Positions 1 to 64,000 of a DNA stretch of 64,000 nt are shown one piece after another. A model generated the notes under the pieces. That model did not search any database. It saw nothing but the letters and a program-made list of their open reading frames with translations, and had not been told where the DNA came from. The position numbers were made by a program, and so were the translations under genes. The stretch comes from Dehalococcoidia bacterium (lineage in GTDB: Bacteria > Chloroflexota > Dehalococcoidia > Lucifugimonadales > Australimonadaceae), in NCBI GenBank assembly GCA_034428575.1, contig DAOUHP010000079.1:1163-65162 (forward strand), written 5' to 3'. Within the stretch, counting starts at the first letter, position 1. Each line of letters begins with the position of its first letter.

Positions 1-1
1 G

Positions 2-358
2 GAGAAGAGCGACTGGGCTCCCGAAGAGCTCGTTTCCAATGGCTGGTACTACTGGATGCACCGCACCGAGCCCTGGCCGGTGCTGCTGGGCAGCGCCCTC
101 GTCGGCGAAGGGGAGAAGCGGTTGCCCGAGGTCCGGGAACAGATGATCCAGGACCTCGAGGAGACGAAGCAGCTCTATGAGAAGCTGGGCATCAAGGACA
201 TAGAGCGGGCGATGCTCAACCAGCGTGAGCACTCGCCTATCGGGGCCGACGCAGACCACGTGGTCTTCGGCGAGGACGTGACCAGGGCGTTCGTAGACAC
301 GCCGAGCCTGCAGGAGCGGCTGCGCCGGGTCTTCATCTTCAGGCTGCAGCGCCGGTAG
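2..358 (+). CDS. C-terminal fragment of an unidentified protein (5' end lies outside the window)
   Basis: Frame 2 is open from the window edge to the stop at 356-358. Codon third positions are GC-rich like neighbouring genes. I recognise no motif. Confidence 0.4.
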   Translation, partial: EKSDWAPEELVSNGWYYWMHRTEPWPVLLGSALVGEGEKRLPEVREQMIQDLEETKQLYEKLGIKDIERAMLNQREHSPIGADADHVVFGEDVTRAFVDTPSLQERLRRVFIFRLQRR

Positions 359-465
359 CAACGCGTCTCGTCCTGCCCGCAGACCTCGACATGCCGCGTC
401 GTCCGCATGCGCCCTCGCGGCATGCGGACTCATCGCGGACTCAGTCCAACCCGAGGGTATAGCGA

Positions 466-1281
466 ATGCTGAACCACCCGCCCTATAGCGCCGACGACCT
501 GAAGAACCCGCCCCTCCCCGGGGCTGAATTCATCGCCCTGCTCCACCGGCAGAGGGCTGAACGGTACCCCGCACCCCCGCCGTTCTATCAGCTCCTGTAC
601 GACGGCACGCTGAGCAGGGACGACCTGCAGCTGTGGGCGAAGAACCACTACTACTACCTGGACCACGGCCTCCAATTCAGCACCGCCGCCCTGTACGTCA
701 AGAACAACGACGAGGCATCACGGACCCACGAACTCAGAAAGCTCGTCAAGATCGAGGGCAGGGACATCGTGAACGACCTCGTCGGCTGGACCACCCCCGC
801 CTACGAAGAGCTGTGGATGCGCTTCTGCGAGGGCCTCGGCCTCGAACGCGAAGAGGTCACGGCGTGGCGCAACTTCACCCGCTCCTACTTCGCCGTGTCC
901 ACGCTCTCGCTATGCACACGGTGGTGGGAGTGGTCATGGCTCGACGGCATCGCCGGGCTGTTGGCCAGTGACCTGCTGGCCCACGACACCATGGGCAAAG
1001 CAGGTGACGCTCTGAAGACGCAGTACGGTATCGCGGAGGAGCACCTCGAGTTCTTCCAGCGCTTCGCCGACGACGCAGAAGAAGACCTGGGATGGGAAGA
1101 GGCGACGCTCGCCGAGTGGGCCTGCACCACCGAGCGGCAACTCACCGCGGCCAGGGCGTTCCGCTACCGGCTGGACATCGACTACCAGTACGTCCAACCC
1201 GTCCACGCCGCGATCACGACGGGGGAACTCCCCGTCCAGGTACCGGTGTCGGTCTACGAGGACGGGCCACCCTCCATGTAG
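466..1281 (+). CDS. PqqC/TenA-like (haem-oxygenase-fold) protein
   Basis: 271-aa ORF. PPPFYQLLYDGTLSRDDLQLWAKNHYYYL and ELWMRFCEGLGLEREEV resemble the PqqC N-terminal and central segments as I remember them. No pqqA/B/D/E nearby. Confidence 0.6.
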   Translation: MLNHPPYSADDLKNPPLPGAEFIALLHRQRAERYPAPPPFYQLLYDGTLSRDDLQLWAKNHYYYLDHGLQFSTAALYVKNNDEASRTHELRKLVKIEGRDIVNDLVGWTTPAYEELWMRFCEGLGLEREEVTAWRNFTRSYFAVSTLSLCTRWWEWSWLDGIAGLLASDLLAHDTMGKAGDALKTQYGIAEEHLEFFQRFADDAEEDLGWEEATLAEWACTTERQLTAARAFRYRLDIDYQYVQPVHAAITTGELPVQVPVSVYEDGPPSM

Positions 1282-1287
1282 CCGGGA

Positions 1288-2421
1288 TCAGGAGCTTGGC
1301 TTGGCCGTCTTCTGGACGAGTTCGCCGTCCGCGAACTTCAAGGCGTGGGTACGCTCGCCCGTCAGCATCTCGGTGTGTACCGACTTCGACACCGGGGCGA
1401 GTTGGGCGACCCTGCTCCAGCGCTCACCGCCGTCGCCGGTCCACCAAACCTCGCCGTCGGTCATGCCGGCGAACAGCTGAACGCTCCCGCCCGCCTCTTC
1501 GAGACACATCGCCTCGATATTGCCGTGCAGGCGATCGGGCAACCCGCCCGACAACACCGTCCAGGAGCGCCCGCCGTCGGTACTCCTGCCGATCCTGCCG
1601 CCGGCGAATCCCTCCACTGAACCATCCTGCACCCAGGAGCGCGGTCCCGTCCGCGAAGCAGACACGTACAGCGTGTCCGGGTTGCTCGGCAGGTGCACTA
1701 ACTGGTCCGGATAACCGCCGATATCGTTCTCCTTCCCGAACAACTCCAGCCAGGACCTTCCGCCATCCTCGCTCAGGAGCAGTCCGGCGCCGCCGGTCGT
1801 CCGGAGCACGGAGGGGTTGCGATGGTCGATGACCGTGCGATGCACGTCCGGGTTCGGCACCTCGACGTCAGCCCACGTCCTGCCGCCGTCGGTGCTCTCC
1901 AGCAGTCCGCCGACCTCGATGCTCACGTACATGTGTTCAGGGTCAAGGGGATGGAAGTTGATGTGCTTCAGATGGGCCTCGAAAGGGTCGGCAGCGAAGC
2001 GCCATCGAGGGACTGACTCGACCGACCGCATTTCCGGCAGCTCGGCCCAAGTGGCGCCCATGTCGTCGCTGTAGTAGAGGTGCGCCGGCTCCGTGCCGGC
2101 GAACAGCCGCTTGCCGCCGCCCCTGTCAACTGCGGCGAGGCTGAACAGGCTGCGGACGTCAATGCCCGCATCCCGCGGTTGCCACGTCTGGCCGCCGTCT
2201 TCGCTGGCATATACCCCGTCCCACCAGGCGCCGGCGAACACGGTGCCGTCCACGAACAGCAGCGCATGGATGTGCTTGCCTTCCAGGGAATGGTGGACGA
2301 TCGGCCAGTTGTCGCCTTCGCGGCGCAGCTTCACCACGCCGTCCATGGTCCCGACGAGCACCTCGTTGCTTGAGAGGTCCGACGAATAGATGGTCGTGCC
2401 TCCGTGCGAAAGTCCAAGCAT
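1288..2421 (-). CDS. BNR/Asp-box repeat beta-propeller protein (sialidase/Ycf48-like)
   Basis: Six Asp-box repeats: SEDGGQTW, SDDMGATW, STDGGRTW, SEDGGRSW, STDGGRSW, TGDGGERW. The track ORF runs to 2721, but its Arg-rich first ~100 aa overlap the MFS gene. The ATG at 2421 follows GGGAGGAG with a 5-nt spacer; the ATG at 2436 is the alternative start. Confidence 0.75.
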   Translation of the reverse strand: MLGLSHGGTTIYSSDLSSNEVLVGTMDGVVKLRREGDNWPIVHHSLEGKHIHALLFVDGTVFAGAWWDGVYASEDGGQTWQPRDAGIDVRSLFSLAAVDRGGGKRLFAGTEPAHLYYSDDMGATWAELPEMRSVESVPRWRFAADPFEAHLKHINFHPLDPEHMYVSIEVGGLLESTDGGRTWADVEVPNPDVHRTVIDHRNPSVLRTTGGAGLLLSEDGGRSWLELFGKENDIGGYPDQLVHLPSNPDTLYVSASRTGPRSWVQDGSVEGFAGGRIGRSTDGGRSWTVLSGGLPDRLHGNIEAMCLEEAGGSVQLFAGMTDGEVWWTGDGGERWSRVAQLAPVSKSVHTEMLTGERTHALKFADGELVQKTAKPSS

Positions 2422-2521
2422 CGGCTCCTCCCTCATGTCCTGCCCAGAGGATACACCCGGGCGTTCAGGCATCCTGCTGTGACGATGAGGTGCCGGGTCA
2501 GCGCATGCGTGGAGCGGCGTT

Positions 2522-3790
2522 TCACGTACCTGTTGACTTCCCGTACTGCCAGAGCGTCTTGACCCTGGCGGAGATGGCAACGATGAGGAGGGCCGACGCG
2601 CCTCCGCCAATGACGAGCGCCATCTGAGGCCCCAGCAGGGCGGCCGCCACGCCGATCTCCAGGGAGCCAGTACTGTTCGCCAGTGTCGAGAACATCTGCG
2701 ACGTTGCCGCAGTCCTGCCACGGAAGTTGTCGGGGGCGACCAGTTGTATGAGCGCCTGGCGCAGCGTGTAGCTCACCATATCGGTCAGCCCCAGTCCAAC
2801 TGTGGCCAGCAGGCCCAGCCAGAACCAGGGTGTTGCGCCCAGCAGGGCCACGAATGCGGCATAGCAAAGGCCGGACATCGCCAGAAGCACGCCCTTGCGC
2901 CGCACGTCGCCGATGCCCAGCAGTATGACGCTGGCAATCACGGCGCCGACGGCGGGCGCCGCGTTGAGCACGCCCAGACCGGTTGCCCCAACGCCGTAGA
3001 CGTCCTTTGCGAGCACAGGCAGGAGGATCCTGTAGAAGCCGAACGCCATCGCCATCCAGTCGATCAGGAATCCCGCGAAGATGATTTTCTGCTGCCACGT
3101 GAACCTGAGTCCATCGACGATCGCGGCGATGGAGACCCGCCTCCGGCCCGATTCTCCTTCCGGCACCCCGGACGTGGCGATGAGGACAAGGGCGCCCAGG
3201 CTCGCAACCTGGAGCATCCCATTCGCGAGGTACGCGTACCCGATGCCGGTGGCGTCCACGATTCCGCCTGCCAGGACAGGCCCGACCAGCAGCGTTCCCT
3301 GCGTGGGGACGCTGAGCAGGGTCACCGCGTTCATCATGTGCGAACGGGGCACGAGACGGGCCATATAGGCGCGCTGTGCCGGTCCACCGACGACCGCGAT
3401 GGCCCCGGAAAGGCTCGTGAGCAACCACAGGTGCCACACGGCTACAAGGTCAGCGAAGATGAGGAAGGCCAGCAGGAAGGGAGCGGTCAGACCGACGGTG
3501 TGGGTGATGATCAGCAGCTTCTTGCGGTCAACGTGGTCTGCGATGCTGCCGCTCACCAGGCCTAGGGTCAGCACCGGGACGGCCTGGAAGAGTCCCGTGA
3601 GTCCCAGCTGTACCGCCGACCCGGAGAGTTCGTAGATCAGAAAATAGTTCAGCATCTCCCGCATGTAGCGGGCGAGGCCGCTGAAGATGCCCGCGATCCA
3701 CAGGAGACGAAAGTCGCGGAATGTCAGCGAGGCCCAGGGACGGATGCGCTCCGCTGGGCTGGCCTCGGCTGTTCGGTCTTCATCCTTCAC
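2522..3790 (-). CDS. MFS transporter
   Basis: 422 aa with many hydrophobic segments. The N-terminus (LTFRDFRLLWIAGIFSGLARYM) is typical of MFS_3/EntS-like exporters. GTG start. Confidence 0.8.
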   Translation of the reverse strand: MKDEDRTAEASPAERIRPWASLTFRDFRLLWIAGIFSGLARYMREMLNYFLIYELSGSAVQLGLTGLFQAVPVLTLGLVSGSIADHVDRKKLLIITHTVGLTAPFLLAFLIFADLVAVWHLWLLTSLSGAIAVVGGPAQRAYMARLVPRSHMMNAVTLLSVPTQGTLLVGPVLAGGIVDATGIGYAYLANGMLQVASLGALVLIATSGVPEGESGRRRVSIAAIVDGLRFTWQQKIIFAGFLIDWMAMAFGFYRILLPVLAKDVYGVGATGLGVLNAAPAVGAVIASVILLGIGDVRRKGVLLAMSGLCYAAFVALLGATPWFWLGLLATVGLGLTDMVSYTLRQALIQLVAPDNFRGRTAATSQMFSTLANSTGSLEIGVAAALLGPQMALVIGGGASALLIVAISARVKTLWQYGKSTGT

Positions 3791-3941
3791 GGATGGCTTC
3801 GCCTATTCCGGAGAGCGTGGGATACGAAGTGCTCGAAGCACTCCCATGAGTTGCAGTTTAGTCCCCATAGACGCGAGGGCGTTCGAGGAATGAGCGTGAA
3901 ACGGGCAACCGGACAGGATGGAGGACGCTTGCTCAGGCGTG

Positions 3942-5675
3942 TCATTGATGGCGTACACCGGCCTTCATACCGTACTTCCGGGCTATGACGGCCGCGATGG
4001 TGGTCATCGCACCGATGACCAGCGTCAGTATCCCTGCATTCTCGAGTTGCCGCCCGTAACCGCCGATCATCCACTCCAGGCTGAGTATCGAGAGCGTGAC
4101 CGTGCCACGGCTTGCCAGGAGGATGATGCTGGCGGTCGTGTTTGCCGCAAGGATAAAGTTGAACGTGCCGATGAGGATCATCGTCGGCATGATCAAGGGC
4201 ACCCAGATGCGCCAGTACGTACGCCACCACCCCGCCCCGTGCACACGCGCCGCGTCCTCGATCTCCTGTCCAATCTGCAGGAACGCGGTTTTGAACAGCT
4301 GCGAGCCGGTCAGTTTACCCTGGAGCACGATGACCAGTACCAGGATGTAGATGGTTCCATACAGGGGCACAAGGAAGGGCGTCCCCAGGAACATCCACAG
4401 CAGACCCAGGCTGGCAAGCATCCCCGGCACGGCCGCAGACATCCAGATGATGCTGTCCAGCAGTGTCCTGCCCGGCCAGTTGGTCCTGACGAGGATGTAC
4501 GCCAGGATCGAAAAAAGGATGGGACTGATGATCGCCGTGGACATGCTGAGCACCAGCGTGTTCCTGAACGCACTCAGGAAGAGGTCATCGCTCAAAACGG
4601 CGCTCCAGTGCTTCATCGTAAACAAGGGTGTGGCGCTGAAGAAGCCCACGCGGGTCATGAAGCTGCCGCCTATCAAGACGAGGATCGGGGCAAGTATGAG
4701 CATGATAAGGACGAACACAACAAAGGCCGTCGCCACGGGTTGCCACTTGCCAAGCGAGATCAGGCCAGGACGCATCTGGCCCGTCACCGTCGTGTACTGT
4801 TTCCTGGTCAAGAGCCAGCGCTGCATGGGCACGATGATGGCGATGATCCCCAGGGTTATGGATGCCAACGCTGTTGCCTGGCCGTATTGCGGCGGGTCCT
4901 GGAGACGAATGAAGTCGTAGATCAATGTGGAGTAGACGTAGAACCGGATGGGCGTTCCCAGCAGCAGTTCGGTCTCGAACGAGCTGAACATCCGCACGAC
5001 GTTCAACATGAAGACGACGACCAGAGCTGGCATCATCACCGGCAGCGTAACGCGGAACAGCGTACGCATCGTCGAAGCGCCCGACACGTGCGCCGCTTCC
5101 TCCAAAGCAGTGTCCATGTTTCTGAACGCTGGCGTCAGCAGCATCACCTTGGTTGAGATCGCGTTCCCCATTAGGTGAACGAATACGATCCCCGGCACGC
5201 TGTAGACGTTAAACACTGCCTCATCGATGAAGGGCAGGTAGGTCAATGCCTTGTTCACAATGCCCACGTCGGGATCGAGCATGTAGATCCAGCCGAGCGT
5301 AACGGCGAGACCAGGAATCATGAATGAAACCCAGAACAGGAACTCGAAACCGTGCGAGAACGGGATGCGGGTCCTGGCCAGGAGCCATGCGATGAACACG
5401 GCCGTCGGGAAACTGATAGAGGTGTATGCGAAGTACACCATGAACGTGTTGCGGATGGCTGTCCAGAGCCTGGGCTGGGAAAAGGCGATCCGCCAGTTCT
5501 CCATCGAGAACTCGTAGGGCTCGGTTATCCCCGCGACGTTGAAGCTGTTGACGAGGATCAGGATGACCGGGTAGACGACATACGCCCCCAACGTGATGAG
5601 GAGCGCGACCATGATGAAGGCACCCTTGGGAGGCAGTTGAATGTGGGCCTTCAGTTGTCGCGCTTGAACCAACAT
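3942..5675 (-). CDS. ABC transporter permease, fused two-domain type (FbpB/AfuB-like)
   Basis: 577 aa with two tandem membrane domains. Paralogous to the ORFs at 24016, 30963 and 45888 (shared N-terminal pattern ...YP.....NSF). Lies directly downstream of a binding-protein gene. Confidence 0.85.
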   Translation of the reverse strand: MLVQARQLKAHIQLPPKGAFIMVALLITLGAYVVYPVILILVNSFNVAGITEPYEFSMENWRIAFSQPRLWTAIRNTFMVYFAYTSISFPTAVFIAWLLARTRIPFSHGFEFLFWVSFMIPGLAVTLGWIYMLDPDVGIVNKALTYLPFIDEAVFNVYSVPGIVFVHLMGNAISTKVMLLTPAFRNMDTALEEAAHVSGASTMRTLFRVTLPVMMPALVVVFMLNVVRMFSSFETELLLGTPIRFYVYSTLIYDFIRLQDPPQYGQATALASITLGIIAIIVPMQRWLLTRKQYTTVTGQMRPGLISLGKWQPVATAFVVFVLIMLILAPILVLIGGSFMTRVGFFSATPLFTMKHWSAVLSDDLFLSAFRNTLVLSMSTAIISPILFSILAYILVRTNWPGRTLLDSIIWMSAAVPGMLASLGLLWMFLGTPFLVPLYGTIYILVLVIVLQGKLTGSQLFKTAFLQIGQEIEDAARVHGAGWWRTYWRIWVPLIMPTMILIGTFNFILAANTTASIILLASRGTVTLSILSLEWMIGGYGRQLENAGILTLVIGAMTTIAAVIARKYGMKAGVRHQ

Positions 5676-5697
5676 CCGATATCTCTTGTGGGCCTGA

Positions 5698-5749
5698 AAC
5701 AGGGTGCAGTCTGCAGCACCAGCGTGGTATGGGCAGACTGCACCCTGTT
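5698..5749 (-). other. Intercistronic stem-loop between the binding-protein and permease genes
   Basis: Perfect 17-bp inverted repeat aacagggtgcagtctgc (5698-5714) / gcagactgcaccctgtt (5733-5749) with an 18-nt loop. Sits in the 100-bp gap after the binding-protein stop codon. Confidence 0.6.
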
Positions 5750-5775
5750 CATGCTATGCCAGGATTCCGCTCTTC

Positions 5776-7077
5776 CTACGGGTTGCCCTGGAGCCAGTCC
5801 TCCCTGAGAACCTGCAGTTCCGCCCACGCGGTGTCGAAGTTCGTGTAGTACTTAGGATCGCAGCAGGGGTTCGCGTAAGCGATGTCCTCGTACAGCACGT
5901 TGTCAGGCTCCACGCCAGTCTTAGTGGTGTCGATACGCAGGGAGTTGTTCCCCGTCGAGGTCTCCAGGACCTCCTGCGCCTCCAGCGTCAAGAGCCAGTT
6001 GATGAAGAGTTGCATCGCCGCAGGGTTGGGGGGGCGGTCGACGGCCATGACGTTGCTGCCGCCGGTGCTGATCGTCAGTCCTTCCTTCATCGCATGGGGG
6101 AAGTAACGCTCGATGGGCAACCCTTCCGAGGTGAGGTCGTTGACGACGCGGCCGCAGCCCAGCAGGCATATGTCCTGCTTCCCCAGCGCAACGGCCTCTG
6201 CCGCCTGCCGCTGGTCGGAGTAGACGACCAGGTCCCGCTCCCTGAGGAGCCGGCGCCAGAAGTCCGGCCCGACTTCGATGTGCACCCACGAGGCGTTGTT
6301 CCCCTGGCCTGTGCCCCACGGTTCCGCGGAAGCCAGCCTGCCGTGCCATCGCTCGTCTTCTACGAAGTCCCAGTACGATTGGGTAGCCGCCAGGTCCTCC
6401 TCAGTCACATTCTCCGTATTCCAGGCGAACGCGGATTGGCGTCCTCCGTTGGCCGAATAGCCCAGCGTGTAGGTCAGGTCCGGGTCACTCAACCACAGGC
6501 GTCCCTGGAACCACTTGGAGGTGTCGAGAACGTCAGGGTGGATGAGCAAGGGTTCGATGGGTACGAGCATGTTGTTAGGGATCAACAGGCTCCTCGGGGT
6601 CGTCGTGCCGGTGACCCAGGCGTCTACTGAAAAGATGTTTGCTTCGCGCTCCGCCATCATGCGGTTGGCGTTCTCTGACCCGGTACCGCCCTGCGAGGTA
6701 ACGGAGATACCGAAGTTCTCCTCGAACAGCGGAATAACCGCCGTCCGCAGCGCACGCGACGTATTTCCCGCGAGCACGAGGCTGAGCTCGCCCTCTTCCT
6801 GCGCCTTGGCAATGAGCGCGTCCCACTCGGCCTTGAACTCCATCATCGCGTCGGGTGTGGGGGTATTGGCCGGCGCCGCCGTTACGCCAGGCTCCGGCGC
6901 GGTCGTAGCAGCGGGCACGGGCGTGGCCGTCGGGGCTGGAGGAGGGGGAGGACTCGTAGGCGTAGGCGTCGGGTCGGCCCCACAGGCTGCCAGCACCAGC
7001 GGCAACAGGAGAGCCAGGACTCCTGCTGCAAGCACTCTTCTCACTCCCCGGTAACGGTTGAAACGTCTGGTGAACAT
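5776..7077 (-). CDS. ABC transporter substrate-binding lipoprotein (family-1/Fe3+-type fold)
   Basis: The ATG at 7077 is preceded by AGGAGGAGG. Signal peptide and lipobox MFTRRF...LVLAAC are followed by a Pro/Thr linker. Paralogous to 15250, 29615 and 43478. The longer track ORF (to 7317) is an Arg-rich extension. Confidence 0.8.
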   Translation of the reverse strand: MFTRRFNRYRGVRRVLAAGVLALLLPLVLAACGADPTPTPTSPPPPPAPTATPVPAATTAPEPGVTAAPANTPTPDAMMEFKAEWDALIAKAQEEGELSLVLAGNTSRALRTAVIPLFEENFGISVTSQGGTGSENANRMMAEREANIFSVDAWVTGTTTPRSLLIPNNMLVPIEPLLIHPDVLDTSKWFQGRLWLSDPDLTYTLGYSANGGRQSAFAWNTENVTEEDLAATQSYWDFVEDERWHGRLASAEPWGTGQGNNASWVHIEVGPDFWRRLLRERDLVVYSDQRQAAEAVALGKQDICLLGCGRVVNDLTSEGLPIERYFPHAMKEGLTISTGGSNVMAVDRPPNPAAMQLFINWLLTLEAQEVLETSTGNNSLRIDTTKTGVEPDNVLYEDIAYANPCCDPKYYTNFDTAWAELQVLREDWLQGNP

Positions 7078-7151
7078 GGCCCTCCTCCTGTGGGGTGACT
7101 TGCGGTTGTTGCCCGATCGATCTGTCCTCTCACTCCTCCCGTAGCGCCTCT

Positions 7152-7931
7152 TCATCGACCTGCACGAACAGGCCTGCCTGAGCGGACGTCGTCGACGTAG
7201 GCGGTGGCACTGTCCAGGATAGTCCTGGCGACGGGCCCATACTTCGCCCTCGGGCGTTCCAATTCGTTCGCGTTCCACCCCAGCACGCCGGGGACGACGG
7301 CGATATCGCCGTCGCAATTGTCGCCCGCTCCCGTGCCGCTGATGGTTGGGATGCGAAGCGCCTTCGTGATCGACGTGGCCACCTCGGGGGTCACGCCCGT
7401 GAGGATCACACTGAACGCACCCGCGTCCTGCAACGCGAGGGCATCCTGCATCAGCTTGTCCTCGGCAACGGAAAGGCCGTCGCGCGCGCCTCCGGTCATG
7501 CCAGAGGCCATGGGCGTCAGGCCCATATGCGCCTGTACGGGTATCCCCACCTCGACGAGTCTCTGGACGACTGGTGCGAACTCAGCCCCACCCTCCAACT
7601 TGACCGCATCCGCCCTGGTCTCCTTCATCAGGCGGCCGGCGTTGCGTACCCCCTCTTCCACGCTCACCTGATAGGACATGAATGGCATGTCCGCTATCAC
7701 GAACGTCTGGGGCGCCCCCCGGCGGACGCTGCGCGCCATCAGGATCATCTCGTCCAGCGTGACGTCGTTGTTCGACTCGTGCCCCAACAGGAAGCGGCCG
7801 CCGCTGTCCCCCACGAGCATGAGGTCCGGCCCTGCCTTGGCCAGTATGCGGGCCATCTCGTAGTAGTACGCGGTGACCTCAACGATCCGGCGTTTCTCAT
7901 CCTTCATCAACTGGATGTCGGCAATGTTCAT
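7152..7931 (-). CDS. panB: 3-methyl-2-oxobutanoate hydroxymethyltransferase (PanB) family protein
   Basis: LVGDSGG, ADMPFMSY, VKLEGG, GIPVQAHMGLTP and CDGDIAV follow the PanB motif order. Start at MNIADIQ (7931). The track ORF extends further upstream into the bicupin gene. Confidence 0.7.
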   Translation of the reverse strand: MNIADIQLMKDEKRRIVEVTAYYYEMARILAKAGPDLMLVGDSGGRFLLGHESNNDVTLDEMILMARSVRRGAPQTFVIADMPFMSYQVSVEEGVRNAGRLMKETRADAVKLEGGAEFAPVVQRLVEVGIPVQAHMGLTPMASGMTGGARDGLSVAEDKLMQDALALQDAGAFSVILTGVTPEVATSITKALRIPTISGTGAGDNCDGDIAVVPGVLGWNANELERPRAKYGPVARTILDSATAYVDDVRSGRPVRAGR

Positions 7932-7954
7932 TCGGCCAGGCCTCTGCGCGGCGC

Positions 7955-9076
7955 CTACTGGTCCACCGGGGGCAGCCGGAGGTTGATGCCCCGTCGCGCC
8001 AGTTCTTCGTAGTACTCTTCCCTGATGTTCGGGTCTTCGAGCGTGAAGCTGAGCTTGTACTGCAGGTCGTTCGGGTTGTCTCCCTTCGCCGCCCCTCGCG
8101 GATCGTAGGTCGAGCCTGAGCCGTACCTCGCAGGCCCGCCGCGCACGGCCAACTGCCGGAACGGTTTCGTCCCCACGTTGAAGTGCTGGTGGAACTCGCC
8201 GGTCATGGGAGCTATGACAGACCCCGGTTGGACCCATACCTTCGTGCGATTCTCCGGCTTCATCTCGTCACCGGGCATGAAGAGGAACTCGTAGCCCTCC
8301 CCGTCCACGACGATCACGTGGGCACCTGCGGCATGCCGGTGAGCGGTCGTATAGGTCCCTTCGGAGACTTCCAGGATATGCAGTCCGAGGCCGGTGTTGG
8401 CCATGGAGAGTCGCATGATGTACGTCCGCTCCGCGCGCTCTGGCCACTCGTCCAGCTCGAAGTTCCTGATGTCGGGGATGAAGTTGGTCTCGAACAGTCT
8501 CAGGTTCCACTTCTTGCCCTCACCGGCGAAGTAGTTGGGAGAGGAAGAGAACCGGTCCTCGAACACGTAGGGGCAGTTGAAGACGAAGTCCAGGTTGTGG
8601 AAGTGCCTGATGATCTCAGGCATGTTGGTCCCGAACATGATGCGGCAGGGCTCGGTCCCCGATCCGTTGAACTCCTGGTGCCAGGCGTTCAGTGGGATGG
8701 CGAGCAGGGACCCCTCGTGCCACTCCACGGCATGATGCGGTCCCCCCTCCTGCCAGAGCGTGCTCGCCCCGCGACCCTTCAAGACGTACATCACCGCGTC
8801 GTACATGTGATGTTCCGGCTTCAGCTGTCCTCCGGGCGGAATCTCGACGATCTGGAGGTTGTTGACTTCCTGGTCACCCAGGCGTGTGTACGCAGCCTTG
8901 CCTCCCCGCCGCTCCCAGTCACCCAGTTCCAGCGTGATCAGGTCCTCGAGGTAGCTTCCCTGGTAAAGGGGGACTCCCTCCTGGCGAACGAAGTCCTGAT
9001 ATGCGCTCGCCACATACCATTTGTCGAAGTCAGGGTCCCTCATGCTCTTGCGTTCGGCGCTGGTGTTCTGCGTCAT
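7955..9076 (-). CDS. Bicupin dioxygenase (gentisate 1,2-dioxygenase-like)
   Basis: 373 aa with two cupin modules (PPGGQLKPEHHMYDAVMYVLKGRG and GTYTTAHRHAAGAHVIVVDGEG). CGGAG SD 5 nt before the ATG. Confidence 0.6.
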   Translation of the reverse strand: MTQNTSAERKSMRDPDFDKWYVASAYQDFVRQEGVPLYQGSYLEDLITLELGDWERRGGKAAYTRLGDQEVNNLQIVEIPPGGQLKPEHHMYDAVMYVLKGRGASTLWQEGGPHHAVEWHEGSLLAIPLNAWHQEFNGSGTEPCRIMFGTNMPEIIRHFHNLDFVFNCPYVFEDRFSSSPNYFAGEGKKWNLRLFETNFIPDIRNFELDEWPERAERTYIMRLSMANTGLGLHILEVSEGTYTTAHRHAAGAHVIVVDGEGYEFLFMPGDEMKPENRTKVWVQPGSVIAPMTGEFHQHFNVGTKPFRQLAVRGGPARYGSGSTYDPRGAAKGDNPNDLQYKLSFTLEDPNIREEYYEELARRGINLRLPPVDQ

Positions 9077-9151
9077 CGATACTCCGTGATGTCCTTGTGT
9101 ATTTGCGGCGGTTCGGGCCGGAGCACGGCTGCGTGTCCCGGCCTTATGTAC

Positions 9152-10501
9152 TCAGGCGCTTCCGTTGTGCGCCTTGGTCATGGCGCCGTTTGTAGCCGCG
9201 CCGTTCGGGGCGGCACCGTTCTGGCCGGCCTCTACGGCAGCCTCCGCATCCGCCATGTAGCGGAACGAGAGGTCTTCGGCTTCGGTCCTGGGGATCGCTT
9301 CCACTTCCTCGGGACGCTTCATCCCGCGCGCCTGCAGGACCAGCCGCCGCCAGTACACCTGGTGCAGGTCGGTCGCGGACAGGTGCTCGGGCGTGTCGTA
9401 CCGCTGGGGGCTGACCGCCTTGAAGTCCTGGCTCGAGAAGTTGATGTACATCGCCCAGCGCCAGTAGACCCTGTGAAAGACCCGTTCATAGACCCGCCCG
9501 ATCCAGTTCTTCGGGCGCACAGCCTTGTAGTAGATCTGGCGCGACAGTTTCTCGGTCACGGGGATGCAGTTGCGCGTGTACAGGTCGGTCCGGTGGTCGC
9601 CGCGGTACATGCCGGGCAGGTGATGGCCGCTGGCCCACTCCTCCGGAGCGTCCCACGGCGGCAACTTCGCCACACGCTTCCTGTTGATGCTCCAGATCCA
9701 CGACCACCAGAGGCGGTAGCTATGCTTCGGCCACGTGGCGTCCAGCAGCGGGAAGTACTTCCGGTAGCTATTGCCGCCGGAGGACCTTCGTTTGTTGGGC
9801 GGTCCCCCTATGGCCACCACAGCCCTGCCGTTGACGATCTTCTGGCGGGAGCCGGTTGCGGAAGACCACATCATGGGGTTCTGCAGCTGACGGAAGGAGT
9901 TGCGGTGAACGTATGGCACGTGGGCGTCCCCGCCGTTCTCCAGCGCAAGGTTCCACTGGACGGGCCAGTACTCCGTGTGGAAGAGGACGGTCGTAATGTC
10001 GTCGAAGAACTCGGGCGGCACGTCTTCCTCGATAGGAGCAGGGTCCTCCTCACCCATCCACACGAACACCATCCCCTTGTGGGTCTGGGTTGGATACGCG
10101 CGGGCCTTGACCTTGCCGGGGACCTGGGAATCAGGCCCCTCGGGCAGCACGGCCAGCACGTTTCCGTCGCCGTCATAGGTCCACCCGTGGTACGGGCAGG
10201 AGATCGTTCCCTCATAGTGGCAGTCCCCGTGCATCAGGCTCCCGCCACGGTGGGGGCAGACGTTCCACAGCGCCTTCACCTGGCCGTCGCCGCCACGGAA
10301 GAAGACGAGGTCAACGCCGCAGATCTTGACCCCGACGGGCTTATTCTTCACCTTCTTGTCTTCCAGCGCCGGGTACCAGTACTCGATCAGGCCAAGGTCG
10401 GGAATGAGGGCCCGCATGTCGCTTGCCGACATGGGTCTGGGCCGTCGAGTCGCGCTGGACTCGTCGATAGGGTCTGCCGGTCGGTCTACCGTCTCAACCA
10501 T
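9152..10501 (-). CDS. Rieske [2Fe-2S] non-haem iron oxygenase (single-subunit type)
   Basis: Rieske motif CPHRGGSLMHGDCHYEGTISCPYHGW and mononuclear-iron motif ENGGDAHVPYVH. GGAGGG SD 5 nt before the ATG at 10501. Confidence 0.85.
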   Translation of the reverse strand: MVETVDRPADPIDESSATRRPRPMSASDMRALIPDLGLIEYWYPALEDKKVKNKPVGVKICGVDLVFFRGGDGQVKALWNVCPHRGGSLMHGDCHYEGTISCPYHGWTYDGDGNVLAVLPEGPDSQVPGKVKARAYPTQTHKGMVFVWMGEEDPAPIEEDVPPEFFDDITTVLFHTEYWPVQWNLALENGGDAHVPYVHRNSFRQLQNPMMWSSATGSRQKIVNGRAVVAIGGPPNKRRSSGGNSYRKYFPLLDATWPKHSYRLWWSWIWSINRKRVAKLPPWDAPEEWASGHHLPGMYRGDHRTDLYTRNCIPVTEKLSRQIYYKAVRPKNWIGRVYERVFHRVYWRWAMYINFSSQDFKAVSPQRYDTPEHLSATDLHQVYWRRLVLQARGMKRPEEVEAIPRTEAEDLSFRYMADAEAAVEAGQNGAAPNGAATNGAMTKAHNGSA

Positions 10502-10528
10502 GACTACCCTCCAACTCTTCGCTCGTCC

Positions 10529-11575
10529 TTACCTGAACAGTACAACAGCCTTGCTGGAATTGAAGATGTATGTCTCCGAATATGCAAGCACCTCGGGGAC
10601 CTGACCCTCCGTTGCGCCCGCAAGGCATACCCAGTTGAGTAACTCGTTCTGTCCCGATTCCCGGATCTGGCGAGGGTCCAGGTCCCGCCAGAGTCCTTGT
10701 CTGCCTTCCCGCAGCTCTTCATATCGACGCCGGTCCTCTTCGACGTCCGGGAACATGTAGTCGTTCTTGCTGGTGAGCGACGCATGGGACCAACTGGACG
10801 AGCCTATCAGCACCACTCTCCAGGGGCTCTCTTCCACGATACGGCGGACCGCCCTGCCCACGTCGAAACACCGCCAGGGGCTTGGCGAAGGCGGGGGCGT
10901 ATAGGGCATCTGCTCCTGAAGCCGTCCCACCTCAGTCCGCTCCCCGGAGCCGGGTATCCGCAGGTCGCTCCCATAGCAGTTCACGTGGAATGGGATGATG
11001 GGATACGGGAACCCCACGCGGTCTGCATCGAGATAGTCCACCGTCCGAAGGAACGCGTGGCCCAGCCGCTTGGCATGGAGCAGACCCCAGGCGCTAGGGA
11101 TATCGAACCCTTCGGCGATCAACTCCCGGACGATGTAGTCCGCCGCCTCACGATGACCCGTTATCAGGCGCTCGTGGTCCGGCCCCTCGTTCCAGATATT
11201 GGGCAGGCGCATGCCGCCGGCGCATACCAACTGGTCCAGCCCGAAGACGCAGAACGGAGGGAGGAGGTCCTCCTTGAAGTTCTCGTACTGGTCGTCCCCC
11301 CAGATCAGTACGAAATCGGGGGCGAACTCGTCTATGGCTGCACGGGCCGCACGAAAGCCTTCCAGAAGCGTGTTGCGGTGCCTGTTCGCCGCCGCCGCTC
11401 CCTCATCGTCGGCCCACTCTTCGCGCATGGGCGCGGGCCAATTCGCCCGATCCTTCCAGCGTTCGGGTGTCCGAGGGTCTGCAAGATTCCGTCGGAAGTA
11501 CACATCGGCCATCGTCTCATCGGTCATACCGACGTGTGGGCCGTGCGTACAACCGACCGCCAGCACTGCTCCCAT
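10529..11575 (-). CDS. LigB-family (class III) extradiol dioxygenase-like protein
   Basis: GCTHGPH, PDFVLIWGDDQYENFKEDLLPPFCVFG, IGSSSWSH and GQNELLNW align by hand with the LigB/MhpB core. The ATG at 11575 follows GGAAGGGAGTGGAGC. The upstream ATG at 11662 falls inside the predicted -35 box. Confidence 0.7.
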   Translation of the reverse strand: MGAVLAVGCTHGPHVGMTDETMADVYFRRNLADPRTPERWKDRANWPAPMREEWADDEGAAAANRHRNTLLEGFRAARAAIDEFAPDFVLIWGDDQYENFKEDLLPPFCVFGLDQLVCAGGMRLPNIWNEGPDHERLITGHREAADYIVRELIAEGFDIPSAWGLLHAKRLGHAFLRTVDYLDADRVGFPYPIIPFHVNCYGSDLRIPGSGERTEVGRLQEQMPYTPPPSPSPWRCFDVGRAVRRIVEESPWRVVLIGSSSWSHASLTSKNDYMFPDVEEDRRRYEELREGRQGLWRDLDPRQIRESGQNELLNWVCLAGATEGQVPEVLAYSETYIFNSSKAVVLFR

Positions 11576-11633
11576 GCTCCACTCCCTTCCTTCGGCGGAT
11601 ACAGCAGCACGCGAACAACTGCCCTCTACTGGA

Positions 11634-11662
11634 CTTATAGCGGATGGGTGTGGTTCGGTCAA
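11634..11662 (-). promoter_or_regulatory. Sigma-70-like promoter for the LigB-Rieske-bicupin-PanB-ABC operon
   Basis: Minus strand reads TTGACC-N17-TATAAG. It lies about 55 nt upstream of the ATG at 11575, in a 287-bp divergent intergenic region. Confidence 0.5.
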
Positions 11663-11861
11663 GTTGAGCGTCTTCTGAAGTGAAAAACGTGGACGCTTGT
11701 TCGGCCCATGTCGCTAATCGTAAGTGAAGGCGACGTTCATCACATTTCTCGGAGGCGACGCCACGCGAGCTTCCGTGTTCCCATCGGTCCTCCCTCCCTG
11801 CTCCAGAGCTCGGGCCCCACGGCAACCGGGAAACGGCGGTAGACTCCACAGCGAGGTAGCC

Positions 11862-13826
11862 GTGCACTTACTCTTGCGGACTGCGTTCACGAAAGCCGTC
11901 CTGCTCCTGAAACGGGCCGAGCCGCTCGACCTTGCTCTGGCGGCGGTGCTGGGGTCCTGGCTATCGTTTCAGGTCTCCCAGTTCTGGGTCTATTGGGACA
12001 GCCGCCTGTTCGTGAATATCCACGTGACTCTGGCGGCTGCAATGACCGCGACGGCGTTCATACAGGCGAAGCGCGGTCTACCCCGATGGCTTGTCGGTGT
12101 CCCAGCCCTCGCAATAGCGCTCTACACGGCGCTGTACTTCTCGCCCTACGGCGCGGCAGCAGGCGCGGAGTTGACGAGCAGCCGCGTCCCTTCCATGGTC
12201 GTAGGCGGACTACTGTTGGTGGTCGTGGTCGCCATGGTCTGGCGTGCCTTCGGGCCCACGCTTGCCCTGTTGGTGCCGGTGTTCACCCTGTACATGTTCC
12301 TCGGCAAGTTTGCTCCGGCGCCGCTCACCGTCCCTTCTTATGGCATAGAACGGATCTTCAATCGACTGACGCTGGGGGCGATCCATGGAGAGCTGACCTA
12401 CGAGGTCGCAAATTACCTTTGGCTTCTCATCTTCTGGGGGATACTGATCCAGGTGTCGGGAGCCGGGCGCTTCATCCGGCTCGTCGCTCAGCAACTGTCC
12501 CGCAAGCTCGCGACCGGGCCGGCGCTCGCAGCGGTCACCACGAGCGCACTCGTTGGCTCGTTCACCGGGACCGGCAGCGCCAACGTCATGGTTACGGGGT
12601 CGGTCACCATTCCACTCATGCAGCGCGCGGGTTACAGGCCTGTCGAGGCCGCAGCGATCGAGTCCGCAGCCTCAACCGCTGCGGCCATCACTCCGCCGGT
12701 GATGGGGATCGTGCCGTTCATCATGGCAGCCACGCTTGGCGTGCCGTATACGACCATCCTCAAGATGGTCTTGCTCATCGCAGTTATCTGGTACGTCTCG
12801 GTCATCATCTACATCCTGGTTGCGAGCGCCCGTCTCGACCTCAAACAGGCTGGCGGCGACGACGAGGCACCACCCATCCCGCTGGGCGAGGCGGTCCGGT
12901 CGGCGATGTTGATGATCGTTCCGGTGAGCACGCTCATCCTGTTGATCTTCCGGAACTGGCCCCTCGTGGACGCCGTGACCTGGGCTGCAGTGACGCTCGG
13001 AGTGCTCGCCATCGTGTTGCGGGTGGAGCGAAGCCCAGGCGTTTGGTGGGACGGCATAAAGCGGGCCGCAGTCACGGCGAGCGCATTCTCATTGGCGATC
13101 GTCGTCGTCCAATACGTCACCGAGATCCTGTTCTTCAGTACGTTGATCATCCGCGTCGGGGCGCTCGTAGATGTATTGGGCGCCGGCAGCCTCATCGTCG
13201 CGGGACTGATCGTGTTGGGCTTCGGCGTGCTCATAAGCGGTCCACTCCCGCCCCTCGCCGTGTATTTCGTTATGGTCATAGCCTTCCAGCCCGTGTTCTA
13301 CGAACTCGGCCTGCCCCCATCGATAACGGTATTCACAGCGTTCTATATCGGCGTGCTCGGCGCGATCACGCTCCCCATGGCCCCCAGCACGATGGTCGCG
13401 GCAGGGATCGCGAAAGCTCCGTTTCTGGAGACAGCACTCGAGACGATGAAAGTAGCCTCAGCGGCGTTCTTCATCCCTTTCCTGATCCTGCTTGCGCCGG
13501 AGTTGTTGCTCTCGGCGCCAGGAGTTGACCCGAGCTCACCGGGACGCATCGCGTTGGTGTTCGCGACGGCTATCGCCAGCCTTGGCGCGCTGTCTTTCGG
13601 CTTGATCGGATGGTTGCGCGGCCCGATCCGGCTGTGGGTCCGCATAGCCCTAGGAAGCGTGGCTCCGCTCATGATCGTGGCATTGCAGCAAGACTCCGAG
13701 TTGCTGCTGTGGTTCTGCCTGTTCACGGCGCTGGCGCTCATCGCCGCATCGAGCGGGTCTCTGCCGCCGTTCGGCAGGAAGACATCGCCGACCGCTCAGC
13801 GCGTAACGGGCGACAGGGGCGGATAG
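11862..13826 (+). CDS. TRAP transporter fused permease (4TM/12TM fusion type)
   Basis: Roughly 650 aa and highly hydrophobic. SANVMVTGSVTIPLMQRAGYRP and AAITPPVMG resemble DctM-type large subunits. The GTG at 11862 follows GAGG with a 5-nt spacer. The track start at 11724 is an alternative. Confidence 0.65.
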   Translation: MHLLLRTAFTKAVLLLKRAEPLDLALAAVLGSWLSFQVSQFWVYWDSRLFVNIHVTLAAAMTATAFIQAKRGLPRWLVGVPALAIALYTALYFSPYGAAAGAELTSSRVPSMVVGGLLLVVVVAMVWRAFGPTLALLVPVFTLYMFLGKFAPAPLTVPSYGIERIFNRLTLGAIHGELTYEVANYLWLLIFWGILIQVSGAGRFIRLVAQQLSRKLATGPALAAVTTSALVGSFTGTGSANVMVTGSVTIPLMQRAGYRPVEAAAIESAASTAAAITPPVMGIVPFIMAATLGVPYTTILKMVLLIAVIWYVSVIIYILVASARLDLKQAGGDDEAPPIPLGEAVRSAMLMIVPVSTLILLIFRNWPLVDAVTWAAVTLGVLAIVLRVERSPGVWWDGIKRAAVTASAFSLAIVVVQYVTEILFFSTLIIRVGALVDVLGAGSLIVAGLIVLGFGVLISGPLPPLAVYFVMVIAFQPVFYELGLPPSITVFTAFYIGVLGAITLPMAPSTMVAAGIAKAPFLETALETMKVASAAFFIPFLILLAPELLLSAPGVDPSSPGRIALVFATAIASLGALSFGLIGWLRGPIRLWVRIALGSVAPLMIVALQQDSELLLWFCLFTALALIAASSGSLPPFGRKTSPTAQRVTGDRGG

Positions 13827-14032
13827 GCCCGTCAACACACATCAAGGGGAATTCCGCGCGCTGGCGGCCCATCCAAACACGTGCGACGCTATTCGATCCG
13901 CAAGGCGCCTGACAGCGAGGTAGCAGGCAACAGTGTCGCAACGATTTACGCCGGCAAGACGTGCTTTTCAGCACGGATGCCGCAGTGTTTTTCGCTAATC
14001 ATTCCTAGGCTTCGGCGCATAGTAGGGATTGA

Positions 14033-14061
14033 TTGACATGTATCCAGCGCGAGCATACACT
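14033..14061 (+). promoter_or_regulatory. Sigma-70-like promoter for the amidohydrolase/binding-protein/Rieske gene array
   Basis: TTGACA-N17-TACACT, about 85 nt upstream of the ATG at 14145, in a 318-bp AT-richer gap. The palindrome GCGCGAG-N6-CTCGCGC (14047-14066) overlaps the -10 box. Confidence 0.5.
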
Positions 14062-14144
14062 CGCGCCGGGCGGCCACAGATTGATTGCCGTCCTTGCAGG
14101 GTATCGGTCGACTTGGAACGTGCATCGGGAGGAGGGCGGATCTC

Positions 14145-15197
14145 ATGTTCGACGCCGATGGCCACATCTTCGAAAAGAGTGCCGAGATCTTCGAGCACCT
14201 TGACGGGCCCTATAAGGGCCGCACCAACCTGATGCGAAGCTCCTTCTTCCCCGCCGGCGACGACTGGAACCGTACTGCGCTCGCCGTGGCGGGCGACTAC
14301 AAAGAGGGTTCGAACACCAAGCGAGGCGAAGAGGGCGCTCCCGACCAGTGGATCGAAGTACTGGATGCGTTGAACCTGGAAGGCACCGTCCTGTACCCCA
14401 CTGCGGGCATGACGCTTGGGATCATCAAGGACAAACCGTGGGCAACCACCCTCGCCCGGGCATACAACAACTGGCTGGACCAGAAGTTCCTCCAGGCGAG
14501 CCCCAGGCTCCGGGGTATGGCCCTCATCCCGACTGTGAGCCCGGTCGACTCGGCCGAGGAGATGCGGCGCGTTGCGGCTGAGATACCCGGCATGGCGGGC
14601 TTTTTCATCACCGCAGGCGTGCACCGGCCACTGGGTGACCCCTTCTATTACCCCATCTACGAAGCCGCGCAGGAACTCGACATCATGCTCGCCATACACG
14701 CGGGCGGTCCCGGGCACCGGCTTGACATGATGGACCGCGCAATCATGGCGCGGGCGCTTGGCCACCCCACGAGCCAGATGAACCAGCTCACCCATATGAT
14801 GTTCAGCGGGGTCTTCGACAAGTTCCCTGACGTGCGCTTCTCCTTCATGGAAGCGGGCATCGCGTGGGCGATCTTCACTATGGAACGCATGGAGGAGGCG
14901 TACGACCAGTGGTCGTACGAGGTCCCCGAACTGACGCGCCGACCCGCGGAGCACATGACCGGCGGACAGCTCTACTTCCACTGTGAGACAGACGAGGCCA
15001 TCCTTCCGTATGCGGTTAGTGTTCTGGGTGACCGACAACTGCTGTACGCCTCGGACTACCCCCACATCGCACCGGGAGAAGTGACAGTGAGACTACGCGA
15101 GATGCGAGAGCGCTCAGACCTCTCTGAGGAGACGAAGTCGCAGATCCTGGGCGAAAACGCGAAACGGCTGTACAAGCTCGACGACATCCTTACATGA
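14145..15197 (+). CDS. Amidohydrolase-2 family metal-dependent hydrolase/decarboxylase (ACMSD/LigW-like)
   Basis: N-terminal FDADGHIFE, central AIHAG and C-terminal YASDYPH motifs. GGGAGGAGGG upstream of the ATG. Paralogues at 19767 and 20837. Confidence 0.75.
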   Translation: MFDADGHIFEKSAEIFEHLDGPYKGRTNLMRSSFFPAGDDWNRTALAVAGDYKEGSNTKRGEEGAPDQWIEVLDALNLEGTVLYPTAGMTLGIIKDKPWATTLARAYNNWLDQKFLQASPRLRGMALIPTVSPVDSAEEMRRVAAEIPGMAGFFITAGVHRPLGDPFYYPIYEAAQELDIMLAIHAGGPGHRLDMMDRAIMARALGHPTSQMNQLTHMMFSGVFDKFPDVRFSFMEAGIAWAIFTMERMEEAYDQWSYEVPELTRRPAEHMTGGQLYFHCETDEAILPYAVSVLGDRQLLYASDYPHIAPGEVTVRLREMRERSDLSEETKSQILGENAKRLYKLDDILT

Positions 15198-15249
15198 CCC
15201 GCCTTCGGCCTCAGGGCCGGAGAACGAAACAAACCAAGAGGTAAGGAAC

Positions 15250-16488
15250 ATGCTGCGCTACACCAAGATAGGGAAAACACTCCTGTTCAGTATCCTGCTG
15301 GTGGCTATCGCTTCAGGCATAGTCGCGTGTGGGAGCGACGAACCCACGCCCACCAGCCCGCCCCCACCAACCGCCACGCCAGTGCCCGCGGCCCCGCCAA
15401 CCCCCACGCCGGTGCCTGCCGCCCCCAGCCAACCAGACCCCACGCCGACCCCAGCCACACCGGCATGGGAGGCCGAGTGGGAGGAGACCGTGGCGGCCGC
15501 CGAGCAGGAAGGTGAGGTCGTTGTGATCGTTCCTCCTTCCGAGGCACGACAGGAGTCGGTAGAACTGTTCCGTGAGAAGTACCCCAACATCGAACTCATT
15601 ACTGAACCCGGACACATCCGCAACTTCGGTCAGTCAGTCGCGCAAGAGCAGGATGCGGGCATCTACCAGTACGACGCCTGCTACGGCTGTGTGGGCACCA
15701 CGGTGTACAACCAGTGGCTGCCTTTCGACAGGGTAGTCAACATCCGCGAGCAACTCATCCTCCCGGAGGTCGTCGACGAGAGCAAGTGGCTGGGCGGCTG
15801 GGACCTGGCGTTCGCAGACACCAACAACACGCACATGTTCGGGTTCGTCGCGAACCGCGGCCAACCGTCGCTTTACGTGGACCGTTCGGTCATCCCCGAG
15901 TCCGAACTCCCGGCATCGATCAGCCTGGCGGAACTGGCCAACCCGAAGTGGAAGGGCATGCTCACCTGGAACAATCCCACCGCGCCAGGCGGGGGCAGCA
16001 CGATTCCGGCTGCATTGATCGTGTACGGATATGAGGAGGAGCTCCGGTCTATCTTCCCGGGGCAGGAGTTCCTGATCTCATCGAGCAACCAGGAAACCAC
16101 GGAGTTCCTGGTGCGCGGCAAGACGCCGATGGCGATCGGCATCGACAGGGCTGTCCTCATCGAGTTCCAGAGCCAAGGGGTGGGAGAGCAGATCGTGGGC
16201 GTCCCCTTCACAGAGTTCGTTCAGGAGTCCTACGGGTTCGGAGTACTGACGGTGCTCAAGAACGCTCCCAACCCCAACGCCGCCAAGGTGTTCGTCAACT
16301 GGATGCTCACCCAGGAGGCCCAGGCGAACCACTCGGCTATCACGTTGGACGCCAGCCGCCGGACTGACGTCGAATCGGCGTCGTCTGCAGACCTGGCGCC
16401 CGGGCAGGCGGTGCTGAACATGCAGTTGGAGGTCAACAACGTCCACCGGACCAGGTCGCAGGCGCTGGTCGCGGAGTTGCTGAACTAG
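15250..16488 (+). CDS. ABC transporter substrate-binding lipoprotein
   Basis: Signal peptide and lipobox (SGIVAC), a long Pro/Thr linker, then a family-1 binding-protein body. GAGGT SD. Confidence 0.8.
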   Translation: MLRYTKIGKTLLFSILLVAIASGIVACGSDEPTPTSPPPPTATPVPAAPPTPTPVPAAPSQPDPTPTPATPAWEAEWEETVAAAEQEGEVVVIVPPSEARQESVELFREKYPNIELITEPGHIRNFGQSVAQEQDAGIYQYDACYGCVGTTVYNQWLPFDRVVNIREQLILPEVVDESKWLGGWDLAFADTNNTHMFGFVANRGQPSLYVDRSVIPESELPASISLAELANPKWKGMLTWNNPTAPGGGSTIPAALIVYGYEEELRSIFPGQEFLISSSNQETTEFLVRGKTPMAIGIDRAVLIEFQSQGVGEQIVGVPFTEFVQESYGFGVLTVLKNAPNPNAAKVFVNWMLTQEAQANHSAITLDASRRTDVESASSADLAPGQAVLNMQLEVNNVHRTRSQALVAELLN

Positions 16489-16532
16489 ACAAAGAGGGGT
16501 GCCTCAGCGGCATGGACAGGCCAGCTTACGCG

Positions 16533-16568
16533 CGAGCCCAGGAGGATAGAAAGGTCCTCTTGGGCTCG
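16533..16568 (+). other. Stem-loop after the binding-protein gene
   Basis: 14-bp stem cgagcccaggagga / tcctcttgggctcg with one G-U pair and an 8-nt loop, 45 nt after the stop codon. Confidence 0.5.
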
Positions 16569-16606
16569 TGCGCCTTGTGCTGAGGGTTACGGACAGGAGG
16601 ACGTCC

Positions 16607-17878
16607 ATGACAGTCCACATGAGGAGTCCCTTTGCAAGTCTGGTCATGGGCGACCAGGTGGATAGCAGCGTCTACACGTCACCTGAGGTATTCGAGCAGG
16701 AACTGCAGCGCATCTTCGGTCGAACCTGGATATTCATCGGTCACGCCAGCGAAGTCCCAAACCCAGGCGACTTCAAGGCCGTTCAAGTCGGACGGTGGCC
16801 GCTTCTCATGACTCGCCACTCCGATGGTTTCGTCCGCGTGCTCTTCAACGTGTGCAGACACCGCGGCTCGAAGGTCTGCTACGAGGCCTTCGGCAACACG
16901 AACTCATTCATGTGCATGTACCACGGCTGGACGTACGACACGGCAGGCAGGCTGAATGCCGTCCCGATGCTCGACCACATGAACGACCTCGACATCAACT
17001 CATACGGGCTGGTGAACGTCGCCCGCGTCGAGACCCACAGGGACTTCGTGTTTGCCAGCCTCAGTCCCGAGGGACCCACGCTGGCCGAGCATCTGGGGAA
17101 GGGCGCCTACTACCTGGATGTGATGACCGACCGCGCGCTGGACCGTGAGATCATAGCGACCAGGCCTCTCCGCTACGAGTACGACGGCAACTGGAAGCTT
17201 CAGTTCGAGAACTACTGTGACAACTATCACCCCTGGTTCCTGCACAACAGCGCCATCATGGTGGGCGTGCAGATGATGAAAGAGAAGTACGGCGACATCT
17301 TCGCCAGTCAGCGCCGTTCAGACGCTGTCGCCATCGAGCGCTCATTCGGCGCGGCGCACTCCATGGCGGACTTCGCCGGCACACGGGGTGCGATGTGGAT
17401 GGACGCCTATTCAGCGGACCCCACCTACCTCGAAGCGCTGGAACGGCGTGACGGGCCGGAGCGCGCCAGGGAGTTGCTGGAACTCGACTGGCACATCATG
17501 ATCTACCCCAACCTGCTGCTGCATACGCGGCTCAATCACTACCGGGTCATCAATCCGGTGTCCGTGGACCACACCGAGGTGACCGCGTATGCCTGCAAAC
17601 TGGGTGGGGCCTCGGATCTCGTGAACGATCGGCTGGTGAAGCACACCGCCCACCACGTCTCCGCGCTCGGCGAGATCCAGGTAGACGACATGCAGGCGTT
17701 CAATTGGGTGCAGAAGGGCCTGACGTCAGGCGCTGTGGACCGAGTTAACTTCAAGTTGCGAGGCGACAACGAGCACTGGAACGACGACGGCGAGTACGAG
17801 TGGACCGGCTCGAGTGAAACGATGATGCGCTTCCAGTACCAGGAGTGGGCCCGGTTGATGTCGGACGAAGCGCGCTAG
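16607..17878 (+). CDS. Rieske ring-hydroxylating oxygenase, alpha subunit (copy 1)
   Basis: CRHRGSKVC...CMYHGWTY Rieske motif and ENYCDNYHPWFLH iron motif. AGGAGG lies 6 nt before the ATG at 16607. A beta subunit gene follows. Confidence 0.9.
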   Translation: MTVHMRSPFASLVMGDQVDSSVYTSPEVFEQELQRIFGRTWIFIGHASEVPNPGDFKAVQVGRWPLLMTRHSDGFVRVLFNVCRHRGSKVCYEAFGNTNSFMCMYHGWTYDTAGRLNAVPMLDHMNDLDINSYGLVNVARVETHRDFVFASLSPEGPTLAEHLGKGAYYLDVMTDRALDREIIATRPLRYEYDGNWKLQFENYCDNYHPWFLHNSAIMVGVQMMKEKYGDIFASQRRSDAVAIERSFGAAHSMADFAGTRGAMWMDAYSADPTYLEALERRDGPERARELLELDWHIMIYPNLLLHTRLNHYRVINPVSVDHTEVTAYACKLGGASDLVNDRLVKHTAHHVSALGEIQVDDMQAFNWVQKGLTSGAVDRVNFKLRGDNEHWNDDGEYEWTGSSETMMRFQYQEWARLMSDEAR

Positions 17879-17886
17879 GGAGCATC

Positions 17887-18366
17887 ATGGTTGTCAGCCG
17901 CGATCTGCAGCACGAGGTGGAGCAGTTCCTCTTTCAGGAGGCGGAACTCCTGGAGAACAGGCGGTTCGATGAGTGGCTCGACCTGCTGACGAGGGATGTC
18001 GTCTACTGGGTCCCGAATATCCGGGAGGACAGCGACATCAGCGACGAAGCGATGATCTCGTACGAAGGCTACGACGAGCTCCGTGCACGCACGGTGAGGC
18101 TGCAGCACCCCCTTAACCCAACGCAGAAGCCGCCGCCGCGCACACGTCACTTCATCACCAATGTCTCGGTGGAGCCCGGCGACGAGGGTGAGTTACACGT
18201 GCGCTGCAACCTGTTGCTATACGTGTCGAAGGACGGAAAAGTAGTGCACCATCCGGGAACGAGCGAATACCTGCTCCGGGAGGAAAACGGCGCCTGGCGC
18301 ATCGCTTCCAAGAAGGTGTACCTGATCACCAACGACCTGCCGCTGACCCAGTTGCCCATCATGTAG
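17887..18366 (+). CDS. Rieske ring-hydroxylating oxygenase, beta subunit (NTF2-like)
   Basis: About 160 aa. QHEVEQFLFQEAELLENRRFDEWLDLL is a typical beta-subunit N-terminus. GGGAG SD. Starts 9 nt after the alpha stop. Confidence 0.85.
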   Translation: MVVSRDLQHEVEQFLFQEAELLENRRFDEWLDLLTRDVVYWVPNIREDSDISDEAMISYEGYDELRARTVRLQHPLNPTQKPPPRTRHFITNVSVEPGDEGELHVRCNLLLYVSKDGKVVHHPGTSEYLLREENGAWRIASKKVYLITNDLPLTQLPIM

Positions 18367-18413
18367 GGCGAGCACCTGCGCACGGTTGCGCAGGGATTCG
18401 AATCGAGGGTGTC

Positions 18414-19703
18414 ATGACTACGGAAACCAGGCCAGGGCTCCAGTACCTCGTCCAGCGTGACCGGGTGCATCGCCGCGTCTACGTGGACCCGCAGGTCTTC
18501 CAGGAGGAGATGCGCCGCATCTTCAAACGCACCTGGCTGTTCGTGGGGCATGCCAGCGAGGTGCCGCATTCAGGCGATTACAAGAGCGACACGCTCCTCG
18601 GACAACCCATTGTGATGACGCGCGACGGTAACGACACGGTCCACGTGCTGTTCAATCGCTGCCGCCATCGGGGAGCGAAGGTATGCAACCAGCCCTACGG
18701 TAACTCGAGCTCGTTCAGTTGCCTCTACCACGGATGGACATACACCAATGCCGGCGACCTGATTGCGGTGCCGTCCCGTGAACTGTGCCCCGCGGACTTC
18801 GACCCCGGCTCGTTCGGCCTTCTCCCGCTGCCCCGGGTGGCAAGCTACCGCGGGTTCGTATTCGCGAGTTTCGCCCCCGAGGGTCCGAGCCTCGAGGAGC
18901 ACCTGGGACGGGTAACGGTCTACCTCGATCGCCTCATAGACCGGGCACCCGATGGCGAGGTGGAGGTCGCGAGGCCGGTGATGTACGAGTACGCAGGCAA
19001 CTGGAAGTTCCAGTTGGAGAACTTCGTGGACAACATCCACGCCCGGTTCACCCACGAAAGCGCCACCCATGCCCGGAGGTTGCTCGGGCAATCCATGGGT
19101 CCCCGCTACGCCGACGCTCCCGTCATCGACCCGGAACGGGCCCGACAGGGTAATCTGCGACTGATCGGAAGGGGACACGTCGTCTGCGACTATGGCACCG
19201 AGCGCACCAAGATACCGTTCGGTGGGTACGGCTTCAGCGGCCGCAACGCCGAGTACGTCAGACTGCTCGAGGAGTGGCACGGGGCCGAGCGTGGCCGACT
19301 CCTTGCTGACTCTGACATCCACATCGTCATCTATCCGAACCTGCTCCTGCACACGCAGTACTCCCACTACCGGGTCCTGAAGCCCGTGGCCGTCGACCGG
19401 ACCGTCATGCAGGGCTACCCGATCAAGCTGAAGGGGGCGCCCCCGGAACTGAATGAGGAGTTGGTCTCGGCGGCATCCGACCACGTGTCCGCCGCCGGCG
19501 CGGTCCAGGTAGACGACATGGAGGCGTTCGGCCGCTGCCAGGAAGGTCTCGCGGTGGAATCCGACGAATGGGTGCTGTTCCCCTACGGCTTTGACGGGGA
19601 GCGCCACGTTGACGAGAACGGCGAGATAGTGCTGCCTCAGGCGAGCGAGCTCGTTCAGCTGGCGCAGCATGAAGCCTGGCGACAATTCATGGCTGATGAG
19701 TGA
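18414..19703 (+). CDS. Rieske ring-hydroxylating oxygenase, alpha subunit (copy 2, no adjacent beta)
   Basis: CRHRGAKVC...CLYHGWTY and ENFVDNIHARFTH. Close paralogue of copy 3 at 21954. Confidence 0.9.
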   Translation: MTTETRPGLQYLVQRDRVHRRVYVDPQVFQEEMRRIFKRTWLFVGHASEVPHSGDYKSDTLLGQPIVMTRDGNDTVHVLFNRCRHRGAKVCNQPYGNSSSFSCLYHGWTYTNAGDLIAVPSRELCPADFDPGSFGLLPLPRVASYRGFVFASFAPEGPSLEEHLGRVTVYLDRLIDRAPDGEVEVARPVMYEYAGNWKFQLENFVDNIHARFTHESATHARRLLGQSMGPRYADAPVIDPERARQGNLRLIGRGHVVCDYGTERTKIPFGGYGFSGRNAEYVRLLEEWHGAERGRLLADSDIHIVIYPNLLLHTQYSHYRVLKPVAVDRTVMQGYPIKLKGAPPELNEELVSAASDHVSAAGAVQVDDMEAFGRCQEGLAVESDEWVLFPYGFDGERHVDENGEIVLPQASELVQLAQHEAWRQFMADE

Positions 19704-19766
19704 TACCGTTGCGCACGTAACGGCAGCACCCTGGCAGGGTCCGAAAGGGTCCAGCGGGGCGAGGAG

Positions 19767-20840
19767 GTGACCGACTTGGCGCCATCTAATGGAATGTTCG
19801 ACGCAGATGGGCACATCTTCGAGAAAGAGGCCGAGATCTTCGACTTCCTCGACGCCCCGTTCGGCGACGTAGAGCGCCTCCGTGGGGCCCGCTTGTTCCC
19901 ATCCGGAGACGTGTGGAACAAGACCGTCCTGGACGTCATCGACGGTGTTCACCACGAGAAGGTGCGCGACGTCGGCGCAGAGCAGTGGACCGACTTCCTC
20001 GACGAGATGAACCTGGACGGGACAGTGCTCTACCCAAGCTCCGCCACGCGCATCGGCTTCGTCAAGGAGGTCCAGTTCGCTATCCCGCTGGCGAAGGCCT
20101 ACAACAGCTGGTTGCATGCCAGGTATCTGTCGCAATCACCCCGGCTGGGCGGCGTTGCCATCCTGCCGCTCCAAGACCCGGTCCTGGCCGAGGCAGAGTT
20201 GCGAAGAGCCGTTACCGAGCTTGGGTTCGTAGGGGCGCTCCTTCCCGGAGTCGGCCTGGACCGGCTTCACGGAGACCGCGTATACGATCCGGTCTTCGAG
20301 ACCGCCCAGGAGTTGGACGTGCCCCTTGTTGTTCATGGCGGCGCGACGATGATGCCAGGGTTGCAGGAGTTCGATAGCGCGGTGAAGACCCGAACCCTCA
20401 CCCACCCGTTCGCACAGCTCATCCAGCTTACGGACCTCATGTTCAACGGAGTTTTCGACCGCTTCCCCCGCCTTCGGATGGGCTTCATGGAAGCGGGCAT
20501 CGGATGGGCAATCATGCTGCTGGACCGCATGGAGCGGTCGATGGCGATGGGCTGGTCCGTGGAAGCCCCCGAGATGAAGAGGACTCCCTACGAGACTCTG
20601 ACGGGCGGGCAACTCTTCTTCCATTGCGAGATGGACGAGGAGATGCTTCCCTACGCGATATCCATCCTGGGGGACGAAAACCTGCTCTATGCATCCGACT
20701 TCCCGCATCAGCCCCCCAGGTACTGCATGGAGGACCTGCAGAAGCTCCAGGAACGCCCCGACTTGTCGGAGGAGACAAAGGCCCGGATCCTCGGCGAGAA
20801 TGCGCGCCGCTTCTATCACCTTGAGGGAGCAACATCGTGA
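19767..20840 (+). CDS. Amidohydrolase-2 family protein
   Basis: MFDADGHIFEKEAEIF, VVHGG and YASDFPHQ motifs. The start is uncertain (GTG at 19767 or ATG at 19794). Confidence 0.75.
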   Translation: MTDLAPSNGMFDADGHIFEKEAEIFDFLDAPFGDVERLRGARLFPSGDVWNKTVLDVIDGVHHEKVRDVGAEQWTDFLDEMNLDGTVLYPSSATRIGFVKEVQFAIPLAKAYNSWLHARYLSQSPRLGGVAILPLQDPVLAEAELRRAVTELGFVGALLPGVGLDRLHGDRVYDPVFETAQELDVPLVVHGGATMMPGLQEFDSAVKTRTLTHPFAQLIQLTDLMFNGVFDRFPRLRMGFMEAGIGWAIMLLDRMERSMAMGWSVEAPEMKRTPYETLTGGQLFFHCEMDEEMLPYAISILGDENLLYASDFPHQPPRYCMEDLQKLQERPDLSEETKARILGENARRFYHLEGATS

Positions 20841-21913
20841 GCGATTTCGCGAAGTTCGATGCCGACGGACACATCTTCGAGCGAGACACGGAGATCTTCG
20901 AGCACCTCGAGGCCCCGTTCTGCTATTACCCGGAGCTCGCGGCCTCGGGATTGTTCCCGCGTGGTGACAACTGGAACCGGCAGGCGCGGAACATCTTCGA
21001 CGGCAGAGCAAAGCGGGTCGCTCGCAGCGAGAGCGACGGCACCCGATTCGTAGAGCCCCAACGGTGGATCGAGTTCCTCGACGAAGGTGAGCTCGACGGC
21101 GCCGTCCTCTACCCCACAGCCGGCTTGGCCATGGGCAAGGTGAAGGAGCCGGAGTGGGCCGTGCCGCTCGCCAGGGCCTACAACAACTGGCTGAAGGCCC
21201 GGTTCCTCGACAGCTCTCCAAAGCTCAAAGGCGTGGCGGTGCTGCCCGTCCAGGAACCGGACGAGGCCGCCAAGGAGTTGCGGCGCGCCGTCGGGGAGCT
21301 TGGCCTTGTTGCCGCCGTCATTCCCGCGGTCGGCCTGAAGCGCTACCTCGGCGACCACATGTACGACCCCGTCTACGAGGCCGCACAGGAGTTGGACGTG
21401 CCCTTGGCTATACATGGCGGCGCGGCCGAGGGCATGGGCCTGGACGCGTTCGACAAGCCGCTCAAGGCGCGAACTCTGTCGCATCCCTTCGCCCAATTGA
21501 TCCAGTTGACGGACATGATGTACAGCGGACTGTTCGACCGCTTCCCCACACTCCGCATCTCCTTCATGGAAGCCGGCATCGGTTGGCTCGTGTTCCTGCT
21601 GGACCGCATGGGCAGGTCGACCGACCTGGGCTGGATGCCCGAGGCGCCGGAGCTCAAGCGTCCGCCTCGTGAACATCTGACCAGCGGCAGGATTTTCTTC
21701 CACTGCGAGATGGACGAGAAGGTGCTGCCCTACGCGGTGCGTGTGATGGGAGACGGTGCCCTGCTCTATGCTTCAGACTTCCCGCACCAACCGCCCGGCG
21801 ACTGCATAGCGGAGCAGCATGACTTCGTGGCGCGTGCAGACCTCACAGACGAGTCCAAGGCAAAGATACTGGGAGCCAACGCCCGCCGCCTCTATAACCT
21901 GGCTGCTGCATAA
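20837..21913 (+). CDS. Amidohydrolase-2 family protein
   Basis: FDADGHIFERDTEIF, AIHGG and YASDFPHQ motifs. The GTG start overlaps the previous stop codon (GTGA), and GGGAG lies 8 nt upstream. Confidence 0.75.
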   Translation: MSDFAKFDADGHIFERDTEIFEHLEAPFCYYPELAASGLFPRGDNWNRQARNIFDGRAKRVARSESDGTRFVEPQRWIEFLDEGELDGAVLYPTAGLAMGKVKEPEWAVPLARAYNNWLKARFLDSSPKLKGVAVLPVQEPDEAAKELRRAVGELGLVAAVIPAVGLKRYLGDHMYDPVYEAAQELDVPLAIHGGAAEGMGLDAFDKPLKARTLSHPFAQLIQLTDMMYSGLFDRFPTLRISFMEAGIGWLVFLLDRMGRSTDLGWMPEAPELKRPPREHLTSGRIFFHCEMDEKVLPYAVRVMGDGALLYASDFPHQPPGDCIAEQHDFVARADLTDESKAKILGANARRLYNLAAA

Positions 21914-21953
21914 GGGACCGCAACCGTTCGTAGATGGACAAGGAGTCGAGGCG

Positions 21954-23219
21954 ATGACTACAGACGTTCAGACCAGCATCCGGGACTTGGTGCAGGAAAA
22001 CCGTGTCCATCGCGCCATCTACACCGACCCTGCAATCTTCGAGCTGGAGATGAAACGCATCTTCAGCCGCACGTGGGTATTCATCGGCCATGAGAGCGAG
22101 GTCCCACACGCAGGGGATTACAAGACAGACACGGTTGCCGGACAGCCCATCGTGATGACCCGCGATGAGGAGGGAACCGTCCACGTGCTGTTCAACAGGT
22201 GCAGACACCGCGGGGCCAAAGTCTGCAACCTCCCCTACGGAAACTCCAGCACGTTCAGTTGCCTCTACCACGGTTGGACGTTCTCCAACAAGGGCGACCT
22301 CATAGCGGTACCGTCCCGTCAGCTCTGCCCCGCAGACTTCGACCCCGGCAACTATCCACTGGTCAGTTTGCCCCGCGTCGAGAGCTACCGTGGCTTCGTC
22401 TTTGGCAGCCTCAGCCCAGAGGGGATGTCGTTGGAAGAGCATCTGGGCCGGGCCACGCACTATCTTGACTGCCTCATCGACCGCTCCCCGGACGGTGAGA
22501 TCCAGGTGTGCAAGCCCGTGATGTACTCCTACCCCGCAAACTGGAAGCTGCAGATAGAGAACTACTCGGACAACATCCATGCAAGGTTCACGCATGAGGC
22601 GGCATTTGCGGCAAGGCGGCCCGTAGGCGCGGTGGAGCGCTACGGCGCCGGTCCACAGCAACGGAGCGACCTCCGAAGGGGGATCAACCGGGTCCTCGGC
22701 CACGGGGACTCCATGACCGACTACCGCGGCGACCGACCCCTGATGGCCTTTGCCGGACGCGACTCGGAATACGTCAACATCATGGCGGCGAAGCATGGGG
22801 CCCAACAGGCCCAGGAGATTGCCGACATGGACATCCACGTCATCATCTACCCGAACCTGCTCATGCACTCGGCTTACTGTCACTACCGCGTCATAAAGCC
22901 CATCGCGGTGGACAAGACATTCATCGTCGGCTATCCCTTCAAGCTGAAGGGCGCGCCCCCGGGGTTGAATGAAGCGTTCGTACAGGCGTCGTCGGAGCAC
23001 ATTTCGGCCTCCGGTGCGGTCCAGGTGGACGACATGGAGGCTTTCGCCCGCGTGCAGGAAGGCCTCGCGGTCGAACAGGACGAATGGGTCTCCTTCCTGT
23101 ATGGGCTGGAGGAACCTCAGGTCCCCAATGAGCACGGCGAGATAGAACTCGGGATGATGACAGAAGTCCCGGCCCTGCACCAGCACAAAGAGTGGCTTCG
23201 CCTGATGTCCCAGGACTGA
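21954..23219 (+). CDS. Rieske ring-hydroxylating oxygenase, alpha subunit (copy 3)
   Basis: CRHRGAKVC...CLYHGWTF and ENYSDNIHARFTH. AAGGAG lies 8 nt before the ATG at 21954. The track ORF start at 21819 overlaps the previous gene. Confidence 0.9.
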   Translation: MTTDVQTSIRDLVQENRVHRAIYTDPAIFELEMKRIFSRTWVFIGHESEVPHAGDYKTDTVAGQPIVMTRDEEGTVHVLFNRCRHRGAKVCNLPYGNSSTFSCLYHGWTFSNKGDLIAVPSRQLCPADFDPGNYPLVSLPRVESYRGFVFGSLSPEGMSLEEHLGRATHYLDCLIDRSPDGEIQVCKPVMYSYPANWKLQIENYSDNIHARFTHEAAFAARRPVGAVERYGAGPQQRSDLRRGINRVLGHGDSMTDYRGDRPLMAFAGRDSEYVNIMAAKHGAQQAQEIADMDIHVIIYPNLLMHSAYCHYRVIKPIAVDKTFIVGYPFKLKGAPPGLNEAFVQASSEHISASGAVQVDDMEAFARVQEGLAVEQDEWVSFLYGLEEPQVPNEHGEIELGMMTEVPALHQHKEWLRLMSQD

Positions 23220-23250
23220 GGAGACCTATCAGGCCACGGAGGACCGAACA

Positions 23251-23730
23251 GTGGCAGCCAGGGAGTCCCTGCAACACGAGGTCGAGCAGTTTCTCTACGA
23301 GGAGGCACGGCTGCTTGACAGGCGTCAGTTCAACGAGTGGTACGGCCTGTTCGCCGAGGACGGAAAGTACTTCGTACCCAGCATGAGCGCCGACAGCGAC
23401 CCTACAGCCGACGCCTACATAATCCACGAGAATCTGAAGGGGATACAGTACCGCGTCACCCGGCTGCAACATGGTTCGGCACATACGCAGATCCCGGCGG
23501 CCCGTACCGCGCATATGGTGACGAATGTTATCGTCGAGGAGCTTGGCAACGATGAGGTCCAGACGAGCGCCGGTTATGTGGTCTTCTGGTCACGCGGCCC
23601 AATCGAGGCCCGCTTCGCCGGTACCTGCGAACATCACCTGAGGCGCTCCAATGGAAGCTGGCAGATCGTAGAGAAAAAGGTGAACCTGCTCAACAACGAC
23701 CAGCCCACCGACCGGCTGCCGTTGCTCTGA
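23251..23730 (+). CDS. Rieske ring-hydroxylating oxygenase, beta subunit
   Basis: QHEVEQFLYEEARLLDRRQFNEWYGLF. GTG start with GGAGG 8 nt upstream. Confidence 0.85.
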   Translation: MAARESLQHEVEQFLYEEARLLDRRQFNEWYGLFAEDGKYFVPSMSADSDPTADAYIIHENLKGIQYRVTRLQHGSAHTQIPAARTAHMVTNVIVEELGNDEVQTSAGYVVFWSRGPIEARFAGTCEHHLRRSNGSWQIVEKKVNLLNNDQPTDRLPLL

Positions 23731-23752
23731 CAAGATGAGACAGGAGGGTCCC

Positions 23753-23947
23753 ATGGCCCAGGCAGTAGAGCTGTCGAGTGAGTTTGCAAGGGTGCTTGTG
23801 GAGCCTGACTACCAGGCAAATGGGCCGCGGCTCAAGGTACTCGACCTGGAGACCGGTCGAGAGCGGTATCTGGACCCCATGGAACTGGCGACGCTCACGC
23901 TGCTCTCGCACCGGGACCTGGACCCCTTCATCAGGAACTCACGCTAG
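23753..23947 (+). CDS. Small conserved hypothetical protein linked to Rieske alpha-beta pairs (64 aa)
   Basis: AGGAGG lies 5 nt before the ATG, and the gene starts 22 nt after the beta stop codon. Homologous by hand alignment to the 75-aa ORF at 50061-50288, which occupies the same position after another beta gene. Confidence 0.6.
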   Translation: MAQAVELSSEFARVLVEPDYQANGPRLKVLDLETGRERYLDPMELATLTLLSHRDLDPFIRNSR

Positions 23948-24015
23948 CTGTTACGGCGGAGATGGTTTCGAAGGAGCACGCACATGCGGACAACATGTGA
24001 CAAGGGACAGGTCCG

Positions 24016-25740
24016 ATGAGGATCGCAAAGGCTGGGCGATTCCCTAACCCCCTGCCGATCTCGTTTCGGCTGAACACCTTCATATTCACTGTAGTCCTCG
24101 TGCTGGTGGCTGTCGCCGTCCTCTACCCCATCCTCATCATGGTGGTCCAGAGTTTCCAGTCAAGCCTGCCCGGACAGCCCGTAGAGTGGAGCTTTGCAGG
24201 CTGGAACAAGGCGCTCACCGAGCCCGGGATGTTCGACTCGGTCGTGAACACCTTCAAGGTCAGCCTTGTCCGGCAAGGGCTGGCATTCCTGTTAGCCGTG
24301 CCTATCGCCTATGTCCTGGCACGAACGAACCTGCCCGGCAAGCACTGGCTCGAATTCCTCTTCTGGATCGCGCTTCTGATTCCCGGGTTGGTTGTCACGA
24401 TAGCCTGGATCCTGCTGCTGGACCCGGACTACGGCCTCATCAACGAGTGGGTACAGCGATTGCCATTCATCGATGGCCCCATCTTCGACATCTATTCGTA
24501 CTGGGGCATCATTCTCGTCTTCACGGCTTCCACGGGCGTCGCCTTCAAAGTCGTGTTGCTGACGCCTGCGTTTATGAACATGGACGCTGCCTTGGAGGAT
24601 GCGTCGCGAGTGAGTGGTGCAAGCAACCTCGGTACCGTCGCCCGCATCTTCGTGCCAGTGATGGGCCCTGCCATCCTCGTGTTGATCCTGATGGCGTTCA
24701 TCCACTCGCTTCAGACGTTTGAGATCGAATTGATCCTGGGATCGCCCTCGAGGTTCTTCGTGTTCGGCACGAAGATATTCGATCTCATACGTGACGACCC
24801 ACCACAGTACCCGGCCGCCACCGCGATCGGCACGATGATCATGATTTCCGTGCTGCCGCTCATCATCCTGTACCGGTGGTACAGCGGCAGACGGCGCTTT
24901 ACGACCGTGGGAGGACAGTACAGGTCCAACCTTGTCGAACTCCGTAAGTGGAAATGGCCGATCTTCGCGGGGATCCTTGCACTGGGCCTGCTCGCAACGG
25001 TAGCGCCCCTGATCCTCCTGGTCGTCGGCAGTTTCATGAACATCTTCGGGTTCTTCAACATCCGGGACACATGGACACTGACGAACTGGACGGACGTGCT
25101 CACTCGAGATGCCTTCATCACGTCGCTGAGGAACACGCTCATCGTCAGTGGCGGGGCTGCGCTCGTCGCCTCCCTCGGCTTTTCCATCATCGCCTACGTT
25201 ACTGTGCGGACCCGGTTCTTTGCTCGTGAGGCGCTGAACCTGATGACCTGGATGCCACTCGCTCTGCCGGGTATCATCCTGGGGCTGGGAGTTCTCGCGA
25301 TGGTGTTGGGCAACCCGCTCTTGCGCCCGATCTATGGGACCCACTACATCCTGATCGGTATCGCTGCAGTGAGCGGAATGACGCTGAGCGTACAGATGCT
25401 TCAGGCGGTGATGCGTCAGATCAGCTTCGAGTTGGAGGAAGCCTCGATAGTCACCGGAGCTTCATGGCTCCAGACGTACCGGTGGGTGGTGCTGCCCATC
25501 ATCACACCCAGCATGATTGCCGTGGGGCTGCTTGTATTCATCCTCACCAGCCGGAACGTCTCGTCGATCGCCCTTCTCGGCACGAGAAACACACGACCGC
25601 TGTCCCTTCTCCAGATGGACTACCTGCTGGACGGGAAACTGGCGGAAGGCGCCGTAATCGGGACGGTCATGGTTGTCATAACGGTCGGCGTCGCTTTAGT
25701 CGCTCGCGCATTCGGATTTCGCGTGGGCTTGAGGTCGTAG
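24016..25740 (+). CDS. ABC transporter permease, fused two-domain type
   Basis: 574 aa. Paralogous to 3942, 30963 and 45888. Confidence 0.85.
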   Translation: MRIAKAGRFPNPLPISFRLNTFIFTVVLVLVAVAVLYPILIMVVQSFQSSLPGQPVEWSFAGWNKALTEPGMFDSVVNTFKVSLVRQGLAFLLAVPIAYVLARTNLPGKHWLEFLFWIALLIPGLVVTIAWILLLDPDYGLINEWVQRLPFIDGPIFDIYSYWGIILVFTASTGVAFKVVLLTPAFMNMDAALEDASRVSGASNLGTVARIFVPVMGPAILVLILMAFIHSLQTFEIELILGSPSRFFVFGTKIFDLIRDDPPQYPAATAIGTMIMISVLPLIILYRWYSGRRRFTTVGGQYRSNLVELRKWKWPIFAGILALGLLATVAPLILLVVGSFMNIFGFFNIRDTWTLTNWTDVLTRDAFITSLRNTLIVSGGAALVASLGFSIIAYVTVRTRFFAREALNLMTWMPLALPGIILGLGVLAMVLGNPLLRPIYGTHYILIGIAAVSGMTLSVQMLQAVMRQISFELEEASIVTGASWLQTYRWVVLPIITPSMIAVGLLVFILTSRNVSSIALLGTRNTRPLSLLQMDYLLDGKLAEGAVIGTVMVVITVGVALVARAFGFRVGLRS

Positions 25741-25880
25741 TGAGATTGCCAGCGCTTCGCGCATGGGGAGCGGTGATATTGTCGCGAAGCAACGCTGAGT
25801 ACGATAAGGCAAGAACAGCGTTCTACGGCTGACAAAGGGGCGAGGGATGATGTCACGCCCGGTTGCATAAGGAGGAAACG

Positions 25881-26291
25881 ATGGGCAAGGTAAGAGAGGT
25901 TATCCGCCCCAAACCCGGAGGCGCCAGCCACGGCCCGGGAATGGTTCCTGGCATCAAGGCGGGAGGACTGCTCTTCTTCTCAGCGGTTCGCGGCAACGGC
26001 CCCCGGGGTGAAGGGCCGAGTCGCATGAGCGATGACCCCAAGGAACAGGCAGAGCAAGCATTCACCAACCTGCGCCTCCTCCTCGAAGGCGCCGGCGCCA
26101 CACTGGACCACGTCACCAAGGTAACGGTGTTCTTCCAGGACTTGAGGACCCGGCCAGCTTTCCACGAAGTGTGGATGAAGACGTTCCCCGAGGACCCACC
26201 GGCACGTTCAGCCATGCAGGTAGCAAATGCCAGTGCGTCGCCGGACGGCAACGCGCATTTCGTGATGGACGTCATCGCAGTCGCACCGTAA
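25881..26291 (+). CDS. RidA/YjgF/UK114 family protein
   Basis: About 136 aa. GGLLFFSAVRG, QAEQAFTNLRLLLEGAGATLDHVTKVTVF and PARSAMQV are in RidA-like order. AAGGAGG lies 5 nt before the ATG at 25881. Confidence 0.75.
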   Translation: MGKVREVIRPKPGGASHGPGMVPGIKAGGLLFFSAVRGNGPRGEGPSRMSDDPKEQAEQAFTNLRLLLEGAGATLDHVTKVTVFFQDLRTRPAFHEVWMKTFPEDPPARSAMQVANASASPDGNAHFVMDVIAVAP

Positions 26292-26349
26292 GGGAGCGGA
26301 CAACGAGATAGGCCGGCTACGATCAGGTAAGAGCGAGAGGAGAGTGGCA

Positions 26350-27291
26350 ATGGGCAAGATCGTTCTCGGCATGGCTTCGTCTCACGCCTACACATTCGAG
26401 GACCCAACGGACTGGGACGCGCGGCGCGTTCGAACGCAGACCAACTACAAGAACCGTTACGGCACAATGCCTGCAGACGTCCCGCAGGTCGCCCTGGAGG
26501 ACCCGGAGGAGAACCAGGTCCGATTCGGCAGCATTCGCAATGGGCTTGAACACCTTCGTGAGCACCTGAAAGCGCTCAAGCCGGACGTGCTGATCATGAT
26601 TGGCGATGACCAGGACGAGAACTTCCGCGAGGACAACCTCCCCCAGTTCGCCATCTATACAGGCGGCGAGTTCATCCTCTCGGACCGCGCGTCGAAACGT
26701 GAGGTGACGTACCAGTGCGACACCGAACTCGCACGTCAGATCCTCGAGGGATGCATCGATCGCGAATTCGACTTGGCGTCGTCCAACCACCTGCCGGGCG
26801 GCTCGCTCACCTCGCACGCCCACACGCAACCGCTCGTCTTCCTGGACATCGAGGAGGATATGGCGGTCATCCCGGTTTTCGTGAACGCCATCCACATCCC
26901 TGCCCCCTCTCCTTCGCGTTGCTATGCGCTCGGGCGGGCCATCGGTGAGGTCATTGCGTCGGTTGGAGACGACAAGCGCGTGGCGTTGTATGCTTCGGGC
27001 GGTCTATCTCACTTCTCAGCGGGCTATCCCTGGCCATACTACGACGGCCCGCACACGGTCGGCAGCATCGCAGTTGACTACGACCTCGGTCTCGTGGAGC
27101 TCATGAAGAAGGGCAGTAACCACCAGTTTGCACAGTTGACGCAGAAGGACCTCATCGACAACGGTGAGATTGAGTTGCGCCAGTGGATCGTCTTACTCGG
27201 CGCGCTGGGAGACCAAACGCCGCATCAATTCGCCTACGAGCCGTTCTTCAGAGGTGTGATGGGAATGGCTACGAGCTGCTGGGAGCCTTAG
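26350..27291 (+). CDS. LigB-family (class III) extradiol dioxygenase-like protein
   Basis: MASSHAY, PDVLIMIGDDQDENFREDNLPQFAIYTG, YASGGLSH and GEIELRQW. GAGAGGAGAG upstream of the ATG at 26350. Confidence 0.7.
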   Translation: MGKIVLGMASSHAYTFEDPTDWDARRVRTQTNYKNRYGTMPADVPQVALEDPEENQVRFGSIRNGLEHLREHLKALKPDVLIMIGDDQDENFREDNLPQFAIYTGGEFILSDRASKREVTYQCDTELARQILEGCIDREFDLASSNHLPGGSLTSHAHTQPLVFLDIEEDMAVIPVFVNAIHIPAPSPSRCYALGRAIGEVIASVGDDKRVALYASGGLSHFSAGYPWPYYDGPHTVGSIAVDYDLGLVELMKKGSNHQFAQLTQKDLIDNGEIELRQWIVLLGALGDQTPHQFAYEPFFRGVMGMATSCWEP

Positions 27292-27306
27292 GCGCCGGCT
27301 CCGCGC

Positions 27307-28686
27307 TTACGTCTTGTCCACCATCAGTTCGCGCCAATAGCGGTAGAACTGTCGCTGGTTCACCTCGGTTATATGCGGGCCAAGCAGGCCGGGCAGTCCG
27401 GCCACGTCCCAATCCTCGCTACCGGGATAGCTCTGTTCGTAGCCGAGGCTCATCGTGTAGTCGAACGGCACCTTCCGGGCCCTGGGACCGCGCACCATCT
27501 CAGAGATGCGCTCAAAGTTCTCTCCGTCGTCCATCCCCACCAAGCCTGCGCCAGCCTGGCCTTGCATCAGCGCTGCGATGGCGGTCTCCTTCACGACCTT
27601 CGGTGCGTCCTTCTCCACAGCACCCCACTGCCACAGGTTGGTCCGGTATGGGCCGCGTGGATGCCAGACCAGCAACCCTATCGCCTCGAGTGCGCTGGAG
27701 ACACCGATGACGGAGAAATTGGGGAACATGTTGCCCCGCACGAAACTGTAGGCATCCTCCTTGACAGTCCGCACCCGCTCTCGAAGCAGGTTGTACCGGT
27801 GCTGCACCCACTCTACCGCTTCCGGCCCCAACGACTCGGCAGCATACAGGTCGTTCTCGAAGGTGTGCCGCCCCACCCGGAAACTGCCCAGACCATGCGG
27901 CGCGCCTTGAAGGTAACCGGCGGTCACCTCGTAAGTGGGGTCCTCAGGTCCGCGGCGTCGGAGCCGTGCTCGACGACCCGTGCCCCCGCCGTTGGCGGCT
28001 TGCGCTTCCATCTGGTACAGCTTGATGACCGATGCATGCGTCGACGCGAAGTGGTAGTGATCACCTTGGAAGTTCTCCGCAAGCAGCTTCCAGTTCCCCG
28101 GTAGCATGTAGCTCTGCTTACCCGGTACCACCTGTATCCCACCCAGCCATTCAACACTCAAGAACGTCTCCAGGTACCACTTCACGTCCCCCAGATATGC
28201 ATCCAGGGACATCGCGTCCGCATCCCAGTTCCCAAAGATCAACCCTCCTGCACTCTCCACCCGCGGCACTTCCACGAGCCCCATCTCACCCCGGTCCAAC
28301 TGACCAAGGTACACCTCGTCGTAGTGCGGAACTCCCGTCAACTGACCTTCACTACCGTACGTCCAACCATGGAAACTACACGTGAACGCCTTCGCGTTCC
28401 CGCGATCGAACAAACACACCCGGTTCCCTCGGTGACGGCACTTGTTGAGGAATACGCGGACCTTCCCATCCATCCCCCGCATCACGATCACAGCGTCTTC
28501 GCCCATGTAGTTCGTGATGTAATCGCCCGGCTTCGGCACCATCGACTCGTGCGCAAGGAATAGCCAACTCTTCCCAAACACACGCTCCTGCTCCAGGGCG
28601 TAGACCTCTTCCGAGACGAAGATCTCGTTGTCTACGATCCCACCCTCTACGTCCACAAGTTCCTCGAACCGACCCTTCAACACCAT
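27307..28686 (-). CDS. Rieske ring-hydroxylating oxygenase, alpha subunit (copy 4)
   Basis: CRHRGNRVC...CSFHGWTY and ENFQGDHYHFASTH. Start at MVLKGRFEEL (28686). The track ORF's longer N-terminus is Cys/Arg-rich and implausible. Confidence 0.9.
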   Translation of the reverse strand: MVLKGRFEELVDVEGGIVDNEIFVSEEVYALEQERVFGKSWLFLAHESMVPKPGDYITNYMGEDAVIVMRGMDGKVRVFLNKCRHRGNRVCLFDRGNAKAFTCSFHGWTYGSEGQLTGVPHYDEVYLGQLDRGEMGLVEVPRVESAGGLIFGNWDADAMSLDAYLGDVKWYLETFLSVEWLGGIQVVPGKQSYMLPGNWKLLAENFQGDHYHFASTHASVIKLYQMEAQAANGGGTGRRARLRRRGPEDPTYEVTAGYLQGAPHGLGSFRVGRHTFENDLYAAESLGPEAVEWVQHRYNLLRERVRTVKEDAYSFVRGNMFPNFSVIGVSSALEAIGLLVWHPRGPYRTNLWQWGAVEKDAPKVVKETAIAALMQGQAGAGLVGMDDGENFERISEMVRGPRARKVPFDYTMSLGYEQSYPGSEDWDVAGLPGLLGPHITEVNQRQFYRYWRELMVDKT

Positions 28687-28741
28687 GACTACCCCCTTCC
28701 CGCGTAGCATCCTCTGTCCAGTCGGACTGGTGTATCCGGCC

Positions 28742-29236
28742 CTACAGGAAGATCGACAAAGCCCTCGGTAGTGTTTTCTGCACGAGCAACACGTCGCGTT
28801 TGACGATCTTCCATCCATCATCAGACATACGAAGCACATCCTCACGCCGGCCGCTCCAGATACTCTCGTAGACATCCCGCCTCACCTGGGTGACGATGAT
28901 GTCGGAGTCGATAATCATGTCGCCGTCGACACCCTCCTCGGGCAGGATATTGGTGACGGCGTGTTGCGTGATGGACGCAGGCGTCTCGACGTGAGCCAGG
29001 CCGGTGTCGAGCTTCTTCACGCGCGCCGCGAGGTCTTCCTTCGTATCACGTATCCAGTCGAAGTGGGGCAGGTCGGAATCATCCTGAACGCCCTGCAAGT
29101 ATTCGGGCGTTCGTACCGTATACAAGAGGTCATCCGAAAACATGTCAAGCCATTCGTGGAAGCGCCCCGCGTCGAGGAGTTTAGCTTCCCGATAGTATTG
29201 CAGGACAATCTCCAGGTAGGTTTGCGGGTCGAGCAT
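28742..29236 (-). CDS. Rieske ring-hydroxylating oxygenase, beta subunit (encoded upstream of its alpha)
   Basis: The last 164 aa of the 611-aa track ORF (MLDPQTYLEIVLQYYREAKLLDAGRFHEWLDMF...) look NTF2-like. The remainder of that ORF is antisense to the binding-protein gene at 29615. Confidence 0.8.
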   Translation of the reverse strand: MLDPQTYLEIVLQYYREAKLLDAGRFHEWLDMFSDDLLYTVRTPEYLQGVQDDSDLPHFDWIRDTKEDLAARVKKLDTGLAHVETPASITQHAVTNILPEEGVDGDMIIDSDIIVTQVRRDVYESIWSGRREDVLRMSDDGWKIVKRDVLLVQKTLPRALSIFL

Positions 29237-29510
29237 ACTGTTCACTCTTCCGACACGAAGACCTCGTTGTCTACGACCACGCACTACATCTGTGAGCTCC
29301 GCCAACGGTCCCTCAACCCCATGGCTGCCCCCCGCCGTGCGTGAGCGCCACGCTACGACCAGGGAGCCAGAACGCCGAAATCGTAGCACCGTCAAGCCCA
29401 TGCAGCAACACGGGCGCTGGCTGATGGAGCCTAACAGGCTATCAAGGCCTGCCTCATCGGCGGAATAGTCAGTAAAGCCTGCCAAGAATCGACTGCAAAG
29501 GTGCATGAGC

Positions 29511-29539
29511 TTGTCAGCACTCAACGAGAAGCGTACACT
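29511..29539 (+). promoter_or_regulatory. Sigma-70-like promoter for the binding-protein/permease pair
   Basis: TTGTCA-N17-TACACT, about 75 nt upstream of the ATG at 29615, in a 378-bp divergent gap. Confidence 0.45.
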
Positions 29540-29614
29540 CCCGTCGCTCTCGTGAGGGAGCGTGTTGCGCATATTCCCTACAGGGGGAACATTCCGGATC
29601 CAAGGAGTGAGCCG

Positions 29615-30856
29615 ATGACCGCAAAACGCTTCATAGCCATCGCGACAGGTGCCTTGCTGATAGGCATCTTGGCAGGATGCGGCGCCGACCCAACGCCGAC
29701 AGCCACCCCACCACCGCCGGAGCCAACTCCCACAACAGCGGCCGCCATGCCAGCCCCGGAGCCGGAGCCGGCTGCCATGAGCCTGGCTGACAAGATCGCC
29801 GAGCTGGAGTGCGATCGCGAGGTAGTGGGCACCATCGTGCGATGCAACAACTTCTTCACGGACTACTGGCCAGTAGTCGAGGAAGCACTGCAGCAGCTCT
29901 ATGAGGAAGCCATGACCGAAGAGAGTGGCGAAGTCATCAACTGGGGATTCAGTCCGCCGAACCAGGCCCAACAGGGCGCCTTCACGGCAGCCTACCCCGG
30001 CATGAAGGTTATCGGTCAGGGTTTCCAGTTCGGTACGTCGGCTGCCATCATAGCCGCCCAGCAGGCTGGCAAAGTCGAAGCTGACCTCACCGGTGGGGCC
30101 ACCCAGATCTGGAAGCCCGCTTACAACGAAGGCGCCATCGACACGACCATCGATTGGAGCGCCCTCGGTATACCCACCGAGTTCCTGGACCCCAAGAACC
30201 CGGGCATGGTCTTCAACAACATGGGTGGGCACGTTCAGTGGTACAACGCCAGTGCCTTGGATGAGGCTGACGTTCCGACCAACCCCTTCGACTACCTGAA
30301 TGAGGACTGGGAGAACCGTGTGGCCAGCAGCATCCGCTTTTTCCCGCTCGGCATGGCCTACACGGCCGTCAAGTTTGGCGAAGAACGCACCGATGAGCTT
30401 GCCACCCGACTCATCGACGAGAAGATCGTCACCCTCGTGGAGAACCCCGGCGCTCTCGTAGTAGCAGGGGAATACGACGTGGCGTGGCCGAGCACCGAAC
30501 GCGCTCTCTACAACGAGACGCTGGCGAAGTTCACCGGCGTTCTCGGTTGGGAGGGAGGCGGTACTTGGCCGGGGCATTCAGGGATAATTAAGGGCGCCAG
30601 GAACCCCAAGGGAGCGATGTTGTATGCCGTCTGGCAGAACTTCGATCCCGAGTGGATCAGCACGCAGTTCAGCGACCCCAACCTCCCGCCCTCAAGGCCC
30701 TACGTGGGCATACCCACGTGGCCAGACCGCCATATCGGCCTTCAGGCGATCCTGAGCAAGCTGGACCAGGACTGGTACACGGTAGAGGACTCGGACATCG
30801 TCGATGAGGTGAACCGACTGACGTCCAAGTACCGGACCATGATCACGGGAGGCTGA
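29615..30856 (+). CDS. ABC transporter substrate-binding lipoprotein
   Basis: MTAKRFIAIATGALLIGILAGC lipoprotein signal followed by a Pro/Thr/Glu linker. AAGGAG lies 7 nt before the ATG. Confidence 0.8.
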   Translation: MTAKRFIAIATGALLIGILAGCGADPTPTATPPPPEPTPTTAAAMPAPEPEPAAMSLADKIAELECDREVVGTIVRCNNFFTDYWPVVEEALQQLYEEAMTEESGEVINWGFSPPNQAQQGAFTAAYPGMKVIGQGFQFGTSAAIIAAQQAGKVEADLTGGATQIWKPAYNEGAIDTTIDWSALGIPTEFLDPKNPGMVFNNMGGHVQWYNASALDEADVPTNPFDYLNEDWENRVASSIRFFPLGMAYTAVKFGEERTDELATRLIDEKIVTLVENPGALVVAGEYDVAWPSTERALYNETLAKFTGVLGWEGGGTWPGHSGIIKGARNPKGAMLYAVWQNFDPEWISTQFSDPNLPPSRPYVGIPTWPDRHIGLQAILSKLDQDWYTVEDSDIVDEVNRLTSKYRTMITGG

Positions 30857-30896
30857 TATCCGAACCTGCTAGTCCTCACGTGGAGAAAAGGTAAGC

Positions 30897-30946
30897 GGGA
30901 GAGGCCGGTGGAACGCAGCAGCTGCGAGCACCATCCGGTCTCTCCC
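30897..30946 (+). other. Stem-loop between the binding-protein and permease genes
   Basis: gggagaggccgg (30897-30908) pairs with ccggtctctccc (30935-30946), giving 12 bp with one G-U pair. It extends by 3 bp across a 1-nt bulge, with an inner cgcag/ctgcg stem. Confidence 0.5.
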
Positions 30947-30962
30947 ACTATAGGCTCCCGAA

Positions 30963-32795
30963 ATGCGAAACTTCAGCACAACGGACCCGAACGAGGCGCG
31001 AGTTCTCCGCAACCCGACAGGAGGGTCATTCCTTTCCTTCATAAGCCGCCGTGTGCAGTTCAACGGAATGACTGTTCTCACTGCCGGCGTGGTCATAGCC
31101 CTCGTATACCTGCTCATCGTACCGATGGGAGCGCAGTTATACGCCTCCCTGAGAGGCCCCACCCTGCCTTATGTGGAAGGCGCGACCACAGGCATCCAGA
31201 ACTTCATCGAGATCAGCGATGCTTCAGGGTTAGGGGTCACGATCCGGGACACCGGCATATTCGTTCTCGGGTCTGTGGCGATTTCATTCGCAATAGGCTT
31301 GACCTTTGCGTGGCTGGTTGAGCGAACGGATATTCCCGGGCGTTCATTCCTCTTCGTGATGATTCTGATCCCGTTCATCATGCCGCAGATCGTTCGCGCG
31401 CAGGCGTGGCTGCTGATGCTCAGCCCCAAGACAGGCATAGTCAATGAAGGGATCCGAGCGATCCTGCCGTTCTGGGAACGCGGCCCCATAATCCCGCAGT
31501 CGATGTTTGGCATGGCGCTGGTCCAGGGATTGGGTGGAGGCATATTCTTCTTCCTCATGCTTAGCGCCATGCTGCGCAACATGGACAGCTCGCTGGAAGA
31601 AGCAGGACGAGTCTCCGGTGCGGGAATCTGGCAGAACATCCGCCGAGTTACCTTGCCTATCCTGCGTCCGGGAGTACTTGCCGTTCTACTGCTCAGCATC
31701 ATCCACACTCTGGGAGTCTTCGAGGTCCCTCTCCTCTTTGGCATCGCTGCGGGAGCCAATATCTTCAGCCTGAGGATATGGAACGCGATCCAGGGCAGCG
31801 GAGAAGAATTGCCTCTGTACGGCATCGCCTCCGCATACGGCATAGTCTTCCTGCTACTGACTTCGCTCTTGTTCGTAATATACGCATTCGCAACCCGCCA
31901 GGCGTCTCGCTTCGCCACCGTTGGCAGCCGTGGATTCCGGCCTCAGCGTGTTACCTTAGGCAGGTGGACCTGGGTCATCATGTTCTTCCTGGCGTTCTAC
32001 TTCCTCATCAATGCGGTCCTGCCCATCGTCATCCTGGTCTGGCAAAGCCTCTTGCGGTTCTACGTCCCGTTCTCCTGGAACGCCTTTGCCGATCTCACGA
32101 GCCTGGACGCGTACCGAACCGTTCTCTTCGAAGATCAACGGTTCTGGGGTGCGCTGATGCGCACGCTCATCGTGGCCAGCCTGAGCGCTATTCTCGCGGT
32201 AACGCTATCCACGGTGGCCGCCTGGATCGTGGTACGAACGCGCTCCAGGGTCGGAGGACGCCTCCTGGATCTGTTCGTTACCTCATCGGTTGCCATCCCT
32301 GCAACGGTAGCCGCAGTTGCCTTCTTCCTGTTCTATTTCCTGATGTCAGACTGGATACCTCTGTATGGAACCATGTGGGTCCTGGTCGTCGCGTATGCTT
32401 ATCGTACCTCGGTTGCATACAGGATCACGTATGCCGGGGTCATACAGGTCAGCAACGAGTTGGAAGAGGCAGCGGCGGTGAGCGGAGCGGGCCGTCTCTA
32501 CACGCTGCGCAGGATCGTTGTTCCACTACTGATGCCGAGCATGTTTGTCGCATGGCTCCAGCTATTCATAATAGGAACCCACGAGTTCACGATTGCAATT
32601 TTCCTGGTGTCCTCGGAGAACCTGACGCTCCCCGTAGAGATATTCAGCCGGTTCAGCACCTCCGAAGGGACAACCGCTGCGCCCAGTGAGGGAGCAGCGA
32701 TGGGCGTGCTGCTGACACTCCTGGTGACGGTTCTTGTCCTCGTTCTGAGGAGGATCGTTTCACGCATCGGCGTCCAGGAAACGGCGACGGCGTAG
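30963..32795 (+). CDS. ABC transporter permease, fused two-domain type
   Basis: 610 aa with two membrane domains. Paralogue of the other three permeases. Confidence 0.85.
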   Translation: MRNFSTTDPNEARVLRNPTGGSFLSFISRRVQFNGMTVLTAGVVIALVYLLIVPMGAQLYASLRGPTLPYVEGATTGIQNFIEISDASGLGVTIRDTGIFVLGSVAISFAIGLTFAWLVERTDIPGRSFLFVMILIPFIMPQIVRAQAWLLMLSPKTGIVNEGIRAILPFWERGPIIPQSMFGMALVQGLGGGIFFFLMLSAMLRNMDSSLEEAGRVSGAGIWQNIRRVTLPILRPGVLAVLLLSIIHTLGVFEVPLLFGIAAGANIFSLRIWNAIQGSGEELPLYGIASAYGIVFLLLTSLLFVIYAFATRQASRFATVGSRGFRPQRVTLGRWTWVIMFFLAFYFLINAVLPIVILVWQSLLRFYVPFSWNAFADLTSLDAYRTVLFEDQRFWGALMRTLIVASLSAILAVTLSTVAAWIVVRTRSRVGGRLLDLFVTSSVAIPATVAAVAFFLFYFLMSDWIPLYGTMWVLVVAYAYRTSVAYRITYAGVIQVSNELEEAAAVSGAGRLYTLRRIVVPLLMPSMFVAWLQLFIIGTHEFTIAIFLVSSENLTLPVEIFSRFSTSEGTTAAPSEGAAMGVLLTLLVTVLVLVLRRIVSRIGVQETATA

Positions 32796-32861
32796 CCCGC
32801 GGCCCACGACGCTCCCGTCTGGCAGACCCTGGCGGTCGGACCCCGTTGCAGCCGCTGAGGC

Positions 32862-34070
32862 TTATGGGAGTTCGCAGAGTTCGAGTGGTCGCGTACCCAG
32901 GCGAACGCCGCCATTGGGCGTGACGACCACCGATTCACCGAAGTTCGCCCCGTAGGGCTTTCCGTCCAGCGTCGCACCGGGCTTGACGCACATCACGGCG
33001 CCTTCCAACATCTGGACTCGCATGGCCTCAGGCTTGACGTTGGGCGTGATGAGGGGGCCGTCGTCACCAGTGCCTCGTCCGTGCATGCCGAGGTTGACAA
33101 CCGCCCTGCCGTTGAGGCCCGTGATCCTCGCTGCTTCCATCAATTCACCCGCGGTAACGCCTGGCTTCATACGCTCCAGCACGCGCTCGAACGCTTCGAG
33201 CGTCAACTCCATCGAGTCCATGGTGTCCTGCCCTGCCGGGCCGAATGTGAACGTCTGGTCTATCTGCGCGATGTAGCCGCCCCAGCGGCCGTCAAACTCG
33301 ATCGCCAGGATGTCGCCCGCTTCAAAACTGCGGAAGCTGGGCTGTTCAACGCGGTGGTAGGGATTCCCTGCAGGGCCGCTGATCCAGCCGAACATTGGAG
33401 TGAAGCTGCCGCCTTCCCTGGCACTCGTGTACATCATCTGCGCGAATACGTGGCGCTCCCTGACGCCCGTCCGCGCGTGCTGTTTCACGGTATCGAGTAC
33501 CTTCTCTGCGAGCTGCGTGCCCTTTCGCAGGAATTCGACCTCTTCCTCGCTCTTCACGTACCGCGCTTCGCCCAGAAGGTCAGTCCCGGAGACGATCCCG
33601 GCCGCTGGATACGCCTTACGGACCGTCTCCACGGACTGCCAGTTCGCTTCACCCTCCGCCTCCCTGCAGTGCGCCAGGACGCCCCCTGTCAGCCCTGCGA
33701 TCGCAATCTTCCCACCTGCAAACCCGGCTTCCTTCAAGCGGTCGACGATCGCCTGTCCACCAGTGCCCCGGGACGCTGCCCGTATGTCGGTGAACCAATT
33801 GGAACTTGGCCAAACGCCTCCCCTGGACAGCCAGGCCGTCGGCTCGCCCTCAATGGGGAAATAGACGGTTGTCTCGTCGCTGTTCTCGCCCAACTGCGTG
33901 AGGTAGAGCGCATCAGCCCCGCCCCGGTTGTGGCTGTTGGAGCAGGGCAAACAAACGATGGCGTCAACCCCGTCGCGGTCCATCAATTCTCGGACCCTTG
34001 CCCATCGCCGGTCCCGTTCTGCTGTGGAGAAGACCGCATTGCTCCAGTCAGGGCTCCATGTCTCAATCAT
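32862..34070 (-). CDS. M24 family (creatinase/Xaa-Pro peptidase-like) protein
   Basis: 402 aa. The pita-bread core runs GDILAIEFDGRWGGYIAQIDQTFTF, MHGRGTG, CVKPG, FGESVVV. GGAGG lies 8 nt before the ATG at 34070. Confidence 0.7.
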   Translation of the reverse strand: MIETWSPDWSNAVFSTAERDRRWARVRELMDRDGVDAIVCLPCSNSHNRGGADALYLTQLGENSDETTVYFPIEGEPTAWLSRGGVWPSSNWFTDIRAASRGTGGQAIVDRLKEAGFAGGKIAIAGLTGGVLAHCREAEGEANWQSVETVRKAYPAAGIVSGTDLLGEARYVKSEEEVEFLRKGTQLAEKVLDTVKQHARTGVRERHVFAQMMYTSAREGGSFTPMFGWISGPAGNPYHRVEQPSFRSFEAGDILAIEFDGRWGGYIAQIDQTFTFGPAGQDTMDSMELTLEAFERVLERMKPGVTAGELMEAARITGLNGRAVVNLGMHGRGTGDDGPLITPNVKPEAMRVQMLEGAVMCVKPGATLDGKPYGANFGESVVVTPNGGVRLGTRPLELCELP

Positions 34071-34134
34071 CCGGCTCACCTCCAGGAGAGCATCGACTGG
34101 TTCACTCCCTCCATCAGGAGAGTGAAGAGGCGCG

Positions 34135-35343
34135 TTACACCAACTCGAAGAGCGTCTGCGGACGAGTCCCCAACCGCTCGGCGCCATCCGCACGGACAAC
34201 CACGGAGTCGCCCCAGCGTCCGTAGTCTGACTTGCCGTCTACGGTCGCACTGGGCTTCACAACCATGACGCAGCCTTCCTTCAATTCCACGTCCAGCACA
34301 CGCGGGTCGAAGCGCCCGGCGACCAGGGGGCCGTCGTCACCGGTGCCCCGCCCGTGCAACGTCAGGCGTGCCGCGCCGCGTCCGCCAAGGCCGTCGACTT
34401 CACCGGCCTTCATCAGTTCGCGAACGGTAACGCCTGGCTTCATGGCATCGACGACCCGGTTGAACGATTCATACGTCAGTTCCATGGCGCCGCGAACGTC
34501 GTCGGGCGCCGTTCCGAACGTGAAGAGCTGGTCGATCTGGCTGATGTACCCGCCCCACCGTCCGTCGAACTCCACGACGAGCACGTCACCCTCCGCGAAG
34601 CTGCGAAACGTGGGTTGCTCCACGCGGTGGTACGTATTGCCCAATGGCCCACTGATCCACCCGAACATCGGCTCGTAGCTGCCGCCCAGGTCAGCGAAGG
34701 TGTACAGCATGCGCGCCCACACTTCCCGTTCGGCGACGCCTGGCCGCGCGTGCTCGACGACCGACTGAAGCACCTGCTCCGCCAGCCAGGTGCCCTTGCG
34801 CAGGAATTCGATCTCCTCCTCACTCTTCTGGTACCGCGCTTCCGCGAGCAGGTCGGTAGCCGATGCGACGCGCGCGCTTGGGAATGCGTCCTTGATGATC
34901 TGGACTGACTGCCAGTTGGTCTCGCCTTCCAGGCTGCGGCTGTGGGACAGCACGCCGCCGGTCAGCCCGGCAACGCCGATCGTTCCGCGTTGGAATCCAT
35001 TCTCACGGAGCCAGCCGACGACCGTAGCGCCGCCGGTGCCGCGACCCGCAGCTCGGATATCTGAAAGCCAGTTGGACGATGGCCACACGCCGCCTCGTGA
35101 ATGCCATGCCGTGACGTCACCCTCCAGGGGAAAGACGACCGTCGCCTCATCGCTGTTCTCTCCTAGCTGAGTAAGGTAGCGGGGGTCAGCCTGACCACGA
35201 TCGTGGTTGCTCGTCCAAGGAAGACACACGATGAGGTCGATGCCGTCTCTGGCCATCAAGCTCCGCACCCTGGCCCAGCGCCGGTCGCGCTCGCCCAGTG
35301 AGAATACGGCATTGCTCCAACTCGGTGACCATTCGTCCGCCAT
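34135..35343 (-). CDS. M24 family (creatinase/Xaa-Pro peptidase-like) protein, tandem paralogue
   Basis: 402 aa and collinear with the 32862-34070 product (MADEWSPSWSNAVFS... vs MIETWSPDWSNAVFS...). GGGAGGAAAAG lies directly upstream of the ATG at 35343. Confidence 0.7.
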   Translation of the reverse strand: MADEWSPSWSNAVFSLGERDRRWARVRSLMARDGIDLIVCLPWTSNHDRGQADPRYLTQLGENSDEATVVFPLEGDVTAWHSRGGVWPSSNWLSDIRAAGRGTGGATVVGWLRENGFQRGTIGVAGLTGGVLSHSRSLEGETNWQSVQIIKDAFPSARVASATDLLAEARYQKSEEEIEFLRKGTWLAEQVLQSVVEHARPGVAEREVWARMLYTFADLGGSYEPMFGWISGPLGNTYHRVEQPTFRSFAEGDVLVVEFDGRWGGYISQIDQLFTFGTAPDDVRGAMELTYESFNRVVDAMKPGVTVRELMKAGEVDGLGGRGAARLTLHGRGTGDDGPLVAGRFDPRVLDVELKEGCVMVVKPSATVDGKSDYGRWGDSVVVRADGAERLGTRPQTLFELV

Positions 35344-35381
35344 CTTTTCCTCCCTCGGATACGGTGCACAAAGGGGGCTTG

Positions 35382-36764
35382 CTACTGGCGACCAGCCTTG
35401 CCTGCGGCCAGACGCGTCTCGTAGTCCGGCGGTCGGTGGCCTTTGGCAACAACCGGCACACCCAGTTCGTCCACGCACCAGGGGCGCGTTCCTTCGACCC
35501 AGGACTCGGCCTTGGGCAGCAAGCCCGTGGCCGAGCGGAACCGGTAGGCCGCCGGGTCGTCGACGCAGGACGGCACAACACCACGCTCCTCGAGCGCCAT
35601 CACAGCCTTCAGCAGCCGTTGTCGCACGCGGATATATGGCGCATCATTGGCACCCAGGTGCTCGATAGAACGGTCCAGGATCAGGCCCATGCTCTCTTGT
35701 ATGCCGCGGTCCTGGAGTTCGACTGCCGGAAGCCCAGAATAGCGCCTGGTTAGCTGTGCCTCCTCGCTGAACCCGTAGTCGTTGTTGCGATTACCCTTCT
35801 GATGCCATCGCCCACCGGACTCCGGGTCCGGTTCCACGTATTGCTCCCAACCCCAGTCGAAGATGCTGGTCTGCGAACTCTGCCCGCCACCCAGCGTGCC
35901 CTGACTCGATTCCAACGCGATTGGCCGAACCGGATGCCATTGCGTGGACCACACCAGCGTCGTTCGATCATCCATCGGGATCCAGATATGCCCCGGCACG
36001 ACCTGCATGGTGTCGCCAACGGGGGGGAACAGCGTGAGGAATGGAAAGAAGTAGTGACCGATGCCCCACAGGTAATGGTCCTCATCCCATCCTCGACGGA
36101 CGGCATGCGCAATGCCGTACTCCGTTTCCACGGCCTCGAAATGCGGTGTTTCCCGGAGAAAGCGGTCCAGGTGGTTGCCCATGAGGTACTGCTCGTCCAC
36201 GGTGCTGTGAAGGTAGGCGCCATGACCGAGGTCCAGATCGCCCTCCAAGGCCTGCATCCAGTTGCACTCCCTGACAGTGAGCCTCACAGCTTTGTGGTCA
36301 ACGGGCATCCGCGCCAGGCCATAATCGGGGAACGGCGGGGGCTGCTCACGCGGGCCCATGTATGCCCAGATCGTGCCGTTCACTTCGTGACACGTGTACG
36401 AAGGATGCTTGATCTTGTCCTTGAAATTGCTGCCCACTGGCTCCGCAGGCATCTCCAGACAGCGCCCATCGGGGCTGTACAGCCATCCGTGGTATACGCA
36501 CCGGAGTCCCTCATCCTCGTTCCTTCCGAAGTACAACGACGCGCCCCGATGCGAGCAATACTCAGATAGGAGACCGACCTCACCGGCAGTATTCCTGAAG
36601 ATGACCAGGTCTTCGCCTAGCAGTCGGATGCGCAGAGGCCGAGACCCCGGTCTCTCGACCTCCGTGCTTGGCACCACGGGGAACCAGAACTCGCGAAGCA
36701 GCCTGCCCATGGGCGTTCCAGGCCCCACCCTCGTTAGCAGGTCGTTGTCGGTTGCGCTAAGCAT
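35382..36764 (-). CDS. Rieske non-haem iron oxygenase, phthalate-dioxygenase-like single-subunit family
   Basis: N-terminal LLTRVGPGTPMGRLLREFWFP, Rieske motif CSHRGASL...CVYHGWLY, iron motif ECNWMQALEGDLDLGHGAYLH. GAGGAGG SD. Confidence 0.85.
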   Translation of the reverse strand: MLSATDNDLLTRVGPGTPMGRLLREFWFPVVPSTEVERPGSRPLRIRLLGEDLVIFRNTAGEVGLLSEYCSHRGASLYFGRNEDEGLRCVYHGWLYSPDGRCLEMPAEPVGSNFKDKIKHPSYTCHEVNGTIWAYMGPREQPPPFPDYGLARMPVDHKAVRLTVRECNWMQALEGDLDLGHGAYLHSTVDEQYLMGNHLDRFLRETPHFEAVETEYGIAHAVRRGWDEDHYLWGIGHYFFPFLTLFPPVGDTMQVVPGHIWIPMDDRTTLVWSTQWHPVRPIALESSQGTLGGGQSSQTSIFDWGWEQYVEPDPESGGRWHQKGNRNNDYGFSEEAQLTRRYSGLPAVELQDRGIQESMGLILDRSIEHLGANDAPYIRVRQRLLKAVMALEERGVVPSCVDDPAAYRFRSATGLLPKAESWVEGTRPWCVDELGVPVVAKGHRPPDYETRLAAGKAGRQ

Positions 36765-36809
36765 CTCTACACCTCCTCACACGATAGCTGCAGCGAGACA
36801 GCAGCCCGG

Positions 36810-37736
36810 CTAAGGGCGCATGGGGGGTGGCGCGGACACGCCCGATGCAACAGCTGCACCGGCCTTTGCGAACGCCTCTTCGAGGTCGGCGGGCAATCCC
36901 ATGTCGACCCACGTCTCGTGGCCACCCAAACCATGCTCCACGTTCCATACCATCGCGTCAAACATCTTGCCCGTGACGCCGCTGCCATCCTGCGCAGCCA
37001 GGAACATCACCAAGGGCACCATGTGTCCCGGAACCACGGGACGCAACCCCGGCGGCATGCCCCGGGCAACCCTTGCCCGGACGGCATCGTCGAACCACGA
37101 CGCCCTGGTATGACCGGGGAAGACGACGTTGACGGCGATATTGTGTTGCTTGACCTCGTCGGCCATGTAGAAGCTCATGTTCGCCAGCGCAGCCTTCGTT
37201 GCCATATACGGCATCTCTTTGGTCCATGGTCGAAGCGCCTGGTATCCGCCGCCGTGGGAGAAGGCCAGTATCCCGCTGCTGACGACGTTGATCACGCTCC
37301 CTCGCTGGTTCTCGAGCATCGGTTGGCAGAAGGCGCGCATCACCCGAAGAGGCCCAACGACGTTCACGTCGAGCATCCTCGTCCAGTTCTCAGGTTTCGT
37401 CTCCAACGTTGTGGGGCGTCCAGCGGGCGGGAACATGATCATGTTCAACAGAGCGGCGTTATTGATGACCACGTCCACCGTGCCGAACTTCGCCATCGTC
37501 GCTTCGTAGGCCTCCGCGACCTGCTCGTCGTCCGTAACATCCATCTCGAGGGCGAGCCCATTCCCACCGGCTTCGATCCTCTCGCGAAGGTCCCCGGTCT
37601 TGTCCCAAGACATATCGGTAGCAACAACCCGCGCGCCGACCGAAGCGAACCCTTCCGCGTAGGCCCTGCCCATGCTGCGGGCCGCTCCTGTAATCACGAC
37701 TACCTTGTCTCGCAGATCCGTTTGTTCCATCGCCAC
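36810..37736 (-). CDS. Short-chain dehydrogenase/reductase (SDR)
   Basis: VVITGAARSMGRAY nucleotide-binding motif, NNAA, and catalytic YMATKAA (YxxxK). The GTG at 37736 follows AAGGAG with a 5-nt spacer. The ATG at 37730 is the alternative start. Confidence 0.8.
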   Translation of the reverse strand: MAMEQTDLRDKVVVITGAARSMGRAYAEGFASVGARVVATDMSWDKTGDLRERIEAGGNGLALEMDVTDDEQVAEAYEATMAKFGTVDVVINNAALLNMIMFPPAGRPTTLETKPENWTRMLDVNVVGPLRVMRAFCQPMLENQRGSVINVVSSGILAFSHGGGYQALRPWTKEMPYMATKAALANMSFYMADEVKQHNIAVNVVFPGHTRASWFDDAVRARVARGMPPGLRPVVPGHMVPLVMFLAAQDGSGVTGKMFDAMVWNVEHGLGGHETWVDMGLPADLEEAFAKAGAAVASGVSAPPPMRP

Positions 37737-37995
37737 GATGACTCCTTCCTCCAGTTCCACTGTGTCCGAACGATGCTTCCACGGGGACTTTAAGGGGCAG
37801 AGACGCGGCAGGGTCCAGCAAAACCGACACGGTGATCGCACAGAATCTTAAGGAACAGATTATCCAGAGGTCAATGTCATGCTATCAGTCACCCACGCAC
37901 CGGCAAGGCCGCCGGACCCTCGCCGTCGCGCTGCCGAATATCCCTGCTGACTCTATCCGAATAGCCAGGTCTGCGAGCGCAGCCATCTCCCAGCC

Positions 37996-38025
37996 TTCAT
38001 AGTGATGCTGCGCCGGTGCTAGAAT
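37996..38025 (+). promoter_or_regulatory. Candidate promoter with extended -10 for the Rieske ferredoxin gene
   Basis: TTCATA-N18-(TGc)TAGAAT, about 48 nt upstream of the GTG at 38074. Confidence 0.4.
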
Positions 38026-38073
38026 CGGTCGCTACGACACGATGGTCGCATCACCTCGCTCAAGGAGCTTCGA

Positions 38074-38403
38074 GTGGCGCTCACTGGATGGGTGGCAGTC
38101 GCCAAGGTTGGGGACCTGGCCGACAACGACATGATGATGGTCACGGCGGGCCCGGAGGAGATCCTGCTCGCCCTCGTGGATGGCAACTACTACGCCATCG
38201 ATAACTGGTGCACCCACGCCGGGGGAATGCTCGACCAGGGAGTCCTCCATACGGAGACGCTAGAGGTCGAATGCCCGATCCATGAGGGGTACTTCCATCT
38301 CGTCACTGGCGCGGCCCGCCTCCCGCCCGCCGAAGAAGACACCATCGCGTACGCGGTTAAGGTGGAGGGCGACGATATCCTCATCGGCCCTCAGGGGAGC
38401 TAG
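38074..38403 (+). CDS. Rieske-type [2Fe-2S] ferredoxin (oxygenase electron-transfer component)
   Basis: 109 aa with CTHAGG...CPIHEG (CxH...CxxH) and no catalytic domain. AAGGAG lies 6 nt before the GTG. Confidence 0.85.
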   Translation: MALTGWVAVAKVGDLADNDMMMVTAGPEEILLALVDGNYYAIDNWCTHAGGMLDQGVLHTETLEVECPIHEGYFHLVTGAARLPPAEEDTIAYAVKVEGDDILIGPQGS

Positions 38404-38429
38404 CTCAGCGTACCGTCTTCGGCAGCCTT

Positions 38430-39422
38430 CTAGTGGCTGTGGAGCGGAAGATTGTCATGCTCGTGGCCAGGCGTTCGGTGGTAGAAGATGCCTGCCTTGC
38501 CGAGGGGATCTACGTGGACGATAGCCTCGCCCACATAGGGGATAGCATGACTGAGCGCGTGTGAGACGCGTGATCCCAGTTCATGGGCTTCATCGAGCGA
38601 GGGATCGCCCGCCACGGTTATATGCACCTCGGCGTGCAGACGATGACCTATCCATCGCGCTCTCGTGTAAGTGACGTTCCACACTCCGTCGACATGACTG
38701 GCTTGGTGCACGAGTTCATCAAGGACCACTGGGTCGACACCGTCCAGGATGCGTCCGAAGACAGACCTCCCCGAGTCATACACGATCTTCGCTATGACTG
38801 CGGAGATGATCAGCCCGGCGATCGGGTCGGCTATGGGGAAGCCTGCCCAGATGGCGATGGCGCCTCCGAACACCGCGAGACTTGTGAAACCATCGACTCT
38901 CGCGTGGTAGCCATCCGCCACGAGCGCTGCGCTGTTAATCTCACGGCCCACGCGGATGCGGAAGAGCGCTACGGCTTCGTTGCCGATGAAGCCGATGGCG
39001 CCGGCAGCCGCAACGACCAGAACAAACTGGACTTCGCGCGGGTCTATCAGCCTGACGACCGACTGGTAAGCAGCCGTTACGGCGCTGACAAGGATCACCA
39101 GAACGATGACCACACCCGCCAGATCCTCGACGCGACCGAATCCATAGGTGAACCTCGAGCTCGGACGGCGGCGGGCGAACAAGAATGCGATCCACAGCGG
39201 TACAGCGGTTAGGGCGTCGCCTATGTTGTGGACGGTATCCGCCAGCAATGCCACACTGCCGGAAAGCACCACGATGGCCATCTGGAACACGGCGGTGGCC
39301 GCCAGCCCCACGAAGGACCACTTGATTGCCCAAATGCCGCGGCTCGTCGTGACGATCGATGGGTCGACGACTCCGTGGAGATGCCCGTGCGCTTCGTCTT
39401 CGTCGTGATGACGGTGGTGCAT
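38430..39422 (-). CDS. Cation diffusion facilitator (CDF) metal efflux transporter
   Basis: His-rich N-terminus MHHRHHDEDEAHGHLHG, the TM2 motif LLADTVHNIGDALT, six hydrophobic segments and a C-terminal cytoplasmic domain. Confidence 0.8.
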   Translation of the reverse strand: MHHRHHDEDEAHGHLHGVVDPSIVTTSRGIWAIKWSFVGLAATAVFQMAIVVLSGSVALLADTVHNIGDALTAVPLWIAFLFARRRPSSRFTYGFGRVEDLAGVVIVLVILVSAVTAAYQSVVRLIDPREVQFVLVVAAAGAIGFIGNEAVALFRIRVGREINSAALVADGYHARVDGFTSLAVFGGAIAIWAGFPIADPIAGLIISAVIAKIVYDSGRSVFGRILDGVDPVVLDELVHQASHVDGVWNVTYTRARWIGHRLHAEVHITVAGDPSLDEAHELGSRVSHALSHAIPYVGEAIVHVDPLGKAGIFYHRTPGHEHDNLPLHSH

Positions 39423-39508
39423 GGCGCACGCACTATAGCGGCAACAAACGGCCTTGGCCAGTGTTTCCCAGGACTCACAGTGACCCGGGTGTCATCGGAC
39501 CACTATGC

Positions 39509-39537
39509 TTGACAGGCGGCAGACTTGCTAGGAGTAT
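39509..39537 (+). promoter_or_regulatory. Weak candidate promoter for the extradiol dioxygenase gene
   Basis: TTGACA-N17-GAGTAT, about 50 nt upstream of the ATG at 39590. The -10 box matches consensus at only 3 of 6 positions. Confidence 0.3.
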
Positions 39538-39589
39538 CACAACAATTCCGAAGGGCGAGTATGACACCATCACGACACAGGAGGATGGC

Positions 39590-40477
39590 ATGGGAATCTC
39601 AGGGCTGGGCTACATTGGCATCGGCGTCTCCGACATAGCCCATTGGCGCAGCTTCGCGACGACCGGGGTACTCGGCCTGCAGGAGAGCGAAGAGGGCCCT
39701 GACGGGACCGTTTACCTCCGGATGGACGAGCACCACCATCGGCTCGTCCTCACCCCGACCGGTGAGGACGATGTCGTGTTCGTTGGCTGGGAGGTACCCA
39801 CCGACGAGGCCTTGGACGAGATGGCCGAGAATCTCACCAGGCACGGCATCCCGTTCGAGGAGGCCACGCCCGAGGAGTTGGAACACCGGAAGGTGGTCCG
39901 CATGATTAAGCTGAGGGAGTCCGGAGGAGCTCCGATGGAGATCTTCCACGGGCCTCTGGTGCTGTGGGAGCGTCCGTTCCACCCGACGACGCCCATCAGC
40001 GGCTTCAATACTGGCTCGTTGGGCTTGGGTCACATGATCCTCTTCCAGAAGGACCTACAGGAAGCTAAAGATTTCTACCATGAGGTGCTTGGGTTCAAGG
40101 TCAGTGACTATATCTCGGTCCCCGTGCTGGGGGAGGCTATCTTCTTCCACTGCAACCCCCGTCACCACTCGATCGCCATCGTGCAGGCCAATGCCCCCAA
40201 GCACCTGCAGCACATCATGCTCGAGGTCAAGAACCTCGATGACGTCGGACTTGCCTACTATCGTTGCAAGGATTTCGGGACTCCATTGTCCCTGGACATG
40301 GGTCGCCACACGAACGACCACATGTTCTCGTTCTACATGGTCAGCCCTTCCGGGTTTGAGATTGAATACGGCTGGGGCGCCCGGGTGATAGACGACTCCA
40401 CGTGGGTCGTGCAACGGCATGTATCGCCAGCAATCTGGGGTCACAAGCCTGTGCCAAGAGAGGTGCCTGCCACCTAG
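39590..40477 (+). CDS. Type I (VOC-fold) extradiol dioxygenase, BphC/catechol 2,3-dioxygenase-like
   Basis: 295 aa. GLGYIGIGVSD, LGLGHMILF, LQHIMLEV and GRHTNDHMFSFYMVSPSGFEIEYG carry the His/His/Glu pattern in the expected order. AGGAGG lies 5 nt before the ATG. Confidence 0.8.
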   Translation: MGISGLGYIGIGVSDIAHWRSFATTGVLGLQESEEGPDGTVYLRMDEHHHRLVLTPTGEDDVVFVGWEVPTDEALDEMAENLTRHGIPFEEATPEELEHRKVVRMIKLRESGGAPMEIFHGPLVLWERPFHPTTPISGFNTGSLGLGHMILFQKDLQEAKDFYHEVLGFKVSDYISVPVLGEAIFFHCNPRHHSIAIVQANAPKHLQHIMLEVKNLDDVGLAYYRCKDFGTPLSLDMGRHTNDHMFSFYMVSPSGFEIEYGWGARVIDDSTWVVQRHVSPAIWGHKPVPREVPAT

Positions 40478-40617
40478 TCCCGGGAGGCGGGGCGGGCCCT
40501 CGGTTCAAGAACGCATTCAGGCCAGCGAGTCAAGCAATGAGTGCGTATCTAGGTGTCCTGCCGCGCAGATAACGGTGCCCCGGCGCCGTTGCGTCGGATG
40601 GAACCGGCGCCCGTACT

Positions 40618-40646
40618 TTGACAGGTTCCTCCTGCGGAAATAGACT
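40618..40646 (+). promoter_or_regulatory. Sigma-70-like promoter for the tandem Rieske oxygenase/ABC operon
   Basis: TTGACA-N17-TAGACT, about 65 nt upstream of the ATG at 40711. The -35 box coincides with the TTG that opens the track ORF, which argues against that start. Confidence 0.5.
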
Positions 40647-40710
40647 CCGCCAAACGTCTGGCAAGCAGGCTTGTGGCGGCGATTATCGTCGCAAACGTTC
40701 GGGTGAGGAG

Positions 40711-42039
40711 ATGTTGACGGCAGAAGAGTTGAAGCTGATGGAGGGGCCCGGCTCGCCCTTGTCCAAAGAGGCGAACGATCTGATATGCCGAACGGGTCCC
40801 GGCACGGCGATGGGTGAGGTGGTCCGCCGGTACTGGGTGCCGGCGTTGCTGTCATGGGAGCTGCCGGAGCCGGACTGCGCGCCTGTGCAAGTGCGGTTGC
40901 TGGGCGAGGACCTCGTGGCGTTCCGGGACACGAAGGGCCGCGTCGGGATCGTGCAGTGGTGGTGTCCGCATCGCGGGACGCCATTGTGGATGGGGCGGAA
41001 TGAGGAGGAAGGGTTACGTTGTCTGTACCACGGATGGAAGTTCGACGTGTCGGGGCAGTGCGTGGACCAGATGAACGAGCCGAAGGGGGCCCAGTACGGA
41101 GACAAAGTGAGGTTGGTGTCGTACCCGACTCTGGAGATGGGCGACATCATCTGGACCTACATGGGGCCGCCGGAGAAGCGTCCTCCGGAGCCGAAGTTCG
41201 AGTTCACGCAGGTGCCGGAGTCCCACCGGCACGTCTCGAAAGTGATCCAGGAGTGCAACTGGGTGCAGGCGCTCGAGGGCGGCATAGACCCGGCGCACGC
41301 CTACGTCCTCCATATGGCGCTGACCGACGACGCCCCGGGCACTGCGGGCCTGAAGCCCAGCAACACCTTCGCAGCCCCTGATCACTACCGGATGTACGTG
41401 GACTATACGGACTACGGTCACCAATTCTGGGCGGTCGGCGCCGCTGACGGCAAGAACTACGTCCACGGCCATCACTTCGTCATGCCATGGACGCAACTCC
41501 GGTTGCACACGTGGATCATGCACATCGTTCCCGGCCATTTCTATGTGCCTATCGACGATGAGCACTGCATGGTGTGGAACTGGGTCTACAGCTTTACGGA
41601 CGAGCCCCTTCCGGAGAGCACACGTGAGTTCGAGGACTGGCGCAGCGGCAATGGCCCCGGCCACGTGGATCAGACCACCTTCAGGTCGATCCCGAACAAG
41701 AGCAACAACTGGGGACTGGACCGCGAGGCCCAACGCACCGTCTCCTTCTCCGGCATCGAGGGCGTCAACGTCCAGGACAGGGCTGTCCAGGAAGGGCCCG
41801 GCCCGATCATCGACCGCAGCCGTGAGAACCTCGGCGCGTCGGACATGCCGGTCATCGGCGTCCGCAAGAGGTTGATGGAGGCCGTGCGCACCGTCGACGA
41901 CAACGGAGATCCCACTGGCACCGGGCCCAGCTACTACGGCCTGCGCGCCATCGGCCGTGTCTATGACCAGCAGTTGGACTGGCGCAAAGCCTCACTGGAG
42001 GAGATGCATCCGGAGACATTCGCTGGCTCCTTGAAGTGA
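40711..42039 (+). CDS. Rieske non-haem iron oxygenase, phthalate-dioxygenase-like family (tandem copy A)
   Basis: LICRTGPGTAMGEVVRRYWVP, CPHRGTPL...CLYHGWKF and ECNWVQALEGGIDPAHAYVLH. Confidence 0.85.
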   Translation: MLTAEELKLMEGPGSPLSKEANDLICRTGPGTAMGEVVRRYWVPALLSWELPEPDCAPVQVRLLGEDLVAFRDTKGRVGIVQWWCPHRGTPLWMGRNEEEGLRCLYHGWKFDVSGQCVDQMNEPKGAQYGDKVRLVSYPTLEMGDIIWTYMGPPEKRPPEPKFEFTQVPESHRHVSKVIQECNWVQALEGGIDPAHAYVLHMALTDDAPGTAGLKPSNTFAAPDHYRMYVDYTDYGHQFWAVGAADGKNYVHGHHFVMPWTQLRLHTWIMHIVPGHFYVPIDDEHCMVWNWVYSFTDEPLPESTREFEDWRSGNGPGHVDQTTFRSIPNKSNNWGLDREAQRTVSFSGIEGVNVQDRAVQEGPGPIIDRSRENLGASDMPVIGVRKRLMEAVRTVDDNGDPTGTGPSYYGLRAIGRVYDQQLDWRKASLEEMHPETFAGSLK

Positions 42040-42693
42040 GGGGGCTGGGCGTTCGCTATCAACGAGACCCGATGCCCGAGCTGATACCGGAGGTTGAGAC
42101 ATGATGTTGACTGCAGAAGAGCTGAAGCTGATGCAAGGGCCTGGCTCGCCTTTGTCAAAGGAGGCGAATGATCTGATCTGCAGAACTGGCCCGGGAACGG
42201 TGATGGGTGAGGTCGTCCGCCGGTACTGGGTGCCGGCGTTGCTGTCGTGGGAATTGCCGGAGCCGGACTGCCCGCCGGTGCAGGTGCGCCTGCTGGGCGA
42301 GGACCTCGTGGCGTTCCGGGACACGAAGGGCCGCGTCGGGATCGTGCAGTGGTGGTGTCCGCATCGCGGGACGCCATTGTGGATGGGGCGGAATGAGGAG
42401 GAAGGGTTACGTTGTCTGTACCATGGGTGGAAGTTCGACGTGTCGGGACAGTGCGTGGACCAGATGAACGAGCCGAAGGGGGCCCAGTACGGAGACAAAG
42501 TGAGGTTGGTGTCGTACCCGACCCTGGAGATGGGCGACATCATCTGGGCATACATGGGGCCGCCGGAGAAGCGTCCACCGGAACCGAAGTTCGAGTTCAC
42601 CCAGGTGCCGGAGTCGCACCGGCAGGTCTCGAAGGTGATTCAGGAGTGCAACTGGGTGCAGGCGGTCGAGGGCGGCATAGACCCGGCACACGC
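40711..42693 (+). repeat. Tandem direct duplication, period 1393 bp (5' ~590 nt of the two Rieske oxygenase genes)
   Basis: 40711-41300 aligns with 42104-42693. Positions 40898-41038 and 42291-42431 are identical over 141 nt. Identical antisense ORF N-termini in the track (MASRDADTTTARSRRGPSCPGTPRGPRPA) also reveal the duplication. Confidence 0.9.
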
Positions 42694-43426
42694 GCGGGCA
42701 TTGCACGGCGCAATCAAGGACGACGAGGACGACGGCTGGGGACTGCCGCCCAGCTCGCCCTTCATGCTCGCTTCTGCCGGCCGGTACTACGTCGAGCACA
42801 CGGACTACGGCCACCGCTTCTGGGAGGTCGCCAGGATGCAGAACGGCGACAACCACGTGATGGCGCACCATTTCGTGATGCCGTGGACACAGATACGGGC
42901 TCACACGGTCAGGGGAAACCTCGTTCCCGGTCACTTCTACGTGCCCATCGACGATGAGAACTGCATGGTGTGGAATTGGGTCTACAGTTTCACGGACGAG
43001 CCATTGTCCGAATGGACGCTCTGGTACGAGGACAACGCCAGCGGGAATGGCCCTGCCCACGTCGACCAGACTACATTCCGATCGTACCCGAACAGGGACA
43101 ACAACTGGGGGCTCGACCGTGAGGCCCAGCGCACCGTCTCTTTCTCCGGAGTGAAGGGCATCAATGTCCAGGACAGGCTGGTCCAGGAAGCGGTGGGCCC
43201 CATCGTGGACCGGAGCCGCGAGAACCTCGGTCAATCGGACCTGCCGATCATCGGAGTCCGCAAGAAGCTGATGGAGGGGGTCGCGCTGGTTTCTGACGAG
43301 GCGGACCCTGCCGGGCTTGGCAGCAGCTATTACGAGTTGCGGGCCTTCGAAAAGGTGTACCCTGCGGATACCGACTGGAAGGCCGAGACACTGAAGATGA
43401 TGCATCCACAGACCATCGGGAGCTGA
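42101..43426 (+). CDS. Rieske non-haem iron oxygenase, phthalate-dioxygenase-like family (tandem copy B)
   Basis: The N-terminal ~195 aa are nearly identical to copy A and the C-terminal catalytic domain has diverged. GGAGG lies 7 nt before the ATG at 42101. Confidence 0.85.
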   Translation: MMLTAEELKLMQGPGSPLSKEANDLICRTGPGTVMGEVVRRYWVPALLSWELPEPDCPPVQVRLLGEDLVAFRDTKGRVGIVQWWCPHRGTPLWMGRNEEEGLRCLYHGWKFDVSGQCVDQMNEPKGAQYGDKVRLVSYPTLEMGDIIWAYMGPPEKRPPEPKFEFTQVPESHRQVSKVIQECNWVQAVEGGIDPAHARALHGAIKDDEDDGWGLPPSSPFMLASAGRYYVEHTDYGHRFWEVARMQNGDNHVMAHHFVMPWTQIRAHTVRGNLVPGHFYVPIDDENCMVWNWVYSFTDEPLSEWTLWYEDNASGNGPAHVDQTTFRSYPNRDNNWGLDREAQRTVSFSGVKGINVQDRLVQEAVGPIVDRSRENLGQSDLPIIGVRKKLMEGVALVSDEADPAGLGSSYYELRAFEKVYPADTDWKAETLKMMHPQTIGS

Positions 43427-43477
43427 GGTGTCCAGGGACGCCGACACGAACCAACCGGCAAGGGAGGACCAGGAAAC

Positions 43478-44644
43478 ATGAGACAGACAGTGAGTCGTTT
43501 AGCAGTGCTACTGGGGACGCTGGTAGCGGTTGCCATGGTGGCCGCCGCCTGTGGCGAGGATCCGACGCCAACGCCGATCCCGACCGCGACGCCTACGCCG
43601 CTATCGGAATACGACGCCACGCTTGCAGCGGCCATGGCGGAAGGTACCGTCAGCATCATCGGACACGAGTCCGAGCTGCGGCGGGCCATCGTGAAGGACG
43701 AATTCGAGAAGCGCTTCCCGGGCATCACCGTCGAGTACCTCGGCCTGCCTGGTGGCGAGGCGGACGCCCGCTGTGAGTCGGAATGGGAAGCGGGTGTCTT
43801 CAACTACGACGTTGTGATGGCACGCTGCGTGAACTTCCTCTTCGAGATTGCCGATGAGGGCGGCCTGCAGCGCATCAGTGACAACATCCTGCTCGAGAAC
43901 CTGCTGGAGGAAGATCTCTGGGTTGGAGGCTTCGAAGAGTCGTTCCTGGACACACAGAACGAATACATCTTCAGCTTCGGCGCCTTCTCGCTCTCGATCA
44001 CGTGGCAGCGGACCGACCTGCTCCCGCAGGACGAGATAACGCAGATCGAGCAGCTCCTCGATCCCAAGTACGCGGGTAGGATCGGCTTCGCAGACCCGAG
44101 AGAGAGCTTCCTGTCCAACTACCAGACCGCGTTCATCTTCGAGAATTCCGGAGAAGCGGGCCTGCGCACTCTGTTCGAGGAGAACGGTTCGCCTATCTAT
44201 GGAACAGGCGACCAGCTCATCGACACGATGGTGCGCACAGACGAACTCTGGATGGCCGTCGGCTTCCCGGACCACCGCCTCAAGTCCTTCCAGGACGCAG
44301 GCCTCGAAGCGGCAAACAACATCGAACCGACCCAGTTCGAGAACGCCTGCTGGATGGGACGGACCAACGGCTTCGTGGCCATACCGACGGACAACCCTCA
44401 CCCGAACGCCACGAAGATCTGGACGAACTGGGTACTGGGTCCGGAAGCGCAAGAGCTCTGGTCGTTCGAGTCCGGGGAGCCCTCGGCGAGGACCGACGTT
44501 CCCGTCGGCACTCCTGGCAGGTGGCCGGACCCCGCGCGTTGTGACTGGAGGAACTTCCAGACCGAGGAGTTCATGGTCAGCGACCGGCTCCTGAACCCCA
44601 CGCGTGACGCAGTGACTCTCATCCTGGACCAACTGGGCAAGTAA
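43478..44644 (+). CDS. ABC transporter substrate-binding lipoprotein
   Basis: MRQTVSRLAVLLGTLVAVAMVAAAC lipoprotein signal followed by a DPTPTPIPTATPTP linker. GGGAGGA SD. Confidence 0.8.
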   Translation: MRQTVSRLAVLLGTLVAVAMVAAACGEDPTPTPIPTATPTPLSEYDATLAAAMAEGTVSIIGHESELRRAIVKDEFEKRFPGITVEYLGLPGGEADARCESEWEAGVFNYDVVMARCVNFLFEIADEGGLQRISDNILLENLLEEDLWVGGFEESFLDTQNEYIFSFGAFSLSITWQRTDLLPQDEITQIEQLLDPKYAGRIGFADPRESFLSNYQTAFIFENSGEAGLRTLFEENGSPIYGTGDQLIDTMVRTDELWMAVGFPDHRLKSFQDAGLEAANNIEPTQFENACWMGRTNGFVAIPTDNPHPNATKIWTNWVLGPEAQELWSFESGEPSARTDVPVGTPGRWPDPARCDWRNFQTEEFMVSDRLLNPTRDAVTLILDQLGK

Positions 44645-44668
44645 GTCCGGCTCGCTTCAGGGAGACAT

Positions 44669-44716
44669 GTCGCCGTCCATAGCTGCGGGCGAAAGCCTGC
44701 AGCTATGGACGGCGAC
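44669..44716 (+). other. Strong intercistronic stem-loop (22-bp stem, GAAA tetraloop) between the binding-protein and ATPase genes
   Basis: gtcgccgtccatagctgcgggc (44669-44690), GAAA loop, then gcctgcagctatggacggcgac (44695-44716). There is one G-U pair and no following T-run. Confidence 0.7.
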
Positions 44717-44733
44717 GACAAAAGGACTACGCC

Positions 44734-45900
44734 TTGGGAACACCGCAGTCTGAGGAGAGAGGCGCTGCGGCGGCAGTGCTCGATTCCACAGCAGAGCCCA
44801 TCCTGCGCATCCGCGGTCTACGGAAACACTTCGGCGCTCAGCGCAGTGTCGCGGCCGTCGATGGGATCGATCTGGATGTCCTGCGCGGTGAGCTCTTTAC
44901 TCTCCTAGGGCCGAGCGGTTGCGGCAAGACGACTACGCTCAGGCTGATCGGAGGGCTGGAGCACCCGGACGAGGGAGAGATAGTGCTGGAAGGCCGGCCT
45001 ATCGTCTCGATCGGAGAGCGTGTCTTCGTACCTTCCCACCGGCGCAACATGGGGATGGTGTTCCAGTCCTACGCGGTGTGGCCGCACCTCAATGTATTCG
45101 AGAACATCGCTTACCCCTTGCGGGCACGCGGCGTTTCCCGTTCCGAGATTCGAGAGCGCGTCGCCCGGGTGATGCACTTGCTCGGGCTTGATGGCCTCGA
45201 ATCGCGGCCCGGTCCGTTACTCAGCGGAGGGCAGCAGCAGCGGGTGGCGCTTGCCCGCGCTCTCGTCTATGAGCCGGGAGTCCTCCTGCTGGATGAGCCG
45301 TTCAGCAACCTCGACGCGAAACTCCGAGAGCAGATGCGCGTGGAGTTGAAGGTTATCCAGCGGGAACTGGGTATAACCGTGGTGCTGGTGACACACGATC
45401 AGATCGAAGCGCTCAGCCTCTCCGATCGGTTGGCGGTGCTCAACGATGGGAAGGTACAACAGGCCGGCACGCCCGCCGAGGTGTACCAGCACCCGTTGAG
45501 CGAGTTCGTCCGCGACTTTATGGGACGGACGCTGACCATGAAGGCGATCGTGGCAGAGGGGAGCCGTCCGGACGCCGCCGCCGTTACGTTGGAAGGCGGC
45601 TCCACCGTCTGGGGGCGCACACAGGGGTCCTGGACGCCAAAGCCTGGCGCAAGCGCGGTCGTGGCGATCCGTCCCGAGCACGTGGGGATCAGCCTTGACA
45701 CTGAGCGTGCGGGATCGGCGAATACGCTGCGCGCAGTGATCGATACGCTGCTGTTCCTCGGTGACCGCTTCGAGTCCCGGGTGCGATGGGGCGACGACCA
45801 ACACCTGATCATGAGCCTCCCCTTGGACGCCGCTTGGGAGGAGGGTGCGCCCGTATTCCTTACGCTTCCTGAGCGGCACGTTTCCGTATGGCCAACGTAG
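44734..45900 (+). CDS. ABC transporter ATP-binding protein (FbpC/PotA-like)
   Basis: Walker A GPSGCGKTT, signature LSGGQQQR, Walker B LLLDEP, and a C-terminal TOBE-like extension. The start (TTG at 44734) is uncertain. Confidence 0.9.
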   Translation: MGTPQSEERGAAAAVLDSTAEPILRIRGLRKHFGAQRSVAAVDGIDLDVLRGELFTLLGPSGCGKTTTLRLIGGLEHPDEGEIVLEGRPIVSIGERVFVPSHRRNMGMVFQSYAVWPHLNVFENIAYPLRARGVSRSEIRERVARVMHLLGLDGLESRPGPLLSGGQQQRVALARALVYEPGVLLLDEPFSNLDAKLREQMRVELKVIQRELGITVVLVTHDQIEALSLSDRLAVLNDGKVQQAGTPAEVYQHPLSEFVRDFMGRTLTMKAIVAEGSRPDAAAVTLEGGSTVWGRTQGSWTPKPGASAVVAIRPEHVGISLDTERAGSANTLRAVIDTLLFLGDRFESRVRWGDDQHLIMSLPLDAAWEEGAPVFLTLPERHVSVWPT

Positions 45901-47615
45901 CAGCGCAATTGCGGCCGTCGGCGTGGCCTATCGAGACGAAGACCATCCTCCAGGTCTTCCTCCTCCTCAGTCTGGCTGCCATCGTCCTGTACCCGATCTT
46001 CCTGCTGCTGCTCAACAGCTTCCAGGACTCCAGGCCAGGGCAGCCGGCCGAGTACACACTGGAGAATTGGCGGTTCGCGTTTACGAACCCCGGGATGCGG
46101 AAAGCGCTCATCAATACGGTCACTCTTCTGGTGACACGGGAAGGGATAGCGCTCCTCGTAGCCATTCCTTCGGCATGGCTCCTGGCCCGTACGGACCTGC
46201 CCTTCAAGGGATGGATCGAGCTGGGCCTGTGGGTGACCTTCTTCCTGCCCACGCTCCCGGTCACAATGGGTTGGATCTTGCTGCTTGACCCCAACTACGG
46301 CGTCATCAACACGACCCTGGAGCGGTTGTCCTTCATCAACAAGTCGCCGTTCGACATCTACTCGTGGTGGGGCATCGTCTGGGTTCACCTTATGACCAGC
46401 TCCATCGCCTTCAAAGTGGTGATGCTGGCGCCCGCCTTTCGGAATATCAACTCTGCCCTGGAAGAGTCGTCCCGCATGGCCGGCGTCAGTCCCATCGGCA
46501 CCTTCCGGAAGATCGTGTTCCCCCTGGCGATGCCCAGCATCATCGTCATCACGATGATTGCCCTCGTCATCTCGTTCCAGGCATTCGAGGTCGAGCAGGT
46601 GCTTGGCTCGCTGCGCAACATAGAAGTGTTCAGCACAAAGATCTTTCAGTTGCTCCGCCGCACCCCTGTCGACTTCGGAGCGGCAACCGCTCTGGCCGCG
46701 ACAGTCATCTTCGCGTTGATCCCTCTCGCGCTATTCCAGTATTGGTACGTCGGCCGGCGCCGCTACGCGACGGTAACCGGGCAGTTCCAGGTCAATCTGT
46801 TCCGCCTCGGACGCTGGCGCTGGATCTTCTTCGGGATGTTTGCGGGTTACCTCGTCCTCTCGCTCATCGTCCCGTCGAGTTTTCTGTTCCTGGGTACCTT
46901 CATGACGCTCTGGGGCTACTTCAGCGGCCTGCCTGACCCCTGGACGCTCGCCAACTGGCAGAAGGTGCTCTCCGACAGCCTGTTCCTCAGCGCCGTCCGA
47001 AGCACCCTGGTCATCGGGTTCGGCTCAGCGCTGTTCGGTATCGTCTGGTTCTCACTCATCGCGTACGTCATTGTGCGCACGAACTTCCGGCTGCGATTCC
47101 TGCTCGACTTCCTGTCGTGGCTCCCGTGGGCCCTTCCCGGCATCATCCTGGGGTTGGGTTTTCTCTGGATGGTGCTTGGCATACCGATCCTTCGTCCGCT
47201 GCACTCCACGACCTTCGTGCTGATCATGATCGTGACCCTGGGCTCGATAACCGTGGGAACGCAGATGTTCAAGGCCAACCTGCTTCAGATCGGCCAGGAC
47301 ATGGAGGAGGCCTCGCGGATCAGCGGCGGCTCCTGGCTCTATACATACAGGCGCGTGCTGCTTCCCATCATGATGCCCACCGTCATCTCGGTGGGTCTCG
47401 TCACTTTCGTGTTTGCAGCGCGGGACGTCAGCCGGGTTGCGCTGCTCGCCAGCAGCGAGAACCGGCCTCTGGCCCTGCTCCAGCTCGACTTCCTGACCAG
47501 CTACAACCTCGAAGCAGCCTCCGTGGTTGGAGTCATCATCATCCTCTTGACGACGGGCGTCGCCGTGGCCGCCCGCCTCATCGGCCTGCAGGTCGGGACC
47601 CAGACCGGAAATTGA
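45888..47615 (+). CDS. ABC transporter permease, fused two-domain type
   Basis: 575 aa. The ATG overlaps the ATPase gene's 3' end by 13 nt. Paralogue of the other three permeases. Confidence 0.85.
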   Translation: MANVAAQLRPSAWPIETKTILQVFLLLSLAAIVLYPIFLLLLNSFQDSRPGQPAEYTLENWRFAFTNPGMRKALINTVTLLVTREGIALLVAIPSAWLLARTDLPFKGWIELGLWVTFFLPTLPVTMGWILLLDPNYGVINTTLERLSFINKSPFDIYSWWGIVWVHLMTSSIAFKVVMLAPAFRNINSALEESSRMAGVSPIGTFRKIVFPLAMPSIIVITMIALVISFQAFEVEQVLGSLRNIEVFSTKIFQLLRRTPVDFGAATALAATVIFALIPLALFQYWYVGRRRYATVTGQFQVNLFRLGRWRWIFFGMFAGYLVLSLIVPSSFLFLGTFMTLWGYFSGLPDPWTLANWQKVLSDSLFLSAVRSTLVIGFGSALFGIVWFSLIAYVIVRTNFRLRFLLDFLSWLPWALPGIILGLGFLWMVLGIPILRPLHSTTFVLIMIVTLGSITVGTQMFKANLLQIGQDMEEASRISGGSWLYTYRRVLLPIMMPTVISVGLVTFVFAARDVSRVALLASSENRPLALLQLDFLTSYNLEAASVVGVIIILLTTGVAVAARLIGLQVGTQTGN

Positions 47616-47645
47616 GATCGCCCTCGATCGCGCTGGAACCGGCTT

Positions 47646-47674
47646 TTGACAAGACTGGGGGTCACTGGCAAACT
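47646..47674 (+). promoter_or_regulatory. Weak candidate promoter for the hydrolase/PrpD-like genes
   Basis: TTGACA-N17-CAAACT, about 80 nt upstream of the ATG at 47755. Confidence 0.3.
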
Positions 47675-47754
47675 CCGAAGCCGAAGGCCGACGTGGGGAT
47701 ACGATCCATAGCAGGCTGTCGGCTATCGGTTGAGAACGCAACAGGAGGGAGTGC

Positions 47755-48606
47755 ATGGCGACTCTACAGGAACTGGCGCAGGCGACCGAGGAATCGACCA
47801 GCAAGTATGTCCAGGCAGGTGGGATCCGCCTGCATTACAACGAGGTAGGCACAGGGGACCCTATCCTTTGCCTCCACGGTGGGGGCCCCGGAGCCACGAG
47901 CTGGAGCAACTTCAAGCAGAACCTGCCGGACATCGCGCGAGACCACCGCGTGCTCATGATGGACATGCCCGGCTGGGGCAAGTCCGAGTTTCCTGAGTAC
48001 GACGAGGACTGGTTCGACTTCATCGGCCGCGTCATCGAGGACTTTCTGGACGCTGTTGGTGTCGACCAGGTGGACCTCATCGGCAACTCCATGGGCGGAC
48101 AGGCAGGCCTCGGCTTCGCCCTCAGAAGCCCGCAGCGGCTGAAGCACCTCGTCCTCATCGGCAGCCAGCCGACAGAAGCCGGAATCGTGATCCAGCCGAC
48201 TCCCCAGGAGGCGTTGGCCAACATCGCCGCGTACTACGCCGGGGATGGCCCGAGCATCGAGAAGATGGAGCGACTCGTCCGCAGCCTGATATACGATTTC
48301 TCGCTCGTCACACCGGAGACCATCCGGGAACGATACGAGTCCAGCATCACGCCCGTGAACATGGAGCGAGGCAGGCGCGGGTTCTCGAAGCGCCGCGACC
48401 TCTACAGTGAGCTGTCCAGCATCTCGGTGCCCACGCTGATCATCTGGGGCCAGGAGGACAAGGGCGGCGCGCTGGAAGTCGGTCTGCAGATGTTGAAGAA
48501 GCTGCAGAACGCCCGGCTGTACGTCTTCCAGCGCTGCGGGCACTGGGCGCAGGTCGAGCACCGGGACGAGTTCGACCGCGTCGTCCTGGACTTCTTCGCA
48601 TCCTAG
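47755..48606 (+). CDS. Alpha/beta hydrolase, meta-cleavage-product (C-C bond) hydrolase-like (BphD/MhpC type)
   Basis: LCLHGGGPGA, nucleophile elbow GNSMGG and the C-terminal CGHWAQVE histidine motif. AGGAGGGAG SD. Confidence 0.8.
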   Translation: MATLQELAQATEESTSKYVQAGGIRLHYNEVGTGDPILCLHGGGPGATSWSNFKQNLPDIARDHRVLMMDMPGWGKSEFPEYDEDWFDFIGRVIEDFLDAVGVDQVDLIGNSMGGQAGLGFALRSPQRLKHLVLIGSQPTEAGIVIQPTPQEALANIAAYYAGDGPSIEKMERLVRSLIYDFSLVTPETIRERYESSITPVNMERGRRGFSKRRDLYSELSSISVPTLIIWGQEDKGGALEVGLQMLKKLQNARLYVFQRCGHWAQVEHRDEFDRVVLDFFAS

Positions 48607-48666
48607 GCGGATACCGATGGTGAGGCTGCGGCGCTCGCCGGAGTCCGCTCTTCCAGGGCCGGTGGC

Positions 48667-50064
48667 ATGATGGACACCCAACCGATGGCCCTCACCAGGG
48701 CTGTGTCCGCTTTCGCTTCCGACCTCCGGTACGACGACCTGCCCCCCCAGGTGGTCGATGTGGTCAAGCGCATCGCGCTCGATACGGTCGGCACGACGCT
48801 GGCGGCGACGACCCTCGGCGACGGGTGCGCCGAGGCGGAGGGCGTCGTGCGCGGCGCGGGCGGAGGGGCGGAGTGCAGCCTCATCGGCTATGGCCGGAAG
48901 GCCCCCGCGCTGACCGCTGCGTTCGTGAACGGCTCCACGGCCCATGCGCTCAACTTCGATCCCCTGGGCGGCAGCGGTGGCCACCTTGGCGTGAGCACGC
49001 TCCCATCCGCGCTCGCCGCAGCCGAGCGCCGCGGCGGCGTCAGCGGCAGGGATCTCATCGCCGCGATGGCCGCCGCCGCCGAGGTGACCGCCCGCCTGGC
49101 GGTGGCCCTCTCGCGTGCCCGGGTCAACGCCAACGAACGCTTCCTCGAGGGACAGTTGCTCGGCTACTTCGGCGCCGCCGTCGGAGCGGGCAGGGTGATG
49201 GACCTCAGCGCTGAGCGGATGCACAGCGCGCTTGGCGCGGCGCTGATGCAGGCTGGCGGCTCGATGCAGGTCGTCTTCGACGGCGACCCTCCCGCGAAGG
49301 CGATCTATGGCGGCTTCGCCAACCTGGGGGGCATGCTCGCCGCCCTGCTCGCCGAACAGGGCTTGGGCGCTGAGGTTGACGTGCTGGAAGGCAGAGCGGG
49401 AATCTATGGTTTGTTCTACGGAGGGACGTACGACTCATCCGCGCTCTCGGAGGGACTGGGTGAAGAGTGGTGCCTGCTGGACGCGCGGTTCAAGCCCTGG
49501 CCCACCAGCGGCAACGTCCATCCGTACATCGAGGCGGCTACTCGGATCGCCGCGCAGGGCGTCGGCCCTGACGACGTCCGGGCGATCGTCGCACGCGCAG
49601 GGACGGCGCTGCGCCCTTGGTGCGAGCCCATCGAGGAGCGACGCCGCCCGCCCAACCCCACGTCAGCGGCCAACAGCATCGTCTACGGCATCGCGAAGGC
49701 GCTGACCAACGGCCAGGTAGTCCTCGATGACTTCACCAAGGCTGGCCTGCTGCAGGAGGAAGCCTTGCGCGTCGCGGACCTCGCCGCCTGCGAGGTCGAC
49801 GATGCCTATGCGGACCAGGGAACGGTTGAATTGCACACCGCCGACGGTCGCGTGCTCACCGAGAGCGTGGAGGTCTCTCTCGGCCATCCGAGGCGCCCCT
49901 TGAGCGACGAGCAACTGATCGAGAAGTTCAGGGACTGCGCAGGCCATGCAGCCAGTCCCATCCCGGACGCGCAACTGCAGACACTGATCGATGCCTTGGT
50001 GTCGCTCGAAACCCTGGCCGACGTCGGCCGGGTCGGAGACCTGTCGCGCGGACCTCTGACCTAG
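48667..50064 (+). CDS. MmgE/PrpD family protein (2-methylcitrate dehydratase-like)
   Basis: 465 aa. The N-terminus (FASDLRYDDLPPQVVDVVKRIALDTVGTTLAA ... NGSTAHALNFD) is characteristic of the family. Confidence 0.8.
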   Translation: MMDTQPMALTRAVSAFASDLRYDDLPPQVVDVVKRIALDTVGTTLAATTLGDGCAEAEGVVRGAGGGAECSLIGYGRKAPALTAAFVNGSTAHALNFDPLGGSGGHLGVSTLPSALAAAERRGGVSGRDLIAAMAAAAEVTARLAVALSRARVNANERFLEGQLLGYFGAAVGAGRVMDLSAERMHSALGAALMQAGGSMQVVFDGDPPAKAIYGGFANLGGMLAALLAEQGLGAEVDVLEGRAGIYGLFYGGTYDSSALSEGLGEEWCLLDARFKPWPTSGNVHPYIEAATRIAAQGVGPDDVRAIVARAGTALRPWCEPIEERRRPPNPTSAANSIVYGIAKALTNGQVVLDDFTKAGLLQEEALRVADLAACEVDDAYADQGTVELHTADGRVLTESVEVSLGHPRRPLSDEQLIEKFRDCAGHAASPIPDAQLQTLIDALVSLETLADVGRVGDLSRGPLT

Positions 50065-50288
50065 AGGCCGACGTCGTCTGCCGGAAGGGGCTTCTCCCGC
50101 GTCGAGGGCGCTACGAGCGGCACGAAGAACTCGTGGTCCACGCGCGTGAGTGCCTCGAGTTCGAGCGGATCCAGGTAGATCTCGTCGCCGGAGCCGAGGT
50201 CCTTGATGTGCAGCCGCACTCCGTTGGCCGATTGGTCCAGTGCGATCTCGACCATCGCGAACTCGCTCTGCACGACGAAGCTGTCCAT
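50061..50288 (-). CDS. Small conserved hypothetical protein linked to Rieske alpha-beta pairs (75 aa)
   Basis: The ATG at 50288 follows GGGAGG with a 6-nt spacer and lies 13 nt after the beta stop codon. Shares SEFA..V....D..ANG.RL...DL..G.E.YLDP.ELE.LT with the 23753-23947 product. The track merges it into a longer, implausible ORF. Confidence 0.6.
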   Translation of the reverse strand: MDSFVVQSEFAMVEIALDQSANGVRLHIKDLGSGDEIYLDPLELEALTRVDHEFFVPLVAPSTREKPLPADDVGL

Positions 50289-50301
50289 CGTCAACCTCCC
50301 G

Positions 50302-50808
50302 CTAGATGAGGAATGATAGATTGATGATGGGCATGTGCCGGTTGATGAGCACGACCTTCTTGTGAGCGATGCGCCAGCGGTCCTCCCGGCGTAGCACGTA
50401 GTAGCACTTGGCGGGGAGAGCGCGAAGGTCCCCGAGACCCAGCTGGCGATGGTCGCCCGTGCGGACCTCATGCACAACGAGGTTGCAGCGCACGTTGACC
50501 TCGTTGTCGGCCTCCCCGGGCGTGACCTGCACGTTCGTGATGCTGTGGACGGTTCGCGAGGGCGGCGACTGGGCGAAGTTGCGCTCATGCGCGAGCTGAT
50601 GGACGCGCAACTGGCGCAGTTGACCGTCGTCCCAGAGGATCGACGTCTCCCGCGTGGGGTCTGAGTGCTCCTCGATGGGGATCCAGTAGATGGCGTCCTC
50701 GGTGAAGAGGTCGAGCCAGGGTGGGAATTCGCGTTCGTCGAGCAGCCGGGCTTCTTCGTACAAGAAGTCTTCGGCTTCCTGGCGGGTCATGCTGGCCGTA
50801 GAAACCAC
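50302..50808 (-). CDS. Rieske ring-hydroxylating oxygenase, beta subunit
   Basis: RQEAEDFLYEEARLLDEREFPPWLDLF. Starts directly after the alpha stop codon. The start is GTG at 50808 or ATG at 50790. Confidence 0.85.
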   Translation of the reverse strand: MVSTASMTRQEAEDFLYEEARLLDEREFPPWLDLFTEDAIYWIPIEEHSDPTRETSILWDDGQLRQLRVHQLAHERNFAQSPPSRTVHSITNVQVTPGEADNEVNVRCNLVVHEVRTGDHRQLGLGDLRALPAKCYYVLRREDRWRIAHKKVVLINRHMPIINLSFLI

Positions 50809-50810
50809 GT

Positions 50811-52091
50811 CTAGAGACCCGCCCTCACCTCGCCCATGACCTGGACCCAGTAGCGATAGAAGGAACGCTGGGGGACCTCATCCGAGTAGTTCCCGATGCA
50901 CTCTCCAGCCGCGCCCGCCTGCTCGCGGTCCATACCACGGTCCACTATGAGCCACTCCATCCGCGATCGGAGGCCCGTCTGGTTGGCGGCGAACATCTCG
51001 AGGTCGCTCGGGTTCACCATTCCCGTCGTGCTCAGTTGGCGCGTACCTTCGTACAGCCTACGGGTGTTGAGTTCGTCGGACACGCCGTGCAGCCAGAAGG
51101 GGTGGGAGTAGACCTCCGTGTACTCCAGCGATATGGGCTGGATGACGCGGACCAGCTCGTCGAACAGGAACACGTTCGGGAAGATGAAGACGTGCCGGTT
51201 CGAGATGATCTCGCTCGCGCGCTCGTCGCCGTGGACCTCTTGCAGCTTCGCGTGGTACTCCTGGAAGCGCTCCGGCAGGCCCCGACCGAGGCCGCGGCCG
51301 TCCATGACGCCTCCCTCGAGAGTGGAGTGGCCCCGCGGGAACCCGCGGGAGATGTTGCCCCGCTTGATCAGGTCCCGGGCGTTGAAGTTGCCGATGCCGA
51401 AGTTGCCGAACGTAGAGAACGCAGATTCGTGGACGACCCCCGGATGGTAGCCGTCCACGCCGTTCTCGCACTGGAACTTCCAGTTCCCCGGGTAGGCGTA
51501 GCGGTGCGGTCGCAGCAGCCTGTGCTCGCCGCCGATGCTCCGGTCGGCCCACAGGTCTATGTGCTCCTTGAGCGAGCCTAAATGCTCATCCAGCGAAGGC
51601 ACGTCTTCGAAGAGGCTTGCGAACATCAGCCCGCGATACGTGTCCAGTTTGGCCACCGAGATGAGGCTGATCCCCCGCGGTGAAAACCCCTCCGGGTAGC
51701 GCCCGCCGTCCGGAACGCCGATGAGTTCGCCACTGTTGCGGTACGTCCAGGCATGGTACGGGCACCGGAAGTTCTGCGAGTTCCCGTAGTACTCGCGGCA
51801 GATGGCGTTCGCCCGGTGACGGCACACGTTGAGGAGGGCGTGCAGCCCGCCGTTCTTGTCCCGTGTGAGGATGATGGGGTAGCGGCCGATCTGGGCCGTC
51901 TTGTAGTCGCCGGGCTCGGCGACCTCACTCTCGTGGCCCACGTAGACCCACGTCTTCTCCCAGATCTCCGCGATCTCCCGTTCGAAGACATCCGCGTCCG
52001 TATACACGCTTGAATGCACACGGAAGGATCTGTCCCGGATATCGATGAGGTCTGTGTAGTCGAGGTGGGACGGTTTCGTTCGCGTTGTCAT
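50811..52091 (-). CDS. Rieske ring-hydroxylating oxygenase, alpha subunit (copy 5)
   Basis: CRHRANAIC...CPYHAWTY and ENGVDGYHPGVVH. GAAGGAG lies 7 nt before the ATG at 52091. Confidence 0.9.
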   Translation of the reverse strand: MTTRTKPSHLDYTDLIDIRDRSFRVHSSVYTDADVFEREIAEIWEKTWVYVGHESEVAEPGDYKTAQIGRYPIILTRDKNGGLHALLNVCRHRANAICREYYGNSQNFRCPYHAWTYRNSGELIGVPDGGRYPEGFSPRGISLISVAKLDTYRGLMFASLFEDVPSLDEHLGSLKEHIDLWADRSIGGEHRLLRPHRYAYPGNWKFQCENGVDGYHPGVVHESAFSTFGNFGIGNFNARDLIKRGNISRGFPRGHSTLEGGVMDGRGLGRGLPERFQEYHAKLQEVHGDERASEIISNRHVFIFPNVFLFDELVRVIQPISLEYTEVYSHPFWLHGVSDELNTRRLYEGTRQLSTTGMVNPSDLEMFAANQTGLRSRMEWLIVDRGMDREQAGAAGECIGNYSDEVPQRSFYRYWVQVMGEVRAGL

Positions 52092-52158
52092 TGACCCGCT
52101 CCTTCACCGGACCCGTACGGCAGCAGCCGCGCTCTTCTCGAAACGAAGCTTTTAGAGC

Positions 52159-52187
52159 GTTGTACACCCGGCCGATTTCACTGTCAA
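52159..52187 (-). promoter_or_regulatory. Sigma-70-like promoter for the alpha-beta-small-ORF operon
   Basis: Minus strand reads TTGACA-N17-TACAAC, about 65 nt upstream of the ATG at 52091. Confidence 0.5.
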
Positions 52188-52230
52188 CAATATTCGTTCG
52201 ACTCCTGAGCCTCGTCATCATCGGTCCTCG

Positions 52231-52260
52231 TTGGCGGCCTTGCGTCCGTGGTGCTACGCT
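52231..52260 (+). promoter_or_regulatory. Weak candidate promoter for the LLM oxidoreductase gene
   Basis: TTGGCG-N18-(TGc)TACGCT, 34 nt upstream of the GTG at 52295. Confidence 0.25.
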
Positions 52261-52294
52261 TGCCCGGCAGACCCGCGCTGCTGGAAGGTGAAGC

Positions 52295-53245
52295 GTGTTC
52301 ATCGACATCCTGGCGCCCACCGGCGTCAGCATCGAAGAGACCGTCGATTTCGCCCGGCGCGCCGAAGCAGCCGGGGCCTCGGGTGTAGGTATGCCCGACC
52401 ACCTGGAGCATGGGCGCGACGGCTTCCTCGCTCTCGCCCTGGCGGCTCGGGTCACGTCGTCCATCGCTCTATACCCCGCGGTCACCAACGTCCTCACCCG
52501 CCACCCATTCCAGTTGGCCGTCCTCGCGCGCTCCATGCAGGAGATAGCGGGCAGTCGCTTCAAGCTGGTGATAGGCGCGGGCGGGACCACGGCCGAGCAT
52601 ACCGGTCAGCCCCCGGCTTCCCGGCAGCGCCTCCGTGAGGCCGTGACCTCCATCAGGGCGCTGCTCCGCGGTGACGCCGTGCCATTCGGGTCGAGCCCCA
52701 GCGAGCGCATCGAGGACCCCGACCCGCCGGGTCCGCCGGTCATGCTCGCGGCTTCCGGCCCCAGGGCCATCCGCCTCGCCGGGGAGATAGCCGACGGAGC
52801 CCTGCTATTCACGGGCATCTCGGCGCCCATCCGGGGGCTCGGGGTCGAATTGCTCGCTGAAGGGCAGGCCCTGCGCGAACTCGCGGCGCGACCGTTCGAG
52901 GTCACCTTCAATACGCTGGTCTCGGTAGACGACGACCCGGAGGCTGCACGGGAGCGCACGCGCAGGGCTGCATTCAACTGGCTCAGGCTGAAACGTTTCG
53001 ATATCGGCTTGGACCGCATCGGCGTGCGGCCCGATATCCCGGAGGCAGCGTCGGACCTCTCCGACGACCTGCTGGCCACGGTCTGCGAGCACTTCTTCAT
53101 CGTGGGAAACGCCGCGGACTGCGCGTCGAAGCTCGAAGCGCTGGCAGGCGACGGCTTGGACCGGGTACTGCTGATGCCGGCGGGCGGCCCGGCCGGAGCG
53201 GAGAGGGTCTTCGAGGTGGTGGAAGCAATCACCGGGGGCCGATAG
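52295..53245 (+). CDS. Luciferase-like (LLM class) flavin/F420-dependent oxidoreductase
   Basis: 316 aa. GASGVGMPDHL, FKLVIGAGG and the overall TIM-barrel LLM pattern. GTG start. Confidence 0.75.
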   Translation: MFIDILAPTGVSIEETVDFARRAEAAGASGVGMPDHLEHGRDGFLALALAARVTSSIALYPAVTNVLTRHPFQLAVLARSMQEIAGSRFKLVIGAGGTTAEHTGQPPASRQRLREAVTSIRALLRGDAVPFGSSPSERIEDPDPPGPPVMLAASGPRAIRLAGEIADGALLFTGISAPIRGLGVELLAEGQALRELAARPFEVTFNTLVSVDDDPEAARERTRRAAFNWLRLKRFDIGLDRIGVRPDIPEAASDLSDDLLATVCEHFFIVGNAADCASKLEALAGDGLDRVLLMPAGGPAGAERVFEVVEAITGGR

Positions 53246-53334
53246 CGTAGTAGCTGTAGCCGGAGTGCTGTGTACCGCCGCCCTCGGCGACTGCGCCGCC
53301 GACCGTCATTGCGGGCTCATATCGACGGCGGAAA

Positions 53335-53410
53335 TGGTGGAGCCGAGGGGACTCGAACCCCTGACCCCCTGCTTGCAAAGCAGGTGCTCTCCCAACTGAG
53401 CTACGGCCCC
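53335..53410 (-). tRNA. tRNA-Ala (anticodon UGC), CCA encoded
   Basis: The minus strand folds as a 76-nt cloverleaf: GGGGCCGTAGCTCAGTTGGGAGAGCACCTGCTTTGCAAGCAGGGGGTCAGGGGTTCGAGTCCCCTCGGCTCCACCA. The anticodon loop is TTTGCAA, and the G3:U70 alanine identity pair and GGTTCGAGTCC T-arm are present. Confidence 0.95.
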
Positions 53411-53450
53411 ACGCGTACGGTTGCGGTGCAGTCAGGATACCATCCAGCGC

Positions 53451-55307
53451 TTACGGTGAACCGAGCCCCGGCAGCGAAAGCCCTTCCATCGTCTCCGGGA
53501 CTACGCTGAATCGCTCGAACGGCGGCATGAAGTACGCTCCGGCGATGCGCCCGGAGAGCGCCGTCAGCAGTTCGCGGCTCAGCGCGATGCCCTCCTTGCC
53601 GCCGGCGTCGCCCCGGTACTCGGCAAGATCAATGCGCCCCATGACGTCCTCCGGCACCACGATGCCGGGAACCTCGTTGTGGAGGAAGCGCGCGTGACGA
53701 GCGTTCCGGAGCGGTAGCACGCCCATGATGACTGGCAGCGGGAAGCCTCCCAGCAGCGACCACACGCGCTCGACGTGCTCTGCCGTGTAGACCGGCTGCG
53801 TGAGCAGGAAGTGCGCCCCGGCTTTCACCTTGCGCTCCAGTACGCGAAGCTCCCTGTCCAGGTCCGGAGCGTTGAAGTTCAGCGCCGCGCCGATGAAGAA
53901 CGACGTCGGTTGCCCGATCTCCCGCCCGTTCCCGTCCACGCCCTCGTTGAAACCCGCCATGAGCCGGATCAACCCGGACGCCGTCACGTCGGTCACCGCG
54001 GTTGCGTAGGGATAGTCGCCCGTGAGCGGAACGTCGCCCATCACCGTAAAGACGTTGCGCAGCCCGAGCGCGTGGGCGCCCAGCAGGTCCGAGTGCAACG
54101 CCAGCAGGTTGCGGTGGCGGATGGCCATGTGCATCACCGTTTCCACACCCAGCCGGGACTGCACGAGGTTTCCCGTGGCGAGTGCGCTCATCCTCCCCTG
54201 CGCGCGCGGGCTGTCCGCCACGTTCACCGCGCTGACGCTCCCGGCGATGCCGCGCAACTTATCCAGCGTTCCGCTGATGTCGAACCCGCGCGGCGGCGCC
54301 AGTTCCACCGTAACAACGAACTCTCCCCGCGCGATGCGTTCCGCCAGCCCCGTCGGCGGAGCAGCCGGAGCCTCGATGCGCTGCGGTCGTGGAGCGGCCG
54401 GTGCGGGCGGGCGTCGCGCTGAGGACTGGAGAACACCCCGCACCGCATCTCGCACCGCGGCGATATGCGCAGGCGTCGTTCCACAGCATCCCCCAACGGC
54501 AGCCGCGCCTGCGCGCGCTATCTCCCGCGCCGTCTCCGCAAAGTATTCCGGCGGCGCCGCGTACTCCAGCCGTCCATTCACATAGGCAGGGAGTCCCGCG
54601 TTCGGTTGAACGATGAGCGGCACGGTGGCGGTCGCCGCCATGCGTTCGACGACGCTCAGCAGCAGATCAGGCCCCACGCTGCAGTTCGCGCCCAGCGCAA
54701 GCAGCCCCGCCTCGTTCAGCGCCGCGACCACGTCATCCGGCGAGTCGCCGGTCGGTGTAAGGCCGTCGCCCGTGAAGGTCATCTCAGCGATAACCGGAAC
54801 GTCTGATACGGACTGCGCCGCCTCGACAGCTTGCCTGAGCTGCGCGAGCGACGTGAAGGTCTCCAGCAGGATGAGGTCTGCCCCGGCATCGGAGAGTGCA
54901 GCAGCCTGCTCTGCGAACACGTTCCATGCCGACGCCGGGGAGAACAGACCTGCTCCGGTTGCGTCCGGCGGCAACGGGCCCATCGAACCCGCCACCCAGA
55001 CGTTCTGGCCGTGCAGCCGCGCCGCTTCCTTCGCCAGCGCGACACCGGCGTGGTTCAACTCTTCGACGCGCGAGGCCATGCCGTACATGCCGAGCTTGGC
55101 CGCATTCGCGCCGAACGTGTTGGTCTCTATCAGCTCAGCGCCCGCTCGAAGATAGGTGAGGTGCACGCCCTTCACGATGTCCGGTTGCGCGACGTTCGCC
55201 GGTTCCAGCAGCGCTGCTGTCAGACCGTGCGCGTACAGCTGCGTGCCGGTAGCACCGTCGCAGAGCAGGAGACCACGGGATAGGCGTTCGGAGAGCGAGA
55301 GAACCAT
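53451..55307 (-). CDS. Bifunctional homocysteine S-methyltransferase / 5,10-methylenetetrahydrofolate reductase
   Basis: 618 aa. The N-terminal Hcy-binding domain has LLCDGATGTQL ... GGCCGTTP. The C-terminal MTHFR-like domain has VTVELAPPRG ... AVNVADSPRA ... FFIGAA. GGGAGG SD. Confidence 0.8.
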   Translation of the reverse strand: MVLSLSERLSRGLLLCDGATGTQLYAHGLTAALLEPANVAQPDIVKGVHLTYLRAGAELIETNTFGANAAKLGMYGMASRVEELNHAGVALAKEAARLHGQNVWVAGSMGPLPPDATGAGLFSPASAWNVFAEQAAALSDAGADLILLETFTSLAQLRQAVEAAQSVSDVPVIAEMTFTGDGLTPTGDSPDDVVAALNEAGLLALGANCSVGPDLLLSVVERMAATATVPLIVQPNAGLPAYVNGRLEYAAPPEYFAETAREIARAGAAAVGGCCGTTPAHIAAVRDAVRGVLQSSARRPPAPAAPRPQRIEAPAAPPTGLAERIARGEFVVTVELAPPRGFDISGTLDKLRGIAGSVSAVNVADSPRAQGRMSALATGNLVQSRLGVETVMHMAIRHRNLLALHSDLLGAHALGLRNVFTVMGDVPLTGDYPYATAVTDVTASGLIRLMAGFNEGVDGNGREIGQPTSFFIGAALNFNAPDLDRELRVLERKVKAGAHFLLTQPVYTAEHVERVWSLLGGFPLPVIMGVLPLRNARHARFLHNEVPGIVVPEDVMGRIDLAEYRGDAGGKEGIALSRELLTALSGRIAGAYFMPPFERFSVVPETMEGLSLPGLGSP

Positions 55308-55393
55308 GGGCAGGAACCTCCCACGATTGTAACAGCGCCCCTGCCTCCATTGTGTGAGAGCAACCCGGAGGTCTAGACTGCGCCTCGCTTCTC

Positions 55394-57004
55394 ATGACAG
55401 GCCCAGATCTCACGCTCATCAACTGGCTGCTGGCCGTCTCGCCGGTCATTCTCCTCGTGGTCGCCATCATCTGGCTGAACTGGAGCGCGCCGCGCGCCGG
55501 GGCTGCCGCATGGCTGCTCGCCCTTGCGCTGGCGCTGCTCGTCTTCGGCGCAGCGCGGGACCACGTCGCCATAGCGAGCGCCAAGGGCCTCAGCCTCGCC
55601 GTCTTCGTGCTCACCATCGTCTGGACTTCGGTCTACCTGTTCAACATGGTGGACAAGCTGAAGGGCATCGACGCCATCGGTCGGACGATGGCGAGGCTCG
55701 CCAGCGACCGGCTGGTGCAGGCGCTGCTCATCGGGTGGGGTTTTTCCAGCTTCATCCAGGGCATCACTGGGTTCGGCGTACCCGTGGCCGTCTCGGCCCC
55801 GCTCCTTATCATGCTTGGTTTCCCGCCTGCTCGCGCCGCCGCGATGGCGCTCGTAGGGCACGGCTGGGCTGTGACGTTCGGCTCGATGGGCTCGTCCTAC
55901 TACACCATCCAACTGGTCACGGGCATCGAGGGCGACGTCATCGCTCCGCACATGGCGCTGCTCTTCGCGCCCATCATCGTCGCGAGCGGCATGCTGGTTG
56001 CCCATATACAGGGCGGGATGAGTGCGCTCCGGCGCAGCCTGCCGATGGTGGTCATCGCCGGCTCACTCATGGCCGCGGCGATGTACGCGCTCGCGTTGGC
56101 CGGCGCGCCCCAGATTGCGTCCACCGTCCCCGGCGTCCTCGGCATGGTGGTGCTCGCCCTGCTCTCCCGCACGCCGTTGCTGCGAGGTGCCCCGCAGGCG
56201 CAGCCCGTGCCCGACACGCCACCCGCCGGAGCGGCAGACGAACCCACCACTCCTCCGATGCCCTTCATCCTGGCCTTCATGCCCTACCTGCTCCTCATCA
56301 CGCTGAGCGTCATCTCCCAGATCGGCCCTGTGAAGGACGCGGTGCGCGGCATCCACTGGTCGCTCGACTATCCCGCGTTCACTACGGCCCAGGGGTTCGC
56401 GGTAGCCGCCGCCAACGACTACGCGCCCATACGCATACTCAACCACCCCGCCCCGCTCATCTTCTTCAGCATCGTGCTCAGCGCAGGGGTGTACGTCCTG
56501 GCGAAGCGCTGGCGTAAGGGCGTGGCCTGGGAGGCGGCGAGACTGACCTACGGACAGAGCCTGAGCTCCACCATCGGCGTAACGACGATGGTGATGATGG
56601 CCGTCGTCATGGCGGATACCGGCATGACCGTGCTGCTCGCCCGCGGTATCGCCAACGCCTCCGGCCCGCTCTTCCCGTTCGTCTCTCCGTTCATCGGCCT
56701 GCTCGGCTCGTTCATGAGCGGAAGCAACACGAATTCGAACGTCATGTTCGGCCTGCTCCAATTGGAAACCGCAAGGGCGCTCGACATCGGCACCGTGACC
56801 ATCTCCAGCATCCAGTCCATCGGTGCGTCCGTCGGCAGCCCCATGGCTCCGGCAAAGGTGCTCGTCGGCGCTGCGGTTGTGGGTCTTGCGGGGAAGGAGC
56901 GGGACATATTCCGCATCGTCATCCCGTACATCCTCGGACTCGTCGTGCTGGCGGGCATCGAGGCAATCATCATCATCGAACTGCTGCCCGCGTTATCGAG
57001 GTAA
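55394..57004 (+). CDS. L-lactate/glycolate permease (LctP family)
   Basis: 536 aa and polytopic. SFIQGITGFGVPVAVSAPLLIMLGF and GSFMSGSNTNSNVMFG are LctP-like signatures. Confidence 0.8.
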   Translation: MTGPDLTLINWLLAVSPVILLVVAIIWLNWSAPRAGAAAWLLALALALLVFGAARDHVAIASAKGLSLAVFVLTIVWTSVYLFNMVDKLKGIDAIGRTMARLASDRLVQALLIGWGFSSFIQGITGFGVPVAVSAPLLIMLGFPPARAAAMALVGHGWAVTFGSMGSSYYTIQLVTGIEGDVIAPHMALLFAPIIVASGMLVAHIQGGMSALRRSLPMVVIAGSLMAAAMYALALAGAPQIASTVPGVLGMVVLALLSRTPLLRGAPQAQPVPDTPPAGAADEPTTPPMPFILAFMPYLLLITLSVISQIGPVKDAVRGIHWSLDYPAFTTAQGFAVAAANDYAPIRILNHPAPLIFFSIVLSAGVYVLAKRWRKGVAWEAARLTYGQSLSSTIGVTTMVMMAVVMADTGMTVLLARGIANASGPLFPFVSPFIGLLGSFMSGSNTNSNVMFGLLQLETARALDIGTVTISSIQSIGASVGSPMAPAKVLVGAAVVGLAGKERDIFRIVIPYILGLVVLAGIEAIIIIELLPALSR

Positions 57005-57007
57005 GCC

Positions 57008-57178
57008 ATGCTCTCAGCCGCAACGAAACGTAAGCTCCGGCACGTCGTCCTCGCAGGCACGATCATCAGCTTCCCGCTGCTCTACCTCGGCCCCGTCACG
57101 CTGGAAGATGCGGTTGTAACGATTGCAGGACTCGCTGTAGGCATCGTAACCGCGGTGCTCGCATGGCTCGCATTCTAG
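57008..57178 (+). CDS. Candidate small membrane protein (56 aa, below the ORF-track cut-off)
   Basis: The ATG lies 3 nt after the lctP stop codon, with GAGGT 5 nt upstream. My own translation is MLSAATKRKLRHVVLAGTIISFPLLYLGPVTLEDAVVTIAGLAVGIVTAVLAWLAF, which has two hydrophobic helices and GC-rich third positions. Confidence 0.45.
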   Translation: MLSAATKRKLRHVVLAGTIISFPLLYLGPVTLEDAVVTIAGLAVGIVTAVLAWLAF

Positions 57179-57190
57179 GAGGGATCCCCG

Positions 57191-57970
57191 ATGACGAACG
57201 CACAGCCCGACAGAAGCTCGCAGAGCCAGTTCGGACGGCTCGCCGGAGCCTACGGTGCGAGCAAGACACACGCACAGGCCGGCGCGCTCGCATCCGCCGC
57301 TTCCATGCTGACCGACCGCCGGTACGGAACGGCCATGGATATCGGCGCGGGGCCGGGCTTCACCGCGTTCGCCGTCGCCGACCGCTGCGATCGTGTGATC
57401 GCAACCGACGTAACGCCGGAGATGCTGGAGCAGGCGCGCTCGCTCCGGGACGAACGCGGAGCCCCGCACACCGAACTGATGCTGACCGCCGCTGAGTCCC
57501 TGCCCTGCCGGGACGCCAGCCTGGACCTCATAACGTGCCGCACCGCCGCACACCACTTTCTGAACATCGACGCTTGGCTGAGAGATGTGCACCGCGCGCT
57601 GACGCCCGGTGGCGAACTCATCCTCATCGACACGATCTCGCCTGATGACACGGAAGCCGAGACCTGGATGCACGGTATCGAGATCTGGCGTGACCCTTCC
57701 CATGTGCGGAACCCCACTCAGGCGGAATGGCTGAGCGCTATCGAACGCGCAGGCCTGCGTGTCGTCGAAACCGCGCTATCGCGCGTTGACCTCGAGTACC
57801 CCGACTGGACGGAGCGTGCGGGGATGCCTGAAGAGGAAGCCGCTCGATTGGGACAAGCGCTCAGAGATGCGCCTCCGGCTGCGGCGCAAGCCTTCGGCAT
57901 CACGCCCAGGGCGGACGGCCTGATCGAGTTCTACTGGCCTATACTGAGCGTCAAGGCGGTCAAGCCGTAG
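57191..57970 (+). CDS. Class I SAM-dependent methyltransferase
   Basis: Motif I MDIGAGPGFTAF, an acidic loop VIATD, and post-I/II motifs LDLITC and GGELILID. AGGAGGG SD. Confidence 0.8.
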   Translation: MTNAQPDRSSQSQFGRLAGAYGASKTHAQAGALASAASMLTDRRYGTAMDIGAGPGFTAFAVADRCDRVIATDVTPEMLEQARSLRDERGAPHTELMLTAAESLPCRDASLDLITCRTAAHHFLNIDAWLRDVHRALTPGGELILIDTISPDDTEAETWMHGIEIWRDPSHVRNPTQAEWLSAIERAGLRVVETALSRVDLEYPDWTERAGMPEEEAARLGQALRDAPPAAAQAFGITPRADGLIEFYWPILSVKAVKP

Positions 57971-57997
57971 CCGCAAGTCCATGCTCGGAGTGCTCCG

Positions 57998-59791
57998 ATG
58001 GTTGCCAATGATGCTCACAACATAAGCACGGCAGATGAGAATGTCCCGCTCAGTGCCATATTCGATGTGATCGGCACTCATGCGCGGGACGTAGTGTCCA
58101 CCGCTTTGGAACATAGACCGGCGGCATCGGAAGGCGCTCGGGCCGCGCTGAATGCCGCGGTAGATAACTCCGGAATCGCTATCAAGGGGTTCAAGAAACC
58201 GAGCATGGCCCGCCCAGGCGCGCTCAACGATCTCGTCCTCCTGGAACTGTTCGACGGCAATGACAAGCTGGCAAGCGCCATCTTGCGGGTGTGGGCTGAG
58301 GCCAGTCCGGAGATCGTGCGCATCGCCACCGATCACTTGAACGACAAGGGCGTGCCGATCGTCGAGAGGGGCGACCACTTCCACGCGGTCTGGCCCAAGC
58401 ATGAATGCCTGCTTGAAGGAAACATGCTCTCCGTACAGCACTCCGGGTTTAATCACTATGACATCGCCCTCATGCTCTCTTACCTATCGGGACGCTTCCC
58501 CGAGGACGAAGTGTTCGAGTCCGACCTCTTCAGACAAGTCCTCGATCAGATGAACGACCTCTCCCCCGATGCCCCTGAATGGGTTGAGGCGCCCCTGTTC
58601 ATCTCCACTATGGTGGAGATGGTTTCCGTAAAGACCTCTGAACGAAACTCCACCCTCCGGGAGGAGTTCGATGGCATGCTCGACGACATCGCCGAACGGT
58701 TCAAAGACGAACTGCGCTATCTGGATGTGGACATCAGCGGGGCACGCGAGGATGTCGACGCCCATCCGGACCTCATCGAACCGGCGCGCGTTCTCATGAA
58801 CGCGCTGGAGTCCGCCTTGGAGGCATACGCCGAGATACGCCCTCAGGCTGACACCAGGGAAGAGGAGCTGCGGCGCGCCGACGAGAGGGAAGAACACGAA
58901 GGAGAGATATACAGAGTTGTCCATACCTGGGAAGAACTGATAGCCGCAGCGGACGAAATGGAGGACGCCGACGAACAGTTGACAGACGGGCCGGACGCTC
59001 CTGCAGACATAACTGTTCGGGAGTACGAGGCGCTGGCGGATGCACAACAGGAACTCGCCGCGGAGAACGCCCGCCTCGCGGAAGCCAACGCCGTCCTGGA
59101 GCAGAACCGGGGCAAACTCCAGGCAGAGAAAGAAGCCCTCGCCGCTGAGAACGTCAGCCTCACGCAGGCCAACGACGCCCTGCAACACGCCACCGACAAA
59201 CTCCGCATGGAGAAAGAAGCAGAGAGCAATGAGAACAGCAGACTGAAACGCGAGTTGCGCGAGAGCAAACAGCGCGAAGAAGCATGGCGGGGCGCTCCTG
59301 CACCCACTCGCTCTGAGGCGAGCGACGCAGAGGGCATTCACTCCCGAATAGAGAGCGTGCGCAACGCCATCGCGGCAGCGGAGAGCAACTTCTCCGGCCA
59401 ACTGGTCATCGCGCTGAATTCACGATCGAAAGAGGACACTCCCTTCCAGCGTCCCTCCGAGGTCTACGACGCGCTGGCCTGGCTCGCAGCCGACTACCGC
59501 CGTGTCCGGAGCAACCCCGCCGGGGCCGACCCCGATTTCGACAAGATGCTCAAGGAGGCATGCCCAGGTTGGTCATACGTCCCGCACCAATCTGCGGTGA
59601 CTATCGGCATGTTCAAGGACTGGTACTACACCACTGCAGGCGGAGTGAAGTACGAACTGACAGAACACCTCGGTAGGGGTAGCAGTGGCAACCCCCAGTA
59701 CACTATCCGCATCGCTTTCGCGTGGGACGCCGACCTGGGGCAGGTAGTGGTCGGGTACATCGGTCACCACCAGCGGAATCAAGGGAGCTAA
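57998..59791 (+). CDS. Hypothetical acidic protein with a central coiled coil (597 aa)
   Basis: A long uninterrupted ORF with GGAG 7 nt upstream. The central heptad-like region reads AENARLAEANAVLEQNRGKLQAEKEALAAENVSLTQANDALQHATDKLRMEKEAESNENSRLKRELRESKQREE. I recognise no family in the N- or C-terminal domains. Confidence 0.6.
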   Translation: MVANDAHNISTADENVPLSAIFDVIGTHARDVVSTALEHRPAASEGARAALNAAVDNSGIAIKGFKKPSMARPGALNDLVLLELFDGNDKLASAILRVWAEASPEIVRIATDHLNDKGVPIVERGDHFHAVWPKHECLLEGNMLSVQHSGFNHYDIALMLSYLSGRFPEDEVFESDLFRQVLDQMNDLSPDAPEWVEAPLFISTMVEMVSVKTSERNSTLREEFDGMLDDIAERFKDELRYLDVDISGAREDVDAHPDLIEPARVLMNALESALEAYAEIRPQADTREEELRRADEREEHEGEIYRVVHTWEELIAAADEMEDADEQLTDGPDAPADITVREYEALADAQQELAAENARLAEANAVLEQNRGKLQAEKEALAAENVSLTQANDALQHATDKLRMEKEAESNENSRLKRELRESKQREEAWRGAPAPTRSEASDAEGIHSRIESVRNAIAAAESNFSGQLVIALNSRSKEDTPFQRPSEVYDALAWLAADYRRVRSNPAGADPDFDKMLKEACPGWSYVPHQSAVTIGMFKDWYYTTAGGVKYELTEHLGRGSSGNPQYTIRIAFAWDADLGQVVVGYIGHHQRNQGS

Positions 59792-59805
59792 GGAGAAGGC
59801 TCTGT

Positions 59806-60990
59806 CTAGTCCACCCCGCGCAGCGCCCGCTGCGCGGCAGCGACGCCCGCGCCCGCCTGCGTCTCGTAGCCCTGGTCGCCCATCGCCTCTTCCAATGCGC
59901 CCAACACGGTGAGCACGTTGGGGCTGGTGCTGTTGTGGCCCATCAGCCCGATGCGCCACGCCTTCCCCGCGAGCGCCCCAAGGCCGCCGCTGAGCTCGAT
60001 GTTGTGCCTGTCCAGCAGATAACGGCGTGCTTGCGCCTCGTCAACCTCTTCCGGCGCGTGAACGGCGGTGAGGCTTGGCAACTGCACCTCCGGGTCTGCC
60101 ACCAGGCCCAACCCCATCGCCTGCAGTCCGGCCCGGAGCGCCCCCCCGTTCCTTGTATGGCGTTCCCATCGCGCCTCGATACCCTCTTCCGCTATAAGCC
60201 GGAGCGCCTCGCGCAGCGCATAGATCATGGAGATGGGCGCGGTGTGGTGATACGCGCGCCGGTCCCAGTAGCTGCTTAATTCGGTGAGGTCAAGATAGAA
60301 ACTCCGCACTTTGCCGGTGCGGCTTTGCAGGGTCTCCACCGCCCGGGGACTCAGCGTGAGGGGCGCAAGCCCTGGAGGCGCGCCGACGCACTTCTGTGTG
60401 CAGCTGTAGCAGACGTCCACGCCCCACTCGTCCACGCGCAGTTCCACGCCGCCGAGCGAGGTGACCGCGTCCACAACCAGCAGCGCGCCGGCCTCATGTG
60501 CAACGTCCGCTATCTCCTTGATGGAAGTCGCCGCGCCGGTGGATGTCTCTGCGTGGACCACGCCCACCGCTTTCACTTTCCCCGCCGCGGAGACCGTCTC
60601 ACGCAAGCGGTCCACATCCACAGGTTTACCCAACTCGTGCTCGACTCTGATGACATTCGCGCCGCTGCGCTCTGCGATCTCGCCCAGCCGCTGCCCGAAA
60701 TAGCCATTGATCCCTACCACGAATGTGTCGCCCGGTTCGATGATGTTCACCATCGAGGCTTCCATCCCTGCGGTGCCGGTGCCGGAGATGGGGATCGTCA
60801 CCGCGTTCTCCGTCTGGAAGACGTAGCGCAGCAGCGCGCGCACGTCGTCCATCACGGCGAGGAAGTTCGGGTCCAGGTGCCCGAGGAGCGAGGAACTCAT
60901 CGCCTGCAATACGCGAGGGTGGACGTTTGAAGGTCCAGCTCCCATGAGCAGCCGGTAGGGAGGCGTGAAGGCAGCGGTCTCTTGTGTCAT
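59806..60990 (-). CDS. Class V aminotransferase (alanine-glyoxylate / serine-pyruvate aminotransferase-like)
   Basis: 394 aa. LLMGAGPSNVHPRVLQAM, ISGTGTAGMEA and the PLP-lysine context YSCTQKCVGAPPG. Confidence 0.8.
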   Translation of the reverse strand: MTQETAAFTPPYRLLMGAGPSNVHPRVLQAMSSSLLGHLDPNFLAVMDDVRALLRYVFQTENAVTIPISGTGTAGMEASMVNIIEPGDTFVVGINGYFGQRLGEIAERSGANVIRVEHELGKPVDVDRLRETVSAAGKVKAVGVVHAETSTGAATSIKEIADVAHEAGALLVVDAVTSLGGVELRVDEWGVDVCYSCTQKCVGAPPGLAPLTLSPRAVETLQSRTGKVRSFYLDLTELSSYWDRRAYHHTAPISMIYALREALRLIAEEGIEARWERHTRNGGALRAGLQAMGLGLVADPEVQLPSLTAVHAPEEVDEAQARRYLLDRHNIELSGGLGALAGKAWRIGLMGHNSTSPNVLTVLGALEEAMGDQGYETQAGAGVAAAQRALRGVD

Positions 60991-61055
60991 ACGGCATTCT
61001 CGACAGTATGGAGTAGACCCTGCGGCGGCGGACGCCCGGGCGCGGGGTGGAGTGC

Positions 61056-61064
61056 ATTATAGCA
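61056..61064 (-). promoter_or_regulatory. Extended -10 promoter element (TGCTATAAT) for the aminotransferase gene
   Basis: Minus strand reads TGCTATAAT, about 65 nt upstream of the ATG at 60990. The -35 box is poor (TTCTAC). Confidence 0.4.
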
Positions 61065-61334
61065 ACTGCTCTGTTGCCGTAGAAGAACCCGGCGTCGTTT
61101 CTAAGAGAAGTTTGGGAAATACCTACAACATGTTGTGGCTGGGATCGTCGCACACTGTGCCCATTGCAGAACCGCTACCCTTTTCGTGTGGCAGCCGTCT
61201 GGTGGAAGGCCCAGCGTGAGCCGCATAAATCCGATTGAATGCTATGCAAACGCATTGATTCAGTCTTAGACAACGTCTAACGTTTTCCTACACGTTGCCA
61301 CCGGAGCGAACGACACCGGAGCAGAACCAGTCCA

Positions 61335-62240
61335 ATGACCGACAACAGCCACATATACCATGATCCGGTCATGACCGCGGAGGTCATTACCGGGCTCGCC
61401 GTCCACCCTGGCGGAGCCTACGTTGACTGTACGCTCGGCGACGCGGGACACACCGTGGCCATCCTTGAAGCGTCCTCTCCGGATGGACGAGTCCTCGGCC
61501 TGGACGCTGACCCGGAGGCGGGGCCGCCCGCAACTGAGCGCCTGCGCCGCTTCGGCGACCGCGCCGTCCTCGTCAACGCCAACTTCGGCACGGTTGCCTC
61601 GCAGGCCCGCACCCACGGTTTCATACCCGCCGACGGTGTGCTGTTCGACCTGGGGCTTTCCTCTCGCCAACTGGACTCCGAGGAGCGAGGTTTCAGTTTC
61701 CGGCGCTCCGCTCCGCTGGACATGCGGTTCACGCCTGAGGGGCCTTCAGCCGAGGACCTCGTTAATGGCCTCCCTGAACAGGAGCTCGCGAACCTGATCT
61801 ACCAGCTGGGCGAGGAGCCGCGCTCACGGCGTATCGCACGTGCCATCGTCGCCGCCCGGCCGCTGACCGATGCCGTCGAGCTCGCGGAGATCGTTGCTCG
61901 CGCGTCCGGCTACCGAAGGGGCCGGACCCATCCCGCCACGCGCACCTTCCAAGCGCTCCGCATGGCCACGAACGATGAGATCGGCAACCTTCGGCTCGCC
62001 CTCAGCCAGGCCGCCTCCGTCCTGAACATTGGAGGACGTCTGGTGACCATCGCCTACCACTCCCTCGAAGACCGGGAGGTCAAGCGTTTCGTCAATAGCG
62101 GCATGGTCCGCCCCATAACGAAACGAGTGATCAGGCCGGGCGCCGAGGAGATTGCCCGCAACAGGCGCAGCCGCAGCGCGCGCATGCGCGTTGCCGAACA
62201 CGTAGGAATTCGGAAGGGGTCTGATGACAAACTCGCGTGA
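61335..62240 (+). CDS. rsmH: 16S rRNA (cytosine1402-N4)-methyltransferase RsmH (MraW)
   Basis: HDPVM, DCTLGDAGHT, DLGLSSRQLD..RGFSF and SLEDR motifs in RsmH order. Confidence 0.9.
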   Translation: MTDNSHIYHDPVMTAEVITGLAVHPGGAYVDCTLGDAGHTVAILEASSPDGRVLGLDADPEAGPPATERLRRFGDRAVLVNANFGTVASQARTHGFIPADGVLFDLGLSSRQLDSEERGFSFRRSAPLDMRFTPEGPSAEDLVNGLPEQELANLIYQLGEEPRSRRIARAIVAARPLTDAVELAEIVARASGYRRGRTHPATRTFQALRMATNDEIGNLRLALSQAASVLNIGGRLVTIAYHSLEDREVKRFVNSGMVRPITKRVIRPGAEEIARNRRSRSARMRVAEHVGIRKGSDDKLA

Positions 62241-63426
62241 ACAGCTCTATACCGCCATCGACGTCGGCACGACGAAAGTCGTAACTCTTGTCGCAAGGGC
62301 CGGCATGGACGGCGGAGTGGAGATAGTTGCCAAGGGCTACGCGGCTTCGGCCGGCATGCGCAAGGGCATGGTCGTTACCCCCGACGCGATGAAGGAGTGC
62401 ATCCGGCTGTCGGTAAGCGAGGCGGAAAAGGCGCTGGGGCGCAAGCTGCCGCCTGCCATCGCAGGCGTCACAGGCAGTCACCTGCAGTCGCAGAACGTCC
62501 GCCACGACGAGACCGGGCACGGCATCGTCAACAGCGAGGGTTACTTCACGCAGTCCAACGTCGATGACCTGGTGCAGTCCACCTCTCACAATCCCATCGG
62601 CATGCGGGTCATCCAGACTGTTCCACGGTCGTTCGAAGAGTCCCACGTCATCATGGGCGATTCGGTGCCGGTAGACACACTTCGCGCCACCATATCCGCG
62701 TCCGGCGTAACCCTCCGCGGGCTCGTCGCGGAGCATCTCGCCAGCGGCGAAGCAGTCCTGAATCCGGAAGAGCGAGTCCTTGGCGTCGTCCTCGTGGACA
62801 TCGGTGGCGGCTCCACGGATGTTGTTGTCTACCGCGAGGGGTCTGCCTGGTACACCACCAGTATCCCCATCGCAGGACAGCACTTCACAACCGACATCGC
62901 AACCGGACTCGGTCTGCTCCCCATCGCTGCCGAGCGCGCCAAGATCTCCAGGGGCTCGGTCTGGTTCGAGCATCTCACCGAGCGCGACACCGCCGACGTG
63001 AAGCCCGGGCTGGGCAGCAATGTCACCTCTGTGCACCTCAAGAAACTCAACCGGCTGTTGCATGACCGGGCCGTGGAACTCGTGCGGCTTATGATGCATC
63101 GCCTTGCCTCCAACGGGCTTTCGCATATCCCGTCTGGCGGGATCGTGCTGACCGGCGGAGCGTCAGCGTTGCCCGGGATCGTGGACATCGTGGCGGATTA
63201 CGGGAAACGCCCGGTGCGCATCGGGACTCCCGCACCCACGCTTGGGCTGCCGGATGAGTTGATGGACCCCGCCTACTCCACAGCAGTCGGCCTGGTGCTG
63301 TGGGCCATGCGCCAACGACACGTCGATGCGCTCACGGAATCGAAGCCCGCGGGTCAACCTCGAGGACGGTCCGGCGGCTGGCTGTCCCGCTTCAAGTCAA
63401 GGGAGCCGACGGGAGCGGGCGTATGA
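62224..63426 (+). CDS. ftsA: Cell division protein FtsA
   Basis: Actin-fold motifs AIDVGTTKV, VDIGGGSTD and LTGGASALPG. Overlaps rsmH by 17 nt. GGAAGGGG SD. Confidence 0.9.
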   Translation: MTNSREQLYTAIDVGTTKVVTLVARAGMDGGVEIVAKGYAASAGMRKGMVVTPDAMKECIRLSVSEAEKALGRKLPPAIAGVTGSHLQSQNVRHDETGHGIVNSEGYFTQSNVDDLVQSTSHNPIGMRVIQTVPRSFEESHVIMGDSVPVDTLRATISASGVTLRGLVAEHLASGEAVLNPEERVLGVVLVDIGGGSTDVVVYREGSAWYTTSIPIAGQHFTTDIATGLGLLPIAAERAKISRGSVWFEHLTERDTADVKPGLGSNVTSVHLKKLNRLLHDRAVELVRLMMHRLASNGLSHIPSGGIVLTGGASALPGIVDIVADYGKRPVRIGTPAPTLGLPDELMDPAYSTAVGLVLWAMRQRHVDALTESKPAGQPRGRSGGWLSRFKSREPTGAGV

Positions 63427-63540
63427 GTCGAAGAAACAGGGCATTCCCACAACGGGAGTAGCAGGGCAAAAAGCGGAAGAGGGCGTCTCAGGAAGACAAC
63501 ACCATCAGTCCAATACGGACCAGGCAAAGGGGTAACGGTT

Positions 63541-64000
63541 ATGACCATGGAACTATTCGGCAACGAGCACAAGGCGGACATCGACGGCATCGCGCGCGTC
63601 AAGGTTATCGGTGTAGGCGGCGGCGGCTGCAACGCCGTCAACCGCATGTACCGCGAACGCGTCCCGCACGTCGAGTATCTGGCCGTGAACACGGACGCCC
63701 AGCACCTCGTGCGGCTCGACGTGCCGGTCAAGATACGCATCGGCGACACGATCACACGCGGCCTCGGCGTAGGCGGCGACCCTGAGATCGGACGCACCGC
63801 AGCCGAAGAGTCTCGTGAGGAGATCTACGAATCGGTCCGCGGCGCCGATATGCTCTTCATAGCAAGCGGCATGGGTGGAGGCACCGGAACAGGTGCAGCC
63901 CCTGTCGTTGCCGAGGTTGCCCGGGAGACCGGTGCGCTCACCATCGCGGTCGTAACCAAGCCGTTCCGCTTCGAAGGCCGCAAGCGCGGCAAGAACGCCG
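63541..64000 (+). CDS. ftsZ: Cell division protein FtsZ (N-terminal part; continues past the window end)
   Basis: My own translation from the ATG at 63541 gives [36 protein letters not shown]...[16 protein letters not shown]...VTKPFRFEG, with the tubulin signature GGGTGTG. The ORF is absent from the track because it is open-ended. Confidence 0.95.

Follow-up and report, generated by a model that had tools for sequence, protein, structure and literature searches.

Two tandem oxygenase genes, A and B, of a Dehalococcoidia bacterium have very probably been shaped by long-running, episodic and domain-restricted gene conversion between ancient paralogues. The genes lie in the stretch of 64,000 nucleotides analysed here (the window). 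In codons 63-195, distances between the two copies of one genome are smaller than those between orthologues of different genomes, also at synonymous and third codon positions, and in the catalytic region the reverse holds true. The sequence-only reading had proposed gene conversion that homogenises the electron-accepting module next to a diverged catalytic part, and this was borne out. Its other suggestions, a recent duplication and a snapshot of neofunctionalisation, are contradicted by the data described below.

Genes A and B and their genomic context

Both genes are predicted to encode alpha subunits of alpha-only Rieske non-haem-iron oxygenases of the phthalate-dioxygenase / LigXa type, which would be homo-oligomeric enzymes (Table 1). 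The Rieske and LigXa_C domains were detected with E values of 2e-16 and 2.4e-36 in A and of 2.2e-16 and 2.1e-32 in B. The Rieske score (PF00355) was 60 bits at a cut-off of 20.3, and that for LigXa_C (PF19301) 126 bits in A and 113 bits in B at a gathering cut-off of 27. The start codon of gene A at 40711 is backed by a stop codon located just 5′ of the same Met in the orthologues of L003 and L005. Relatives of A in the PDB are 9INA, 7FHR, and 7FJL (E 3e-86 to 8e-76), and the similarity to solved homologues is sufficient to define the fold.

Table 1. Coordinates of genes A and B, their segments and neighbouring features in the window.
Feature	Position	Strand	Remarks
Rieske-type ferredoxin	38074..38403	+	Pfam Rieske, Rieske_2; NCBIfam HcaC-like 64-68 bits, under cut-off
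BphC/HsaC-like extradiol dioxygenase, directly upstream	39587..40477	+	TIGR03213 343 bits, just under 366 cut-off
Promoter-like site upstream of A, TTGACA-17-TAGACT	40618..40646	+	Consensus scan only, 10/12 matches, weak
Gene A	40711..42039	+	Predicted Rieske + LigXa_C oxygenase alpha subunit, 442 aa
Homogenised module of A, codons 1-196	40711..41298	+	N-terminal strand, Rieske domain, linker, bridging Asp193, first Fe ligand His196
Most recent conversion tract of the window lineage, ~codons 63-154 of A	40897..41172	+	Partner in B 42290-42565
Exact 133-nt identity tract, A	40898..41030	+	Partner in B 42291-42423; encodes CPHRG...CLYHGW
3′ boundary of concerted evolution, A	41292..41302	+	B 42685-42695; inside D193-P-A-H196 / A-x-x-x-H201
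Diverged, orthologously evolving catalytic module, A	41299..42036	+	B 42692-43423; His201, Asp356, cavity-entrance loops
Conserved island in catalytic domain, codons 271-300	41521..41610	+	B 42917-43006
A-B spacer	42040..42100	+	GGAGG upstream of ATG of B
Gene B	42101..43426	+	Predicted Rieske + LigXa_C oxygenase alpha subunit, 441 aa
Homogenised module of B, same codons as A	42104..42691	+	Offset 1393
ABC transporter (binding protein, ATPase, fused permease), directly downstream	43478..47615	+	

A and B share the Rieske [2Fe-2S] motif C85-P-H87 and C104-L-Y-H107. Their residues D193, H196, and H201 align with D178, H181, and H186 of PDO_KF1, and D356 with the position of D343. This set of four residues (2-His-1-carboxylate plus bridging Asp) is kept in A, B, a third type X present in relatives, and every orthologue. 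The positions of the PDO substrate residues all fall within the diverged module and differ between the types. A and B resemble PDO_KF1 (7FJL/7V25/7V28), RO_CH34 (7FHR), and LigXa-type oxygenases in combining Rieske and LigXa_C domains, in the Rieske ligands, the bridging Asp and the 2-His-1-carboxylate, and in lacking an adjacent beta gene: no Ring_hydroxyl_B (beta-subunit) gene adjoins A or B, and the beta genes of the window flank other alpha genes. They differ from the PDO_KF1 and RO_CH34 chains by many mismatched columns in HMMER alignments, and no NCBIfam equivalog threshold was reached; the equivalogs for named activities (phthalate 4,5-dioxygenase, DDVA O-demethylase LigXa etc.) all scored far under cut-off, the best with 62 bits versus 600. 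Antisense ORFs over the tract (e.g., 40683-41150 and 41992-42600, minus strand) were set aside as high-GC frame artefacts; the plus frames show the coding GC3 signature of the genome (0.83).

The two genes are part of a conserved aromatic-catabolism cluster with the order extradiol dioxygenase, oxygenases, ABC transporter, and with a meta-cleavage-type hydrolase nearby. The extradiol dioxygenase gene is syntenic in all related arrays, and the ABC transporter in those relatives whose examined DNA reaches that far; its ATPase gene was not found in the array DNA of L004, L079, and L080. A and B have a Rieske-type ferredoxin gene nearby, whereas PDO_KF1 is without a ferredoxin component. This ferredoxin gene, the only one of the Rieske type in the window and located beside the array also in L001 and L078, is a candidate for the shared electron donor of A and B. 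In L002-L005, a search of 6 kb around the array did not reveal the ferredoxin gene, and the idea of a shared partner therefore draws solely on L001, L078, and the window.

The window holds nine Rieske oxygenase alpha genes in total, tandem amidohydrolase genes, and tandem M24 peptidase genes. A repeat search of the whole window revealed no pair besides A/B above 65-85% identity, which makes A/B unique within it. A third LigXa-type gene (35382-36764, minus strand) was rejected as a conversion partner, as it has only 34-37% protein identity to A/B and only short conserved motifs in common with them.

Identity profile along the gene pair

Overall, the two genes are 79% identical at the nucleotide and 78% at the protein level in a codon-aware alignment. 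Their offset is 1393 bp, as originally counted, and 1396 bp after a 3-nt indel; the Met codon of gene B in register with that of A is located at 42104. The first segment (40711-40896) has 24 mismatches in 186 nt and thus the 87% identity that had been estimated for it. For the adjoining 141 nt (40898-41038), complete identity had been claimed, and the claim holds for 139 positions; since the copies differ at 41031 and 41034, the longest exact run in the assembled sequence measures 133 nt. From 41039 to 41300 there are 13 mismatches, giving about 95% identity, close to the 96% first proposed. The collapse of similarity described for the region behind the DPAHA motif was confirmed, with 44-60% identity (windows of 45-60 nt) from 41301 and a mosaic pattern beyond.

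The exact run comprises codons 63-107 and thus all four Rieske [2Fe-2S] ligands C85, H87, C104, and H107. When alignment columns were permuted 5000 times, the longest identical run averaged 25 nt and never exceeded 62 nt, so that the observed run lies far outside the expectation by chance. For A versus B, dS (NG86) was 0.69 in codons 1-62, 0.17 in codons 63-195, and 1.04 in codons 196-435. Among degenerate codons with a conserved amino acid, the fraction with a synonymous difference was 0.37, 0.10, and 0.40 for codons 1-62, 63-195, and 196-end, respectively, and the middle segment differed significantly from each flank (Fisher P = 8e-5 and 2e-8). This profile of dS cannot be explained by purifying selection alone. 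The homogenised tract is wider than the Rieske domain: it begins near codon 11 and ends only after the bridging Asp193 and His196, the first iron ligand. As to GC-biased conversion, GC3 was higher in the tract than in codons 196-435 in most, but not all, of 21 copies, usually by a small gap of about 0.02-0.11.

An adaptive explanation for the homogenised tract would be that A, B (and X) form mixed oligomers and that conversion keeps their inter-subunit electron-transfer junction compatible, which involves the Rieske His of one subunit and Asp193/His196 of its neighbour. In PDO_KF1, this junction is made up of the Rieske His, the bridging Asp178, and His181; both of its halves correspond to residues inside the tract, and an A-B interface should be nearly equivalent to an A-A interface, since A and B differ by only six amino acids in codons 1-195. 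Moreover, the genes are adjacent, and a pattern scan detected no terminator-like site in the spacer between them. On the other hand, co-assembly of A and B is putative, PDO_KF1 is an alpha3alpha3 hexamer, and the solved enzymes of the phthalate-dioxygenase / LigXa type are known as homo-oligomers. The same pattern would be expected just as well if the copies used one soluble redox partner, or if conversion were neutral and selection set its limits. We consider mixed oligomers an unlikely reason for the uniform tract.

Different histories of the front and catalytic segments in related arrays

Syntenic arrays with the order A-B or A-X-B were found in eight related Dehalococcoidia assemblies (L001, L078, L002-L005, and L079/L080), which include megabase contigs, complete chromosomes, and short-read MAGs. 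The spacers between the array genes are short and variable (4-64 nt). In neighbour-joining trees based on JC/Kimura distances, codons 63-195 grouped by genome with 94-100% bootstrap support, and with 86-100% when only third positions were used. The tree of codons 196-435 showed types A, B, and X as monophyletic groups, each with 100% bootstrap support. Within codons 63-195, paralogues of the same genome had dN values of 0.01-0.09 and dS values of 0.17-0.59, compared to a dN of 0.06-0.15 (about 0.1) and a dS of 0.7-1.6 for orthologues across genome groups, dS being near saturation in the deep comparisons. Quartets of the window with L002 contained 53 genome-type and no orthology-type sites in codons 63-195, but 11 and 102, respectively, in codons 196-442. 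In six deep genome pairs taken together, about 300 genome-type but 27 orthology-type informative sites fell within codons 11-190.

These data bear on the possibility that no conversion took place and that the Rieske half is merely under stronger purifying selection or codon-usage constraint. The Rieske domain is indeed the most conserved part of the family, and omega was 0.03-0.06 in codons 1-195. However, selection at the protein level does not lower synonymous divergence, which in the tract is smaller between paralogues of the same genome than between orthologues, nor would it cluster third positions by genome. In addition, codons 1-62 are equally constrained at the protein level, yet their dS is four-fold that of codons 63-195. 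Constraint without conversion is therefore very improbable.

States specific to a genome or genome group and common to all its copies were present in five cases: the window with L001 and L078, L002, L003 with L005, L004, and L079. Lineage-specific tracts distinguished the window from L001 and L004 from L079. The close pairs L001/L078 and L003/L005 were orthology-type throughout, which indicates that conversion is episodic. With respect to its direction, the diagnostic sites formed a patchwork of A-type and B-type states with aa, bb, and ba patches, from which no single direction emerges. The first 62 codons of gene A did not fit a simple two-copy conversion history.

A recent tandem duplication, the other origin first proposed for the pair, would imply that the 5′ half is still similar for lack of time, while the catalytic half diverged fast under positive selection. 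The high 5′ identity with its exact run of 133 nt and an omega for A versus B that nears 0.9-1.2 in codons 196-240 would fit such a scenario. It is, however, extremely unlikely: the array is present in all relatives, and positional orthologues of A and B with about 85% amino acid identity occur in conserved synteny in genomes in which the genes next to the array show 64-87% identity. The catalytic modules resemble their orthologues more than one another (88.6-89.9% nucleotide identity to the orthologues of L001 versus 67.5% for A to B) and separate into the monophyletic types described above. Furthermore, the dS of about 1.0 between the catalytic parts of A and B is at least as high as that of the most distant orthologues, and dS already amounts to 0.69 in the first 62 codons.

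False identity caused by collapsed or cross-polished reads of the two copies deserves hardly any credence. The window does come from an uncultured organism, and an exact repeat of 133 nt may be longer than the k-mers used by an assembler. However, eight independent assemblies show the same pattern, with genome-specific substitutions common to all copies, the copies within each genome are still distinct in the tract (dS 0.17-0.59), and array order and flanks agree with the relatives.

The boundary of conversion and the catalytic module

In 9 of 10 A/B comparisons outside the clade formed by the window, L001, and L078, the best two-part breakpoint was located at codons 187-198, and in six of these ten at codons 194-198. 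For the window versus L004, it was placed at 173/174. Fisher P values for the breakpoints ranged from 7e-15 to 3e-34. Hence, in almost every deep A/B comparison conversion ends between the two histidine iron ligands (DPAH/AxxxH).

Beyond this boundary, dN for A versus B was 0.32, whereas orthologues of the catalytic module had dN values of 0.02-0.10 and omega values of 0.04-0.10. The orthologous catalytic domains are thus under strong purifying selection. The loops of the module were placed by homology to LIII, LI, and LII of the solved homologue RO_CH34, and the most diverged stretches map to its cavity-entrance loops LIII and LI. The notion of neofunctionalisation in progress is not borne out, as the catalytic types are old and conserved (orthologue omega 0.07-0.10) and represent a stable long-term state rather than a transition. 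Within the catalytic domain, the island of codons 271-300 had about equal numbers of genome-type and orthology-type sites (15:13), whereas the flanking bins were strongly orthology-type, and nucleotide identity of A and B in codons 277-291 was 0.89-0.96 across six genomes. The island is a possible micro-conversion patch.

Most recent conversion in the lineage of the window

Quartets of the window with L001 and L078 had a breakpoint at codons 147-174, and on its left side 11-12 genome-type sites stood against 0-1 of the orthology type. Within codons 63-195, A and B of the window are 96.0% identical at the nucleotide level, compared to 91.5% for A of the window and A of L001 and 90.5-91.5% for the window and L001 orthologues, showing that the conversion was lineage-specific. 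With the synonymous divergence seen elsewhere in the tract, the 133-nt run would be free of synonymous differences with a probability of about 0.001, which points to a nested, more recent event. Since the lineage of the window separated from its closest relative in the sample, it has undergone two or more nested conversions, and the last of them left the 133 identical nucleotides. As to strain-level variants of the window, in which conversion might be in progress, the best match in the protein database was 92%, and a metagenome scan gave two close contigs, both too short for the array.

Discussion

The preferred explanation is that gene conversion, i.e., homology-dependent, non-reciprocal recombination, repeatedly overwrites one tandem copy with the other. 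Overwriting has taken place separately in every lineage, patch by patch and in either direction, so that roughly codons 11-196 evolve in concert, while the catalytic modules A, B, and X located downstream are old orthologous lineages, each under strong purifying selection. Conversions entering the substrate-binding module would presumably be purged by selection, as they would erase the specialised pocket. The sequence cliff past the boundary (44-60% identity) might by now also block heteroduplex extension, and together with purging selection it would make the boundary self-reinforcing. The fixed position of the boundary may accordingly reflect selection or a homology barrier. A uniform front module could be tolerated or favoured if it has the same task in all copies, namely to receive electrons from one redox partner and to transfer them over the subunit interface. 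The uniformity may be due to such a shared partner, or it may have arisen neutrally as a by-product of homology together with selection.

The two-gene array of the window was most likely derived from a three-gene array A-X-B by loss of X. Long identical tracts make such an array prone to unequal crossover, and the middle gene may have disappeared from this lineage in that way.

The closest parallel to A/B is provided by the mammalian tandem paralogues TLR1/TLR6, in which conversion is likewise region-restricted and recurrent. One region is closer between these paralogues than between orthologues (Kruithof et al., 2007; PMC2077338). Independent conversions with nearly the same boundaries occurred in every species examined, the ligand-recognition part remained orthologous, and the authors explained the pattern by co-evolution with shared partners (PMC2077338). 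In contrast to these eukaryotic receptors, A and B encode a bacterial metalloenzyme, the boundary lies inside a metal-binding motif, and a third copy, X, joins in some genomes.

The release-factor genes RF1 and RF2 are not usually known to lie side by side. In bacteria including Chloroflexi, two independent cases of conversion of domain 3 of RF1/RF2 are described (Ishikawa et al., 2015; PMC4530459). RF1/RF2 resemble A/B in being anciently diverged bacterial paralogues with conversion confined to a domain of common function, distinct specificity domains, and both directions of conversion (PMC4530459). For A and B, in contrast to these two cases, adjacency is accompanied by repeated conversion in each of the deep lineages sampled. 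In assembly-line polyketide synthases, gene conversion between domains (GRINS) is widespread and linked to diversification (PMC8256042). GRINS are similar to A/B in that conversion acts within bacterial catabolic or biosynthetic enzyme genes, but involve repeated modules in giant multidomain genes and dedicated repeat elements (PMC8256042). In the literature searched, no description of gene conversion in Rieske oxygenase paralogues was found.

A bolder interpretation, to which we give a low probability, regards the array as an enzyme system with a constant and a variable region. One electron-transfer module, comprising the Rieske cluster, the bridging Asp and the first Fe ligand, would be actively kept uniform by conversion, because A, B, and (where present) X co-assemble into mixed alpha oligomers or must match a single redox partner, and DPAH/A would be the natural junction for exchanging catalytic modules of Rieske oxygenases. 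If this were true, one particle or one electron-supply chain would serve several substrate pockets.

With domain-restricted conversion between old paralogues, the reading favoured here, A/B provide an example of concerted evolution limited to one domain that comes from a family of bacterial catabolic enzymes, extends over several genomes and is unusually clear-cut. Since the parts of these genes have different histories, whole-gene trees and identity thresholds misplace such proteins. In nature, a single Rieske/electron-transfer module has repeatedly been combined with three different catalytic modules, and the junction used, between the two histidine iron ligands, offers a hypothesis for the design of chimeric Rieske oxygenases. 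In Dehalococcoidia/SAR202-type genomes, expansions of oxygenase paralogues are not simply a matter of "duplicate and diverge".

Sequence identity and synonymous divergence of genes A and B

The start of gene A, the first of the two tandem Rieske oxygenase alpha-subunit genes, was assigned to the ATG at 40711, because a stop codon lies immediately 5' of the same Met in the orthologues of the related loci L003 and L005. As noted in the sequence-only reading, A and B are offset by 1393 bp, or by 1396 bp past a single 3-nt indel. In a protein-guided codon alignment, the genes showed 79% nucleotide and 78% protein identity, distributed very unevenly along their length. Identity was 87% across 40711-40896, complete at 40898-41030/42291-42423, about 95% from there to about 41300, and 44-60% straight after the D-P-A-H-A codons, beyond which conserved stretches alternate with diverged ones. 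This agrees with the profile initially counted by hand (about 87%, about 96%, then collapse and mosaic after DPAHA), except that the identical tract, given there as 141 nt, comprises 133 nt, with mismatches at 41031 and 41034. After permutation of the alignment columns, the longest identical run averaged 25 nt and reached at most 62 nt; the identity pattern is real and not a product of chance.

A per-domain dN/dS comparison, which the earlier reading had proposed, gave Nei-Gojobori estimates of dS 0.69 and omega 0.03 for codons 1-62, dS 0.17 and omega 0.06 for codons 63-195, and dS 1.04 and dN 0.32 for codons 196-435. The share of amino-acid-conserved degenerate codons with a synonymous difference was 0.37 in codons 1-62, 0.10 in codons 63-195, and 0.40 from codon 196 to the end (Fisher P 8e-5 and 2e-8 for the central segment versus each flank). 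Purifying selection alone does not account for these values: protein-level constraint is the same in codons 1-62 and 63-195 (three amino-acid changes each), yet their synonymous divergence differs four-fold. With the divergence of the remaining tract as the expectation, zero synonymous changes in the 133-nt core have a probability of about 0.001, which indicates at least two nested conversion events.

Gene products and genomic context

The A and B proteins match the Pfam families Rieske (PF00355) and LigXa_C (PF19301), both well over gathering scores, but approach no NCBIfam equivalog. The closest solved structures are 9INA, 7FHR (RO_CH34), and 7FJL (phthalate dioxygenase PDO_KF1), with E values of 3e-86 to 8e-76. 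By HMMER alignment to the PDO_KF1 numbering of PMC8649396, the Rieske ligands of A are C85, H87, C104, and H107, D193 is the Asp that bridges between subunits, and H196, H201, and D356 are the iron ligands. No beta-subunit gene adjoins A or B. Judged from the neighboring genes, which include a short-chain dehydrogenase, the two enzymes likely hydroxylate or O-demethylate imported aromatics that feed a meta-cleavage route.

The region 9152-52091 is a dense aromatic-catabolism island. Besides nine Rieske alpha-subunit and three beta-subunit genes, it encodes one dioxygenase of the BphC type and two of the LigB type. Long ABC permeases of 574-610 aa, each with two BPD_transp_1 stretches, occur at four positions, so that the transporter type adjoining A and B recurs across the island. 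Other paralogues also occur side by side. Two tandem Amidohydro_2 genes overlap by 4 nt at start and stop, and another copy lies 5 kb upstream; the genes share 69-80% nucleotide identity over short stretches and no near-identical tract. Two adjacent Peptidase_M24 genes with overlapping ORFs show about 71% identity across an 80-nt stretch. A single 618-aa ORF fuses homocysteine S-methyltransferase and methylenetetrahydrofolate reductase domains.

Coordinates of genes in the window and of gene X
Feature	Position	Strand	Remark
Gene A	40711-42039	plus	ORF, Rieske alpha subunit
Gene B	42101-43426	plus	ORF, Rieske alpha subunit (42104-43426 from Met in register with A)
Rieske alpha subunit	9152-10501	minus	
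Rieske alpha subunit	16568-17878		
Rieske alpha subunit	18414-19703		
Rieske alpha subunit	21819-23219		
Rieske alpha subunit	27307-28875	minus	
Rieske alpha subunit	35382-36764	minus	
Rieske alpha subunit	50811-52091	minus	
Beta subunit	17845-18366		
Beta subunit	23251-23730		
Beta subunit	50302-50808	minus	
Rieske-type ferredoxin	38074-38403		neighbor of A/B
BphC/HsaC-like extradiol dioxygenase	39587-40477		neighbor of A/B
Short-chain dehydrogenase (SDR)			neighbor of A/B
ABC transporter	43478-47615		neighbor of A/B
HsaD/BphD-like hydrolase	47755-48606		neighbor of A/B
Long ABC permease	3942-5675	minus	
Long ABC permease	24016-25740		
Long ABC permease	30963-32795		
Long ABC permease	45888-47615		
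Amidohydro_2	14085-15197		third copy
Amidohydro_2	19767-20840		tandem
Amidohydro_2	20837-21913		tandem
Peptidase_M24	32862-34199	minus	
Peptidase_M24	34135-35478	minus	
Fused ORF	53451-55307	minus	
Gene X	about 7335-8708		locus coordinates; between A and B in L002-L005, L079, L080

Concerted evolution in related arrays

The comparison of copy number, also proposed earlier, drew on other Dehalococcoidia assemblies, several of them megabase contigs or complete chromosomes, in which the locus was recovered by scanning a genome collection and by two contig look-ups. A-B arrays as in the window were found at L001 and L078 (92-95% protein identity), A-X-B arrays with a third paralogue X at L002-L005 and L079/L080, and partial arrays at L006 and L016. 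The conserved gene order runs from a CDF transporter through the extradiol dioxygenase and the oxygenase array to the solute-binding protein, the ATPase, and the permease; the ATPase was not found beside the arrays of L004, L079, or L080.

In the protein alignment, residues 100-140 contain genome-specific residues common to all copies of one genome; past residue 197, there is one sequence type for all A, another for all B, and a third for all X. Bootstrapped neighbor-joining trees of codons 63-195 grouped the copies by genome (100% for window plus L001, 100% for L002, 100% for L004, and 94% for L003 plus L005; 86-100% with third positions only) with 0% support for orthologue groups, and those of codons 196-435 recovered types A, B, and X at 100% and genome groups at 0%. 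The type grouping persisted after addition of outgroups. In the tract, dS was 0.17-0.59 for within-genome paralogues versus 0.7-1.6 for orthologues across genome groups, and in the catalytic region dN was 0.30-0.41 for paralogues versus 0.02-0.10 for orthologues (orthologue omega 0.04-0.10). Quartets of the window and L002 contained 53 genome-type sites (copies alike within a genome) and no orthology-type sites (copies alike by gene type) in codons 63-195, versus 11 and 102 in codons 196-442. Trees, dS, and quartets thus bear out the earlier proposal of gene conversion homogenizing the electron-accepting module. The companion proposals did not hold: the 100% grouping of each catalytic type across genomes speaks against recent duplication, and the low catalytic omega against ongoing neofunctionalization.

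Of the ten A/B comparisons outside the window/L001/L078 clade, nine placed the best two-part breakpoint at codons 187-198, six of them at codons 194-198 (41292-41302; B 42685-42695); window versus L004 gave an earlier one (173/174). P values ranged from 7e-15 to 3e-34. In ten-codon bins of informative sites pooled over six deep genome pairs, genome-type sites prevailed in codons 11-190 (about 300 versus 27) and orthology-type sites from codon 201 onward. A conserved island within the catalytic domain, codons 271-300 (41521-41610/42917-43006; PGHFYVPIDDExCMVWNWVYSFTDEPL), had a ratio of 15:13, unlike its flanks, and may be a short secondary micro-conversion patch. An assembly artefact is a very unlikely source of the A/B identity, since eight independent assemblies, produced with different methods, would all have to contain it, each with genome-specific substitutions common to otherwise distinct copies. 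The comparisons show that exchange between the tandem copies has been recurrent, homology-dependent, and non-reciprocal, that it is confined to the 5' part (about codons 11-196), and that its 3' limit is nearly constant.

Gene X takes part in this concerted evolution, with earlier breakpoints for X pairs (codons 154-176). Catalytic-domain trees place the window/L001 clade beside L002, nested within the X-bearing genomes, so that the two-gene array is most simply explained by secondary loss. They suggest loss of X in the window/L001/L078 lineage, perhaps through unequal crossover within the homogenized tract.

The close pairs L001/L078 and L003/L005 are orthology-type along the whole length, indicating no conversion since those splits. 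Lineage-specific tracts are present in L004/L079 and in window/L001, pairs whose catalytic regions are about 89% identical. In codons 63-195, the window copies are 96.0% identical to each other, and their identity to the respective L001 orthologues is 90.5-91.5%. The most recent tract specific to the window ends around codons 147-174. At sites diagnostic for A versus B in L001/L078, the window shows interleaved aa, bb, and ba patches, indicating patchy conversion in both directions. Codons 1-62 of A (40711-40896) are an outlier, with 85.5-87.1% identity to all five other clade copies. The 5' end of B is nearest to A of L001 and L078 (93% and 91%; own orthologues 87% and 83%), and nine quartet sites versus L078 show a "swapped" pattern. 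A possible history is A-to-B conversion and then replacement of the 5' end of A from an unsampled donor. In most of the 21 array copies, GC3 is higher in codons 63-195 (40897-41295, 42290-42688) than in codons 196-435 (e.g., L002, 0.93 versus 0.82-0.85); it is equal or lower in A of L004, A, X, and B of L079, and B of L001, L078, L003, and L005. The higher values may reflect GC-biased conversion.

Discussion

The 3' limit of exchange could be set by selection: tracts running into the catalytic module would overwrite a specialized substrate pocket and be eliminated. By residue mapping, the greatest A/B/X divergence (A residues about 201-214 and 264-272) corresponds to the cavity-entrance loops LIII and LI of RO_CH34, and all but one of the PDO substrate-binding residues lie downstream of the conversion boundary. 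Repeated resetting upstream and continued divergence downstream would produce the identity cliff, and the 44-60% identity just beyond it might also block heteroduplex extension. All copies have one electron path (Rieske cluster, bridging Asp, first iron ligand), and the homogenized module contains it entirely. Co-evolution of the module with a redox partner used by all copies would account for its uniformity; the window has nine oxygenase alpha genes, a single Rieske ferredoxin gene, and no recognizable reductase. The uniformity would fit equally well with a need for compatibility in mixed oligomers, or with simple tolerance of conversion in a part whose function does not differ between copies.

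Full-text literature searching found no report of gene conversion among Rieske oxygenase paralogues. The closest described parallel is the mammalian tandem pair TLR1/TLR6, in which the same region was converted independently in every species and the ligand-binding part evolves orthologously (PMC2077338). Bacterial parallels are described for the RF1/RF2 genes, where conversion affects domain 3, whose function the two factors share (PMC4530459), and for internal gene conversion in polyketide synthase genes (PMC8256042). Domain-restricted conversion is an already known process, and the A/B case is unsurprising in principle, if unusually clean. It matters for phylogenetic work on the oxygenase expansions of uncultured Dehalococcoidia, and its boundary may serve enzyme engineers as a natural junction for recombination.
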